A stretch of DNA of 64,000 nucleotides from Macrostomum lignano (GCA_002269645.1 NIVC01001622.1:62001-126000), one strand, 5' to 3'. Positions 1 to 64,000 are shown, counted from the stretch's first letter. Program-made: numbers and translations. Notes: a model not told the origin generated them from the sequence alone.

Positions 1-445
1 TGGTGGGCGCCCCTGTGTCTTAATTGGTGGGCGCCCCTATCGATCTTTTGGTGGGCGCCCCTGTGTCTTAATTGGTGGGCGCCTCTGTCTATAGGTGGGC
101 GCCACTGTCTCTTGGTGGGCGCCCCTGTCTCTTGGTGGGCGCCCCTGTCTTTTGGTGGGCGCCCCTGTCATTTGGTGGGCGCCCCTGTCTCTTGGTGGGC
201 GCCCCTGTCTCTTGGTGGGCGCCCCTGTCTCTTGGTGGGCGCCCCTGTCTTTTGGTGGGCGCCCCTGTCTTTTGGTGGGCGCCCCTGTCTCTTGGTGGGC
301 GCCCCTGTCTTTTGGTGGGCGCCCCTGTCTCTTGGTGGGCGCCCCTGTCTCTTGGTGGGCGCCCCTGTCTTTTGGTGGGCGCCCCTGTCATTTGGTGGGC
401 GCCCCTGTCTTTTGGTGGGCGCCCCTGTCATTTGGTGGGCGCCCC
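1..445 (+). repeat. 20-bp minisatellite (TGGTGGGCGCCCCTGTCT[C/T]T), truncated by the window start
   Basis: Exact 20-nt periodicity from ~108 to 445 with degenerate units before that; each unit contains the palindrome GGGCGCCC; followed by a ~100-bp unique tail also present at 15830-15920 on the opposite strand. Confidence 0.97.
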
Positions 446-1092
446 TACCCGTGTCTTCTATAGGCCGGTGCAGGAAATCACGTCCAAGACAGGTGGCAAA
501 AGTTGAGCTCCTGCATGTCGTCATTCGTCGGGCTTGTTTGACTCTTTAATCTTGTTGCCCCCCGATTGGGGGGGGGGTTGATTTGACTAAAAATGTGTTC
601 TGTGCATGTGGCACATCGCGCACCTTTGATTATTGTTGTTAAAACTGACTACAAAAATGTGATACATTGGATTGCGTACATTCAGGCACCCATATACTGA
701 TTACATGTGCTCATATCTTCTAAAAATGGCTCATTCTATAGGCATAACAGTCAAGTAACATGTATAAATAACCCTTTTGTGCAAAACCGTCACTCTTAAT
801 ACCATAAAGTCAGAAAATCTCTGATGTTTTATTAAATTAAGTGGCATCAATCAGCATTGTAACTGAACCCATTGATTAATGCACTCATGTAACTCTATTT
901 ATTCATTGTAACACAGTTCATAAATACTATAATATAACATTTTGCCATCTAAGTGTTAAAACTGCAATAATTATGTTTTCTATGTTTTCTATGTTTTATG
1001 TTTTCCAAAAAGTTTCAAAAAACGATTTGATGTTTTGCATAGAGCTGAATAGGGTTGGGCCATAGACTATTTCTGTATATAAAAATACACTA

Positions 1093-4000
1093 CACCATTT
1101 TACCCTCGATTTTGAACAAGGAGAACTTCGAAACTGACAAACTCCTCTTCAATATTGACACTTTATGGTCGGGCACTCAAAATCTACAATCAATATTGAC
1201 AGATCAAGCTTCAATTTTGACAAACTCTGGTTCAATTTTGACAATGCACGTTTAGTCAACTTCTCCTGAGAGAATTCGGTAACAAAGAAATCCAATGAAA
1301 GCCTGAACGGGGCTGAAGTGAGCTGTGCAATATCAGCTTATTCTGATTTTGCTTTTTGGATCTACAAGATAATTTTTTTTCTTTATCCTTTACACACACA
1401 GACTAAAATAGCCTGTCTGGTTGGGCTGTCAAGTCTGATTCTATTTTGACAGAGTTGCTTCAAAACTGACACTCTATGGTTTGTGTACCCAAAAAGTCCG
1501 CTTCATTTTTGACAACTCCGAATCAATATTGAACAGTTTACAATCGATTTTGACTAAGACATTTTTTGAAATAGATTTTGACAATTTTTACTAAGATTTC
1601 TCTCTTGAGGGGGGGGTTCTTGCTATTTGGGAGAGGGGGTACTGGCTGCATGTATCTACGAGTACATGTATGGGAATCTTTCTATCCAGGGATGCTTGCT
1701 ATCTGGGTGGATGTTTGCTACCTGGATGATGCTTGCTATCTGGGGGATGCTTGCTATCTGGGTGGATGTTTGCTACCTGGATGATGCTTGCTATCTGCAA
1801 GATGCTTGCTATCTGCAAGATGCTTGCTATCTGGGGGATGCTTGCTATCTGGGTGGATGCTTGCTATCTGGGGGACGCTTGCTATCTGGGTGGATGCTTG
1901 CTATCTGGGGGACGCTTGCTATCTGCAGGATGCTTGCTATCTGGGTGGATGCTTGCTATCTGGGGGATGCTTGCTATCTGGGTGCACGCTTGCTATCTGG
2001 GTGGATGCTTGCTATCTAGGTGGATGCTTGCTATCTGGGGGATGCTTGCTATCTGGGTGGATGTTTGCTACCTGGATGATGCTTGCTATCTGGGTGGATG
2101 TTTGCTACCTGGATGATGCTTGCTATCTGGGGGATGCTTGCTATCTGGGTGGATGTTTGCTACCTGGATGATGCTTGCTATCTGGGGGATGCTTGCTATC
2201 TGGGTGGATGTTTGCTACCTGGATGATGCTTGCTATCTGCAAGATGCTTGCTATCTGCAAGATGCTTGCTATCTGGGGGATGCTTGCTATCTGGGTGGAT
2301 GCTTGCTATCTGGGGCATGCTTGCTATCTGGGTGGATGCTTGCTATCTGGGGGACGCTTGCTATCTGCAGGATGCTTGCTATCTGGGTGGATGCTTGCTA
2401 TCTGGGGGATGCTTGCTATCTACAGGATGCTTGCTATCTGGGTGTATGCTTGCTATCTAGGTGGATGCTTGCTATCTGGGGGATGCTTGCTATCTGGGGG
2501 ATGCTTGCTATCTGGGGGATGCTTGCTATCTGGGGGATGCTTGCTATCTGGGGGATGCTTGCTATCTGGGGGATGCTTGCTATCTGGGTGTATGCTTGCT
2601 ATCTGGGTGGATGCTTGCTACCTGGATGATGCTTGCTATCTGGGGGATGCTTGCTACCTGGATGATACTTGCTATCTGGGTGGATGTTTGCTACCTGGAT
2701 GATGCTTGCTATCTGCAAGATGCTTGCTATCTGCAAGATGCTTGCTATCTGGGGGATGCTTGCTATCTGGGGGATGCTTGCTATCTGGGGGATGCTTGCT
2801 ATCTGCAAGATGCTTGCTATCTGGGTGCACGCTTGCTATCTGGGTGGATGCTTGCTATCTGGGTGGATGCTTGCTATCTGGGGTATGCTTGCTATCTGGG
2901 TGAATGCTTGCTATCTGGGGGACGCTTGCTATCTGCAGGATGCTTGCTATCTGGGTGGATGCTTGCTATCTGGGGGATGCTTGCTATCTGGGTGCACGCT
3001 TGCTATCTGAGTGGATGCTTGCTATCTAGGTGGATGCTTGCTATCTGGGGGATGCTTGCTATCTGGGGGATGCTTGCTATCTGGGGGATGCTTGCTATCT
3101 GGGGGACGCTTGCTATCTGCAGGATGCTTGCTATCTGGGTGGATGCTTGCTATCTGGGGGATGCTTGCTATCTACAGGATGCTTGCTATCTGGGTGTATG
3201 CTTGCTATCTAGGTGGATGCTTGCTATCTGGGGGATGCTTGCTATCTGGGGGATGCTTGCTATCTGGGGGATGCTTGCTATCTGGGGGATGCTTGCTATC
3301 TGGGGGATGCTTGCTATCTGGGGGATGCTTGCTATCTGGGTGTATGCTTGCTATCTGGGTGGATGCTTGCTACCTGGATGATGCTTGCTATCTGGGGGAT
3401 GCTTGCTACCTGGATGATACTTGCTATCTGGGTGGATGTTTGCTACCTGGATGATGCTTGCTATCTGCAAGATGCTTGCTATCTGCAAGATGCTTGCTAT
3501 CTGGGGGATGCTTGCTATCTGGGGGATGCTTGCTATCTGGGGGATGCTTGCTATCTGCAAGATGCTTGCTATCTGGGTGCACGCTTGCTATCTGGGTGGA
3601 TGCTTGCTATCTGGGTGGATGCTTGCTATCTGGGGTATGCTTGCTATCTGGGTGGATGCTTGCTATCTGGGGGACGCTTGCTATCTGCAGGATGCTTGCT
3701 ATCTGGGTGGATGCTTGCTATCTGGGGGATGCTTGCTATCTGGGTGCACGCTTGCTATCTGGGTGGATGCTTGCTATCTAGGTGGATGCTTGCTATCTGG
3801 GGGATGCTTGCTATCTGGGGGATGCTTGCTATCTGGGGGATGCTTGCTATCTGGGGGATGCTTGCTATCTGCAGGATGCTTGCTATCTGGGTGTATGCTT
3901 GCTATCTGGGTGGATGCTTGCTACCTGGATGATGCTTGCTATCTGGGGGATGCTTGCTATCTGGGTGGATGTTTGCTACCTGGATGATGCTTGCTATCTG

Positions 4001-5196
4001 CAAGATGCTTGCTATCTGGGGGATGCTTGCTATCTGGGGGATGCTTGCTATCTGGGGGATGCTTGCTATCTGGGGGATGCTTGCTATCTGGGGGATGCTT
4101 GCTATCTGCAAGATGCTTGCTATCTGCAAGATGCTTGCTATCTGGGTGCACGCTTGCTATCTGGGTGGATGCTTGCTATCTGGGTGGATGCTTGCTATCT
4201 GGGTGGATGCTTGCTATCTGGGGGACGCTTGCTATCTGCAGGATGCTTGCTATCTGGGTGGATGCTTGCTATCTGGGGGATGCTTGCTATCTGGGTGGAT
4301 GCTTGCTATCTGGGGGATGCTTGCTATCTGGGGGATGCTTGCTATCTGGGGGATGCTTGCTATCTGGGGGATGCTTGCTATCTGCAGGATGCTTGCTATC
4401 TGGGGGATGCTTGCTATCTGCAGGATGCTTGCTATCTGGGTGGATGCTTGCTATCTGGGTGTATGCTTGCTATCTGGGTGTATGCTTGCTATCTGGGTGT
4501 ATGCTTGCTATCTGGGTGGATGCTTGCTATCTTGGAATGTTAAATGACCGGTCTTTTGCTAGAGTCCCTTGAGAGAGCAGGGACTCTAGCAAGCATCCCT
4601 GGATAGAAACACTCCCATACATGTACTCGTAGATACATGCAGCCAGTACCCCCTCTCCCAAATAGCAAGAACCCCCCCCTCAAGAGAGAAATCTTAGTAA
4701 AAATTGTCAAAATCTATTTCAAAAAATGTCTTAGTCAAAATCGATTGTAAACTGTTCAATATTGATTCGGAGTTGTCAAAAATGAAGCGGACTTTTTGGG
4801 TACACAAACCATAGAGTGTCAGTTTTGAAGCAACTCTGTCAAAATAGAATCAGACTTGACAGCCCAACCAGACAGGCTATTTTAGTCTGTGTGTGTAAAG
4901 GATAAAGAAAAAAAAATTATCTTGTAGATCCAAAAAGCAAAATCAGAATAAGCTGATATTGCACAGCTCACTTCAGCCCCGTTCAGGCTTTCATTGGATT
5001 GCTTTGTTACCGAATTCTCTCAGGAGAAGTTGACTAAACGTGCATTGTCAAAATTGAACCAGAGTTTGTCAAAATTGAAGCTTGATCTGTCAATATTGAT
5101 TGTAGATTTTGAGTGCCCGACCATAAAGTGTCAATATTGAAGAGGAGTTTGTCAGTTTCGAAGTTCTCCTTGTTCAAAATCGAGGGTAAAATGGTG
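1093..5196. mobile_element. Non-autonomous foldback/MITE-like DNA transposon with ~610-bp TIRs and TA flanks
   Basis: 1093-1701 is the near-perfect reverse complement of 4587-5196 (TA|CACCATTTTACCCTCG ... CGAGGGTAAAATGGTG|TA); no transposase inside. Confidence 0.9.
1690..4531 (+). repeat. 18/19-bp minisatellite (GATGCTTGCTATCTGGG[G/TG]) filling the foldback element
   Basis: About 150 units with variants (CTGCAA, CTGCAG, ACCTGGAT); a 752-bp higher-order duplication is visible as identical ORFs offset 2461/3213, 2599/3351, 2669/3421. Confidence 0.98.
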
Positions 5197-7518
5197 TATA
5201 TATACGAGTAAATACGGTGGAGGCCACAGAAGGTCCAGAATTTGCGCGTGCATAGCCTCCTCTCTACTACACTAATCTGTCCATGTTGAAAGCACTGCCT
5301 GAATGTAATTTTAATCACATGGTTCAAAAGTCGCCATTTTTTATAGCATGACGAATATAGCAGCCTGTCAGCCTTAATCTTATAAATAATCTTAGACGGA
5401 ATGAAAGTGTCACATAGGCTCTCTGAACCGCAAAATCTGAGAAGTGTCCGGGCGGAACCCTGACCATGACAGCTGCGGAACACATTCGATCACGCGCTAG
5501 TAGCACGCGAGATATGATGGGATGGACTGTTGGTTCTGCATGAACCTTCATTGTAGCTCAATTAATCACACGACAACTTGTGTGTTGTTTTATTTTGCGA
5601 GAGCTTGTGTCTGCTTGATTAATTTTAGGGAACATGCTCATAAAAACGCTCAGACAGGGTGCACAGTGGCTTTTTGACTTTCTAATCGAACGATCAAAGG
5701 AATCAAACGATCGGGGTAGTGTTGCGCGAGAGTCAGACGTACGCGTTTACCCGCTGTGTGAGCTGCTCTACATCTGACACCCTCTAATATATAAGTGTGA
5801 GTGCGTGCCTATGTTGTAGTCATACGTATAAACTGGAGATCGTTAATTGGTTAAATTCAGCTAATCGGCCAATCAAAATTGCCTTCATCAGAACGATCTT
5901 CATTCATCATCGATCGTTAGACATTGGCAGCCGGCGCATCGTATTCCAGTCACAGAATTGGTAATCAATTGGTCTGCATACTTTCTACACTTAAAATCTA
6001 GCTGAGGTTCTGAGTGCCTCTGTCTTTGTCTGACCCAGCTATATTCCACAGCTAGATTAGGATTATTATATACATTATTGTACTTTGAAGCGGGTTGCAA
6101 GTGGTAGCTGGTATAGCAAGCGAGCAAAAAGATTTTGCGTATATTTGTTTAAGCATCATCATTTATTTAACGAGAATAGGGAGGTGTGAGTCAGATCGAA
6201 CTGGCTGGCTGGGCAAAATTACAGGCGTCTGTGTACAGGCGTCCCCGCTCTCAGCCGTGCACCGGTCTGGCCGCCACAACTTCGCTTTTTTACAACAGCT
6301 AAAAATAAATGCAGTACAGTGGACCAAACTGTATCATAGTATAGCTCGTATGTCGTTGGCACATGCTTAATTACCCAAATCTGAAATTTCATGCTACAAA
6401 CATAAAGGTACATGTGAATACATTTAAATAGGTATTACCATGTACCGAATTTTTCCTTATGTTTCTACTATCAGTAGAAAAAAATGTGAATTTCAATAAT
6501 TAATTTCACGTGTACGTTAATTACAAGTAAATTAAGTAAATTAAAGTAATCTTAAAAACTGCTATTGTATTGTATAGTATAGTAATTGTATTGGTGCATC
6601 CTACGCTCGTAAAATATCAATCTTGCAGTTTTTTCTAGACTAGTAAAAAATTTCGCGGGTTCGGCCGAAAATCTACATGCAGTATATGAATTGCAAACGC
6701 GTCTTGGCGTCTTTTAACAGAGCTACCAGTTCTTTTATTGTTCGTTAAGTTTTCTGTTGCTTTATAGTGAAGTAGATAATATTCTGAGCAACTTAGAGAC
6801 ATGTTTTCCGTTTCTACATGCTACAGATCCATAAATTTACTTTAAATTTAAAGATCAATACGTCTTCGCCATATTTAACACGACTGCGAGTGAATGTAGC
6901 GTCCTACTAGCTTCCACGCATTGCACACATGATTTTAAGAGAAAAAATAAATTAGTTGGCAGGTTAGTCCTACCTAGCATTCCATCATAATATAGAATGC
7001 TATTATGCTTTATAATGTAGAGAGTTAGCTGCCAACAATTTTATAAGGGCTATAAATTATGCTTGCTGGCCTTATACTATCTTTTGCCATATTATGAATG
7101 AAAGTTATATTATTTGACTATTTAAGTAGGAAAAGTAAACAATGTAATTAATTTCTGCAATATATTATTTTTTTAATTAAAAGTTTGTTAAAGCTATCTG
7201 ACGGATTTAATAAAATCCGGATGCCGTGTTGCAACTTTGAGTCTTTCAGAAAAAAGCAAAAATGTACTAGTACATTGCTTTTATAAAAGCCTAGGATAAG
7301 AAACTGCGAACTGTGATTGTTGTGAATCTGATCCGTATCTATTCGTCTATTTATTATCCATTATTAATAAGTTCAGATAACCAATTGTCCTTGTCAAATA
7401 TTAGGCCCCTATTGATAGGGGCCTAAGCCCATACCTAAATAATACTTGCTGGCGTATAATATAGGCCTAATATATAAAAGTTTAGCCCTAGCCCTTGCCC
7501 CTTGGCCTTGCCTTACTC

Positions 7519-7600
7519 CAGGGTTCGGCAACCTTTTTCCACTTGAGGGCTAGATGAGGTTTTCAGTTCAAGACCACGGTCCACACTCCACAGGTCGCAC
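7519..7600 (+). mobile_element. hAT-like MITE terminus (one end only)
   Basis: CAGGGTTCGGCAACCTTTTT...GGGCTAGATG resembles hAT termini and the element end at 56059; no partner end found. Confidence 0.4.
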
Positions 7601-9920
7601 CCCCCCCCATGCACAGATTACTCTGCCCAGACTGCTCCCCCACCAGCCCACCCTGGGTCTGGGTTAATTTTTTATCTAATATCTATACATAGTAGGTCTA
7701 TATTAAAAATATAGAAACATGCCTTTATACTATAGAGATCTAGAATCAGTTAGGCCTATCTATATAATATAGAATTGTAGATTATATTTCTTTGCATTTA
7801 GATAGGCCTATTCTATTCTATGATTATGAATCTCTCCTACAACCTAGGTGCAAGTGCAATGAGATTAGGGGGCCTAAGATATGCTAATATAGGCTCTGCT
7901 CTAGCCTAGGTCCTTAGGATAGGATAGACCTAGGTTTATTGTAGCATAATAGTAAATAGAGTACTATCCTTATTATATTTATTTTATTAGGCCCCTATAA
8001 CACAACGCAATACCCTAAATGGATATTTGTTAATATATTATAAAATAAAAATGAAGGGATATGGAAGCCAAAATAAGCAATAAGAGAGAATAATAAAAGA
8101 ATAAAGAATTAAAAAAGATATAGCCATAGGGCTAGCTAATTGCAAAATCCTAGGCCTACTCATTGCTTAACAGAACATAATCCTTATATTTACTTTTATA
8201 TAGGCCTAGGCCTAATATCCTAAATGGATAATTTGTTAATGAAACATTGTAAAACAAAAGTGAAAAAAAGATATAAAAGCAAAAATGAGGCAGAATAATC
8301 AGAAACTCTGTTTTTTTTTCACTTTTGGGTCTTTGATTTCTTTTCCATATCTCTTTTCACCTTTTTTATAATATATTATTAACCAATTGCCCATTTAGGA
8401 TATTGTATAACAAAAGTGAATGTAAGGATCATGCTCTAATAAGCTACAATTATAGAATTTTTGCAATCATGGCTAGACCTAAATCTATTTTAATTCTCAC
8501 TATTTTTCCAGGTATTAAGCCTATGCAAAAAATTTATGCAAAATGTTAATATCATAAAATTAAAGAATGTTATATAAATATTAAAATAAACAATTAGACC
8601 TAATAAAACTTTATTATTATAAAGATAGGCCTAGGGCTAATAAATGCTAAAAAGAATTGTTTTATCTATTATTTAAACTAAGAAAGGATATTAATTTAGT
8701 ATCTACTAATTGTCTATATAGATAATACTTTTAAAATTATTGATTGCAATTATGACCTAGTCTCAAATTGTTGGAAATTAGATAGGATAGGATCATATAT
8801 AGATTATTTGCATTTGGCTTAGTTTTAACTATGCAATTAATTTAGTTTTTTAACTTAATTAATTATTAGATAGATCTTAAATTATAAAATCAGTTTATAT
8901 AGCTAAATTTTGTTGAATAAATCTTAAAAAGTTATGATTTTTTTAAACCTGGCTTTTTACAATTTATGTCACCTAGATTGCCTAGATTAGCAAGCAGTTA
9001 TATATAGGCCTTTGTATCTTAAAATATTGATAATATAATATCTAATTATATCTTTTATATATATGCCTTAGCCCATGCCATAACCATACTTTGGATCATG
9101 TTAAATGCATATCAGAATACCAAAACTAAATGTACATAATGCATACCAAACAAAATATATATTAGAAAATTCTATTATATCTAAAAAGTAGATTTTAGCC
9201 TATTTTGGATATTATATCAGACCTAATATGGATGCATGCTAATTTGGCTAAGTCTTTAATTTTGATTTATTGATTGCAACCAAGGCTTTAGATATAAGCC
9301 ATCTGCTGTCAGACCAGCTACCATCCCATTCATTATTTAATATAGCACATGACTTAAACTTATGTATAAGATGTGCATTGTCAGCTGAAAGCACTGCAGA
9401 AAAATTTACATTAGAACAAAAGTTGGATTAGAACACTGTGTTGATATTATTGCTGTATATGTATGTACATTTAGATTTCTATGCCAAAAAGGTGCCTTAA
9501 GACTAGCCACTAAACTCCTATATGATCTTTGAAATGTATTCAATCAAAGTAGACACCACTGCAATGTCTCAATGTCTATGACCAGACTTTGGATGTCATA
9601 TTTTTGTTGAAAACTATGTTGTGTTGGCCAGGTAATTTTTTATATAAACATCCTTTAAAAGTATTGCTATTGACTGATTGATAGCATATATTTATAATTT
9701 TATGATTACAAGCGATGAAATCAATGGAAATAATTTAAAACAACAACCAATTCAGCTAGTGCTAAGTGTACTTTTCCTGCACTCTGCAATAGTTGATAAA
9801 GTACACAAATGTACTTTTACTTTCCACTGGCACCGGTTGGTAATTTAAAAATCGCAACACCTGACAGCACAGCACAGCAAATTAATAAACGGCGATAGCT
9901 CAGACTAAATCAGCTCAAAA

Positions 9921-10169
9921 ATGATGTGCGATGTGATGCCCACAATATCGGAGGATGGCAGTAGTCAGGGCGATCGCGAGTCCCAGTTATCCGAGGACGG
10001 TGCCAACAATGTTGAGCAGCTGATGATCAATATGCTAGATGAGCGAGACAAGCTTATGGAATCGTTGCGGGAGGCCCAGGAACAGCTGGGTTTGGCCCAG
10101 CAGAAGATGGACGAGTTGGAGCGCGACAGAGAATTGCTTAATAAGCAGCTCAGTTCCGCCATGCCACAG
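9921..10169 (+). CDS. PPFIA: Liprin-alpha exon 1 (N-terminus, coiled coil)
   Basis: MMCDVMPTISED...EQLMINMLDERDKLMESLRE...SAMPQ matches the hallmark liprin-alpha start; donor CAG|GTGAGT at 10170, phase 0. Confidence 0.95.
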
Positions 10170-10269
10170 GTGAGTCATCAGTTTAGTTTCTGGGGATAGG
10201 GGCTTCATGCTATATATAAACCTAACCCTAGCCTAAATCGTTAAGCGGTCAAATAACTAACATTCAAAG

Positions 10270-10410
10270 CTCAGGCTGTCAGTCAAATGGCTGTCAGTCA
10301 AGTCGCTGTCAGTCAAATGGCTGTCAGCTTCAAATAGCTGTCAGTCAAATTTCTGTCAGTCGTATGGCTGTCAGTCAAATAGCCGTCAGTCAAATGGGTG
10401 TCAGCTTTGG
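10270..10410 (+). repeat. ~15-17-bp minisatellite (TGTCAG[CT]TCAAATGGC)
   Basis: About 9 degenerate units; same family as 34195-34555. Confidence 0.85.
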
Positions 10411-11499
10411 CCTACAGCGCCTACAGCGCAGGCCCAAGCTTCCTAAAAGTCTTCTTTAAAGGGTTTGTTTTTACTGTCTGTCTAAATGTCTGTTAATCAG
10501 ATTAATCAGAGTTATAAAAGTGTGGATGTTTTTTATCATTTCGTGCATCTGTCTTAAAGCATCATAGAATGGTCCTTTTGTAGGTTATTTAACAATTATT
10601 CGAATTGATAAATGTTTGTTATATTTTAAAAGCCGGTTTCTCGACAAGACGGAAGAGTACTCTGTGATAAAAGTTATACTGTATGTAAATTTGCACCGTT
10701 AGATTTTGATTTTAGGTCGCGGCAATTTTCTTGAACCTCAGCATTAAAGCATTGAGTGTTTATATATTCGTTAGTATGGGCCAAGTTATTCCCCGCGGGA
10801 TTTACTCGGGAATGGGGAGGGGAGGGGCACGGGTGGGGGCCGAAATCCGGAAGAAAGGAAAATGAGGGGATCGCTGAATTACAGACAGTTTTAGAGGCTG
10901 TAGGGATATTAACCGCTTTAACTTCCTTCCCCCTCTCTCTGTTTCCCTTCTTTTAGTATTTTGCGGTATGGATATGCCCTCGGTGCTAACCTTTGTGTGT
11001 ATGTAATATACATATATTATATATGCAATGGGGCATCTCAATACTCAATTTACTCATACTCGGAGAACTTTTGTTCTTTGCATATGAATGGGTTTTTTAG
11101 TCGGGAGACTGCAGACACTAATTCTAATATCTTGAATTAATTCCCTAATTATATTAACTAGCTTAAGAATTTTTATGCATATATCGTATATAAATATAAG
11201 CCTAGTTGGCTTTTGTTCATTCATTGTAAACAACACAGGGTATTTTCAAGTTGACACACAAGTACACAGTCTAAGAGACAACAGTCAGTGTATGCCGAGT
11301 CTAAGGTGGAGCCTGTCAAACTGTATTACATCAGAGTGATTGCACAGACACAGGAAGCAGCAGGGGAGAGGGTGGATTAGGGAAATATGCATCGATTTTT
11401 AGGAGCTGTCTAGGGAGAAGTGCTTATGATATTTTCATTACTACAAAATAAGCTAGCGAAATAATAAAACAGCTATGCATAGGCTGGTTGGCAATGGCT

Positions 11500-12030
11500 A
11501 GGATGTCAAGGCTCATGAGGGGAGTTGCTGAGATGCTAAAGCTCATGGGGTGAATTGCTGAGATGCCAATTGGCTCAATGAGGAGTTGCTGAGATGCCAA
11601 TTGGCTCAATGGGGAGTTGCTGAGATGCCAATTGGCTCAATGGGGAGTGGCTGAGATGCCAATTGGCTCAATGGGGAGTTGCTGAGATGCCAATTGGCTC
11701 AATGGGGAGTTGCTGAGATGCCAATTGGCTCAATGGGGAGTTGCTGAGATGCCAATTGGCTCAATGGGGAGTTGCTGAGATGCCAATTGGCTCAATGGGG
11801 AGTTGCTGAGATGCCAATTGGCTCAATGGGGAGTTGCTGAGATGCCAAGGCTCATGGGGAATAGCTTAGAGGTCAAGGCTCACGGGGAATAGCTTAGAGG
11901 TCAAGGCTCATTGGAGCAATTGCTGAGAGGTCAAGGCTCATTGGAGCAATTGCTGAGATGCCAAGTCTCTCAATGGAGCAATTGCTGAGATGCCAAGTCT
12001 CAATGGGGGAATTGCTAAAATGTCAAGGCT
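11500..12030 (+). repeat. 31-bp minisatellite (TGCTGAGATGCCAATTGGCTCAATGGGGAGT) with degenerate flanking units
   Basis: Homogeneous units at ~11555-11845; diverged units either side. Confidence 0.93.
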
Positions 12031-12401
12031 CATTTTGGATTGCTAAAATACTTTGACTCATAGGAGGGGGCTGCTGAGATGTCAATGGTCAATTGTGAGT
12101 TGGTGGTTGTTGGCCAAGCATCAAAGAGAGAGTTAGTTAATGCTTTTTGCTTTAAATATAATTTTCGTTAAGAAACTAACAATAGTGACTGTAGAAGGTC
12201 GAAACCTACTACATGTAGTTTATTCTATAGGTTTTTATTGCTCTCTCTGTTGCCTCCCCAATGGGGGCGAAGATTGCTCTCTAGTCTGGTTTTTGTTTAG
12301 GGTTTAGGGCCAAGCAAACGAGCTATTACTCTGGGGAATTCGTTGCGGAATTTGAGTTGAACTTTTCTTCTATTGGCTAACCGAGTGTTTCCTGTGCGAT
12401 A

Positions 12402-12538
12402 TAAGCACTAAGCATGTTTATTATGCCAGTATACTGTCAAATCAATGTAAGCACTAAGCATGTTTATTATGCCAGTATACTGTCAAATCAATGTAAGCAC
12501 TAAGCATGTTTATTATGTTAGTATACTGTCAAATCAAA
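12402..12538 (+). repeat. 46-bp tandem repeat, 3 copies
   Basis: TAAGCACTAAGCATGTTTATTATGCCAGTATACTGTCAAATCAATG starts at 12402, 12448 and 12494. Confidence 0.92.
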
Positions 12539-13121
12539 ATGGCTGATAAGTTTGATTTTGTTCAGCTTGAACATTTTTTGTATGATGCTTGGCCTTATAA
12601 AGTAAGCGAATTTTGGCAACACGGTCATCTGAAACGGCAAACTGTAACAAATGAACGAGGAAAGCAAGATAAAAACATGAAGCAAGACAAAAAAATAAAG
12701 TGCAGGATTGATTTTGTCTATGGTTGAACTTCATGGTCGAAAAAAGGATCAATTAAGAATGAGATTCCGCACGAGTGTTTTTCTGCCATAGACTCACAAG
12801 TTAGCGTTCAAGAATCTTTACATTACTGGCAGCATGAGTGTATATTTAATTCTTAGTGCAAAAAATGCAGAGCAACTTAATCAGTGAACTGAGCGACTAT
12901 ATTCACTACTCATTTGGCGGAAAGGCAAAGCTGGGCGCCAATAACTCAAGTATCGAGAAGATAGAAAGACGAAGATTAGGGCTCGGCAACCGTAGTGCCG
13001 ATTGCTTTCCTTATCCTTGCTTCAGAGTTGAAAAATCTCTTGTACTGGCTGGCCTCGTTTTTCGCACTTAATTCGCACTGTTTGTGAGTGCTAGACTTCT
13101 TTTAGCTAGCTGTTTTTGAGG

Positions 13122-13503
13122 CTATACTGTAAGGGGCGCCAAATGTATACTTTAAGGGGGCGCCAAATCTATACTGTAAGGGGGCGCCAAAGCTATGCTA
13201 TACGGGGGCACCAAATTTAAACTGTAAGGGGGGTTGTGCCAATGCTATACTGTAAGGGGGGTGGGTTGTGCCAAAGCTATACTGTAAGGGGGGTTGTGCC
13301 AAAGCTATACTGTAAGGGGGGGTTGTGCCAAAGCTATACTGTAAGGGGGGGGTTGTACCAAAGCTATACTGTAAGGGGGGTGGGTTGTGCCAAAGCTATA
13401 CTGTAAGGGGGGGTTGTGCCAAAGCTATACTGTAAGGGGGGGGGTTGTGCCAAAGCTATACTGTAAGGGGGGGTTGTGCCAAAGCTATACTGTAAGGGGG
13501 CGC
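13122..13503 (+). repeat. ~28-32-bp minisatellite with variable G-run (GTGCCAAAGCTATACTGTAAGGGGGGGTT)
   Basis: About 13 units; unit length varies with G-tract length. Confidence 0.93.
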
Positions 13504-15068
13504 TGTATACTACTTATGCCAGCCAATTAGTGGTACATTGTCTACCCCCCTTGCTTATCAACACAGTTCATTTTTGTTTTTTTTACTGCAGACTAAGCTT
13601 ATTTATTATTATTATCACTATGTGTATAATTTCTAATCCAACTTACTTCCACTGTAAATACACCAAAATCAATAGCTCATGCTCTGCTAGCTCAAACTAA
13701 GCTATCGTGTGCTCAAACGATCAGACTCCTCAATAGAAGCGTATAGTTTAATCCAACCCCTACATCGCATGCCCGAGTAAATTACTATGGGGCACTGATA
13801 TTGACATTGGATAAAATCAATAGGTGAAAATGGCTACCTTGGATAATACGGCTTGATTTTTTCCAAAATATGTTGTTGTGCAGTTAAAAACATACCCAAT
13901 GATTCCCAATGACTGAGAGATTATAAATGCTAAAAATGAACAAGTCAAGTCTGCTTTAAATTTGATGCGTGCTCTGGTGCAATGCAATTCTTAATGAAAG
14001 AAGCAGATCAACAGGCGATACTGTAGCGATGCAGTTAAGTTTTACCCTGTTGCAGCCGCCGGGGCGGTCAATGACGCCGCTGAAGATGAGAGAACAAGAG
14101 GCCTAGGAAATTGGGTACAGAGTGGGGGATTCGGGGTCTCTTCCCCTCATCTGCAGCAGCAGCAGCAGCAGCAGTATGATTAAGTGCGGCTTGCCCCCCC
14201 CCCCACCCTGAACAGCCGCTCAAACCCCCGCGGGGACTTCCTCCATCCTGCTCGGTCCTCTCGTTCCCATTTTTGTCGTAGTTCGCCCCCGCCGTCCCCC
14301 ACCCCCTTGACAACTATACATAATGCTGAATACTATTATAATGTGGCATGTATTTATATTGTGGTGATATATGCATTGGCGCTAGGCTTGTTTGGCAGCT
14401 CAAGCTTGAAAAGCTCAATTGGACTTTTCCTCTATCCTGCTATGCAATGCTGCATATACAGAATTGGACTCTGGAGAGACTGAACTGGCCAAGACCACAG
14501 TCGCTGCGGCGGGTGGGTGTTCTCAAAAATGCTTTTTCCTTCTCGTATTTCGCACTCTAAGCCTGATTCTGAGCTGCACGAATTGCTCTAGTTATTTATT
14601 TATGAGCATCAAATAATTTACAACTTGGTCTGGTTACTTGGGACTGTTGATCGTTTAGGGCCAGACCCCCTACTGGCTACTGCTGTTTCCAAATCACGCA
14701 AGTCAGCTAAAAGTGTAACCTTTGATGCTTTAGATTAACGTGTTGACTGGCTTCTACAGGTGGTTCTTGAGTTGAGCTACGGCTCATCAAACGCTGATTT
14801 ATGTACGGGCAAAATGCATACTCGATATTTTCGACTCGGCCTTTAATAATACGAATTTCACTCCTAAAGTTCATCTTTCCAAACACGAAAAAAAACACGT
14901 AAAAATCTAGAAGGATTTGTTTTTATATTTCATGGCCAGACCGAAAATGAGCTAGTTAATAAATGATAAATTTTGCAATGGGAAAAGAAAAAATTATCAA
15001 CCAAGTTAAGACACTAGTTAATCCAAACCAGCAATGTAATCAGAAAAACTCATAGATTCCAACCACTA

Positions 15069-15260
15069 GGCTTGGCGGTTGTAGACTAGCGGTTAGAGCG
15101 ACGGACTCACGACTGAAAGGTCGGGGTTTCGATTCCTGATTCTACTGGGAAAAATTTGTGTCCTTCAGTAAGACACTTAACCTCTGCATTGCTTAATTTC
15201 ACCCAACTGTAAAATGGGTGCCAGCATTAGCTGGGGTAATTGGGGGGTTATGACAGGCCA
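15069..15260 (+). mobile_element. tRNA-derived CORE-type SINE
   Basis: A-box-like TAGACTAGCGG, B-box-like GGTTTCGATTCC (~15125), then GTGTCCTTCAGTAAGACACTTAACCTCT...CTGTAAAATGGG, which matches the CORE domain of MIR/AFC-type SINEs. Confidence 0.75.
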
Positions 15261-15829
15261 AGTGGCTTCGGCCATACATGTAGACATTTCCCCAGTTAAT
15301 TAACCTCTCAATTGGTCAAGCTATAGCTCAGCTCATAAAACACATGGAAAAGCCATTCAAAGTTTATCTGAAGCATCAACTATTTCTTTCAGCTCTTTTA
15401 ACAGTAGGGTCTGGCCTAATCAATAACTATCCTAACTAGCAACTTTCCCAGTGCTAAGCCAAAACTGCTGCGTATGAAGGAATTCTTGTTCAGTTCCCAT
15501 CTGATCTCATCGATCAGCTTGTTTCTAAATAGTTTGACCCAGAAAATGGACTAGCAAATTCAACCGCACTTGTCCTTTATAGATACCAACTTGAATTTTA
15601 GAAATGCATAATAAATAGTATCAATTTTTAGCAATAGTAATTGTTGGCAATATTGATTCTTAGCAATGCTTTGCTAGTTTTATTAGGGTATAGGCTGAAT
15701 TAAAACTTTTTTTTCGAGGGTCCATCAGAAGCTTATGATAGACTAACAATTTATCGCGTTAATTTAAAAATGCTTGATTTGTAAAATGAATGAAAGAAAT
15801 TGCCGCAACTCCCCTACATAAATTTAATT

Positions 15830-16420
15830 AAAGAGGCAACCAGGCTGGATAAATGACATGAGAGCTCAACTTTTTGCCACCTCTTGGGTGTGACATTCAT
15901 CGGCCTTTGAGACAGGGGTAGAGGCGCCCACCAAGAGACAGGGGCGCCCACCAAGAGACAGGGGCGCCCACCAAGAGGCAGGGGCGCCCACCAAGAGACA
16001 GAGGCGCCCACCAAGAGGCAGGGGCGCCCACCAAGAGACAGAGGCGCCCACCAAGAGGCAGGGGCGCCCACCAAGAGACAGAGGCGCCCACCAAGAGACA
16101 GAGGCGCCCACCAAGAGGCAGGGGCGCCCACCAAGAGACAGAGGCGCCCACCAAGAGGCAGGGGCGCCCACCAAGAGACAGAGGCGCCCACCAAGAGACA
16201 GAGGCGCCCACCAAGAGGCAGGGGCGCCCACCAAGAGACAGAGGCGCCCACCAAGAGACAGGGGCGCCCACCAAGATACAAGGGCGCCCACCAAGATACA
16301 AGGGCGCCCACCAAGACAGGGGCGCCCACCAAGAGACAGGGGCGCCCACCAAGAGACAGGGGCGCCCACCAAGACAGGGGCGCCCACCAAGAGACAGGGG
16401 CGCCCACCAAGAGACAGGGA
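15830..16420 (-). repeat. Second copy of the 20-bp GGGCGCCC minisatellite plus homologous unique tail, inverted relative to 1-550
   Basis: Units GGGGCGCCCACCAAGAGACA at 15921-16415; the reverse complement of 15830-15920 aligns with 446-550 (GGTGGCAAAAGTTGAGCTC ... CTCTTTAAT). Confidence 0.93.
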
Positions 16421-16772
16421 TGCCAATCAAAACAACAAATATTGGCTCCCCTTACGGTTGCGACCACCCTCGAAGTAAAATTACTGCTCACCTCACTAGG
16501 CCATACTGTTATCCCCGCAGAATATTTCAGTTATCTCAATAGTCTTTAATACCGTCTTCATTGTCTGACTTTTAAAAACTTGAAAATAACATTTGAACTT
16601 CGATTGTCTGCATTCTTGAAAATTCGTCAAGAAAATTTTATTAAATCTTTATAAATTTGTTCTAGTTTAAAGTTGAAATAATTCATCGTAAATTTAAACA
16701 GTGCTTCAGCAAACATTTTAAAAACATAATTGCTAAAAAAAGTTAATGAATAAACTGCTGTATTTTGTGCAG

Positions 16773-17204
16773 GATGTCGCCGTACTCAGCCGCGAGCTCA
16801 ATTTAGTTCGCGAGCAGCTTCGCGAACGCGAAGACGAAGTTAGCGATCTGAAAGCTGAGCGAAACAATACTAGATTGCTGCTGGAGCATCTCGAGTCACT
16901 GGTTGCTAGGCACGAGCGTTCGCTTCGTATGACAGTTGTCAAGCGGCAGGCAGCCTCGCCAGCTGGCGTCAGCTCCGAAGTGGAAGTGCTCAAAGCTTTA
17001 AAGAGTCTATTTGAGCATCACAAAGCTTTGGATGAGAAAATCAAAGAGAAGCTGCGACAAGCTCTTGACAGGTCTGGTCAGCTGGAGGAGGAGCTGAGCT
17101 CAGCCAATCAGGAGCTGTTCAGCCTGCGGGAGCAGGTTGCCAGGCTGACTAGAGCGTCAGAGAGCGCAGGTGCTGCTGGTGCTGGTGCTTCATCAGATGC
17201 AGTT
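16773..17204 (+). CDS. PPFIA: Liprin-alpha exon 2 (LH1 coiled coil)
   Basis: [64 protein letters not shown] is near-identical to the conserved liprin-alpha LH1 region; acceptor TTTTGTGCAG, donor GTAAGT, phase 0/0. Confidence 0.97.
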
Positions 17205-17232
17205 GTAAGTATGACTGCTTTGATCATTGGTT

Positions 17233-17645
17233 GTCAGACCGTCAGGGAAGCATAGTGAGCTGAGAGTGTCAGATAGTCAGGGAAGCATAGTGAGGGTGTC
17301 AGACAGTCAGAAAAGCATAATGAGGGTGTCAGACAGTCAGAAAAGCATAATGAGGTTGTCAGACAGTCAGGGAAGCATAATGAGGTTGTCAGACAGTCAG
17401 GGAAGCATAATGAGGTTGTCAGACAGTCAGGGAAGCATAGTGAGGGTGTCAGACAGTCAGGGAAGCATAGTGAGGGTGTCAGACACAGTGAGTGTCAGAC
17501 AGTCAGGGAAGCATCGTGAGGGTGTCAGACACAGTGAGAGTGTCAGACAGTCAGGGAAGCATAGTGAGGGTGTCAGACACAGTGAGTGTCAGACAGTCAG
17601 GGAAGCATAGTGAAGGTGTCAGACACAGTGAGACTGTCAGACACT
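17233..17645 (+). repeat. ~30-bp intronic minisatellite (GTGTCAGACAGTCAGGGAAGCATAGTGAGG)
   Basis: Fills most of liprin intron 2 (17205-17697). Confidence 0.93.
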
Positions 17646-17697
17646 GCCAGTCAGCTAGCAATCAAACAACCATCAGTCGCTTCACCCGCTGTTTCAG

Positions 17698-17919
17698 CCG
17701 GCTGTGTCCAACGGCAACGCCGAGGCGGACTTAGACGCCGCTAAAATAGTGGACTATCAGGATCGGCTTGACAAGAGCAGTGCCGAGCTGCTTCTGAGCA
17801 GGCGTCAAAACTCCGAACTGTCTGGTCGCGTGCGCGAACTCGAAGAGGCTCTGCACCGCGCCCAGGCTGAGAGCAGTCGGAGCGGCGAAGTTATTGAACG
17901 ATTGCAGCGGGATCTTAAG
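17698..17919 (+). CDS. PPFIA: Liprin-alpha exon 3 (coiled coil)
   Basis: PAVSNGNAEAD...ELSGRVRELEEAL...IERLQRDLK; acceptor GTTTCAG, donor AAG|GTTTG, phase 0/0; an in-frame stop upstream at 17656 supports the boundary. Confidence 0.85.
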
Positions 17920-17974
17920 GTTTGCGCTGAGTTTAATGTACTTTTTATAATGTGCATTAAATAATTCGTTACTG

Positions 17975-19365
17975 CCAGAGTTTCAGCGTTTCAGAATCTG
18001 CCAAAGAGTTTCAGTGTTGCAGAATCTGCCAGAGTTTCAGTGTTGCAAAATCTGCCAATTAAGAGTTTCAGTGTTGCAGAATCTGCCAATTAAGAGTTTC
18101 AGTGTTGCAGAATCTGCCAATTAAGAGTTTCAGTGTTGCAGAATCTGCCAAAGAGTTTCAGTGTTGCAGAATCTGCCAAAGAGTTTCAGTGTTGCAGAAT
18201 CTGCCAATTAAGAGTTTCAGTGTTGCAGAATCTGCCAAAGAGTTTCAGTGTTGCAGAATCTGCCAAAGAGTTTCAGTGTTGCAGAATCTGCCAAAGAGTT
18301 TCAGTGTTGCAGAATCTGCCAATTAAGAGTTTCAGTGTTTCAGAATCTGCCAAAGAGTTTCAGTGTTGCAGAATCTGCCAAAGAGTTTCAGTGTTGCAGA
18401 ATCTGCCAATTAAGAGTTTCAGTGTTGCAGAATCTGCCAATTAAGAGTTTCAGTGTTGCAGAATCTGCCAATTAAGAGTTTCAGTGTTGCAGAATCTGCC
18501 AATTAAGAGTTTCAGTGTTGCAGAATCTGCCAAAGAGTTTCAGTGTTGCAGAATCTGCCAAAGAGTTTCAGTGTTGCAGAATCTGCCAATTAAGAGTTTC
18601 AGTGTTGCAGAATCTGCCAAAGAGTTTCAGTGTTGCAGAATCTGCCAAAGAGTTTCAGTGTTGCAGAATCTGCCAAAGAGTTTCAGTGTTGCAGAATCTG
18701 CCAATTAAGAGTTTCAGTGTTTCAGAATCTGCCAAAGAGTTTCAGTGTTGCAGAATCTGCCAAAGAGTTTCAGTGTTGCAGAATCTGCCAATTAAGAGTT
18801 TCAGTGTTGCAGAATCTGCCAATTAAGAGTTTCAGTGTTGCAGAATCTGCCAATTAAGAGTTTCAGTGTTGCAGAATCTGCCAATTAAGAGTTTCAGTGT
18901 TTCAGAATCTGCCAAAGAGTTTCAGTGTTGCAGAATCTGCCAATTAAGAGTTTCAGTGTTTCAGAATCTGCCAAAGAGTTTCAGTGTTGCAGAATCTGCC
19001 AAAGAGTTTCAGTGTTGCAGAATCTGCCAATTAAGAGTTTCAGTGTTGCAGAATCTGCCAATTAAGAGTTTCAGTGTTGCAGAATCTGCCAAAGAGTTTC
19101 AGTGTTGCAGAATCTGCCAATTAAGAGTTTCAGTGTTTCAGAATCTGCCAATTAAGAGTTTCAGTGTTGCAGAATCTGCCAAAGAGTTTCAGTGTTGCAG
19201 AATCTGCCAATTAAGAGTTTCAGTGTTGCAGAATCTGCCAATTAAGAGTTTCAGTGTTGCAGAATCTGCCAAAGAGTTTCAGTGTTGCAGAATCTGCCAA
19301 TTAAGAGTTTCAGTGTTGCAGAATCTGCCAAAGAGTTTCAGTGTTACAGAATCTGCCAATTACGA
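17975..19365 (+). repeat. 28/31-bp intronic minisatellite (AGAGTTTCAGTGTTGCAGAATCTGCCA[A/ATTA])
   Basis: Two length variants interspersed; 382-bp higher-order duplication (identical ORFs at 18102/18484, 18133/18515, 18248/18630). Confidence 0.97.
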
Positions 19366-19467
19366 GCCTATAAATCAGTACTACAAAAATCCTTTTAAAA
19401 AGTTGTCATCGCAGATTGCCGCAGCTGTAATAATAATAAAAACATAACTCGAACCATCCGACCTTAG

Positions 19468-20247
19468 GAGGCGGAGGCGCAGCGCGAGGATCAAGAAGAG
19501 CGCATCGCCACTTTAGAGCAGCGCTACCTCAGCGCCCAGCGCGAGACAACTTCGGCGCACGAGCGCAACGACAGGCTAGAAGAGCAGCTAGCAATGCAGG
19601 CGAACAGTTTGCGCTTAGCCGAGGAGAAATTGCGCCAGCTGACAGCGTCAGACAGTCAGAATCAGCAGCAGCAGCAGCAAGGCTCCGGATCAGCTGACGC
19701 TAGCGATAAAGCTTTAGCCGGATCAGAAACCGGACAGGCCGATCCAGCCGAACTGCTGGCCGAACTAGAAGAGATACGCAATGAACTTTCCCGTTCTCAG
19801 CAGAGAGAGAAACTGCACGAGGAGCATAACAGTAGACTGTCTGCCACGGTTGACAAGCTGCTGATGGAGAGCAACGAGAGGCTGCAGTTGCACTTGCACG
19901 AGAAAATGTCCGCATTGGAGGAGAGAAACCAGCTTAGCGCCGAGTTGGATCGCATCAGGCGAGCACTGGAGGACTCGCAGTTTGAACGGGACGATCTAAC
20001 ACTGGAGTTGGAGCGGTTGCGGCAGCAGCAACAACAGCAGCTGTTGCAGGAGGGCCAGGCCTGTCTGCGACCTGCCCGCGGTCGTTCCAGCGGCGTCGAC
20101 GGAAACGGAGGCGGCTGCGGCACGCCTGGCAGCGGCGGCGCTTCCGCTGGACGCGGCGAAATGTCGATTGAAGCAAAAGTGCGCACTCTTGGCGAGGGCG
20201 ATTTTGAGCGACTGGCTCAGCAGCACGTGCTGCAGAATGTGCAACAG
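19468..20247 (+). CDS. PPFIA: Liprin-alpha exon 4 (coiled coils)
   Basis: EAEAQREDQEERIATLEQRYLSAQRE...EEHNSRLSATVDKLLMESNERLQLHLHEKMSALEERN...VRTLGEGDFERLAQQHVLQNVQQ, all conserved liprin-alpha segments; acceptor CCTTAG, donor CAG|GTAGG. Confidence 0.95.
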
Positions 20248-20277
20248 GTAGGCTTTGTCTTGTCTGGTTTAGGGTTG

Positions 20278-21090
20278 TACAATATCCAATAATAACATCC
20301 CCCTGTCACTGTACAATATCCAATAACAACACCCTGTCACTGTGCAATATCCAATAATAACAACCCCCTGCCACTGTGCAATATCCAATAATAACAACCC
20401 CCTGCCACTGTGCAATATCCAATAATAACAACCCCCTGCCACTGTGCAATATCCAACAACAACACCCTGTCACTGTGCAATATCCAATAATAACAACCCC
20501 CTGCCACTGTGCAATATCCAATAATAACACCCCCCTGCCACTGTGCAATATCCAATAATAACAACCCCCTGCCACTGTGCAATATCCAACAACAACACCC
20601 TGTCACTTTGCAATATCCAATAATAACAACCCCCTGCCACTGTACAATATCCAATAGCAACAACACCCTGTCACTGTGCAATATCCAACAACAACACCCT
20701 GTCACTGTACAATATCCAATAACAACACCCTGTCACTGTGCAATATCCAATAATAACAACCCCCTGCCACTGTGCAATATCCAACAACAACACCCTGTCA
20801 CTGTGCAATATCCAATAATAACAACCCCCTGCCACTGTGCAATATCCAATAATAACAACCCCCTGCCACTGTGCAATATCCAATAATAACAACCCCCTGC
20901 CACTGTGCAATATCCAACAACAACACCCTGTCACTTTGCAATATCCAATAATAACAACCCCCTGCCACTGTACAATATCCAATAGCAACAACACCCTGTC
21001 ACTGTGCAATATCCAACAACAACACCCTGTCACTGTGCAATATCCAACAACAACACCCTGTCACTGTGCAATATCCAACAACAACAACAA
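20278..21090 (+). repeat. 31-34-bp intronic minisatellite (TGTGCAATATCCAATAATAACAACCCCCTGCCAC)
   Basis: Fills liprin intron 4 (20248-21099) almost to the acceptor. Confidence 0.95.
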
Positions 21091-21099
21091 CATCTGCAG

Positions 21100-21486
21100 G
21101 CATTTGACAGCTCCGCTGCAAGCTCCTCCGACGCGCCAGATTATCCGTCGGCATTCTCGGACTCGGCCGATCCTCAGCAGACAGCTGACGCGCACTCGTT
21201 AGCCGCAATGATCCAGGAGCAACTAGACGCTATTAACAATGAGATCCGACTTATTCAGGAAGAGAAAGAATCAACTGAGCAGCGTGCCGAAGAGCTCGAG
21301 TCCCGCGTTGGTAGCGCCTCTCATCTGGCTGCTTCTAGCGCTGGCTGGGCCGGGCCCAGCCCGCCTATGAGCGGCCGCAGCACGCCCGCCACAGCGGCAG
21401 TCGCTGGCCGCTACATGGTTAGTAGCGGAGTCAGCAGCGGCATTGGGGTTGGCGCCTCACCGGCCTATGCCACCGTGTCTAGCGGG
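21100..21486 (+). CDS. PPFIA: Liprin-alpha exon 5
   Basis: AFDSS...[46 protein letters not shown]...[10 protein letters not shown] is conserved in liprin-alpha; donor GGG|GTGAGT at 21487 (alternative donor possible near 21418). Confidence 0.9.
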
Positions 21487-21894
21487 GTGAGTTTGAGTCA
21501 TGCAGAATTTATTGTCCACTTTCATTTGTTTTTTCTCTGCGCGTAGTTTTAATAATTATTTAGCTTGTTCATTATTAATAAAGTTAGGGCTGCTGTACAC
21601 TTCTGTGTGAGTGTGTGCCTGTGCGTATGACTGCTTAATGGGCAGTAATGCCTCTCGCCGGTTGTGCACTTGTGTGACAATGTCTCTTGAAGTGCGCCAG
21701 GGTGCACACAACCCCCCAGCCTGTTATACGAGCGTAAAAAGTGCCATAGAAGTGTAACTTAGCAGCTAATTTCAATAACAATTCACAGCTTTTTTATTGT
21801 CGCTAGTCAGTGCTTTTAGATAATATTTTGTCTATGGTAAAACTATCACAACTTTGATTTCACTCTATAGCCTTTGGTTCTAGCGTCACTTCCG

Positions 21895-22065
21895 GATAAT
21901 GTCCTTGAGTTGTGGATAATGTCCTTGAGTTGTGGATAATGTCCTTGAGTTGTGGATAATGTCCTTGAGTTGTGGATAATGTCCTTGAGTTGTGGATAAT
22001 GTCCTTGAGTTGTGGATAATGTCCTTGAGTTGTGGATAATGTCCTTGAGTTGTGGATAATGTCCA
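21895..22065 (+). repeat. 20-bp minisatellite (GGATAATGTCCTTGAGTTGT), ~8 copies
   Basis: Perfect tandem units in liprin intron 5. Confidence 0.95.
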
Positions 22066-22224
22066 CAAATAATTTAGAAAAACAGCATACCACACAGTAA
22101 AAATACAGTACAACAATGCACAGTAACAAAAACGTGACAAGAAAACACTAGGAAATACAGTCCAATTTCAAGAGGCCGTAAGTCTCTTGAAATATTTTGG
22201 CTTGTGTCAGTTACACATGAATTC

Positions 22225-22410
22225 TCACAGACTGCATTGGTTGAACGTGCAGTTTTGCATGACGATGTTCTTGCCATTTGGATGACTGCACTTCTTTAGC
22301 ACCTTGTCACGTCTGATTGAGAGATATCTGCGAACGGTCTTTTCGCACTTCTGGCCTGTTATCGCCATGATGTCGGCCATGGAATGTCCAGCTGCTTCTA
22401 AGTCGCACAT
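22225..22410 (-). pseudogene. Putative Crypton/tyrosine-recombinase transposase C-terminal remnant
   Basis: LEAAGHSMADIMAITGQKCEKTVRRYL...NIVMQNCTFN resembles the YR end motif (L..AG....IM..TGH.S...L..Y) and the NCT tail of animal Cryptons; the upstream HxLR motif is not seen. Confidence 0.45.
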
Positions 22411-23942
22411 CCTGCTAAGCCCAGTTAATCAGATGCACTTGGTCTGCCCAAGGACGACTTAAGTAGAAGGACGGGGAAACCACGTTTCTTAGAAAATTTT
22501 AGAAGGCAAGTTTCCCTAAAAATACACTACGGAGATAGGAAGTTTTCATTTTTTTCAGCACAAAAATTGTTATTGCTTTTGATAGGAGGCAGATCCAGTG
22601 TTCATCTTTTGATATGTTGTGCCTTTCTTATTGCTCTATCGGTATTCATGGAGCTTTTCGTTCAGAAAATCAGGATTCTGTGTGAATTTTGTATTCTACA
22701 TACATTTGCACGTGTCTTGTGCCTAAAAAGCATTGAAATGACACACCTCTGCTCTTTGGTTTTATGAGTCTATTTTGTCATTCTCAGCTGACTGTGTAAC
22801 AAATATTTGTAACAGATATGATAAAATAGATTCATAAAACCAGATATTCAAGTTGTGCCATGCATTTTTATGAATTTTAGGTACAGGAAATGTACGTAGA
22901 ATAAAAAATTCACATAGAATCCTATTGTAAAACTAGCTATTGTAAATGCTAGCGTTTTTCTATTTTGTTCAAACGAGGTTCACTATTTCTTAAATATAAT
23001 ATTTTCCCCTCTCTCGCTCAATTAACCGCCGCCGATGCCAGAGTCTGTACTGCTCTCGGCACAATCACAGCTTCTCTGCTTCAACGCCACACCTGGCCAA
23101 TACGCCAGTATCGGTGTACCACGGACAGGTATAGTGTAGATTGCTTCCTATTGTAGAATGTATAATGCATAGCGCAGTTTGTGTCCATAGTTTCTAAACC
23201 ATGAAAACCTCACTTTATATGCTTGTTATTGATGTTGTAATAACTTTTATTATGCGCGCGCATGCCCTCTGCAAATCTGTGCGATTAGCATCTAGAAATA
23301 ATGGATTAACGGATTAAGGAATAGTGGTCAGTGGTCAATAAACAGGATGATCTACTAAAGTAAAAATTTGGCTTAATCAGGATTTTCGTCCGATTCACAA
23401 CCATGACAGCCAACCCATAACTCGCAGGGAGTGTACATGACTGACGATTAGATAGTCAAAAAGTGCCCGATTAATACATATTGTAAACTTCCGTGTTTGT
23501 TTAGCAAATTCAATTTAAACTAATAAAAACCAAAATAATATTTACGTAATCGGTCTATATTGCTTGGCTTGCTAATTAATTAATTAGGTAATTGTTAACC
23601 TGGCCTATTAACCTCTATTCTAACCAATACATACATTATTCCTATTGCATCTCCTTTAGACACTATTCAATCAATTAATAATGTTGTACTACTTGGTGAG
23701 TAGTAACCCATTGAATTGAATTGTTGCTTTGTTTAGTCATGCTTAAGCTTATTTGTCAGGGTTTATTAAGGGAAATCGGTTCTACATTTCATTGAAAATT
23801 TTGTCATTTTCTACCTTTTTGGACAGTTTTGCCTTCTATAGGTTCTGGGCGCCGGTTTTATATACTACTTACTACTTTTAGTAGACAGTAAGTACTAAAA
23901 GCAACAAAATCGATATAGCGCGCCGTCTATTATACCTTTTAG

Positions 23943-24115
23943 ATTCGCTCGGCCTCCACTCTGCCGCACGCATCTGCCCAGTTGCCAATGACAACAGCCA
24001 GTAGTCAGAGCCCCCAGCAACAGCAGCAGACTCGAAGCGACAATTCTCCGCCAGGTACACCGCGCTCGTTGCGACTCGAACGGGTGGCCCAGGCTCTGGC
24101 CAAGGCGCACGATGG
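23943..24115 (+). CDS. PPFIA: Liprin-alpha exon 6
   Basis: IRSASTLPH...NSPPGTPRSLRLERVAQAL resembles vertebrate SPPSSPRALRLDRL; acceptor CCTTTTAG, donor GG|GTAAG (phase 2), which matches the phase of exon 7. Confidence 0.8.
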
Positions 24116-24571
24116 GTAAGTGCCGAGTCCTGGCTGACTAGTTGGGGGTGAGGTAGGCACTTTGCTAGGAAAATTAAATGAGAATCCTAAAGTGAAACCT
24201 ATTTGTCAATTTTATCACACTCTGCCTTGCAGTACTCAAATATGTAAAAGAATTTTTCCAGCATACATCGCACCATATCGGGTATTATCAAAGATACCAG
24301 AATAACTGGATATGTCACTCGCAAAAACTGCGCTCATCCACTCCTTTTTAGTAGCAAAATTTGCCTTTTTGTGCCTTTTGAAATATTAAGATTGAAATTT
24401 ATTAACTTTTTCAAGATATTTACAGGTTTTAAGAGCTGCAGACATCGCCTCTGGCTGTCTACAAGCACTCCTATTATATCAGCATATTCATCCTGTTTTT
24501 TCAAACTCCAGACTGCCTCAGACTGAATTATCCAATTAAGTAAACCAATAAAGGGCGCCCCAGCCCCCCAG

Positions 24572-24623
24572 ACAGGCCGATAAACTGTTGGGCTTTCCTA
24601 TTGCTCGCTTTTGCCTGACTTTG

Positions 24624-24666
<43 letters not shown>

Positions 24667-25335
24667 TACTGCTCTCTCATTGGCTGAGCTAGATTGGGCC
24701 TACCCCCCTAGTCTGAGTTTCGTCCGTCTGACTTTGACCTCTTTCCTTACTGCTCTCTCATTGGCTGAGCTAGATTGGGCCTGTCCCCTAGGCTGAGTTT
24801 CGTCCGTCTGACTTTGACCTCTTTCCTTACTGCTCTCTCATTGGCTGAGCTAGATTGGGCCTGTCCCCTAGGCCGAGTTTCGTCCGTCTGACTTTGACCT
24901 CTCTCCTTACTGCTCTCTCATTGGCTGAGCTAGATTGGGCCTGTCCCCTAGGCTGAGTTTCATCCGTCTGACTTTGAACTCTCCTTATTGCTCTCTCATT
25001 GGCTGAGCTAGTTTGGGCCTGCCCCCTAGGCAGAGTTTCGTCCGTCTGACTTTGAACTCTCCTTATTGCTCTCTCATTGGCTGAGCTAGATTGGGCCTGT
25101 CCTCTAGGCTGAGTTTCGTCCGTCTTGCGTTCACTTGTGTACATCAAGTTAAATGCTTGCTGTTCATTCTTTACCTCATATGCTCCTGAGGTGGCAAACC
25201 CCGAGGAAGGAAAGGAAATTTTTTCTGCCACATAAAATTTAAGTAACACTGCGCAGACAAGCTACTAAATAAAGAGTAGACGCTCTAAGTTTCACATCTA
25301 ACTATATGGGATGTATCCAGCTATTCTGTTATCTC
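24572..25335 (+). mobile_element. Dispersed repeat element with internal 80-bp tandem array (copy 1)
   Basis: Starts CAGGCCGATAAACTGTTGGGCTTTCC; 80-bp units (CGTCCGTCTG at 24721, 24801, 24881...); a (CT)n tract at ~24628-24663; conserved tail ...AAGTAACACTGCGCAGACAAGCTACTAAATAAAGAG shared with 37330-37860 and 63675-64000. Confidence 0.85.
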
Positions 25336-26899
25336 TGCTTTGCCATAACAAGCTAGAGGGAATATGAAAGTACATTAAAGAGATAGAAATAGTAAAAATT
25401 GTAGATTATTTATTCCTGCCAATGCACTTTGTAGCGGAATAATGCCTTAAAATAAATGAATTAATCGAACGCTTTTTTATAATGGTGACTTCTACTGGTT
25501 CTGACAGACTTTTGTCTTGAAAACTCATTTATTTTAACTTTAATTAACTTTTGTTTTTTTTGTTTAATTGATAAGAAATTTATTGCACCTTAATGTCTAA
25601 ATATTCCTAAATTATGTTGGATTGTGGTTGTGCTATATATTTTTATATGCCCTCCTGAGCACAATATTGAACTTGAAATTACATTATTATCCATTCAGTA
25701 TTGCGCCTTTATATGCACTATACTAACGGGTGCTGGGTGTTGTGAAACAGTTTTGGTACAGCAATTTTAATGTTTACATGCTTGACATTTCGTTCGCAGT
25801 GATGAACAATTGAGTTGGATTATACAATACGTCTACAGTACTGTGTCATCATGCGACAGGTTGGGCCAGAGACAACATCAAGCTTTCTGACTGAGAGCCA
25901 AGCCCGTAAACCGTAAACCCGGGGTTAAGACCATAGACAACTGCTGTAGCATTAGCAGCAGCAGCCAGTCTGTGGCCTAAACCCCCAGCTGAAGTGATGC
26001 ATCTCTGTACAGAAATCTGCGTGTTGTCTATGGCCCAACCTGTCTCCGTTCTCTAGGCTTCCAGCTCTCAGCAGTGTCCGAAATAATAAATATTTGCAGT
26101 TTCACCGGTCAGTCCTACGAAGAACCGACTCCAGTGGTTGCCCAAGCCACTCGGGCGCCCATTGCACGCCAGCACTCGCTTAATATCAAGCAGAGAATAA
26201 GGTTCGAGAGGTCCCCGCCCCAACAGTTTTTTTTGTACACGATATTTTTCCCGAGTGTGTCACATTTCATTCTAATATAGTACTAGGATCTTTTTAATTA
26301 TCAATATCGCTCCCTGAATCTTCTAATCCTAATTTTTAGGGCAGCTACTGTTAGTAGTCTGTATTCTTTCTTTCTGAATATTAGTGTCAGTGACCTTATT
26401 GCAACTATCCTGCTTGTATGTACTTATAAATTTACTAATTCAATTTTAGCTTCCATGGCCGCTATTAAAGGGGCCCTATTAGAAAATCTATATTGTATTA
26501 TTAGTTTATCAATAATCTATTGAAACATTCACATCAGAGAATGTAAACAATAGGCTCCAGATCGATTCTTGATTAGATCCTACATATAGATTTTTTGGCT
26601 GATAATTAGGCTGATGATACTTTTATTTGGGTCTATCTGAGTTAAAAGCATGCAAATTTACTAACTTGTTATGCATATAAATAACGACGCTTCTTTTCGA
26701 ATAGTTCAAAGTGTACTTTTGATTACATTGATTTGGTAATCGTTTAGATACGGAATTACCTCAGCTGAGATTTCTTAGCTAAATATCTTAGATTGATTCT
26801 TTTTGTTTGATTACGTGCTTGTTAAATTTTTGCATGATTTATGACTGACAGTTTTTTAATACTTTCAGCTTATACATTTTTAAACTGTAACGCAATAAC

Positions 26900-27455
26900 C
26901 ATCAGATCTCAGCCACAGTTGTAGAGTAGAGATCTCAGCCACAGATATTTTGAGAGTAAAGATCTCAGGCACAGATATTTTGAGAGTAGAGATCTCAGCC
27001 ACAGATATTTTGAGAGTAAAGATCTCAGGCACAGATATTTTGAGAGTAGAGATCTCAGGCACAGATATTTTGAGAGTAAAGATCTCAGGCACAGATAGTT
27101 GTAGAGTAGAGATCTCAGGCACAGATATTTTGAGAGTAGAGATCTCAGGCACAGATATTTTGAGAGTAAAGATCTCAGGCACAGATATTTTGAGAGTAGA
27201 GATCTCAGGCACAGATATTTTGAGAGTAGAGATCTCAGGCACAGATAGTTGTAGAGTAGAGATCTCAGGCACAGATATTTTGAGAGTAAAGATCTCAGGC
27301 ACAGATAGTTGTAGAGTAGAGATCTCAGGCACAGATATTTTGAGAGTAGAGATCTCAGGCACAGATAGTTGTAGAGTAGAGATCTCAGGCACAGATAGTT
27401 TGAGAGTAGAGATCTCAGCCACACATAGTTGTAGAGTAGAGATCTCAGCCATAGT
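26900..27455 (+). repeat. 30-bp intronic minisatellite (GATCTCAGGCACAGATATTTTGAGAGTAGA)
   Basis: About 18 units in liprin intron 6. Confidence 0.96.
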
Positions 27456-27667
27456 TGTAGAGAGGGTGTTATTAAATGCTAGTGGGTAAGCGGCTGCTAC
27501 TTGTCTATGGCAGAAACTCGCAATTCGAGCTTCTAGCAGTCCTGTCTCTCCTCATTTATCCCCTGCTCGCCCCGAAATTAAGGCAAGTTCAGTGTAAGAG
27601 GATATGCTGAGCAGTCTGTGTTGCTAGAATTACAATAATTGTATTTTCACCGTCTGTCATCCCGCAG

Positions 27668-28134
27668 GAACTCGCTGGAGTCGCCGCAGTCGTCACCCTC
27701 CTCCGGGAGTCAGGACTCGCTGCACAAGTCGCCAGCTGCCGCAGCCGCTGCCGCCGCCTCTAAAAAGCGCTCCCGGTTTGGCACTCTTGGCAGAATTTTC
27801 AAGAAAGACTCGGCGGCTTCTGCTGCGGCGGCCGCTGCTTCAGCCAGTCCGCAGCACAGCCAACAGCACCAGCAGCAACATCAGCATCATCATCAGCATC
27901 ACCAGCTCCATCAGATGCAACTCATACAGCAGCTGCAGCAACAACAACAGCAGCAGCAGCAGTATCGCACTTTACCGCACCATCATCACCTGCAGCATCA
28001 GCATCATCCAAGCTCTTCATCAGCCGCAGCATCAGCGGCCGCTGTTGTCAGCGCCAGCGGCAGCACCACCAGCTTGGGCAGGCGGCCACCGGGTTATGCC
28101 TCCCCTCTGACTGCCGCTTCACCGCTGCCATCCA
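27668..28134 (+). CDS. PPFIA: Liprin-alpha exon 7 (SQDSLHK motif plus polyA/Q/H low-complexity tract)
   Basis: SSGSQDSLHK...SKKRSRFGTLGRIFKK matches conserved SSQDSLHK...KKKGIKSSIGRLFGKK; acceptor CCCGCAG, donor A|GTGAGT (phase 1). Confidence 0.88.
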
Positions 28135-28644
28135 GTGAGTTGTAATTCTTATTGGTTATCACTGATTTCTCATAAATCCCCCAGAGTGTGCTTTGCCTAG
28201 TAGTACTTACCTATTTCTGTCTCCAATTTTAAGGCCCAATGCACGAGGACAACCCCATCTGCTGATAGAATTTTGCAAACTGATTGATCAACAGTCATTT
28301 TATCATTTCTTTCGCAACTGATTTGTATTCATTTTATCAAGATTGTCCATTTTGAAAATAAGTATAATTTGAGCGCATATGCTCGTGATAAGCAAGGTCG
28401 AACAGTCTAACACCACACAGTGCGACAGATTGCAGGTGCATTTTCTTTTTCAATTATTGTTTCAAAAAATGGTACCGGATTCATCAATTTGGACTGAATT
28501 TTGTATAATTTCGAAAAAAATAATTTCTCAGTTTTCCTTTTGGCGACTATTTATTAAGAATCCTCTTTAACCTGCACATCGCATTATTAATTTATTACTG
28601 TTAGCGTCCTTCAACACCTGTTGTCTGTTGCTACTTTCTCAAAG

Positions 28645-28765
28645 GCTTGATGCAAATGGACGCCACCTATCCTCTGGAGATGGCCGCCTCATATCCCGGA
28701 AGCCCGGCCGCGTCCCAGCAGCAGTTCTTCGGGCAGAAGGGCGAGGACCGGCGTAGGAGAAAAAA
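28645..28765 (+). CDS. PPFIA: Liprin-alpha exon 8
   Basis: (S)LMQMDATYP...FFGQKGEDRRRRK; the end matches the conserved EKDRRLKKK just before SAM1; phases 1/2 fit both neighbours. Confidence 0.8.
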
Positions 28766-28791
28766 GTGAGACAGTTTTAATTCTCTCAGCT

Positions 28792-30575
28792 GGGTAGAGT
28801 AGCAGTGACAACCTGCTCAAGAGGTAAAGTAGCAGTGACAACCTACTCAAGAGGTAGAGTAGCAGTGACAACCTACTCAAGAGGTAGAGTAGCAGTGACA
28901 ACCTACTCAAGAGGTAAAGTAGCAGTGACAACCTACTCAAGAGGTAGAGTAGCAGTGACAACCTACTCAAGAGGTAGAGTAGCAGTGACAACCTACTCAA
29001 GAGGTAGAGTAGCAGTGAGAACCTACTCAAGAGGTAGAGTAGCAGTGACAACCTACTCAAGAGGTAAAGTAGCAGTGACAACCTACTCAAGAGGTAAAGT
29101 AGCAGTGACAACCTACTCAAAAGGTAGAGTAGCAGTGACAACCTACTCAAGAGGTAAAGTAGCAGTGACAACCTACTCAAGAGGTAGAGTAGCAGTGACA
29201 ACCTACTCAAGAGGTAAAGTAGCAGTGACAACCTACTCAAGAGGTAAAGTAGCAGTGACAACCTACTCAAGAGGTAGAGTAGCAGTGACAACCTACTCAA
29301 GAGGTAAAGTAGCAGTGACAACCTACTCAAGAGGTAGAGTAGCAGTGACAACCTACTCAAGAGGTAAAGTAGCAGTGACAACCTACTCAAGAGGTAGAGT
29401 AGCAGTGACAACCTACTCAAGAGGTAGAGTAGCAGTGACAACCTACTCAAGAGGTAGAGTAGCAGTGAGAACCTACTCAAGAGGTAGAGTAGCAGTGACA
29501 ACCTACTCAAGAGGTAAAGTAGCAGTGACAACCTACTCAAGAGGTAAAGTAGCAGTGACAACCTACTCAAAAGGTAGAGTAGCAGTGACAACCTACTCAA
29601 GAGGTAAAGTAGCAGTGACAACCTACTCAAGAGGTAGAGTAGCAGTGACAACCTACTCAAGAGGTAAAGTAGCAGTGACAACCTACTCAAGAGGTAAAGT
29701 AGCAGTGACAACCTACTCAAGAGGTAGAGTAGCAGTGACAACCTACTCAAGAGGTAAAGTAGCAGTGACAACCTACTCAAGAGGTAGAGTAGCAGTGACA
29801 ACCTACTCAAGAGGTAAAGTAGCAGTGACAACCTACTCAAGAGGTAGAGTAGCAGTGACAACCTACTCAAAGGGTGGAGTAGCAATGAGAAGCTACTCAA
29901 TGGGTAGATTTGCAGTGAGAACCTACTCAAGGGGTAGAGTAGCAGTGAGAACCTACTCAAAGGGTAGAGTAGCAGTGACAACCTACTCCAAGGGTAGAGT
30001 AGCAGTGACAACCTACTCCAAGGGTAGAGTAGCAGTGACAACCTACTCAAAGGGTAGAGTAGCAGTGACAACCTACTCAAAGGGTAGAGTAGCAGTGACA
30101 ACCTACTCAAAGGGTAGAGTAGCAGTGAGAACCTACTCAAAGGGTAGAGTAGCAGTGAGAACCTACTCAAGGGGTAGAGTAGCAGTGACAACCTACTCCA
30201 AGGGTAGAGTAGAAGTGACAACCTACTCAAAGGGTAGAGTAGAAGTGACAACCTACTCAAAGGGTAGAGTAGCAGTGAGAACCTACTCAAAGGGTAGAGT
30301 AGCAGTGAGAACCTACTCAAAGGGTAGAGTAGCAGTGACAACCTACTCCAAGGGTAGAGTAGCAGTGACAACCTACTCCAAGGGTAGAGTAGCAGTGACA
30401 ACCTACTCAAAGGGTAGAGTAGCAGTGACAACCTACTCAAAGGGTAGAGTAGCAGTGACAACCTACTCAAAGGGTAGAGTAGCAGTGACAACCTACTCAA
30501 AGGGTAGAGTAGGTTGTCAGAAGAGCAGTAAGAGCCTACTCAAAGGGTAGAGTAGCAGTGAGAACCTACCTAGAT
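28792..30575 (+). repeat. 30-bp intronic minisatellite (GTAGAGTAGCAGTGACAACCTACTCAAGAG), ~59 units
   Basis: Fills liprin intron 8 (28766-30618); two sub-arrays separated by degenerate units near 29870-29930; 450-bp higher-order duplication. Confidence 0.98.
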
Positions 30576-30618
30576 GCAGCAAGCAGCATCCCCGACTACT
30601 CGTGAACCTACCCCGCAG

Positions 30619-31190
30619 AGAGGAACTCCTAGACGTGGTAATGCGCGAGTGCACCAGCTTCGCCCAATGGACTGGGCCAACCATAGTGGCCTGGCTAGAA
30701 CTGTGGGTCGGCATGCCAGCCTGGTACGTGGCCGCCTGCCGAGCCAACGTGAAGTCCGGCGCAATCATGTCGAATCTGTCCGATCAGGAGATTCAACGCG
30801 AAATTGGCATATCGAACCCGTTGCACCGGCTGAAACTGCGCCTAGCCATTCAGGAGATGGTCACCTTGACCAGCCCACAGACACAGAATGGCCAGGCTGT
30901 GACCCAGCCTAATTTGAACTTGGCCTGCGGCCAGATGGGTCACGAATGGATTGGCAACTATTGGCTGCCTAGTCTGGGCCTTGGCCAGTACCGGTCCGCC
31001 TTTATGGAGTGCCTTGTGGATGCTCGAATGCTGCCGCATCTCAACAAGAAAGATCTTCGGTCGCACCTAAAAATGGTCGACGCATTTCATCGGGCGTCGC
31101 TTTCATGCGGCATCCAGGCGCTGCACATGCTCGGCTTCGACCGGGCCCTGCTGGAGGCAAGGCGGGAGGAGTGCACTGCTAGCGACACTG
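30619..31190 (+). CDS. PPFIA: Liprin-alpha exon 9 (SAM1, SAM2)
   Basis: [68 protein letters not shown] and [32 protein letters not shown]. Confidence 0.97.
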
Positions 31191-31259
31191 GTAATACTTG
31201 CTGCTGTTTGTCTGCCAAATTGTAACTTCAGTTACTTTGTGCATTAGCCAGCTTAGCTT

Positions 31260-32112
31260 GTCAGGCAGTCAGTCAGTCAGTCAGCCAGTCAGTCAGTCAG
31301 CCAGTCAGTCAGTCAGTCAGTCAGTCAGTCAGTCAGTCAGTCAGTCAGTCAATCAGTCAGTCAGTCAGTCAGTCAGTCAGTCAGTCAGTCAGTCAGTCAG
31401 TCAGTCAGTCAGTCAGTCAGTCAGTCAGTCAGTCAGTCAGTCAGTCAGTCAGTCAATCAGTGAGTCAGTCAGTCAGTCAGTCAGTCAGTCAGTCAGCCAG
31501 TCAGTCAGTCAGCCAGTCAGTCAGTCAGTCAGTCAGTCAGTCAGTCAGTCAGTCAGTCAGTCAGTCAGTCAGTCAGTCAATCAGTCAGTCAGTCAGTCAG
31601 GCAGTCAGTCAGTCATTCAATCAGTCAGCCAGTCAGTCAGTCAGTCAGTCAGCCAGTCAGTCAGTCAGTCAGTCAGTCAGTCAGTCAGTCAGCCAGTCAG
31701 TCAGTCAGTCAGTCAGTCAGTCAGTCAGTCAGTCAGCCAGTCAGTCAGTCAGTCAATCAGTCAGTCAGTCAGTCAGTCAATCAGTCAGCCAGTCAGTCAG
31801 TCAGTCAGTCAGTCAGTCAGTCAATCAGTCAGCCAGTCAGTCAGTCAGCCAGTCAGTCAGTCAGTCAGTCAGTCAGTCAGTCAGTCAGTCAGTCAGTCAA
31901 TCAGTCAGTCAGCCAGTCAGTCAATCAGTCAGTCAGTCAGTCAGCCTGTCAGTCAGTCAGTCAGTCAGTCAATCAGTCAGTCAGTCAGTCAGTCAGTCAG
32001 TCAGCCAGTCAGTCAGTCAGTCAGTCAGTCAGTCAGTCAGTCAGTCAGTCAGTCAGCCAGTCAGTCAGTCAATCAGTCAGTCAGTCAGTCAGTCAGTCAG
32101 TCAGTTAGTCAG
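31260..32112 (+). repeat. Imperfect (TCAG)n microsatellite filling the last liprin intron
   Basis: About 210 tetramers with scattered CCAG/TCAA variants. Confidence 0.98.
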
Positions 32113-32147
32113 CACCGCTAATCCAGCACCCATCTCACCCACCCCAG

Positions 32148-32527
32148 ACCTGATAGTGTGGAGCTCAGACCGGGTGCAGTCCTGGCTGGGCCGCATCGGC
32201 CTGAAAGAATTCGCTGCCAACCTGCAAGACGCCGGCATCCACGGCGCCCTGATGCTGCTTGATGAGTCCTTCGACTGGACCAGCCTGGCTCTGACGCTGA
32301 AGATCCCAGCCTCAGCTGCTCAGGCTAGGCAGACCCTGGAGCGCGAGATGACCAGCCTTGTTGAACGCGAGCGGCGCCTGCTATTCGACACTGGCGACTC
32401 GGCTAGCGCCGATAGCGGCGCCGGCGTCAAATTGCAGCGCAGCAACAGTTGGCGCAAGAAACTGCGCGCCAGCTCGGCTAGCCGAAAATTAATGATGAAT
32501 ACGCCGCCACCTACTGACAGTAGCTGA
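32148..32527 (+). CDS. PPFIA: Liprin-alpha exon 10 (SAM3, C-terminus, stop)
   Basis: (D)LIVWSSDRVQSWLGRIGLKEFAANLQDAGIHGALMLLDESFD...RQTLERE...LQRSNSWRKKLR; stop TGA 32525-32527; the summed 10 exons give 3783 nt, in frame. Confidence 0.94.
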
Positions 32528-34194
32528 TAGTGCTTATTGTTGTTCCTATATATTTATCTAATAGCCAGAATTCAGTATTGCTTTTGTCAGTAAGGTTAGT
32601 TGTGAAGATTGGTCTGGTAATTTCCAACCTGTTTTTTGATTGGCTGTAATATCGTTGACGAGAGTCTGTTTCACAATGGATCTACTAGCTAGTCGCGGCC
32701 ACAATATGCATGCGTATTGGCTGTATTATGAGAATGCTGCAGCTGTTGTTCAAACGCCTTACAAATGCATGATAATAATGATGACGCGTTTTCAATTTTA
32801 TTGCTTTAATTATTTGCTTAAACGTTAGTTTAAAAAAATTGTGTTAAATCTGTTTTACAACAGAAGCGGTGTGCAATGCTTCAACACTTTTTTATTTAGT
32901 CGGTCGGTCAATGCTGTTTTTTGTCCTGTTTTTTTGCTATCAATTATTATTCTATTGTTATGGAGTGCAATTTTGCTTTTTATCTAGCTGTTTTACCTAG
33001 CTAGCTACTAACAGTAGTTCAGAGTGGAGAGTAATATCGGTACACTTTTTCTTTTTTTAACTGTACAGTCGCAATCTGCATGCCCTGAGAATCTCTTTAA
33101 TTAATTTATATTTTTATTGTCGCTAATAACTAGTCTTGAGAGATGGCAGTTGTTGTTGTTGTTGTTTTTAACTCTAAACAAGCTTTTTTCACTAACAAAA
33201 TCGCACATCTAATTATATTACAACTTTTTGCAAACTTAATTCAAGATACGTAATGGAGCTTTTGTCTATGGTAGCAAGGCTGGCACAGCAGCATCACACC
33301 TTCATTACCATAGACAAAAGCCCAACTGGCCTGCAAAAAGCCATACTTTTATGCATGTGCATTACCATGGATAGCTGAAAATAGGAAATATCCTGTCTCA
33401 CTGATGCGGCTATATTGCTGCAGATTCTGAATCAAAGTTTGTTTTAAATGCATGAGTTGATCATCTCGGCTTACCTCTGTTTTAGCTTGCAGAATACTTT
33501 TTTTCTGTATTTGCTTTTTCTTTCAGATTTTTTATAGAAATATTAATATTAATAATAATTTGCGACGAGAGTGCTGTACAGAGTAGGTTGGATGCATAAC
33601 TGCATGCATTATGATTTGTGTTATTGTCTATATTGATTATTGCAATTTTTTGCATTATCCTAAGCACACAAGTAACCCCCTCCTTTGCTGTGTCTACAAA
33701 ATACCTGTGCAACTCCCTTGAATCTTGTTATTAATGTTACTAAATTACTCAATTCTTTTAACTCTCTATTGATAATATTTATCATTTTGTAATAATACTA
33801 TAAATCGCTAAAATTAATATTATAACTACTAGTATTGCTTGCTAGCCACGCAATTGTAAATATTAAGTTTACTATATTATTATGATATATAATTAATCTG
33901 TCATTCTGTCATTTTGTCGTGTGTTCTCTCTCGGAGTCTGTCTGTATAGTTAGAGTTGTATACCGGTACTTGGTAAGCTATAGGATTCGATATATTTTAC
34001 CACTGAAACATTTTTGTGCATCAGTGCGGCTAATTGCACAATTATTATAATAATTAATAAACTAATTAATGCTATATTTATAGCCCATCCTACAAGTTAT
34101 ATTTGCAGTCACAGATGCCATAAAATGCGCTCTTGGTTAGTTAGTTTAATGTCATTTTTTCGGGGCATTATGACTGCCTACCCTGACCTGTTCT

Positions 34195-34555
34195 GGCTCT
34201 CAGCTTCAAATGGCTGCCAGCTTCAAATAACTGTCAGCTTCAAATGGCTCTCAGCTTCAAATGGCTGTCAGCTTCAAATGGCTCTCAGCTTCAAATGGCT
34301 GTCAGCTTCAAATGGCTGTCAGCTTCAAATGTCTGTCATCTTCAAGTGGCTGTCAGTCAAATGTCTGTCAGCTTCAAATGGCTGTCAGCTTCAAATGTCT
34401 GTCATCTTCAAGTGCAGTCAAATGGCTGTCAGCTTCAAATTTCTGTCATCTTCAAGTGCAGTCAAATGGCTGTCAGCTTCAAATGTCTGTCATCTTCAAG
34501 TGCAGTCAAATGGCTGTCAGCTTCAAATAGCTGTCAGTCAAATGGCTGTCAGCTT
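34195..34555 (+). repeat. ~17-bp minisatellite (TGTCAGCTTCAAATGGC)
   Basis: About 20 degenerate units; related to 10270-10410. Confidence 0.9.
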
Positions 34556-34606
34556 TAAATGCTTGGCAGCGAACTATCGGGCTCTATATATTAATCGATT
34601 TAAGTA

Positions 34607-35427
34607 TACCTTTTCAACTTCGGATTCGTCAAAAGTGAGTTCAAATTCGTCAGCGTATGCAAAACTATATAGCGCTCAAGGGGAAGAGAATAAGTGTCTA
34701 TGGTAAATTTTTAGAGAAAGTGACTTCGAATTCGTCTAAGTAAGTGAAATTCGTCAGTGCAAATACAGCCTGATCAGAAAGTGTTTGCTTTGACTATGGT
34801 AAGAAAAGGTGTCTGGTAAATTTAAGTAAGAAAGTGAGTGAATTTCGTCTGTGGAAAAGTAGCCCAATTTCTTGAAATCTTCATTTTATGCTTTGATTGT
34901 TGTCAGAGATGCCCTACATGAGAATTTCGTCTGTGGATCGCTCTAGACTCATGCGATGTTTTTAACAAGGACGAGACTGGAGACAACTCGCAATTGAACT
35001 GGATATCAAGAGGACAACTGCCAGTGACATCATCATGAGATATGTTGATGAGGGTAGGATTGATCTTAACGTGCGTGGAGGTGCAGTGAGACTAAACTTT
35101 TCTGAGGGGTGCTCGAGGCGTTGAGGTATGTGGAAAAGAAGCCAAGCCGACTGTGACCCTCAAAGAAATGCAGCAAAAGCTTGTTGCAGATTTTCCTGCT
35201 GCTCCTGCTATGACACCTTGCTGTGACACCTTTTCTTACCATGGACATAGCAAACACTTTTTCTGATCAGGCTGTAGTTGCACTGACGAATTTCATTTAC
35301 TTAAACGAATTCGAAGTCACTTTCTCTAAAAATTTACCATAGACACTCCTTCTCTTCCCCTTGAGCGCTATATAGTTTTGCATACGCTGACGAATTTGAA
35401 CTCACTTTTGACGAAGTTGAAAAGGTA
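34607..35427 (+). mobile_element. Internally deleted IS630/Tc1/mariner-type DNA transposon with ~185-bp TIRs
   Basis: 34607-34790 is the reverse complement of ~35245-35427, with TA/TATA at both ends. The interior 34955-35225 encodes frameshifted HTH pieces DWRQLAIELDIKRTTASDIIMRYVDEG...RGG and PTVTLKEMQQKLVADFP, typical of transposase N-termini. Confidence 0.82.
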
Positions 35428-36358
35428 TATTTAACCAAAATTTTAGTTATCTCATTAGTTAGTCAAATGTCATCATATGGATTAGAGATTTATGGCAAAT
35501 AAAATATCGCGAATTTCAATAATAGTCTGATGGCGCAGCGATGTATGATGAATTGTATATTTAGTCTATAATTATGTGTTATCTACGGTTATAATGTAAG
35601 AGTTCAGCCTATCATTTGATATTCTCCATAGCAATACAAATAGCGCTATTGTTTTGTTGTTACGATAGAGAAACTTGCGATAAAAATGAATGAAAAAAAT
35701 CGAAATGTCTGAAATGGCGAAAGGCAATGAAGCTGATGAAACTTGCTCTAAAGGTTAGATAGGCTTTACTGGCAAATGACACACTGGGAGAGCTGTAGGT
35801 AGGATCGAACTCTTGATATAGGAATCTGCTATTAGATCGCCTCCTTCATAAATATGCACAGCCGCACCGCTCTCCCAATGTGGTGGTGAAAAAATGGTCG
35901 AAATTCGAGTTTTTAATAGTCAAGAACAAGATCGAAAAAAAGTACATCATCCCGTAAGATGAGAGCGAAATGGCAAGCGAAATTGTTTAGCGGGTGGAAC
36001 CAAAGATCATGTATACACAAGATGGGCCACTCATTAACCGCTTATGTGGCGGCTATAGAAGCTAATTTAAAAAAAATTGCATCTCGCGACAGCGCGAAAA
36101 TCAACTACTGAACTTAATTTCGTCAGTAGTCTCTGCAGTGAATTCACGTGAATTCACCATTCTGAATTCAACATTCTGAGTAGCTTTTTAATTATTTCAT
36201 GAGAAGTTTTATTCAACTCTCAAAAATAGCTTCTATGTCCTTAAGCCCCTACAGCCGCAATACAAAGTGGCCTATCTAGGGAATATAAGATCTATGGGTG
36301 AAACCGAAAAAAACATCAGAAAAATCTGCAAAAATTCAGTCAGCCAGGCTGTGCGGCC

Positions 36359-37204
36359 TCACTTCTGGCCAGCCTGCACTTTGTACTCGAGCAGAGTGCG
36401 GAATTTCTTCGCGTCGCCCTCGGCATAGTTCGCGCACACGGCTACGCGACTGGCGCCTGGCTGGGCCGCCGCGGCGAGGCTAACCCGGCCCAGCCACTGA
36501 CCGGCGGCCTGCGACGACGGCTTCAGCGACGTCCAGGACTCGCCGCAGACAACGGAAACGGCTCGAGCCTCGGGCGCGATGAGGCTGAAGTCGACAGCGC
36601 GATCGCTGGCTGCCAGCTGACCGCTGGTTGGGCTGCGCAGCGAGCAGCCCTCAGACCAGGCGGCGAACTGCAGCGGGTAGCGCGGGCCGGCGCCGCTGCG
36701 AGCCAACCAGGCGCTGGAATCGGCGCTCCGCTTTGGTGCACAGATTAGCAGCTGCCACAGGTTGGCCAAATTGTCGTGCTTCTCAGTGGCTGGCAGGCCG
36801 AATATCACCAGCTTGTAGTAGCCGGGGGCTGGCAGCCACACGCGGAAGGAGGCGGCGCCGTCATTCTGCCGAATCTCCTGCAGCACGCAGTCGGAGCTGC
36901 AGGTGCTGCTCTGAGAGCCCGAGGCGGCCAAGCGGACCAGGTGCGCCGCTAGTCGCAGGGGCCGATCGGGTTTCATCGAGAACTCGAACGCGGGGTCGTC
37001 GCCGACTGGCTGTTTGCTTGAAACCAGCGGGTCCTCGTGCGAGGTGCACGCGAGGCCGAACTCGGCAGCCTTCTGCGTGCCGCCAAGGTGCCCAGGCGGC
37101 TGATGAAGCGCCTCGGAAGCGTCTGTGCCGCAGCGGCAGACCAGCAGAAGTTGCTGCACCAAGTGCAGCCGGTCCCCATCCTGGGGCCTGCCACCAGCGT
37201 ACAC
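36359..37204 (-). CDS. Hillarin/KY-like gene, last exon (C-terminal beta-sandwich repeats)
   Basis: VYAGG...FRVWLPAPGYYKLVIFG...VAVCANY...FRTLLEYKV, typical of the hillarin/KY C-terminus; acceptor TTTCAG, phase 0, giving LE|VYAG. Confidence 0.85.
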   Translation of the reverse strand: MYAGGRPQDGDRLHLVQQLLLVCRCGTDASEALHQPPGHLGGTQKAAEFGLACTSHEDPLVSSKQPVGDDPAFEFSMKPDRPLRLAAHLVRLAASGSQSSTCSSDCVLQEIRQNDGAASFRVWLPAPGYYKLVIFGLPATEKHDNLANLWQLLICAPKRSADSSAWLARSGAGPRYPLQFAAWSEGCSLRSPTSGQLAASDRAVDFSLIAPEARAVSVVCGESWTSLKPSSQAAGQWLGRVSLAAAAQPGASRVAVCANYAEGDAKKFRTLLEYKVQAGQK

Positions 37205-37329
37205 CTGAAATGAGCAAATGCAAACAACGGTAACTGTAGAATATCTTACTTATTAAAAAGGAAGATTGCAGGAAAACTTGAAAAGCCAAATCCAGTGCGT
37301 GTGCACAGCAAGAAAGAAAAGGGTTGCGC

Positions 37330-37865
37330 CAGGCCGATAAACAGTTGGGCTTTCCTCTTGCCCGCTGGTGCCTGACTTTGACATCTCCTTATTGCTTGGA
37401 TTGGATTGGGCCTGCTTCCTAGGCTTAGTTTTGTCCGTCTGATTTTGGCTTCTCTCCTTACTGCTCTCTCATTGGCTGAGCTAGTTTGGGCCTGCCCCTA
37501 GGCTGAGTTTCGTCCGTCTGACTTTCACCTCTCTTGTTACTGCTCTCTCATTGGCTGAGCTAGTTTGGGCCTGCCCCCTAGGCTGAGTTACGTCCGTCTG
37601 ACTTTCACCTCTCTTGTTACTGCTCTCTCATTGGCTGAGCGGGAGATTAGGCCTGCCCCCTAGGCCGATTTTCGTCCGTATTGCGTTCACTTGTGCACAT
37701 CGAGTTATATGCTTGTCGTACTTAACCCAATATGCTCCTTAGGCGGCAAACCCCAGTGCAGAGGAAGGAAAGGAAATTTTAGCTGCCACATTAAATTTAA
37801 GTAACACTGCGCAGACAAGCTACTAAATAAAGAGTAGAGGCTCTACTTTTCACACATCTAATCAC
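37330..37865 (+). mobile_element. Dispersed repeat element with 80-bp tandem array (copy 2), intronic
   Basis: Same head, units and tail as 24572-25335. Confidence 0.85.
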
Positions 37866-38062
37866 AAATTCTAACTAGAGAGAAGAAGACGGCAAGGTCA
37901 GACACCAACATACCTCGTGGGCATTCTACTCGTAGAATTCTGTTTCATATGCTGTTTCCGCTTCCTGCACCGCTTCTTTCTGATTAATCCTTGACTAACC
38001 CACAACAAAGCTTTCATACAAATTTAGGTCTATAAATAAATAATAAGTACTCAGCCGCTCAC

Positions 38063-39531
38063 CTCCAGAACGTGCAGGCCGTCTGTAGGCGGCAGCGGCC
38101 GCACCAGCAGGTGTCCGGCAGCCATCCGAACGATGCAGGATGCGCTATCCGCCAGCCTGCCAGCGGCCTGCTGCGCCTGCTGGTCGCAGCCGCGTAGCTT
38201 CACAACGTAGCGCAGGCGTTCGGCAGCGCGACTGGACAGCTTGAATCGGACATCCTCAGCCTGGCCGTCGGTCACCTCTACGATTGGCAGCGGCATGTCC
38301 GCGCCTTCGCCCGCCGTGACCGCCGTCAGATTGAAGCCGCCCATGGCGGACCAGTTGGCATCGGCAGGGCCGTAGCCGGAGGTCTGGCACTGGGGGAAGG
38401 ACGGCGCGGCTTGATCGACTTCCGCGTTGATTTGATACACGCAGACTGACTCGAACACGGCGCTCTGCTGTTGCTGCTTTTGGGCAGTCTGGGCGAGGTC
38501 TCTGGCGTAAATCGTTAGTTTCCAAGTTCCAGTGGAAGGTGGCCGCGCCGCCACCACAAGACAGGAGTAGCGCCTGTCGAACAGGTGCAAAACTCGGTGC
38601 TTGACTGAAGCTGCTTTAGCGGCGGTAGACTTGGATTCTGGGCTCAGAGTGGCGATGAAGCTCAGGCGGCCAGCCAGGCCCGGCGGGACGCCAATTCGGA
38701 TGATCAACGCCGGGGACAGAGGCGCCAGCTGCGGGTCCTCGTCAGCTGCGCCTGGCCGGCTGGAGCGCCACTGAATGGTCGATTCAGGATGCGACCGCAG
38801 CTCCAGGCCGTATTTAAAAAAGGCGTTTTTCACCTGCGCCAGGTTATTGAAGCGTGCGATTGTCAGCGGCTTCTCCAGCAGCTGCCAGCTGGCTCGGTCG
38901 GGAAAGTGGGTGAACACGAACTGGGCCGGCCTGGCCAAGAAGTAGAATTCATCCAGCTGCCTGTCGCCAGCCTCCTGCTGCTGTTTGCCGCCACTTCCAT
39001 AACCGCGCGCAGCCCAGAAGCTGTCAATCAGGCGCCAGCTGCCGTTGAGGCGGACGGCGTTCCACAGGTGCACGGCGTCGCCAATGGCCGGATCTCTCAG
39101 TCCGCCGCGCACTGAGCCTTGGACGAGCCGGCAGTCCAGGCCGAAGGCGCGGCACAGGAGCCGCAGCGCGACTGCCATCGCTGCGCGACCCTCGACGGCA
39201 GCGGAGAGCAGCGCCTCAGCGGATTGCGGCTCCCGCTGCACCGGACAGGCATCCGGAGTGGCCAGGCAGAGCCAGACGAAAGCGAGACGCAGCCGCTCCA
39301 TCGAGTCGGTGACGTTGGGCTGGCCAACCAGCTGCCAGACCAGCTCGCGTAGGTCCGACGGCTTTGTGCGGCCCTCAGCCAGTCTCTGCGCGTGAGCGTC
39401 CACCGCTGCCAACTGTTCCAGCGATGGCCGGTCAACTGCGGGCACGGCGTCTTGCTCCGGTTCCGTATCGGCGTCTTCTGCTAGCAGATTGCTTGGCAGC
39501 TTGAACTTTTTTGGTGGTTTGCTCGGCGTGA
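38063..39531 (-). CDS. Hillarin/KY-like gene, transglutaminase-like core exon
   Basis: LRLLCRAFGLDCRLVQG...HLWNAVRLNGSWRLIDSFWAARG...DEFYFLARPAQFVFTHFP...WQLLEKP...VKNAFFKYGL is the KY/hillarin/CYK3 TGc-fold signature; donor GAG|GTGAG; the 5' acceptor position is less certain. Confidence 0.9.
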
Positions 39532-39554
39532 CTGCAATTGTTTGGCACGGGGAT

Positions 39555-39825
39555 CGTGTACAAAAAGTCAATATTCGCATGGGTTGCGGGCACCCTTATA
39601 CACACGCTCACACAGGGTGTACATGTGATCTTTGACTCTCTAATCGTCAGGCATGTACTCTGTGCCTTGGGGGTTGGCCCTCAAGGCTGTGAATCGCATG
39701 ACGACCCCCTCCCCAGGGCGAATTTTCGTGCACGCAAGCTCCAAATGAATGCAGCCGCGCACGAAATCGAACCCGGGTCTCAGCTCGAGTGTCCGACACG
39801 ATAACCTCAGAGCTACACCAGCCCC
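39555..39825 (-). mobile_element. tRNA-derived SINE (non-CORE body)
   Basis: Head GGGGCTGGTGTAGCTC...CCGGGTTCGATTTC with A/B-box-like motifs but no acceptor-stem pairing; the body is homologous to 23391-23462; TGTACA lies at both flanks. Confidence 0.65.
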
Positions 39826-40018
39826 TGTACAGAATGTGCATGTATGTACCACAACACCGAGACAATATTTGATAGATTAACTGCCACAGAAGGCAGGACT
39901 CCCTCACCGCATTTTCCGTACTCTCCTGTGGCCTTCCACGACCGAGACTCTGGAAAATGACACGAATTTCTTTAGGAAGCTGCGCATTTGTGGCTCTGGA
40001 ACATGTTGAATAACTTAC

Positions 40019-40085
40019 TCTCGTCAGCGCACTCTTGTAGGCAGGAGAAGACGGATGGAAAACTTTCAGAGGAGAATGCTTGGTC
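40019..40085 (-). CDS. Hillarin/KY-like gene, 67-nt linker exon (DQAFSSESFPSVFSCLQECADE)
   Basis: Strong acceptor CTTTAATTTCAG and donor GTAAGT; converts phase 0 to phase 1 exactly as needed between the flanking exons. Confidence 0.6.
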
Positions 40086-40178
40086 CTGAAATTAAAGAAA
40101 TTCTCCAGCGTTTTTTTTTCAATCCAAAAGCGCCTACCACCGAATGTACTTTGAAGAGTAAAAAAACTCCTCACTCAC

Positions 40179-43100
40179 CTCTTCGCCCATGTCACCAACT
40201 TGGAATCCTGAGTACCAGCCGGAGTAAGCCGACTGCGATAGAGACGTGGCGTGATGATGAATATTCTGGTTGAGCTCCTCAGCAACTGAGGCGTCAGACT
40301 TCACTTCTCCGAACATGAACAGCTCCCTGGCTGCCCGACGCCGTTTCTCATAAATATCCTCTTCCGGGTTGGACGCGGTGGAGCCCATTGTCCGAACTTT
40401 CTTCGTCTTCGACTGCTCCTCGATTTCTGTAGCACCCGATTTCTGTTCCTGGCTCTGCGACTCCGAGCTACCAGCTCCGCTGCCTTTTGACCTCCACCAG
40501 TAGCTGATGCTCAAGTACTTCGCTATGCCCTGCGATTCCTTGGTTTCTTCAGACGTCTCAGCTGTTTCAGTTTTCGATGCATCTACCTCGGTTTCCTCCG
40601 AAGTAACGTCTGACGCTTCGGTCTCCTGAGTTGACGTTTTGTAGATGGTTTTCTCCTGCAGAGTTGAGCGCCTTGTAGCCAGTCGGGAAGACATCTGAAT
40701 AGTAGTGTCCACTGAGGTATCGACTGAGATGGCTGTGCTGTCCATTGTAGTGGTTACATGCTCGTGAAGGGATTCAGATTGTCCCTGGTTAAAATCTCCA
40801 ATGAGCAGCTGAGATTCGTGAACAGATAGAGTAGAGTCAAAGTCTTGAAACTCAGTGGTCTCCTGAGTCTGCTCAAACTCAGTGGTCCCATCAGTCTGCT
40901 CGATCTCAGTGGTCCCCTGAGTCTGGTCGATCTCAGTGGTCTCTTCAGCCTGCTCGAACTCAGTGGTCTCTTCAGCCTGCTCGAACTCAGTGGTCTCTTC
41001 AGCCTGCTCGAACTCAGTGGTTCGAACTCGAACCTCAGTTTGCTCGAACTCAGTGGTCTCTTCAGCCTGCTCGAACTCAGTGGTCTCTTCAGCCTGCTCG
41101 AACTCAGTGGTTCGAACTCGAACCTCAGTTTGCTCAAACTCAGTGGTCTCTTCAGCCTGCTCGAACTCAGTGGTCTCTTCAGCCTGCTCGAACTCAGTGG
41201 TCTCTTCAGCCTGCTCGAACTCAGTGGTCTCTTCAGCCTGCTCGAACTCAGTGGTCTCTTCAGCCTGCTCGAACTCAGTGGTCTCCTGAGTCTGCTCGAA
41301 CTCAGTGGTCTCTTCAGCCTGCTCGAACTCAGTGGTCTCCTCAGTTTGCTCGAACTCAGTGGTCTCTTCAGCCTGCTCGAACTCAGTGGTCTCTTCAGCC
41401 TGCTCGAACTCAGTGGTCTCCTCAGTCTGCTCGAACTCAGTGGTCTCTTCAGCCTGCTCGAACTCAGTGGTCTCCTGAGTCTGCTCGAACTCAGTGGTCT
41501 CTTCAGTCTGGTCGATCTCAGTGGTCTCCTCAGTCTGCTCGAACTCAGTGGTCTCTTCAGTCTGGTCGATCTCAGTGGTCTCCTCAGTCTGCTCGAACTC
41601 AGTGGTCCCCTGAGTCCACTCGAACTCAGTGATCTCAGTGGGCTCCTGAGTCTGCTCGATTTCAGTGGTCTCCTCACTAGTCGCCATCTTTGTTTTCCTT
41701 TCTAGTTCGGTGTTGCCTTGAGTCGCACTTTCAAGTGCTTTGGATTTTCCTTTTCTCGACCGCTTCTTTTTGCGTCCTCCTGCCTGCTCTGATGCCGAAG
41801 CACCTTGTGATTGTTTTTCCTGCTCCCTCGCTCCAGACTTTCGCACCACAGTTGTCACTGTTTCCACTGTGGTCACGGTTTCTGTCCTCTGCTCAGCTTC
41901 CAGGGAGTCGCTTTGCCGGCTTGCCGAGTCAGTAGCGTCCAAAGACTTCGAAAAGTCGTTGCCCTTCTTTTTGATTCGCCGATAAGCCCACGAATCGGTG
42001 TATTTGGTCTCGCCAGCCTCCTCGTATTCCTCATCAGAAGTGATGATGCCTTCGTCAAATTGTGAGTCAGTGTCAATGCATCGAATGTATTTCTCTACAC
42101 TCGAAGTCTCCTCAATTGTCTGAGAAATTTGCTTCGTCTCCTCAGCTGTCCGGTTGATGTCTGTTTTAGTCTGCTGAATTTGTTTGTCTTCCTTCTGTCT
42201 GGTGGAAATTCCGCGCACCGTGGTTAGACTTTTGACATCAAACTGATTGGCATAGTGGCCAGTCAATGTTGAAATTTTTCTGTAGTCAGATTCAGCAGGC
42301 CATACACTGCCAATTTCAACCGTTTGTTTAGCTTTCGTTTCGGTAGCCGCTCCGATTTCACTCTCAGAAGCAGTCTCGACCTGTTTCGACGTTTCGATAG
42401 TAAGATATTCGGTCTCCAGAGACTCTTCGGTGGGTATGTTATCGGTGGATCTACGATGAAGCACTACGAAGGAGTCTGCCTCGTCTGCATCCCGTTTAGT
42501 CCTGACCGCAGATCCGATGAGGCCGGTCTCGTACCTGTCAGAGTCGGTCTCAATCTTTGCAATGGTAACGGTACTTCCGCTCTGAACTCTCCACTCTCCG
42601 GTCTGACTAACGACAGTCTTCTGAGTGACAGTGGTGGATGTCGTAGTCGTACTAGAGCTGGTGGTCGAAGCTTTGGATTCAAAACTTTCAACAGTGGCAA
42701 CGCCGCAAACTGCTCTGAGGCCTTCCGGATCAACTTGTCGAGCGTGATGACTTGTGAGCGACGATATCTGTCGGTAGTCGGCGACGGGAAGATCCCTTTC
42801 ACTCACTCTTGCAACCTTCTTATCGCCGTCAACAACAGAGCTACGGGAGCTTGTCTTTGTTGTTGATATTGAAGTCAGCGAAGTCGATGAAACGGGTTTA
42901 CCAGATTCGGTTGTTCGAGTTTCACTACCACCGGAGACAAAGACGGTTTTATTGGTTCCTGCAGCACCAGTTTTGTTTCTAAAGAAAATTTCTAAACTGT
43001 TTGAATCGCTTCTTCTAACGTAATGGCTAGCTAGGGTCGAAATAAAAACATAATTCGAAGCAGGCTTGAACACGTCTTCAGTACTAGCTGTCACATTCAG

Positions 43101-46100
43101 TTTAGAACACTTCTCTATGCTCCTGATTGCGTCAGAAGCCCGCTCAGTCCTATCAGAAGTATCAGTAGTCTTCTCAGTTGTCTCCTCAGTGGTCTGCTCG
43201 ATCTCAGGAGAAGTCTCAATGGTCTCCTCAGTGGTTTGCTCGATTTCCTGAGAAGTATCAATGGTCTCAGTTGTCTCCTCGGTGGTCTGCTCGATCTCCT
43301 GAGAAGTCTCAATGGTCTCCTCAGTTGTCTCCTCGGTGGTCTGCTCGATCTCCTGAGAAGTCTCAATGGTCTCCTCAGTTGTCTCCTCGGTGGTCTGCTT
43401 GATCTCCTGAGAAGTCTCAATGGTCTCCTCAGTGGTCTGCTCGATCTCCTGAGAAGTCTCAATGGTCTCCTCGGTTGTCTGACCAATGTCAGTTGTATCT
43501 ATGGTCTGCTCAATGGTCTGCCCGATAATCTGCTGTGTCCCAGAGTTCGTACTGGTGACCCTTCCTGTCTCTGTAGTCACTGAGTCCACTATTCGGTTTC
43601 TTTTAATTTTGTAGATTTCCGTCTCGAAGTAAAAGTCGCTGCTTTCAACGGACTTCTCTGAGCCGCTAACTGTTGTTAGCAGCTCAGTCGATTCTTCGAT
43701 GGTTCGAGAACCTCTGCACCGGAACTCTCCGAAAGATTCTGTCTCTCTGCCAGTGGATGTGCCGGTTATAACGTAGGCATAGCCAGCGACTTCAGAATCG
43801 TCCGAGTTGACTGAGGCATGCGTTGATGCTGTTGTCCTTTTTCTGGACTCCTCAACGGTTTTCTCGATCTCCTGAGACGTCTCAATTGTCTCCTCAGTTG
43901 TCTCCTCGGTGGTCTGCTCGATCTCAGTAGTCTCAATTGTCTCCTCAGTAGTCTCCTCAGTGGTCTGCTCAATCTCCTGAGAAGTCTCAATGGTCTCCTC
44001 AGTTGTCTCCTCGGTGGTCTGCTCGATCTCCTGAGACGTCTCAATGGTCTCCTCAGTTGTCTCCTCGGTGGTCTGCTCGATCTCCTGAGAAGTCTCAATG
44101 GTCTCCTCAGTTGTCTCCTCGGTGGTCTGCTCGATCTCCTGAGACGTCTCAATGGTCTCCTCAGTGGTCTGCTCGATTTCAGTAGTCTCAATGGTCTCCT
44201 CAGTTGTCTCCTCGGTGGTCTGCTCGATCTCCTGAGAAGTCTCAATGGTCTCCTCAGTTGTCTCCTCAGTGGTCTGCTCGATCTCCTGAGACGTCTCAAT
44301 GGTCTCCTCAGTTGTCTCCTCGGTGGTCTGCTCGATCTCCTGAGAAGTCTCAATGGTCTCCTCAGTTGTCTCCTCGGTGGTCTGCTCGATCTCCTGAGAC
44401 GTCTCAATGGTCTCCTCAGTGGTCTGCTCGATCTCAGTAGTCTCAATGGTCTCCTCAGTTGTCTCCTCAGTGGTCTGGTCGATCTCCTGAGAAGTCTCAA
44501 TGGTCTCCTCAGTTGTCTCCTCAGTGGTCTGCTCGATCTCCTGACAAGTCTCAATGGTCTCCTCAGTTGTCTCCTCGGTGGTCTGCTCGATCTCCTGAGA
44601 AGTCTCAATGGTCTCCTCAGTTGTCTCCTCGGTGGTCTGCTCGATCTCCTGAGAAGTCTCAATGGTCTCCTCAGTTGTCTCCTCGGTGGTCTGCTCGATC
44701 TCCTGAGAAGTCTCAATGGTCTCCTCAGTTGTCTCCTCGGTGGTCTGCTCGATCTCCTGAGAAGTCTCAATGGTCTCTTTAGTTGTCTCCTCGGTGCTCT
44801 GCTCGATCTCCTGAGAAGTCTCAATGGTCTCCTCAGTGGTCTGCTCGATCTCCTGAGAAGTCTCAATGGTCTCCTCGGTTGTCTGACCAATGTCAGTTGT
44901 ATCTATGGTCTGCTCAATGGTCTGCCCGATAATCTGCTGTGTCCCAGAGTTCGTACTGGTGACCCTTCCTGTCTCTGTAGTCACTGAGTCTACTATTCGG
45001 TTTCTTTTAATTTTGTAGATTTCCGTCTCGAAGTAAAAGTCGCTGCTTTCAACGGACTTCTCTGAGCCGCTAACTGTTGTTAGCAGCTCAGTCGATTCTT
45101 CGATGGTTCGAGAACCTCTGCACCGGAACTCTCCGAAAGATTCTGTCTCTCTGCCAGTGGATGTGCCGGTTATAACGTAGGCATAGCCAGCGACTTCAGA
45201 ATCGTCCGAGTTGACTGAGGCATGCGTTGATGCTGTTGTCCTTCTTCTGGACTCCTCAACGGTTTTCTCGATCTCCTGAGACGTCTCAATTGTCTCCTCA
45301 GTTGTCTCCTCGGTGGTCTGCTCGATCTCAGTAGTCTCAATTGTCTCCTCAGTAGTCTCCTCAGTGGTCTGCTCAATCTCCTGAGAAGTCTCAATGGTCT
45401 CCTCAGTTGTCTCCTCGGTGGTCTGCTCGATCTCCTGAGAAGTCTCAATGGTCTCCTCAGTTGTCTCCTCGGTGGTCTGCTCGATCTCCTGAGACGTCTC
45501 AATTGTCTCCTCAGTTGTCTCCTCAGTGGTCTGCTCGATCTCCTGAGACGTCTCAATTGTCTCCTCAGTTGTCTCCTCAGTGGTCTGCTCGATCTCAGTA
45601 GTCTCAATTGTCTCCTCAGTAGTCTCCTCAGTGGTCTGCTCAATCTCCTGAGAAGTCTCAATGGTCTCCTCAGTTGTCTCCTCGGTGGTCTGCTCGATCT
45701 CCTGAGAAGTCTCAATGGTCTCCTCAGTGGTCTGCTCGATCTCAGTAGTCTCAATGGTCTCCTCAGTAGTCTCCTCGGTGGTCTGCTCGATCTCCTGAGA
45801 AGTCTCAATGGTCTCCTCAGTTGTCTCCTCGGTGGTCTGCTCGATCTCCTGAGAAGTCTCAATGGTCTCCTCAGTGGTCTGCTCGATCTCAGTAGTCTCA
45901 ATGGTCTCCTCAGTAGTCTCCTCGGTGGTCTGCTCGATCTCCTGAGAAGTCTCAATGGTCTCCTCAGTTGTCTCCTCGGTGGTCTGCTCGATCTCCTGAG
46001 AAGTCTCAATGGTCTCCTCAGTTGTCTCCTCGGTGGTCTGCTCGATCTCCTGAGAAGTCTCAATGGTCTCCTCAGTGGTCTGCTCGATCTCCTGAGAAGT

Positions 46101-49100
46101 CTCAATGGTCTCCTCAGTGGTCTGCTCGATCTCCTGAGAAGTCTCAATGGTCTCTTCGGTTGTCTGACCAATGTCAGTTGTATCTATGGTCTGCTCAATG
46201 GTCTGCCCGATAATCTGCTGTGTCCCAGAGTTCGTACTGGTGACCCTTCCTGTCTCTGTAGTCACTGAGTCTACTATTCGGTTTCTTTTAATTTTGTAGA
46301 TTTCCGTCTCGAAGTAAAAGTCGCTGCTTTCAACGGACTTCTCTGAGCCGCTAACTGTTGTTAGCAGCTCAGTCGATTCTTCGATGGTTCGAGAACCTCT
46401 GCACCGGAACTCTCCGAAAGATTCTGTCTCTCTGCCAGTGGATGTGCCGGTTATAACGTAGGCATAGCCAGCGACTTCAGAATCGTCCGAGTTGACTGAG
46501 GCATGCGTTGATGCTGTTGTCCTTTTTCTGGACTCCTCAACGGTTTTCTCGATCTCCTGAGACGTCTCAATTGTCTCCTCAGTTGTCTCCTCGGTGGTCT
46601 GCTCGATCTCAGTAGTCTCAATTGTCTCCTCAGTAGTCTCCTCAGTGGTCTGCTCAATCTCCTGAGAAGTCTCAATGGTCTCCTCAGTTGTCTCCTCGGT
46701 GGTCTGCTCAATCTCCTGAGACGTCTCAATGGTCTCCTCAGTTGTCTCCTCAGTGGGCTGCTCAATCTCCTGAGAAGTCTCAATGGTCTCCTCAGTTGTC
46801 TCCTCGGTGGTCTGCTCGATCTCCTGAGACGTCTCAATGGTCTCCTCAGTTGTCTCCTCGGTGGTCTGCTCGATCTCCTGAGAAGTCTCAATGGTCTCCT
46901 CAGTTGTCTCCTCGGTGGTCTGCTCGATCTCCTGAGAAGTCTCAATGGTCTCCTCAGTGGTCTGCTCGATCTCAGTAGTCTCAATGGTCTCCTCAGTAGT
47001 CTCCTCGGTGGTCTGCTCGATCTCCTGAGAAGTCTCAATGGTCTTCTCAGTTGTCTCCTCAGTGGTCTGCTCGATCTCCTGAGAAGTCTCAATGGTCTCC
47101 TCAGTGGTCTCCTTGGTTGTCTGCTCGATCTCCTGAGAAGTCTCAATGGTCTCCTCAGTGGTCTGCTCGATCTCCGCAGAAGTCTCAATGGTCTCCTCAG
47201 TTGTCTCCTTGGTTGTCTGCTCGATCTCCTGAGAAGTCTCAATGGTCTCCTCAGTGGTCTGCTCGATCTCCTGAGAAGTCTCAATGGTCTCCTCAGTGGT
47301 CTGCTGAAACTCCCGAGAAGTCTCAATGGTCTCCTCAGTTGTCTCCTCGGTGGTCTGCTCGATCTCCTGAGAAGTCTTAATGGTCTCCTCAGTTGTCTCC
47401 TCGGTGGTCTGCTCGATCTCCTGAGAAGTCTCAATGGTCTCCTCAGTTGTCTCCTCGGTGGTCTGCTCGATCTCCTGAGAAGTCTCAATGGTCTCCTCAG
47501 TTGTCTCCTCAGTGGTCTGCTCGATCTCCTGAGAAGTCTCAATGGTCTCCTCAGTGGTCTGCTCGATCTCCTCAGAAGTCTCAATGGTCTCCTCAGTTGT
47601 CTCCTTGGTTGTCTGCTCGATCTCCTGAGAAGTCTCAATGGTCTCCTCAGTTGTCTCATCAGTGGTCTGCTCGATCTCCTGAGAAGTCTCAATGGTCTCC
47701 TCAGTGGTCTGCTCGATCTCCTGAGAAGTCTCAATGGTCTCTTCGGTTGTCTGACCAATGTCAGTTGTATCTATGGTCTGCTCAATGGTCTGCCCGATAA
47801 TCTGCTGTGTCCCAGAGTTCGTACTGGTGACCCTTCCTGTCTCTGTAGTCACTGAGTCTACTATTCGGTTTCTTTTAATTTTGTAGATTTCCGTCTCGAA
47901 GTAAAAGTCGCTGCTTTCAACGGACTTCTCTGAGCCGCTAACTGTTGTTAGCAGCTCAGTCGATTCTTCGATGGTTCGAGAACCTCTGCACCGGAACTCT
48001 CCGAAAGATTCTGTCTCTCTGCCAGTGGATGTGCCGGTTATAACGTAGGCATAGCCAGCGACTTCAGAATCGTCCGAGTTGACTGAGGCATGCGTTGATG
48101 CTGTTGTCCTTTTTCTGGACTCCTCAACGGTTTTCTCGATCTCCTGAGACGTCTCAATTGTCTCCTCAGTTGTCTCCTCGGTGGTCTGCTCGATCTCAGT
48201 AGTCTCAATTGTCTCCTCAGTAGTCTCCTCAGTGGTCTGCTCAATCTCCTGAGAAGTCTCAATGGTCTCCTCAGTTGTCTCCTCGGTGGTCTGCTCAATC
48301 TCCTGAGACGTCTCAATGGTCTCCTCAGTTGTCTCCTCAGTGGGCTGCTCAATCTCCTGAGAAGTCTCAATGGTCTCCTCAGTTGTCTCCTCGGTGGTCT
48401 GCTCGATCTCCTGAGACGTCTCAATGGTCTCCTCAGTTGTCTCCTCGGTGGTCTCCTCGATCTCCTGAGACGTCTCAATGGTCTCCTCAGTTGTCTCCTC
48501 GGTGGTCTGCTCGATCTCCTGAGAAGTCTCAATGGTCTCCTCAGTTGTCTCCTCGGTGGTCTGCTCGATCTCCTGAGAAGTCTCAATGGTCTCCTCAGTG
48601 GTCTGCTCGATCTCAGTAGTCTCAATGGTCTCCTCAGTAGTCTCCTCGGTGGTCTGCTCGATCTCCTGAGAAGTCTCAATGGTCTCCTCAGTTGTCTCCT
48701 CAGTTGTCTGCTCGATCTCCTGAGAAGTCTCAATGGTCTCCTCAGTGGTCTGCTGATCTCCTGAGAAGTCTCAATGGTCTCCTCAGTGGTCTGCTCGAGA
48801 AGTCTCAATGGTCTCCTCAGTTGTCTCCTTGGTTGTCTGCTCGATCTCCTGAGAAGTCTCAATGGTCTCCTCAGTGGTCTGCTCGATCTCCTGAGAAGTC
48901 TCAATGGTCTCCTCAGTGGTCTGCTGAAACTCCCGAGAAGTCTCAATGGTCTCCTCAGTTGTCTCCTCGGTGGTCTGCTCGATCTCCTGAGAAGTCTCAA
49001 TGGTCTCCTCAGTGGGTCTCAATGGTCTCCTCAGTGGTCTGCTCGATCTCCTGAGAAGTCTCAATGGTCTCCTCAGTGGTCTGCTCGATCTCCTTAGAAG

Positions 49101-52100
49101 TCTCAGTTGTCTCCTCGGTGGTCTGCTCGATCTCCTGAGAAGTCTCAATGGTCTCCTCAGTGGTCTGCTCGATCTCCTGAGAAGTCTCAATGGTCTCTTC
49201 GGTTGTCTGACCAATGTCAGTTGTATCTATGGTCTGCTCAATGGTCTGCCCGATAATCTGCTGTGTCCCAGAGTTCGTACTGGTGACCCTTCCTGTCTCT
49301 GTAGTCACCGAGTCTACTATTCGGTTTCTTTTAATTTTGTAGATTTCCGTCTCGAAGTAAAAGTCGCTGCTTTCAACGGACTTCTCTGAGCCGCTAACTG
49401 TTGTTAGCAGCTCAGTCGATTCTTCGATGGTTCGAGAACCTCTGCACCGGAACTCTCCGAAAGATTCTGTCTCTCTGCCAGTGGATGTGCCGGTTATAAC
49501 GTAGGCATAGCCAGCGACTTCAGAATCGTCCGAGTTGACTGAGGCATGCGTTGATGCTGTTGTCCTTTTTCTGGACTCCTCAACGGTTTTCTCGATCTCC
49601 TGAGACGTCTCAATTGTCTCCTCAGTTGTCTCCTCGGTGGTCTGCTCGATCTCAGTAGTCTCAATTGTCTCCTCAGTAGTCTCCTCAGTGGTCTGCTCAA
49701 TCTCCTGAGAAGTCTCAATGGTCTCCTCAGTTGTCTCCTCGGTGGTCTGCTCGATCTCCTGAGAAGTCTCAATGGTCTCCTCAGTTGTCTCCTCGGTGGT
49801 CTGCTCGATCTCCTGAGAAGTCTCAATGGTCTCCTCAGTTGTCTCCTCGGTGGTCTGCTCAATCTCTTGAGAAGTCTCAATTGTCTCCTCAGTAGTCTCC
49901 TCGGTGGTCTGCTCGATCTCAGTAGTCTCAATGGTCTCCTCAGTTGTCTCCTCGGTGGTCTGCTCGATCTCTTGAGACGTCTCAATGGTCTCCTCAGTTG
50001 TCTCCTCGGTGGTCTGCTCGATCTCCTGAGACGTCTCAATGGTCTCCTCAGTTGTCTCCTCGGTGGTCTGCTCGATCTCTTGAGAAGTCTCAATGGTCTC
50101 CTCAGTAGTCTCCTCAGTGGTCTGCTCGATCTCCTGAGAAGTCTCAATGGTCTCCTCAGTTGTCTCCTCGGTGGTCTGCTCGATCTCCTGAGACGTCTCA
50201 ATGTTCTCCTCAGTTGTCTCCTCGGTGGTCTGCTCAATCTCTTGAGAAGTCTCAATGGTCTCCTCGGTGGTCTGCTCGATCTCCTGAGAAGTCTCAATGG
50301 TCTCCTCAGTGGTCTGCTCGGTGGTCTGCTCGATCTCCTGAGAAGTCTCAATGGTCTCCTCAGTTGTCTCCTCAGTGGTCTGCTCGATCTCCTGAGAAGT
50401 CTCAATGGTCTCCTCAGTTGTCTCCTCGGTGGTCTGCTCGATCTCCTGAGAAGTCTCAATGGTCTCCTCAGTTGTCTCCTCGGTGGTCTGCTCAATCTCT
50501 TGAGAAGTCTCAATGGTCTCCTCGGTGGTCTGCTCGATCTCCTGAGAAGTCTCAATGGTCTCCTCAGTGGTCTGCTCGGTGGTCTGCTCGATCTCCTGAG
50601 AAGTCTCAATGGTCTCCTCAGTTGTCTCCTTGGTTGTCTGCTCGATCTCCTGAGAAGTCTCAATGGTCTCCTCAGTTGTCTCATCAGTGGTCTGCTCGAT
50701 CTCCTGAGAAGTCTCAATGGTCTCCTCAGTGGTCTGCTCGATCTCCTGAGAAGTCTCAATGGTCTCTTCGGTTGTCTGACCAATGTCAGTTGTATCTATG
50801 GTCTGCTCAATGGTCTGCCCGATAATCTGCTGTGTCCCAGAGTTCGTACTGGTGACCCTTCCTGTCTCTGTAGTCACTGAGTCTACTATTCGGTTTCTTT
50901 TAATTTTGTAGATTTCCGTCTCGAAGTAAAAGTCGCTGCTTTCAACGGACTTCTCTGAGCCGCTAACTGTTGTTAGCAGCTCAGTCGATTCTTCGATGGT
51001 TCGAGAACCTCTGCACCGGAACTCTCCGAAAGATTCTGTCTCTCTGCCAGTGGATGTGCCGGTTATAACGTAGGCATAGCCAGCGACTTCAGAATCGTCC
51101 GAGTTGACTGAGGCATGCGTTGATGCTGTTGTCCTTTTTCTGGACTCCTCAACGGTTTTCTCGATCTCCTGAGACGTCTCAATTGTCTCCTCAGTTGTCT
51201 CCTCGGTGGTCTGCTCGATCTCAGTAGTCTCAATTGTCTCCTCAGTAGTCTCCTCAGTGGTCTGCTCAATCTCCTGAGAAGTCTCAATGGTCTCCTCAGT
51301 TGTCTCCTCGGTGGTCTGCTCGATCTCCTGAGAAGTCTCAATGGTCTCCTCAGTGGTCTGCTCGATCTCCTGAGAAGTCTCAATGGTCTCCTCAGTGGTC
51401 TGCTCGATCTCCTGAGAAGTCTCAATGGTCTCCTCAGTGGTCTGCTCGATCTCCTGAGAAGTCTCAATGGTCTCCTCAGTTGTCTCCTCAGTGGTCTGCT
51501 CGATCTCCTGAGAAGTCTCAATGGTCTCCTCAGTTGTCTCCTCGGTGGTCTGCTCGATCTCCTGAGAAGTCTCAATGGTCTCCTCAGTGGTCTGCTCGAT
51601 CTCAGTAGTCTCAATGGTCTCCTCAGTAGTCTCCTCGGTGGTCTGCTCGATCTCCTGAGAAGTCTCAATGGTCTCCTCAGTTGTCTCCTCAGTGGTCTGC
51701 TCGATCTCCTGAGAAGTCTCAATGGTCTCCTCAGTGGTCTCCTTGGTTGTCTGCTCGATCTCCTGAGAAGTCTCAATGGTCTCCTCAGTGGTCTGCTCGA
51801 TCTCCTCAGAAGTCTCAATGGTCTCCTCAGTTGTCTCCTTGGTTGTCTGCTCGATCTCCTGAGAAGTCTCAATGGTCTCCTCAGTTGTCTCCTCGGTGGT
51901 CTGCTCGATCTCCTGAGAAGTCTCAATGGTCTCCTCAGTTGTCTCCTCGGTGGTCTGCTCGATCTCCTGAGAAGTCTCAATGGTCTCCTCAGTTGTCTCC
52001 TCAGTGGTCTGCTCAATCTCTTGAGAAGTCTCAATGGTCTCCTCAGTTGTCTCCTCAGTGGTCTGCTCTATCTCCTGAGAAGTCTCAATGGTCTCCTCAG

Positions 52101-54059
52101 TTGTCTCCTCGGTGGTCTGCTCAATCTCCTGAGAAGTCTGAATCTTCTCCTGAGTTGCCCGTTCAGTCTCCTCAGTAGTCTCAGTGCACTCTTCAGTTGT
52201 GTGCTCGGTTTCTTCAGCGGTCTGGATCGTAGAAGCTTGTTTTGTTGTTTCGGCATACTCTTCTTTGCTCTCCGAATTTGTTTTGCGATAGCGCTTCTTC
52301 TCTGGGTCTGTAGTAGTTATTGTAGATTGAATTTCGATGGCAACCAGATCCTGATTAACTGGAAGAAATTCGGTTTCAAGCGACTCTTCAGTCGGACTAT
52401 CCCTTGCTGTTCTTTTGTGAAGCACAGTCAGTTCAGATTTCTCCTCGTTTGTTCGAACGGCGCTCACGCTGAGATCGGCAGTTGTAGTTTTCGTAGCAGC
52501 TGTGCCAATTGATGACTCTGCATTCTTTTCGGACTGCATTGTGACGATAGTCGTGGTTTTGATTGTAGTTTTTGTTGAGTTTTCATCCCAAGAATTTTTA
52601 TCAAGCTGGCTGTTCTCATGCTCAATGGTCTTTTCAAATGTGGATTTTGTGACTGCATCTTCTGAGGTAAGAACTGCTGCCTGTTTTTCCGTCACGTCTA
52701 CCTCCAAGTAGCGGCACACCCAAGTTGAGCAGGCGGTAGTGCTTTCCTCTGTGACATACTTGACAGAATGGTTGGCTGGAATGAATAGATCGGCCCAGAG
52801 AGCATTGATGTCCACACAGTTCGGCGCCTTACTGTCCATTTTTGAGTAGCGATCGATCTCGCCAGCGAATGATTTAGAAAACCAAGTTCCTCCCAAGGCT
52901 GGTTCAACAGACTTTTGTAGGATGTGCTCACTCTCTGCAGTTGAAAAGGCAGATTTTTGCCCTTTCATGGCCGAATTTGAAGTAGACTTTTTCACGACTT
53001 TAGAGCCCCTTGCTTCTCCTTTTCCAACAGTCGTCACAATTGTTCGAGTCTTCACGGTTGTCAGATAGGTGGAGGTTCGCTCTGCGTCTTGAGCGACGTC
53101 GGTAGACTGAGACGTTGCAATTGAAGCCGGGTATCCAGAGTCCTCAGTCAGCTCATCCACCATTTCAATCGTAGCGTCACTTTCCGCACCATCTGAGCTT
53201 CGTTCCAGAGCTCCGTCAGCTCGCAGTTCTTCAGTCAGTTCCGAGGTCTCGACCATTGTTGCATCAGTCAACGTGTCATCGATTTCGCTACCATCAATCG
53301 TCAGGTCGGTTGTAACATCTGTTTCGTCCGCTTCGGTGCGAATGCCCTGCTTCTTTACCACAACTGTCACATTTCCAGTGGTAATTACTTCACATTCAGA
53401 GCTTGTCTGATTAGAATTTCCAGCTACCTTGGTAGACAGCGAGTCAGTAGTTTCGGAATCAATAGTGTCTTTTGTGACTACGGTGGGGCAGACAGTCACC
53501 GATGGTTCGAGTTGGTAAATATTTAGCTTCACCATGCTATTATCTGTCGATTCGTCCGTCTTTCCGGTGCCAACATTCTGATCGAATGATTCATTGACAT
53601 CTTGTTCTGTCACAAATACGAATTCATCGGTAATCGATTGGTCCTTCTGTGCTCTTACAGATTGGGTTGTAGAAATTTTCTGCGTCGAATCTTCACTCTG
53701 TTCCGTCACTTCCTTTGTTCCTATTATTTGCGTTCGCTCGGATCCACCGACAGAAATATCATCATTGCCTTCTTTCATGAATTCGATTGTCATCTCCGTT
53801 ACTAGTTGCTCCTCAGTCCGCGGCGAATTCTCTGTGATTCCTTTCACAGTCACTCTAGTGCTTGCTTCGCCTGTTCGTGACTCAGAAGCGGCCGAAGCAA
53901 TGTTGGTCGTGATGATAGTCTCCTCTGTCACTTCTTTCGTTTTAGTAGTGGATGATAGTTCAGTGGTAGATTTGCGCTGCGAACTCTCCATAGTAGATGT
54001 TGAGGTGATTGTACTTTCTAAAAATGGTTCGCCAGTAGCATATTTCCATAACTTGCGCA
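40179..54059 (-). CDS. Hillarin/KY-like gene, giant ~13.9-kb exon encoding an acidic E/T/Q/I repeat region (frameshifts at ~48750-49020)
   Basis: ORFs 54060-49009 (1683 aa) and ~48750-40134 are continuous in content; donor GAG|GTGAGT at 40178; phase-1 acceptor at 54059 or 54017 fits exon 1. Confidence 0.75.
43150..52170 (-). repeat. Coding higher-order tandem array: six 128-codon spacer blocks separated by runs of 13/14/18-codon E/T repeats
   Basis: The spacer marker GGACTCCTCAACGG (+ strand) occurs at ~43845, 45249, 46530, 48117, 49573 and 51142. Confidence 0.95.
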
Positions 54060-54302
54060 CTTACGTAATAATGAGTAGGAAACAATCTACCGTATTTTTA
54101 GCTTTAAAACTTATCTTACCGTTTCTTTTTCCGTTAGTAACACATGTAGGTGAATATTCACGCAAAACAGTATGGATGGAACGATGTATAAAGAGGGGGG
54201 TTTCACAAACTCGAAATTTCAAAACGTCGAAAGCACCTTCTTTCACAAGATCGAAATTTCACTAGGTCGAAATTTCGAGTGAAAGCACCCCTATAAAGAT
54301 AA

Positions 54303-55461
54303 CCCGCTGAAAACGTTACTGTGACCAGAATTGCTAAAGAGTCATCGCAAACAACTCACTAGTGACTCTAGAGACTCTTAGGCGACCTTTGTGACTTTTC
54401 AACGACTCAAACGACTGCGATGCGACCGAGAGGCGACTGTTGCGTCAACAATTAGCGCATCACGTGAGTCGTAGTATCCTAAAAAAGTCTCGAAAAATTC
54501 GAAAGTACTAGCGCTTAACTAAGTGAGTCGTTTCTGAGTCGCAGACAATAAAACGTCTCAAATTGACACTTTGGCGACTTTTTGATGACTTTTTGGCGAC
54601 TCACTACCGTGACATCTAGTCACGTTGCCAGAGTTGTGACGTTTAGAGTTGTGACGTTGCCAGTTTCAGTAGCCCCGCCAAGGGCCGTTTTGACATACGG
54701 TACCAATCTTTAATATTACCAGTCTCGTATTCTCACGTCTGCTTAAAGTAGCGCCCTAAGAATTTTAATCAACTGCGTACAATTGTAAACTCTGCGTACA
54801 GCGCGCGATCGATAATTTCTATTCCTGTTTTTCTCAGTTGGCCAATAGAAATGCACCGCATTAATTATACTAATTTCTCTCGCGCGCCACCCCCCAGCCC
54901 GGTCCTTATCAGTTCTGTCTGGCCGTGCGCTCGGGGCCTTTTCACTTTCGCTCCTCCCGTTTGCCTCATTGCCTTTAGCTCCGCCGCCACCCCGTCTGGG
55001 GCCTTCGCCTGTTTCGACTTTGTTAGCCTCTCGCACCCTTGCGAGCCTGTGTAGCTTGTATGCTCAGGCTGCCTTCACTTGGTCACTTGCCTTCTCTCCG
55101 TCACGGTTCTAGCCACGCCTCTGCCACTACCAGCCACGCCACTTCTACTTAAGCAAATTACTTTATTGTTGTGTAGCCGCGCATTGTTATTCAAAGTACA
55201 AGACGTAACAATAAATTAAGTCTGCAGCCAGCGTTCGTATTAACGCTAATCCAAATTACTGCCAAGTGCTACCGCTACAATTCCCCCTTTGCCACACTCA
55301 TTTGTCTTCGCTCGTTCGCGAGGCCGCCACGCTAATATCGTCACAGAGTCTTCTCGAGTCACTTCTTTCTTATTTCACCTGTGTTACTTGCAACGACTCT
55401 GAGGCGACGGAGAAGACTTTGGGTTGGGATGCTTCTTGGCCTAGGTAACGTTTTCATCGGG
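54303..55461. mobile_element. Non-autonomous DNA transposon with 17-bp TIRs and GAGTC/GACTC-rich subterminal arms
   Basis: CCCGCTGAAAACGTTAC versus GTAACGTTTTCATCGGG (16/17 inverted match); homologous subterminal motifs on both arms; no clean TSD. Confidence 0.6.
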
Positions 55462-56058
55462 TGACGGGTAATCTTGACAACATAAAATAGTATGCATTTA
55501 AACCACGATTCTGAAGCAAACAATTCAGTTGGCCAGTTTTGGCATAGGCCTTGGTATAACAGCTTTGCTACTTTCAGTTCAGTAGCAAGGAAGAATGTTA
55601 GCTATTTTTTTAAGAAAAGAAAGGCGTTGGACTTAAGGTCATAAACAACTTTTTTATCGGTACAGCCTTACTAATGTACATTTAGCCAGCGCCGATAAAA
55701 ATGTACATTGTAGCTTTTAGGCTAGATAGCGCAAAGGAGGACAGTAAAAACTGGGCGGAGAGAGGGAGGGGGTGGCTTTTCCTGGAAGGACGCTGTCGGT
55801 TGGCCGTTAGGTTAGTAGAATAGTAACATTGAATTAAAATTACTTCTACTAAAAATTCTACTTATTATATTTAACTGAATCTGCTGCTTGGCCTAACTAG
55901 ACATTATAGCTATCTAGTGTTTGTCTATTTTTGTAATATTAACAACTAAACGACTAAGCTAGTAGTTAATCAGAGATGAAGCATTCTCTTTGTATTACGA
56001 TACCTACTGAACCATTGTAACAAAGGGCACCAGGGTTTTTGTTTGTTTAACTACGGCC

Positions 56059-56456
56059 CAGGGATCAGCAAACTTTTTAACCTCAAAGGCCAGATGGAGA
56101 ACCTAGAGAATGACTGCGCGCCGGAGGAGGGGAGAGAGGAGAGGGAATAATAAAGCGATAATGGAGATAAGAGGAGAGGCGAGAGAATAAAGGAGAAGAG
56201 AGGATGAGAGAGAAGAGGGGAGATACGAGAGGAGAGGAGAGGGAAGAGAAGAGAGAAGAGAAGACAGAAGAGGAGAGGAAAGGAGAGAGGAGAGGAGAGG
56301 AGTGAAGAGGAGAGTAGAGATATAAGAGATATAAGAGAAGAGATATAAACATTGAGCGGACCGGATTCCTATTGTGAACTTTCAAAGGATCCAAAGGGCC
56401 GGATGGAGCCCTTGCGGGCTGCATGTAGCCCTCGGGCTGGAGTTTTCCCAACCATG
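56059..56456 (+). mobile_element. hAT-like MITE containing a GA-rich tract
   Basis: CAGGGATCAGCAAACT ... GGGCCGGATGGAGCC ... AGTTTTCCCAACCATG with degenerate TIRs; AACTACG lies near both flanks; purine tract at 56125-56345. Confidence 0.5.
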
Positions 56457-56636
56457 AACTACGCGAACAGCCTATTATTTAGGCCCTTAGTGATAACTAA
56501 GGCTAGTATAAACATCAAGGATGACACATGTGTGGTATGATAAGAAACAGTTAATGAAAGGCTAAACGATTCCGAATGCATTAAAAAGGCAAAATGGATA
56601 TTCATGCAAAGCTAAAAAAACAGTTGAAAATCTTAC

Positions 56637-57264
56637 CTGAGGAGCCCTTAGAGATTGCTTCTCCGTGCAAATTGCGCTTGATGACGAAGCGATAGGCGCT
56701 GCTGGTGCTACCGAAGCACTTGCCGCCCGAAACGGACACCGAGCTGTCGAATTCTTGCTCGTTGTAGCCTTCGGAGGCTTCCGTCGAATACCGGTCGATG
56801 CAGCGACCTTCGACGACTCGCTCGTCTACAAACTCGACCTCGCCTTCGCCTTCGCCTTCGGGTAGTAGTACCTCGTACTTTTGCCCGAACGTCTCGTCGA
56901 CGGAGTTTGACGAAGTTGACTCGTCCTCGTCTAGGAGTGGGCACGCCTCGGCCACCGTCGCCTCGACTGTAATCGACGTTCTCACCGGCTTGTCACTTGT
57001 TGCCGATTCGACAGTCTCAGTCCTGGTCTCAGCCAATTCCTGCTGGCTCTCCTCGCCCTTCTCAGTGACTACCATGGTCACGTCATCGGACAGAATGCGC
57101 TCGTGGATTACAACTCCGCTTTGTCCGATTGTTTCAGCCGACTTCTGCTCCTGCCAGATCGCCTTCGATTGGCTCTCCGACTGCTGCTTCGGCTGCTGCT
57201 CTTGACGTCTTTGCTTCTGCTGCGACAGCTTCTGCTGTCGCGTCTCTCTCTGCCTATCAGCCAT
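56637..57264 (-). CDS. Probable first (or upstream) coding exon of the giant hillarin/KY-like gene
   Basis: 209-codon E/S/T/V/Q-rich non-repetitive ORF with the same composition as the giant exon; donor G|GTAAGA, phase 1; the true start may lie further upstream. Confidence 0.6.
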
Positions 57265-58227
57265 TCCGCGTTCCTGCCAAAGAGTTCGGTGCTGACAAAA
57301 GCTTTGGCACCGATTTGGTCAGGAAAATGAAGGGAGGGTTGAAAAACAGCTAAAAAACTGTGCCTCGAAAGTTCGACAATTTTTTTTCACTAGTATCGCT
57401 CGATGCAACTCTGCGTCGTCTGCTGTCTCTGTTTAAATAGAGCTCGCCGCGCGCCAGCAATCTCAACTCCCCTCCCCACCTGCGGCAAACTCGTGTATTG
57501 TTGGTTTTCGAGATGGCGCGATTTGTTAGCTCTGGGCGCAAACTCTAAAAAGCAGACGTCACCAAGCCCTTATTGTCCATCCAGTGGCTTATAGAAAACA
57601 TACCGCGGGCGAGGGGGGGGGAAGGCTAAAGAGAGTGGGCCATTGTCTGAGCAAACTAACTATTTCGCAATCTTAGAGTTCGCTCCTGCAAAAATGGACT
57701 TTGCTTTGAATAGAGATTTGCCACTAAAATGGGACTTACTCGTAAATGCAGGGCAGGGGCTAGCGAACCAAAAAGTGGCAGTTTTAGGGTCTGTATTACA
57801 TCAGTTCGGCAGAGAACTGGTTAACTGGTTTAGACTAGTTTGCGTTTTTGTGTCAGACCAGTTGGATGTTCTTCAGGTACATTTCTGGTGTTTTTCCGCT
57901 TCATTTGCCTGCTGCGAAATGGCCCCCAGGCAAGGTGGCCCTGTTTTTGGCATTCTGCCCCTGAAGCAAAATGCATCTCTGCACCTGTGCTCACTGAAGT
58001 AGAACCGAGATAAAAAGCTAGGATTGGAGTTTTAAATGGGGGACGATGCAAGGAGAGTTAAACAGTGATTGTGGGGCATTGTGTTAGCATTGGAGCTTTA
58101 CGTCCCCACGCACTTTCCGCTGACGCAGATGGGGAAACATTTTCACTTCACGTGACACTTTTTATTACCTTAACAAAGATCTTTTAGGTTTTTGTAAATG
58201 TTTCTCACATCTTTCTGACCAAATCAC

Positions 58228-58852
58228 CTGACTGACTGACTGACTGACTGACTGACTGACTGACTGACTGACTGACTGACTGACTGACTGACTGACTGAC
58301 TGACTGACTGACTGACTGACTGACTGACTGACTGACTGACTGACTGACTGACTGACTGACTGACTGACTGACTGACTGACTGACTGACTGACTGACTGAC
58401 TGACTGACTGACTGACTGACTGACTGACTGACTGACTGACTGACTGACTGACTGACTGACTGACTGACTGACTGACTGACTGACTGACTGACTGACTGAC
58501 TGACTGACTGACTGACTGACTGACTGACTGACTGACTGACTGACTGACTGACTGACTGACTGACTGACTGACTGACTGACTGACTGACTGACTGACTGAC
58601 TGACTGACTGACTGACTGACTGACTGACTGACTGACTGACTGACTGACTGACTGACTGACTGACTGACTGACTGACTGACTGACTGACTGACTGACTGAC
58701 TGACTGACTGACTGACTGACTGACTGACTGACTGACTGACTGACTGACTGACTGACTGACTGACTGACTGACTGACTGACTGACTGACTGACTGACTGAC
58801 TGACTGACTGACTGACTGACTGACTGACTGACTGACTGACTGACTGACTGAC
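58228..58852 (+). repeat. Perfect (CTGA)n microsatellite, ~156 units
   Basis: No interruptions seen over 625 bp; same motif as the (TCAG)n array, on the opposite strand. Confidence 0.99.
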
Positions 58853-61394
58853 GGCGCTGGGCAATGAGGTAGATCTCAAATGGATCCCGGTTTCCTCGGC
58901 TGACCTGCTGGCCAAGTCTGGCTCTTCCGGGACGCTTTTGAGGCCGGACCTAGTAGCTCCATCCCCGTCTCGGTGATCAACTCGGTGAGCAAAAATTTAT
59001 GTCAAAGCTGCTGATGCCAGCTTTGTGCAACTGCTCAGCACACTGGTTGATGGCCATGACTTTGGATTAAAAAACCGAGACATTCTCACCGACATGAAGG
59101 CTCTCTTGCAGGATGGCCCCACCCTTGTGGAAAACGGCAATGCGGGATTGTCTGGAAGTGAGAATTCATGGTAATGGCCATAGACACGAGCCGCTCCAGC
59201 TAATTCCAGCGGTTTTCTCAATTCCAGCTAACTTCATTGGTCTATTTGTCCATCAGGATCCGAGTGGTAATGGGGAATGGGGCTGTTGGGGGCGAAAACC
59301 CCTCTAACAACCATAGACTATTTTATTTTGCGCTCATAGATTTACGTTCGTTTTCTAAAATTATATCCCGGTAAGTTTACTTTATTGTCAATTTCAAACA
59401 ATGACCGGTCATTGCTTGAATGTCATTGCCTTAACATAAATTACCATAGACTTTTTTAATAATGCCTGCGCCAGCCAGGGCGTCGCACAGGGATCCGTCA
59501 GTGAAGCAGTGAATGCCGCGACTTCTCCGGCATTGGTGCCCACGTCTGGTGGGTGGTTCCAGAGTAGCTCGTACATTTGAAGCCCTTCCTGAGAATTAGT
59601 GAGGGGGGGTTAAAGTTTACCACGTTTAAATTGAGGTGGATGTGTTGAACGTCGCGACGGATATAATCCAGGTGTGGAATGAGTGTCTTCTCAGGCGTGA
59701 AGCCCGAGGGGAAATTAGTAATGAACTTGTCACAAATTAGACACTTCTGATGCGAACCCAGTAGCTCCATACCCGTCTCGGTGATCAACTCCCGCTTCAG
59801 GGTTAACCCCGAGTATCTTCGCAGATGGCACAATTCACCTGGAATTACAGACAATCGCGTGTCCCTCTCCCCTCTTGCGATTTCTGAGTTCTTCCCCACA
59901 GTTGGCGACGAGGGCCGCGCTGCAGGCAAGACCCACGGGTGTGCCCGAGAAACATTACTTTGGTCGCCAGGGGTTTGCGAACCGGGCAGTTCCCTCCTCC
60001 TCCTCGCTGCATCCGCCACGATCGGTGCCCCCTGCAGATAAGTTAAGTAAGTCAAGACAGCCTGTCTGTGGTCAACACACAGAAGACCATCGTGCTCTGC
60101 GAGCCAGACGACATCAAGGCCGACACTTTCTGGTTCCCGACGTTCGCGAAGAGCTGGCCTGCCTGAGCTGCTTATCGTTCCGTAAAGGCAGTCCCGCAGT
60201 CCGAGGCAGTACCCAACTGCCAGAGGGCGGCGTTGTGATCCAGGCTTTTATGTGCCCTGCATCTGCGCATAGAAGGTCATCTAGTTGAAGCAACTTTGGT
60301 AAAAGCGATATCTGCATGGCTACATCAGCAGAGTTCACGACAGAATAAAATTTCAAGGCATAGCGCCACAGGGTTCCCGCCCTGCAATTATTATTATCAA
60401 GCATGCCAGTCTTGCATCTCGACTCGGATGAACTTTCATCACTTTGACGATATTAACTGGTTTGACCAGATTCGGTTTGGTCTTCAATGATGCGTAACCC
60501 GCCGCAATGAAAATTCAACCTACTTTCGTAGCTTTTCTACCCCCAGCTAACCTGGCGCTCGACCAACTTTTAAAAATAACAAACAAGACGGTTTTCTTTC
60601 GTCAGAAAGGACAGCAAGTTATAATGTAGTTGAGCTGTGCAAAGCACTGAGATGGTTTTATAGCCTATACTGAGTGCAGTGCAATTCAAGCAATAGCCTG
60701 GGGGCATTTCAGCGTCTTTTTTAGCCTACACGAATCTCTCGAGGCTTTTAGAAGAAAATACACTCGTCGAGCGGTTTAAATGCATATACGAGCGTAGAGT
60801 GGGCAAGGCGTATCGCCGAATGAAGCCAGCTCCATTGTATTCCTACGGGCATCGGCTATTCAATTGTATGCGGCATACAAACAGCGACTATAGCTCTATA
60901 GCTCGCGTCAGGTGGATTTACTGTAGCCTATAGTCTAAATGGACCATCTTAGCGAATTGCTTTTGGGACTTGATTGTTCAAGACTTTGGTGCGTAAAAGA
61001 AATGCGGCTGACAATAATAACATAACCCTTCTCGCTCGACAGAGGCAGATGCAAAGCCTAATAGTGGGAGTACATAGCCATGGCTAGTTTTTGTGTTTTG
61101 CAGGCTCTTATGCGTCCTAAAGCGTTTATTGTCCAAAATTTTACTACCCACACTGCTTGGTTTTGCGCACTGCCACTTTAAAAAATAAGCTTAAAACTGG
61201 TAGCAATGATACTGAAATGTGTAGGATTGGTTGTTATTCTACATTTTACCTAGCCTCTAAAACAAATATTCACATAAGCATTTTCAGCAGCCATTATTCA
61301 CAATAAGTTTTTTGATTAGAAAAACAATATAACTTTTGCATTCCAGATTGAGTGTCTAAGCAATTAAATTGTTAATTCTCTCTGGAGCGTGCAT

Positions 61395-62720
61395 GGTTTA
61401 TGTGATATGTCTATGGCTACTCCTCTAACCGGATCATGCAGAATTGGTTATGTCTATGGCCAATTCTCGCCGTAGCGTGCAGGATTGGTTACGTCTATGG
61501 CTAATCCTCTACCCAGAGAGTGCAGAATCGATAATGTCTATGGCTAATTCTTACCGTAGGGTGTAGAGTTGGTTATGTCTATCGCTGATTCTCCCCGTAG
61601 CGTGCTGAGTTGGTTATGTCTATGGCTAATCCTCTACCCGTAGCGTGCAGGATTGGTTACGTCTATGGCTAATCCTCTACCCGGAGCGTGCAGGATTGGT
61701 TACGTCTATGGCTAATCCTCTACCCGGAGCGGACATGATCGGTTACGTCTACGGCTAATCCTCTACCTGGATAATGCAGAATTGGTTGTCTATGGCTAAT
61801 TCTCTACCCAGAGAGTGCAGAATCGATAATGTCTATGGATCGGATGGCTAATCCTCTACCCGTAGCGTGTAGAATTGGTTGCCTATGATTAATCTTCCAT
61901 CCGTAGCGTGTAGAATTGGTTGCCTATGATTAATCTTCCATCCGTAGCGTGTAGAATTGGTTGCCTATGATTAATCTTCCATCCGTAGCGTGTAGAATTG
62001 GTTGCCTATGATTAATCTTCCATCCGTAGCGTGTAGAATTGGTTGCCTATGATTAATCTTCCATCAGTAGCGTGTAGAATTGGTTGCCTATGATTAATCT
62101 TCCATCCGTAGCGTGTAGAATTGGTTGCCTATGATTAATCTTCCATCCGTAGCGTGTAGAATTGGTTGCCTATGATTAATCTTCCATCCGTAGCGTGTAG
62201 AATTGGTTGCCTATGATTAATCTTCCATCCGTAGCGTGTAGAATTGGTTGCCTATGATTAATCTTCCATCCGTAGCGTGTAGAATTGGTTGCCTATGATT
62301 AATCTTCCATCCGTAGCGTGTAGAATTGGTTGCCTATGATTAATCTTCCATCCGTAGCGTGTAGAATTGGTTGCCTATGATTAATCTTCCATCCGTAGCG
62401 TGTAGAATTGGTTGCCTATGATTAATCTTCCATCCGTAGCGTGTAGAATTGGTTGCCTATGATTAATCTTCCATCCGTAGCGTGTAGAATTGGTTGCCTA
62501 TGATTAATCTTCCATCCGTAGCGTGTAGAATTGGTTGCCTATGATTAATCTTCCATCCGTAGCGTGTAGAATTGGTTGCCTATGATTAATCTTCCATCCG
62601 TAGCGTGTAGAATTGGTTGCCTATGATTAATTTTGATTAATCTTCCATCCGTAGCGTGTAGAATTGGTTGCCTATGACTAATGTCCACCCGTAGCGTGTA
62701 GAATTGGTTATGCTGATTCT
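61395..62720 (+). repeat. 41-bp satellite (TAGAATTGGTTGCCTATGATTAATCTTCCATCCGTAGCGTG) with diverged flanking units
   Basis: About 19 near-identical units at 61865-62630; older variants (GTCTATGGCTAATCCTCTACCC) at 61395-61860 and after 62630. Confidence 0.96.
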
Positions 62721-63674
62721 ACCCGGAGTCTGCAGGATTATTTTTAGAGAGTTGCCACCATAAATATTGACCAATGACCAGTGTCGTTAATTACGAATAT
62801 AAGAACCAAGAAACAGGTTAACAGTTAAGGAAACATATTTAAGATTTAACAAACTCATAAAGCCACCACATGCTGAAATAGGTAGCCAACACTGCACACG
62901 GCAGAGTACAAATATAACAAGAGCATATATTTTTCTTATCGAAGTAACAGATCTGATCGGGAAGTGCACTCAGACACGCTTAAGTTGCTAGAAAGAAAAG
63001 TACATTGCTTCGCGACTTGTTTTGGCGATATTAAAAATAACTACCTTACGATCCATCACACACTGGTTTAAATAAACGAGCCTAAAATTTGTCTTACATT
63101 ACATTTTTTTCTCTTGACGAGCATAAAAATGTAATTAAAATTAGAACAAGATTACTTAAGAGTAGTTAACTGAGTTTTCAGGGCCTAAAACAACTCTTAC
63201 CTTAAACCTTGCAATTTCAAGAACAAATTAAAAAGATATATTTTACCATAGCAGAAAAATAGGAAGTTTTACTCTGAAATGCCCAACTCATACATTAGTA
63301 ATAAGTTTATAAGACTCAAAGAAATTAATAATCATAGCGGCACCCAAAACTTTTTACTCAGCAATATTTTGTTATAAATTTGCAATGCGAAGTTTTGACT
63401 AATAGTTCGTTTGTTTGCTTAAAAAATTATTTACTTAACAAGCAAGCAATAGTACAATTAACTAAAGTAAAAGCCAGCAAAATTTCTTATATAAGTAACC
63501 TTTGTTAAAGTCTGGGACGAAAATTGTCCCTTGAATAGTCTGGACAGTCTTGACAGGCTTAAAAGGGAAGAAAAAACATACTAATGGCAACATAATAATA
63601 GCACAAATACCAGCATAACTGAATACGCCACGCGCAATTAAAGATGTGAAAAAAGCAGCGCGTTTACTTTTTTT

Positions 63675-64000
63675 AGTAGTTTGTTTGCGCAGTGTCACTT
63701 AAATTTAATCTGGCAGCTAAAATTTCCTTTCCTTCTTCTGGGGTTTGTGACCTCAGGAGAATATGAGATTAAGAACGACAAGCATATAACTTGATGTGCA
63801 CAAGTGAACGCCTAGGGGGCAGGCCCAATCTAGCTCAGCCAATGAGAGAGCAGTAAGGAGAGAGGCCAAAGTCAGACGGACGAAACTCAGCCTGGGGGCA
63901 GGCCCAATCTAGCTCAGCCAATGAGAGAGCAGTAAGGAGAGAGTTCAAAGTCAGACGGACGAAACTCAGCCTAGGGGGCAGGCCCAATCTAGCTCAGCCA
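63675..64000 (-). mobile_element. Dispersed repeat element with 80-bp tandem array (copy 3, truncated by the window end)
   Basis: Reverse complement of the tail and units of the 24572 and 37330 copies. Confidence 0.85.

What the first reader, a model, noticed from the sequence alone, without database searches (positions are those of the whole stretch)
43150..52170. Two-level protein repeat: six near-identical 128-aa spacers separated by variable runs of 13/14/18-aa acidic units
The 128-aa block (KTVEESRKRTT...GYAYVITG...FGEFRCRGS...DFYFETEIYKIKRNRIVDS...DTTDIGQ) recurs six times, with periods of about 1569, 1456, 1587, 1281 and 1404 bp. Between blocks lie TIETSQEIEQTTEETTEE (18 aa), TIETSQEIEQTTEE (14 aa) and TIETTEIEQTTEE (13 aa) units. 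Outside one damaged patch all length changes are multiples of 3, which suggests selection for reading frame. The spacers hold nearly all the aromatic, basic and Cys residues, so they look like periodic binding or cross-linking nodes on an acidic string. Copy number is probably polymorphic.
Basis: partly seen in the sequence, partly recalled or inferred. Interest (0 to 1): 0.7.

Follow-up and report, generated by a model that had tools for sequence, protein, structure and literature searches.

The report
Two-level acidic repeat in flatworm hillarin gene
The repeat is real and protein-coding: it fills most of a 13.8-kb exon of a roughly 5,600-residue hillarin/KY-family gene of the flatworm Macrostomum lignano, where long Glu/Thr arrays with the sequence pattern of an amphipathic alpha-helix are interrupted six times by a nearly identical 128-residue block.

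Summary
Observation confirmed. On the minus strand, six 384-nt (128-aa) blocks start at 51159, 49590, 48134, 46547, 45266 and 43862. The periods are exactly those reported, and the blocks differ by 0-2 nt. Between them lie arrays of 18-, 14-, 13- and also 17-aa units. The arrays total 2,237 aa, are 98.6% E/T/I/Q/S and carry a net charge of -829.

The sequence codes for protein. Among 82 aligned units, 91 of 109 differences fall on third codon positions (88 synonymous, 21 not). 122 of 125 unit lengths are multiples of 3. Only this frame crosses the blocks.

The three exceptions are deletions of 20, 8 and 1 nt within about 260 bp. They are more likely assembly errors than real lesions, but real decay is not excluded.

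The organism is Macrostomum lignano. A UniProt gene model joins the end of this exon to transglutaminase-like and KY Ig-like exons that are homologous to leech Hillarin. The modelled N-terminus has no signal peptide.

New finding: the 18-aa unit spans exactly five helical turns, with one Thr/Ser/Ile face and one Glu/Gln face (12 of 20,000 shuffles match). AlphaFold predicts long helices that break at the 13-aa units.

Function is inferred: an acidic rod or spacer with periodic nodes, attached to a cytoskeleton-associated module. Module number and polymorphism are untested.

The parts
56637..57264 (-). Candidate first coding exon. It starts at ATG 57264 (MADRQRETRQQK...) and has no hydrophobic signal peptide. 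The donor is CAG|GTAAGA, phase 1.
   Evidence: ORF and DNA. The last G joins AA at 54017 to give GAA, in frame with the giant exon. Inferred from sequence; there is no transcript evidence.
40179..54017 (-). Giant exon of about 13.8 kb, about 4,620 codons once the 29 deleted bases are allowed for. It contains an N-terminal unique part, the two-level repeat, a C-terminal unique part, a 9-aa repeat and a tail.
   Evidence: ORFs 49009..54060 and 40134..47852. Acceptor tttttag| ends at 54018 and the donor AG|GTGAGT lies at 40179/40178. The last 272 aa are matched at 99.6% by gene model P0001.
43152..52157 (-). The two-level repeat itself: seven acidic arrays (A0-A6, 2,237 aa) and six 128-aa blocks.
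50776..51159 (-). Block 1 (128 aa)
49207..49590 (-). Block 2 (one synonymous difference)
47751..48134 (-). Block 3 (identical to blocks 1 and 4)
46164..46547 (-). Block 4
44883..45266 (-). Block 5 (K8R)
43479..43862 (-). Block 6 (one synonymous difference)
48754..49016 (-). Damaged patch in array A2: deletions of 20, 8 and 1 nt relative to the unit consensus. Read literally, the frame ends at the TGA at 49009-49011. The paralogous stretch of array A3 is intact.
   Evidence: A2 and A3 are 99.2% identical where they align.
40851..41636 (-). Second, simpler repeat in the same exon: TEETTEFEQ (27 nt), about 28.5 copies.
   Evidence: It has no 100-degree periodicity; its best angle is 120 degrees and weak.
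40217..40217 (-). One extra T relative to the sequence behind UniProt A0A1I8FY85 (GGC TGG TAC versus GGC GGT ACT). As assembled, it puts the giant exon out of frame with the downstream hillarin/KY exons.
40033..40085 (-). 53-nt mini-exon (TKHSPLKVFHPSSPAYK) that links the giant exon to the TGc exon in gene model P0001.
38063..39531 (-). Exon encoding a transglutaminase-like core plus a KY-type Ig-like domain.
   Evidence: Pfam PF01841 (26 bits, cut-off 23) and PF23265 (56.7 bits, cut-off 27). 33% identity to leech Hillarin with E = 7e-73. Alignment.
36359..37180 (-). Last coding exon, a second KY-type Ig-like domain ending in the stop codon. The exon start is approximate.
   Evidence: Pfam hit. 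P0001 residues 791-1061 match 37174..36362 at 100%.

Best explanation
This is a real, protein-coding, two-level tandem repeat inside one giant exon of a Macrostomum lignano gene. The C-terminus of that gene is a hillarin/KY-type module: a transglutaminase-like domain that appears to lack the nucleophile Cys, followed by KY Ig-like domains.

Shown: coding on the minus strand, purifying selection on the unit sequence, near-identity of the blocks, the species, and linkage of the end of the exon to the hillarin-like exons.

Inferred, origin: the supra-repeats (block plus array) arose by tandem duplication. Unequal crossing-over and gene conversion keep them alike, while unit number drifts in whole units.

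Inferred, mechanism: the protein is intracellular, because the modelled N-terminus has no signal peptide. The hillarin module would tie it to a cytoskeletal or cortical structure. Each array is a strongly acidic amphipathic alpha-helix built on an 18-residue, five-turn repeat, with a Thr/Ser/Ile stripe on one side and Glu/Gln on the other. The helices are probably stable only with counter-ions or a basic partner. The 13- and 17-aa units act as kinks. The six 128-aa blocks are non-helical nodes that carry the only basic and aromatic motifs, including RC..-(about 35 aa)-YK.IKR. Together this would make a segmented rod, spacer or spring several hundred nm long.

Inferred, frame breaks: the three deletions in array A2 and the extra T at 40217 are more likely assembly indel errors than real lesions.
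For: Repeat anatomy.

Coding:
- 15, 3 and 91 differences at codon positions 1, 2 and 3, and 88 synonymous to 21 non-synonymous against 34:128 possible.
- ORFs in the other frames stop at the blocks.
- Gaps between arrays are multiples of 3.

Species and gene:
- The exhaustive HMMER search gives P0001 (94% identity) as top hit. P0001 is UniRef100_A0A1I8FY85 from M. lignano. Leech Hillarin Q964C7 is also among the best hits.
- P0001 starts inside the TEETTEFEQ repeat of this exon and runs into the TGc exons.
- Exon 1 joins in frame and has no signal peptide.

Helix:
- Fourier amplitude is 5.41 at 3.60 residues and at most 1.97 at the other harmonics. Only 12 of 20,000 shuffles reach it. The best angle is 100 degrees in all four arrays tested.
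- AlphaFold on 150 aa of array A4 gives pLDDT 90.7 and helices that break at residues 87-90 and 141-142, exactly where the two 13-aa units begin.
- The weak PDB matches are mostly helical bundles, helical repeats or coiled coils.

Blocks: low-confidence model. The bipartite motif is shared with exon 1 and the C-terminal unique part and occurs nowhere else in six frames of the window.

Error reading:
- The three deletions cluster within about 260 bp of a 13.8-kb exon that is otherwise clean.
- Where P0001 departs from the window in the TGc exon, its peptide is exactly the window's +1 frame. The departure begins at an A-run, and there the window matches the homologues.
- The published M. lignano assemblies are PacBio-based, redundant and 15% simple or tandem repeat (PMC5730564).

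Family context: animal hillarin, LTD-1 and yeast Cyk3 are described as catalytically inactive transglutaminase-like proteins linked to septins, actin-like patterns and cytokinesis (PMC3718969). KY is linked to filamin C in muscle (PMC6078408).
Against: - No transcript, read or expression data could be consulted. P0001 covers only the last 272 aa of the giant exon, so linkage of the T/E array itself rests on the continuous ORF.
- Taken literally, the window's copy is broken four times and would yield a truncated product of about 1,880 aa without the hillarin module.
- A net charge of about -0.37 per residue with almost no basic residues, and 45% beta-branched residues, argue against a stable isolated helix.
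- AlphaFold tends to give confident helices for Glu-rich low-complexity sequence. One of its five models scored only 28.5.
- The 13-, 14- and 17-aa units rotate the Thr stripe, so it is not continuous along an array.
- The block shows no significant overall similarity to the flanks: Smith-Waterman scores lie below the shuffled mean. The shared short motif was defined after seeing the data.
- No relatives of the repeat part were found, but those searches are uninformative.
Confidence: 0.6

Rival explanations
1. The arrays are a permanently disordered polyanion: an entropic spring, a brush-like spacer, or a high-capacity Ca2+/cation buffer. The blocks are short sticky islands. This is essentially the first reader's picture.
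For: Net charge of -829 over 2,237 aa made of only five residue types. 45% of residues are Thr or Ile. No Pfam family matches.
Against: The 3.6-residue amphipathic periodicity is too strong to explain by composition (12 of 20,000 shuffles). A purely disordered spacer has no need for it. AlphaFold's best model has pLDDT 90.7.
Confidence: 0.3
2. This copy is a decaying duplicate, that is, a young pseudogene. The three deletions in A2 and the extra T at 40217 are real. The signs of constraint only record its recent functional past. M. lignano carries many redundant gene copies.
For: There are four frame-breaking differences in about 17 kb of coding sequence. Deletions of 20 and 8 nt are not the typical 1-nt long-read error. 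[quoted passage not shown]
Against: Three of the four lesions sit within about 260 bp, while the remaining 13.5 kb of exon has no stop or shift. There is no excess of non-synonymous change. The independent gene model P0001 has its own frame error at an A-run where the window is correct, which shows that indel errors occur in assemblies of this genome.
Confidence: 0.3
3. Assembly expansion: the true locus has fewer block-plus-array modules, and some were created by mis-joining long reads in a repeat.
For: The blocks are nearly identical. Exact identity runs up to about 800 nt between copies 3 and 4. The genome is known to be hard to assemble. The damaged patch could mark a bad join.
Against: Every array has its own order of unit types and its own private point variants. 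Pairwise identity between arrays is 96.3-99.2% with different gap patterns. No module is a plain copy of another, and the whole region (9 kb) lies within the length of one long read.
Confidence: 0.12
4. A secreted, mucin-like or adhesion-related polyanion, for example the unknown negatively charged releasing factor proposed to neutralise the Lys/Arg repeats of the adhesive protein Mlig-ap1.
For: It is Thr-rich, hugely negative and from the right species. The release model calls for a negatively charged agent (PMC6410801).
Against: The modelled N-terminus and the first in-frame Met of the giant exon have no signal peptide. The C-terminus belongs to an intracellular cytoskeleton-associated family. 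The arrays have 0.1% Pro, unlike mucin PTS regions. The paper predicts a small molecule and reports low protein density in the releasing vesicles.
Confidence: 0.03
5. A non-coding minisatellite that merely happens to be open in one frame. The window is full of minisatellites.
For: There are more than 25 non-coding tandem arrays elsewhere in the window.
Against: The third-position bias and the 88:21 synonymous excess. One frame stays open through six non-repetitive 128-aa blocks and through 1.8 kb and 3 kb of unique flanks. The region is spliced to conserved domains in a UniProt gene model.
Confidence: 0.01

Closest known systems
Hillarin (Hirudo medicinalis Q964C7), D-hillarin, C. elegans LTD-1 and vertebrate KY: the transglutaminase-like plus KY Ig-like family
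   Same: The C-terminal roughly 760 aa encoded at 39531-36359 have the Transglut_core and Ig-like_KY domains. They align with leech Hillarin at 33% identity, E = 7e-73. As in the relatives, His and Asp are kept but no Cys sits at the nucleophile position (which column is the nucleophile is my reading of the TGc motif).
   Different: Leech Hillarin and the other top hits have two such modules in 1,200-1,700 aa. Here only one module lies in the window, preceded by about 4,800 aa of mostly repetitive acidic sequence. No relative examined has the T/E units or the 128-aa block. Only P0001, P0005 and the four proteins aligned were read.
Elastic PEVK / Glu-rich segments of titin and the invertebrate titin-like proteins (from general knowledge, not tested here)
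   Same: A very long tandem array of short acidic units, inside a giant protein that is tied to the cytoskeleton. Copy number is variable and there is super-repeat organisation.
   Different: The composition differs: almost no Pro, Val or Lys. No Ig or Fn3 domains flank it. It is one exon rather than many small ones. It has helical periodicity rather than a polyproline/coil character.
Gel-forming mucins: PTS repeat regions interrupted by CysD domains (from general knowledge)
   Same: The same two-level logic: long Thr-rich low-complexity arrays interrupted at intervals by a conserved domain of about 110-130 aa, thought to act as an interaction node.
   Different: No signal peptide, no Pro, one Cys per block, no vWD domains, an acidic rather than a glycan-bearing composition, and an intracellular-type C-terminus.
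Coiled coils and helical rods with non-heptad periodicity (7+11 = 18 residues per 5 turns), and designed acidic 'E-coil' helices (from general knowledge)
   Same: The unit is 18 residues, exactly five turns. The 14-aa unit is two heptads with T, T, I and T at the a/d positions. AlphaFold predicts long helices. The weak PDB matches are mostly designed helical bundles, helical repeats and coiled coils.
   Different: The stripe is Thr/Ser with a single Ile, not Leu/Ile/Val. Both flanking faces are acidic, so self-pairing should be repulsive. No partner is known.
Mlig-ap2, the adhesive protein of the same species (PMC6410801)
   Same: A giant M. lignano protein whose centre consists of dozens of near-identical tandem repeats (46 repeats of 255 or 221 aa). 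This shows that such arrays are expressed and functional in this animal.
   Different: Mlig-ap2 is secreted and has vWD, TIL, LDL-receptor and TSP1 domains. Its repeats are one-level and long, and it is not acidic T/E.

Membership tests
Hillarin / KY family | Transglutaminase-like core domain | tested here: met
   PF01841 at 26.0 bits (cut-off 23), residues 115-186 of ORF 38051..39580.
Hillarin / KY family | KY-type Ig-like domain(s) after the core | tested here: met
   PF23265 at 56.7 bits (cut-off 27) in ORF 38051..39580 and at 31.3 bits in ORF 36359..37204.
Hillarin / KY family | Sequence homology to named members | tested here: met
   Leech Hillarin Q964C7 at E = 7.3e-73, 33% identity; alignment.
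Hillarin / KY family | Two tandem modules, as in leech Hillarin | tested here: not met
   tblastn of two-module relatives maps both of their modules onto the single module at 39.5-36.4 kb. Nothing matches at 54-64 kb. A first module beyond the window's end cannot be excluded. The M. lignano paralogue P0007 also has one module.
Hillarin / KY family | The repeat exon and the module belong to one transcript | tested here: inconclusive
   Gene model A0A1I8FY85 joins the last 272 aa of the giant exon to the module. It is a prediction, it is 5'-truncated, and the window has an extra T at 40217 that breaks this link.
Titin-type PEVK / elastic segment | Pro/Glu/Val/Lys-rich units flanked by Ig/Fn3 domains | tested here: not met
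   The arrays have P 0.1%, V 0.0% and K 0.6%. Pfam finds no domain in the flanks.
Mucin PTS + CysD architecture | Signal peptide, Pro/Thr/Ser repeats, multi-Cys CysD domains, vWD domains | tested here: not met
   Hydrophilic N-terminus, no Pro, one Cys per block, no Pfam domains.
Alpha-helical rod / coiled coil | 3.5-3.67-residue periodicity of a distinct stripe | tested here: met
   The peak is at exactly 3.60 residues. 12 of 20,000 shuffles reach it, and the best angle is 100 degrees in arrays A1, A3, A4 and A5.
Alpha-helical rod / coiled coil | Predicted helix | tested here: met
   AlphaFold single-sequence model with mean pLDDT 90.7 and helices at 2-86 and 91-140. Caveat: the method is known to favour helices for Glu-rich repeats.
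Alpha-helical rod / coiled coil | Hydrophobic core positions that allow self-association | tested here: not met
   The stripe is T, T, T, I, T, T, S, T, and the rest is Glu/Gln.
Non-coding minisatellite | No codon-position bias and no conserved frame | tested here: not met
   Differences fall 15, 3 and 91 at codon positions 1, 2 and 3, and the frame stays open through blocks and flanks.

The most novel reading that the evidence does not exclude
The arrays are a previously undescribed kind of structural element: polyanionic alpha-helices hundreds of residues long with an exact 18-residue, five-turn repeat and a hydroxyl (Thr/Ser) stripe. They would fold or pair only with cations or with a basic helical partner, as a natural giant 'E-coil'. 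Six identical nodes and a hillarin anchor would then make a switchable, segmented molecular ruler or spring. In the boldest version, the partner is one of the Lys/Arg-repeat proteins of this animal.
Probability: 0.12. Interest if true: 0.65.

Novelty: new variant of a known kind. Interest (0 to 1): 0.4.

Why it matters
Hillarin, KY, LTD-1 and Cyk3 form a poorly understood family of inactive transglutaminase-like proteins tied to septins, actin-like structures, Z-discs and cytokinesis. A family member carrying about 4,800 residues of N-terminal extension would be an extreme natural variant. It may show what the module anchors.

The five-letter, exactly five-turn amphipathic acidic unit is a clean natural test case for whether polyanionic helices with a Thr stripe fold, and with what partner.

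M. lignano is open to RNAi, in situ hybridisation and transgenesis, so the function can be tested. On the practical side, the locus flags four probable indel errors, or else a decaying duplicate, in the assembly. It is also a good marker for repeat-number variation between lines.

If the arrays turn out to be ordinary disordered low-complexity sequence, this is one more giant repeat protein, of modest interest.

Tried and rejected
- All three word-indexed protein searches returned nothing: the KY-like ORF, the C-terminal unique part, and the N-terminal unique part plus array plus block. Yet a 94%-identical M. lignano protein is in the collection. Those negatives are therefore uninformative, and I could not learn whether the T/E units or the block occur in other species.
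- Pfam found no family for the block, the arrays, the 9-aa repeat, the unique flanks or the tail. Exon 1 gave only weak hits below the curated cut-offs. The PDB sequence search of the block found nothing significant.
- I suspected that the block is a diverged copy of modules in the unique flanks. Whole-block Smith-Waterman scores against exon 1, the N-terminal and the C-terminal unique parts are below the mean of shuffled blocks. Only a short bipartite motif survives, and I chose it after seeing the data.
- The first uncorrected BLAST self-comparison gave only composition-driven alignments.
- AlphaFold on the block was low-confidence, so I did not run a fold search on it.
- I looked for a first hillarin module upstream of the giant exon and found none in the window.
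- The look-up of encoding contigs has no record of P0001.
- Rfam and tRNA scans of the window were empty.
- Pfam hits on ORFs at 28805-30550, 31460-32527 and 2461-3381 (for example U79_P34, Gp5_C, Hexapep) have zero stretches that pass on their own and lie on minisatellites. I regard them as artefacts.

Full report
**Observation**

The coding strand is minus. Two long ORFs, 49009..54060 and 40134..47852, carry the repeat. The block KTVEESR...DTTDIGQ is 384 nt long.

The six copies differ at three sites only: one K8R change and two synonymous third-position changes. Exact identity extends at least 162 nt on the 5' side of every block, and runs to about 800 nt in total between copies 3 and 4.

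The seven arrays (A0-A6) parse into units of 18, 14 and 13 aa as described. There is also a 17-aa unit, which always precedes the final half-unit before a block. Tandem Repeats Finder sees one 54-nt array over 43863-52157.

**Is it coding?**

Yes, on three lines of evidence.
- Among 82 in-register 18-aa units, the 109 differences from consensus fall 15, 3 and 91 on codon positions 1, 2 and 3. They split 88 synonymous to 21 non-synonymous, where random single changes would be 34:128. These counts are cells, not independent events. Even so, nearly all frequent variants are synonymous third-position changes.
- 122 of 125 unit intervals are 39, 42, 51, 54 or 84 nt. Gaps between paralogous arrays are multiples of 3 (the single -1/+13 pair is an alignment split of a 12-nt gap).
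- The other frames are open only across arrays and stop at the blocks. The E/T frame runs through the blocks and through 1.8 kb and 3 kb of non-repetitive flank.

I count only about five independent in-frame indels, so the codon-position pattern is the stronger evidence.

**The damaged patch**

Between blocks 2 and 3 the frame moves 0>1>2>1. The cause is three deletions relative to the unit consensus:
- 20 nt at about 49016/49015
- 8 nt at about 48797/48796
- 1 nt at 48755/48754

They total 29 nt, and restoring them makes the interval a multiple of 3. All three lie within about 260 bp. The paralogous stretch of array A3 is intact, and A2 and A3 are 99.2% identical where aligned.

**Whose gene is it?**

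The window is from an animal. It has splice sites, a Liprin-alpha exon on the plus strand, and very many minisatellites.

Downstream on the minus strand, ORF 38051..39580 carries Transglut_core and Ig-like_KY domains. ORF 36359..37204 carries another Ig-like_KY domain.

An exhaustive HMMER search with the first ORF gave a top hit, P0001, at 94% identity. Hits at about 33% identity included leech Hillarin. P0001 is UniRef100_A0A1I8FY85, a 'TGc domain-containing protein' of Macrostomum lignano. Outside frame-shifted stretches it matches the window at 99.6-100%. The window is therefore M. lignano, either the same locus or a near-identical duplicate.

P0001 begins inside the TEETTEFEQ repeat of the giant exon (window 41033). 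It continues through a 53-nt mini-exon (40085-40033) into the TGc exon (from 39531) and the last exon (to 36362). So the giant exon and the hillarin-like module are modelled as one gene.

Upstream, an ORF starting at ATG 57264 ends at a CAG|GTAAGA donor (exon end 56637). Its phase joins exactly to the acceptor at 54018/54017. Its N-terminus, MADRQRETRQQK..., is hydrophilic, so there is no signal peptide.

The predicted product is about 5,600 aa:

| Part | Approximate length |
|---|---|
| Exon 1 | 209 aa |
| Giant exon | about 4,620 aa |
| Mini-exon | about 17 aa |
| Hillarin-like module | about 760 aa |

Only one hillarin-type module is present in the window, whereas the leech protein and other relatives have two.

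**Error or lesion?**

Relative to P0001, the window has one extra T at 40217. As assembled, this puts the giant exon out of frame with the TGc exons.

Conversely, P0001 is frame-shifted within the TGc exon. Its odd peptide is exactly the window's +1 frame, starting at an A-run, and there the window agrees with homologues.

Near-perfect substitution identity together with scattered indels is the signature of assembly error. The published assemblies of this genome are PacBio-based, highly redundant, and 15% simple or tandem repeat (PMC5730564).

I therefore favour error for the four frame breaks, at roughly 60:40. Deletions of 20 and 8 nt are not typical single-base errors, and a decaying duplicate is a real alternative.

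**What the repeat looks like as protein**

The arrays total 2,237 aa. Their composition is E 37.6%, T 33.1%, I 11.8%, Q 10.8% and S 5.3%, with a net charge of -829. The blocks hold 48 of 50 aromatic, 90 of 107 basic and 6 of 7 Cys residues of the repeat region.

On a helical wheel, residues at 20-160 degrees are T, T, T, I, T, T, S, T. Residues at 180-360 degrees are all E or Q, plus one I.
- The Fourier amplitude is 5.41 at 3.60 residues and at most 1.97 at every other harmonic.
- Only 12 of 20,000 composition-preserving shuffles reach this value.
- All four long arrays tested peak at 100 degrees.
- The 14-aa unit is two heptads with T, T, I and T at the a/d positions.

AlphaFold, run on a single sequence of 150 aa from array A4, gives mean pLDDT 90.7. 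Its helices break at residues 87-90 and 141-142, exactly where the two 13-aa units begin. The weak PDB sequence matches are mostly to designed helical bundles, helical repeats and coiled coils.

Against a stable helix stand the extreme charge, the 45% beta-branched residues, AlphaFold's known liking for Glu-rich helices, and one poor model out of five.

The block, predicted together with its flanking units, gave only pLDDT 38.5 with some strand character. It matches no Pfam family or PDB sequence significantly.

**Relation of the block to the rest of the protein**

Overall similarity is not significant. One bipartite motif does recur, though I defined it after seeing the data: RC[IR][DG], then 33-37 aa, then Y[KR]x(0-2)[IV]K[KR]. 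It occurs in exon 1, in every block and in the C-terminal unique part, and nowhere else in the six frames of the window.

A segment VLH[KR]R..PTEESLETE[FY]L lies just before the array (52425) and again in the C-terminal part (42464). There it continues as ...LTIETSKQVE, which resembles the unit TIETSQEIE and may be its source (inference).

**Most likely mechanism (inferred)**

I propose an intracellular giant scaffold.
- The hillarin/KY module ties it to a cytoskeletal or cortical structure. The family is described as catalytically inactive and linked to septins, actin-like patterns and cytokinesis (PMC3718969), and to filamin C in muscle (PMC6078408).
- The arrays form acidic amphipathic helical segments of about 50-90 aa, kinked at the 13- and 17-aa units. 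They are probably stabilised by cations or a basic partner.
- The blocks act as non-helical nodes carrying the only basic and aromatic motifs.
- If fully helical, the arrays would span roughly 335 nm (0.15 nm per residue).

The supra-repeats arose by tandem duplication. A2 and A3 share the rare variants SREFQQ and QPTEE. Unequal exchange and gene conversion would keep them homogeneous.

**Rivals**

The rivals I considered are:
- a permanently disordered polyanion;
- a decaying duplicate;
- assembly expansion, which is unlikely because every array has its own unit order and private variants;
- a secreted adhesion-release polyanion, which is unlikely given no signal peptide, an intracellular-type C-terminus, and a published model that predicts a small molecule (PMC6410801);
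- a non-coding minisatellite, which is excluded.

**Novelty and verdict**

This is a real, coding, higher-order repeat. In kind it is familiar: giant repeat proteins evolving in concert.

Two things are unusual. It is attached to a hillarin-family module, and its unit is a five-letter, exactly five-turn amphipathic acidic helix signature. I rate it a new variant of a known kind, with interest about 0.4.

Module number, polymorphism, expression and the helix itself all remain to be tested.

Noticed in passing
window 40851-41636 (-): A second coding repeat in the same giant exon: TEETTEFEQ (27 nt), about 28.5 copies, with two VRVRTTEFEQ variants. Unlike the 18-aa unit, it has no 100-degree helical periodicity.
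   Followed up: partly
window 43052, 42776, 42284 (-): Three copies of a motif [SA][ND]Y..IS.L..H[YH] (SNYVFISTLASHY, ADYRQISSLTSHH, SDYRKISTLTGHY) in the unique part after the array. It is found nowhere else in six frames of the window.
   Followed up: partly
window 52425 and 42464 (-): The segment VLH[KR]R..PTEESLETE[FY]L occurs just before the array and again after it. The second copy continues as LTIETSKQVE, a possible ancestor of the TIETSQEIE unit.
   Followed up: partly
window 40217 (-) and 38341-38497 (-): There are single-base indel differences between the window and the sequence behind UniProt A0A1I8FY85. The window has an extra T at 40217. The UniProt model is frame-shifted from an A-run near 38480, where the window agrees with homologues.
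   Followed up: yes
window 16746-21546 (+): Liprin-alpha exons on the opposite strand (PF25526 at 96.9 bits for ORF 19594..20292), interleaved with minisatellites.
   Followed up: no
window 1-446 and 15923-16419: The same 20-nt minisatellite (TGGTGGGCGCCCCTGTCTTT and its reverse complement) forms two arrays in inverted orientation, 15.5 kb apart. They may be the ends of a large mobile element.
   Followed up: no
window 24658-25125, 37406-37679, 63810-64000: An 80-nt tandem repeat family (…CATTGGCTGAGCTAG…GGGCCTG.CCCCTAGGCTGAG…) recurs at three places on both strands. One copy lies in the intron between the two hillarin-module exons.
   Followed up: no
window 1689-4532, 17977-19366, 28793-30512, 31260-32112, 58228-58852: There are very large non-coding arrays: an 18-nt unit x155, a 31-nt unit x47, a 30-nt unit x57, (GTCAGTCA)x107 and a perfect (CTGA)x156. 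They create long spurious ORFs and spurious Pfam hits (for example U79_P34, Gp5_C, Hexapep).
   Followed up: partly
window 38051-39580 (-), protein residues about 130-190: In the transglutaminase-like core, the His (HLWNAV) and Asp (LIDSFW) positions are conserved. The stretch where a nucleophile Cys would sit reads GRAAMAV, and GxTTYA in the relatives. This is consistent with a non-catalytic domain.
   Followed up: partly
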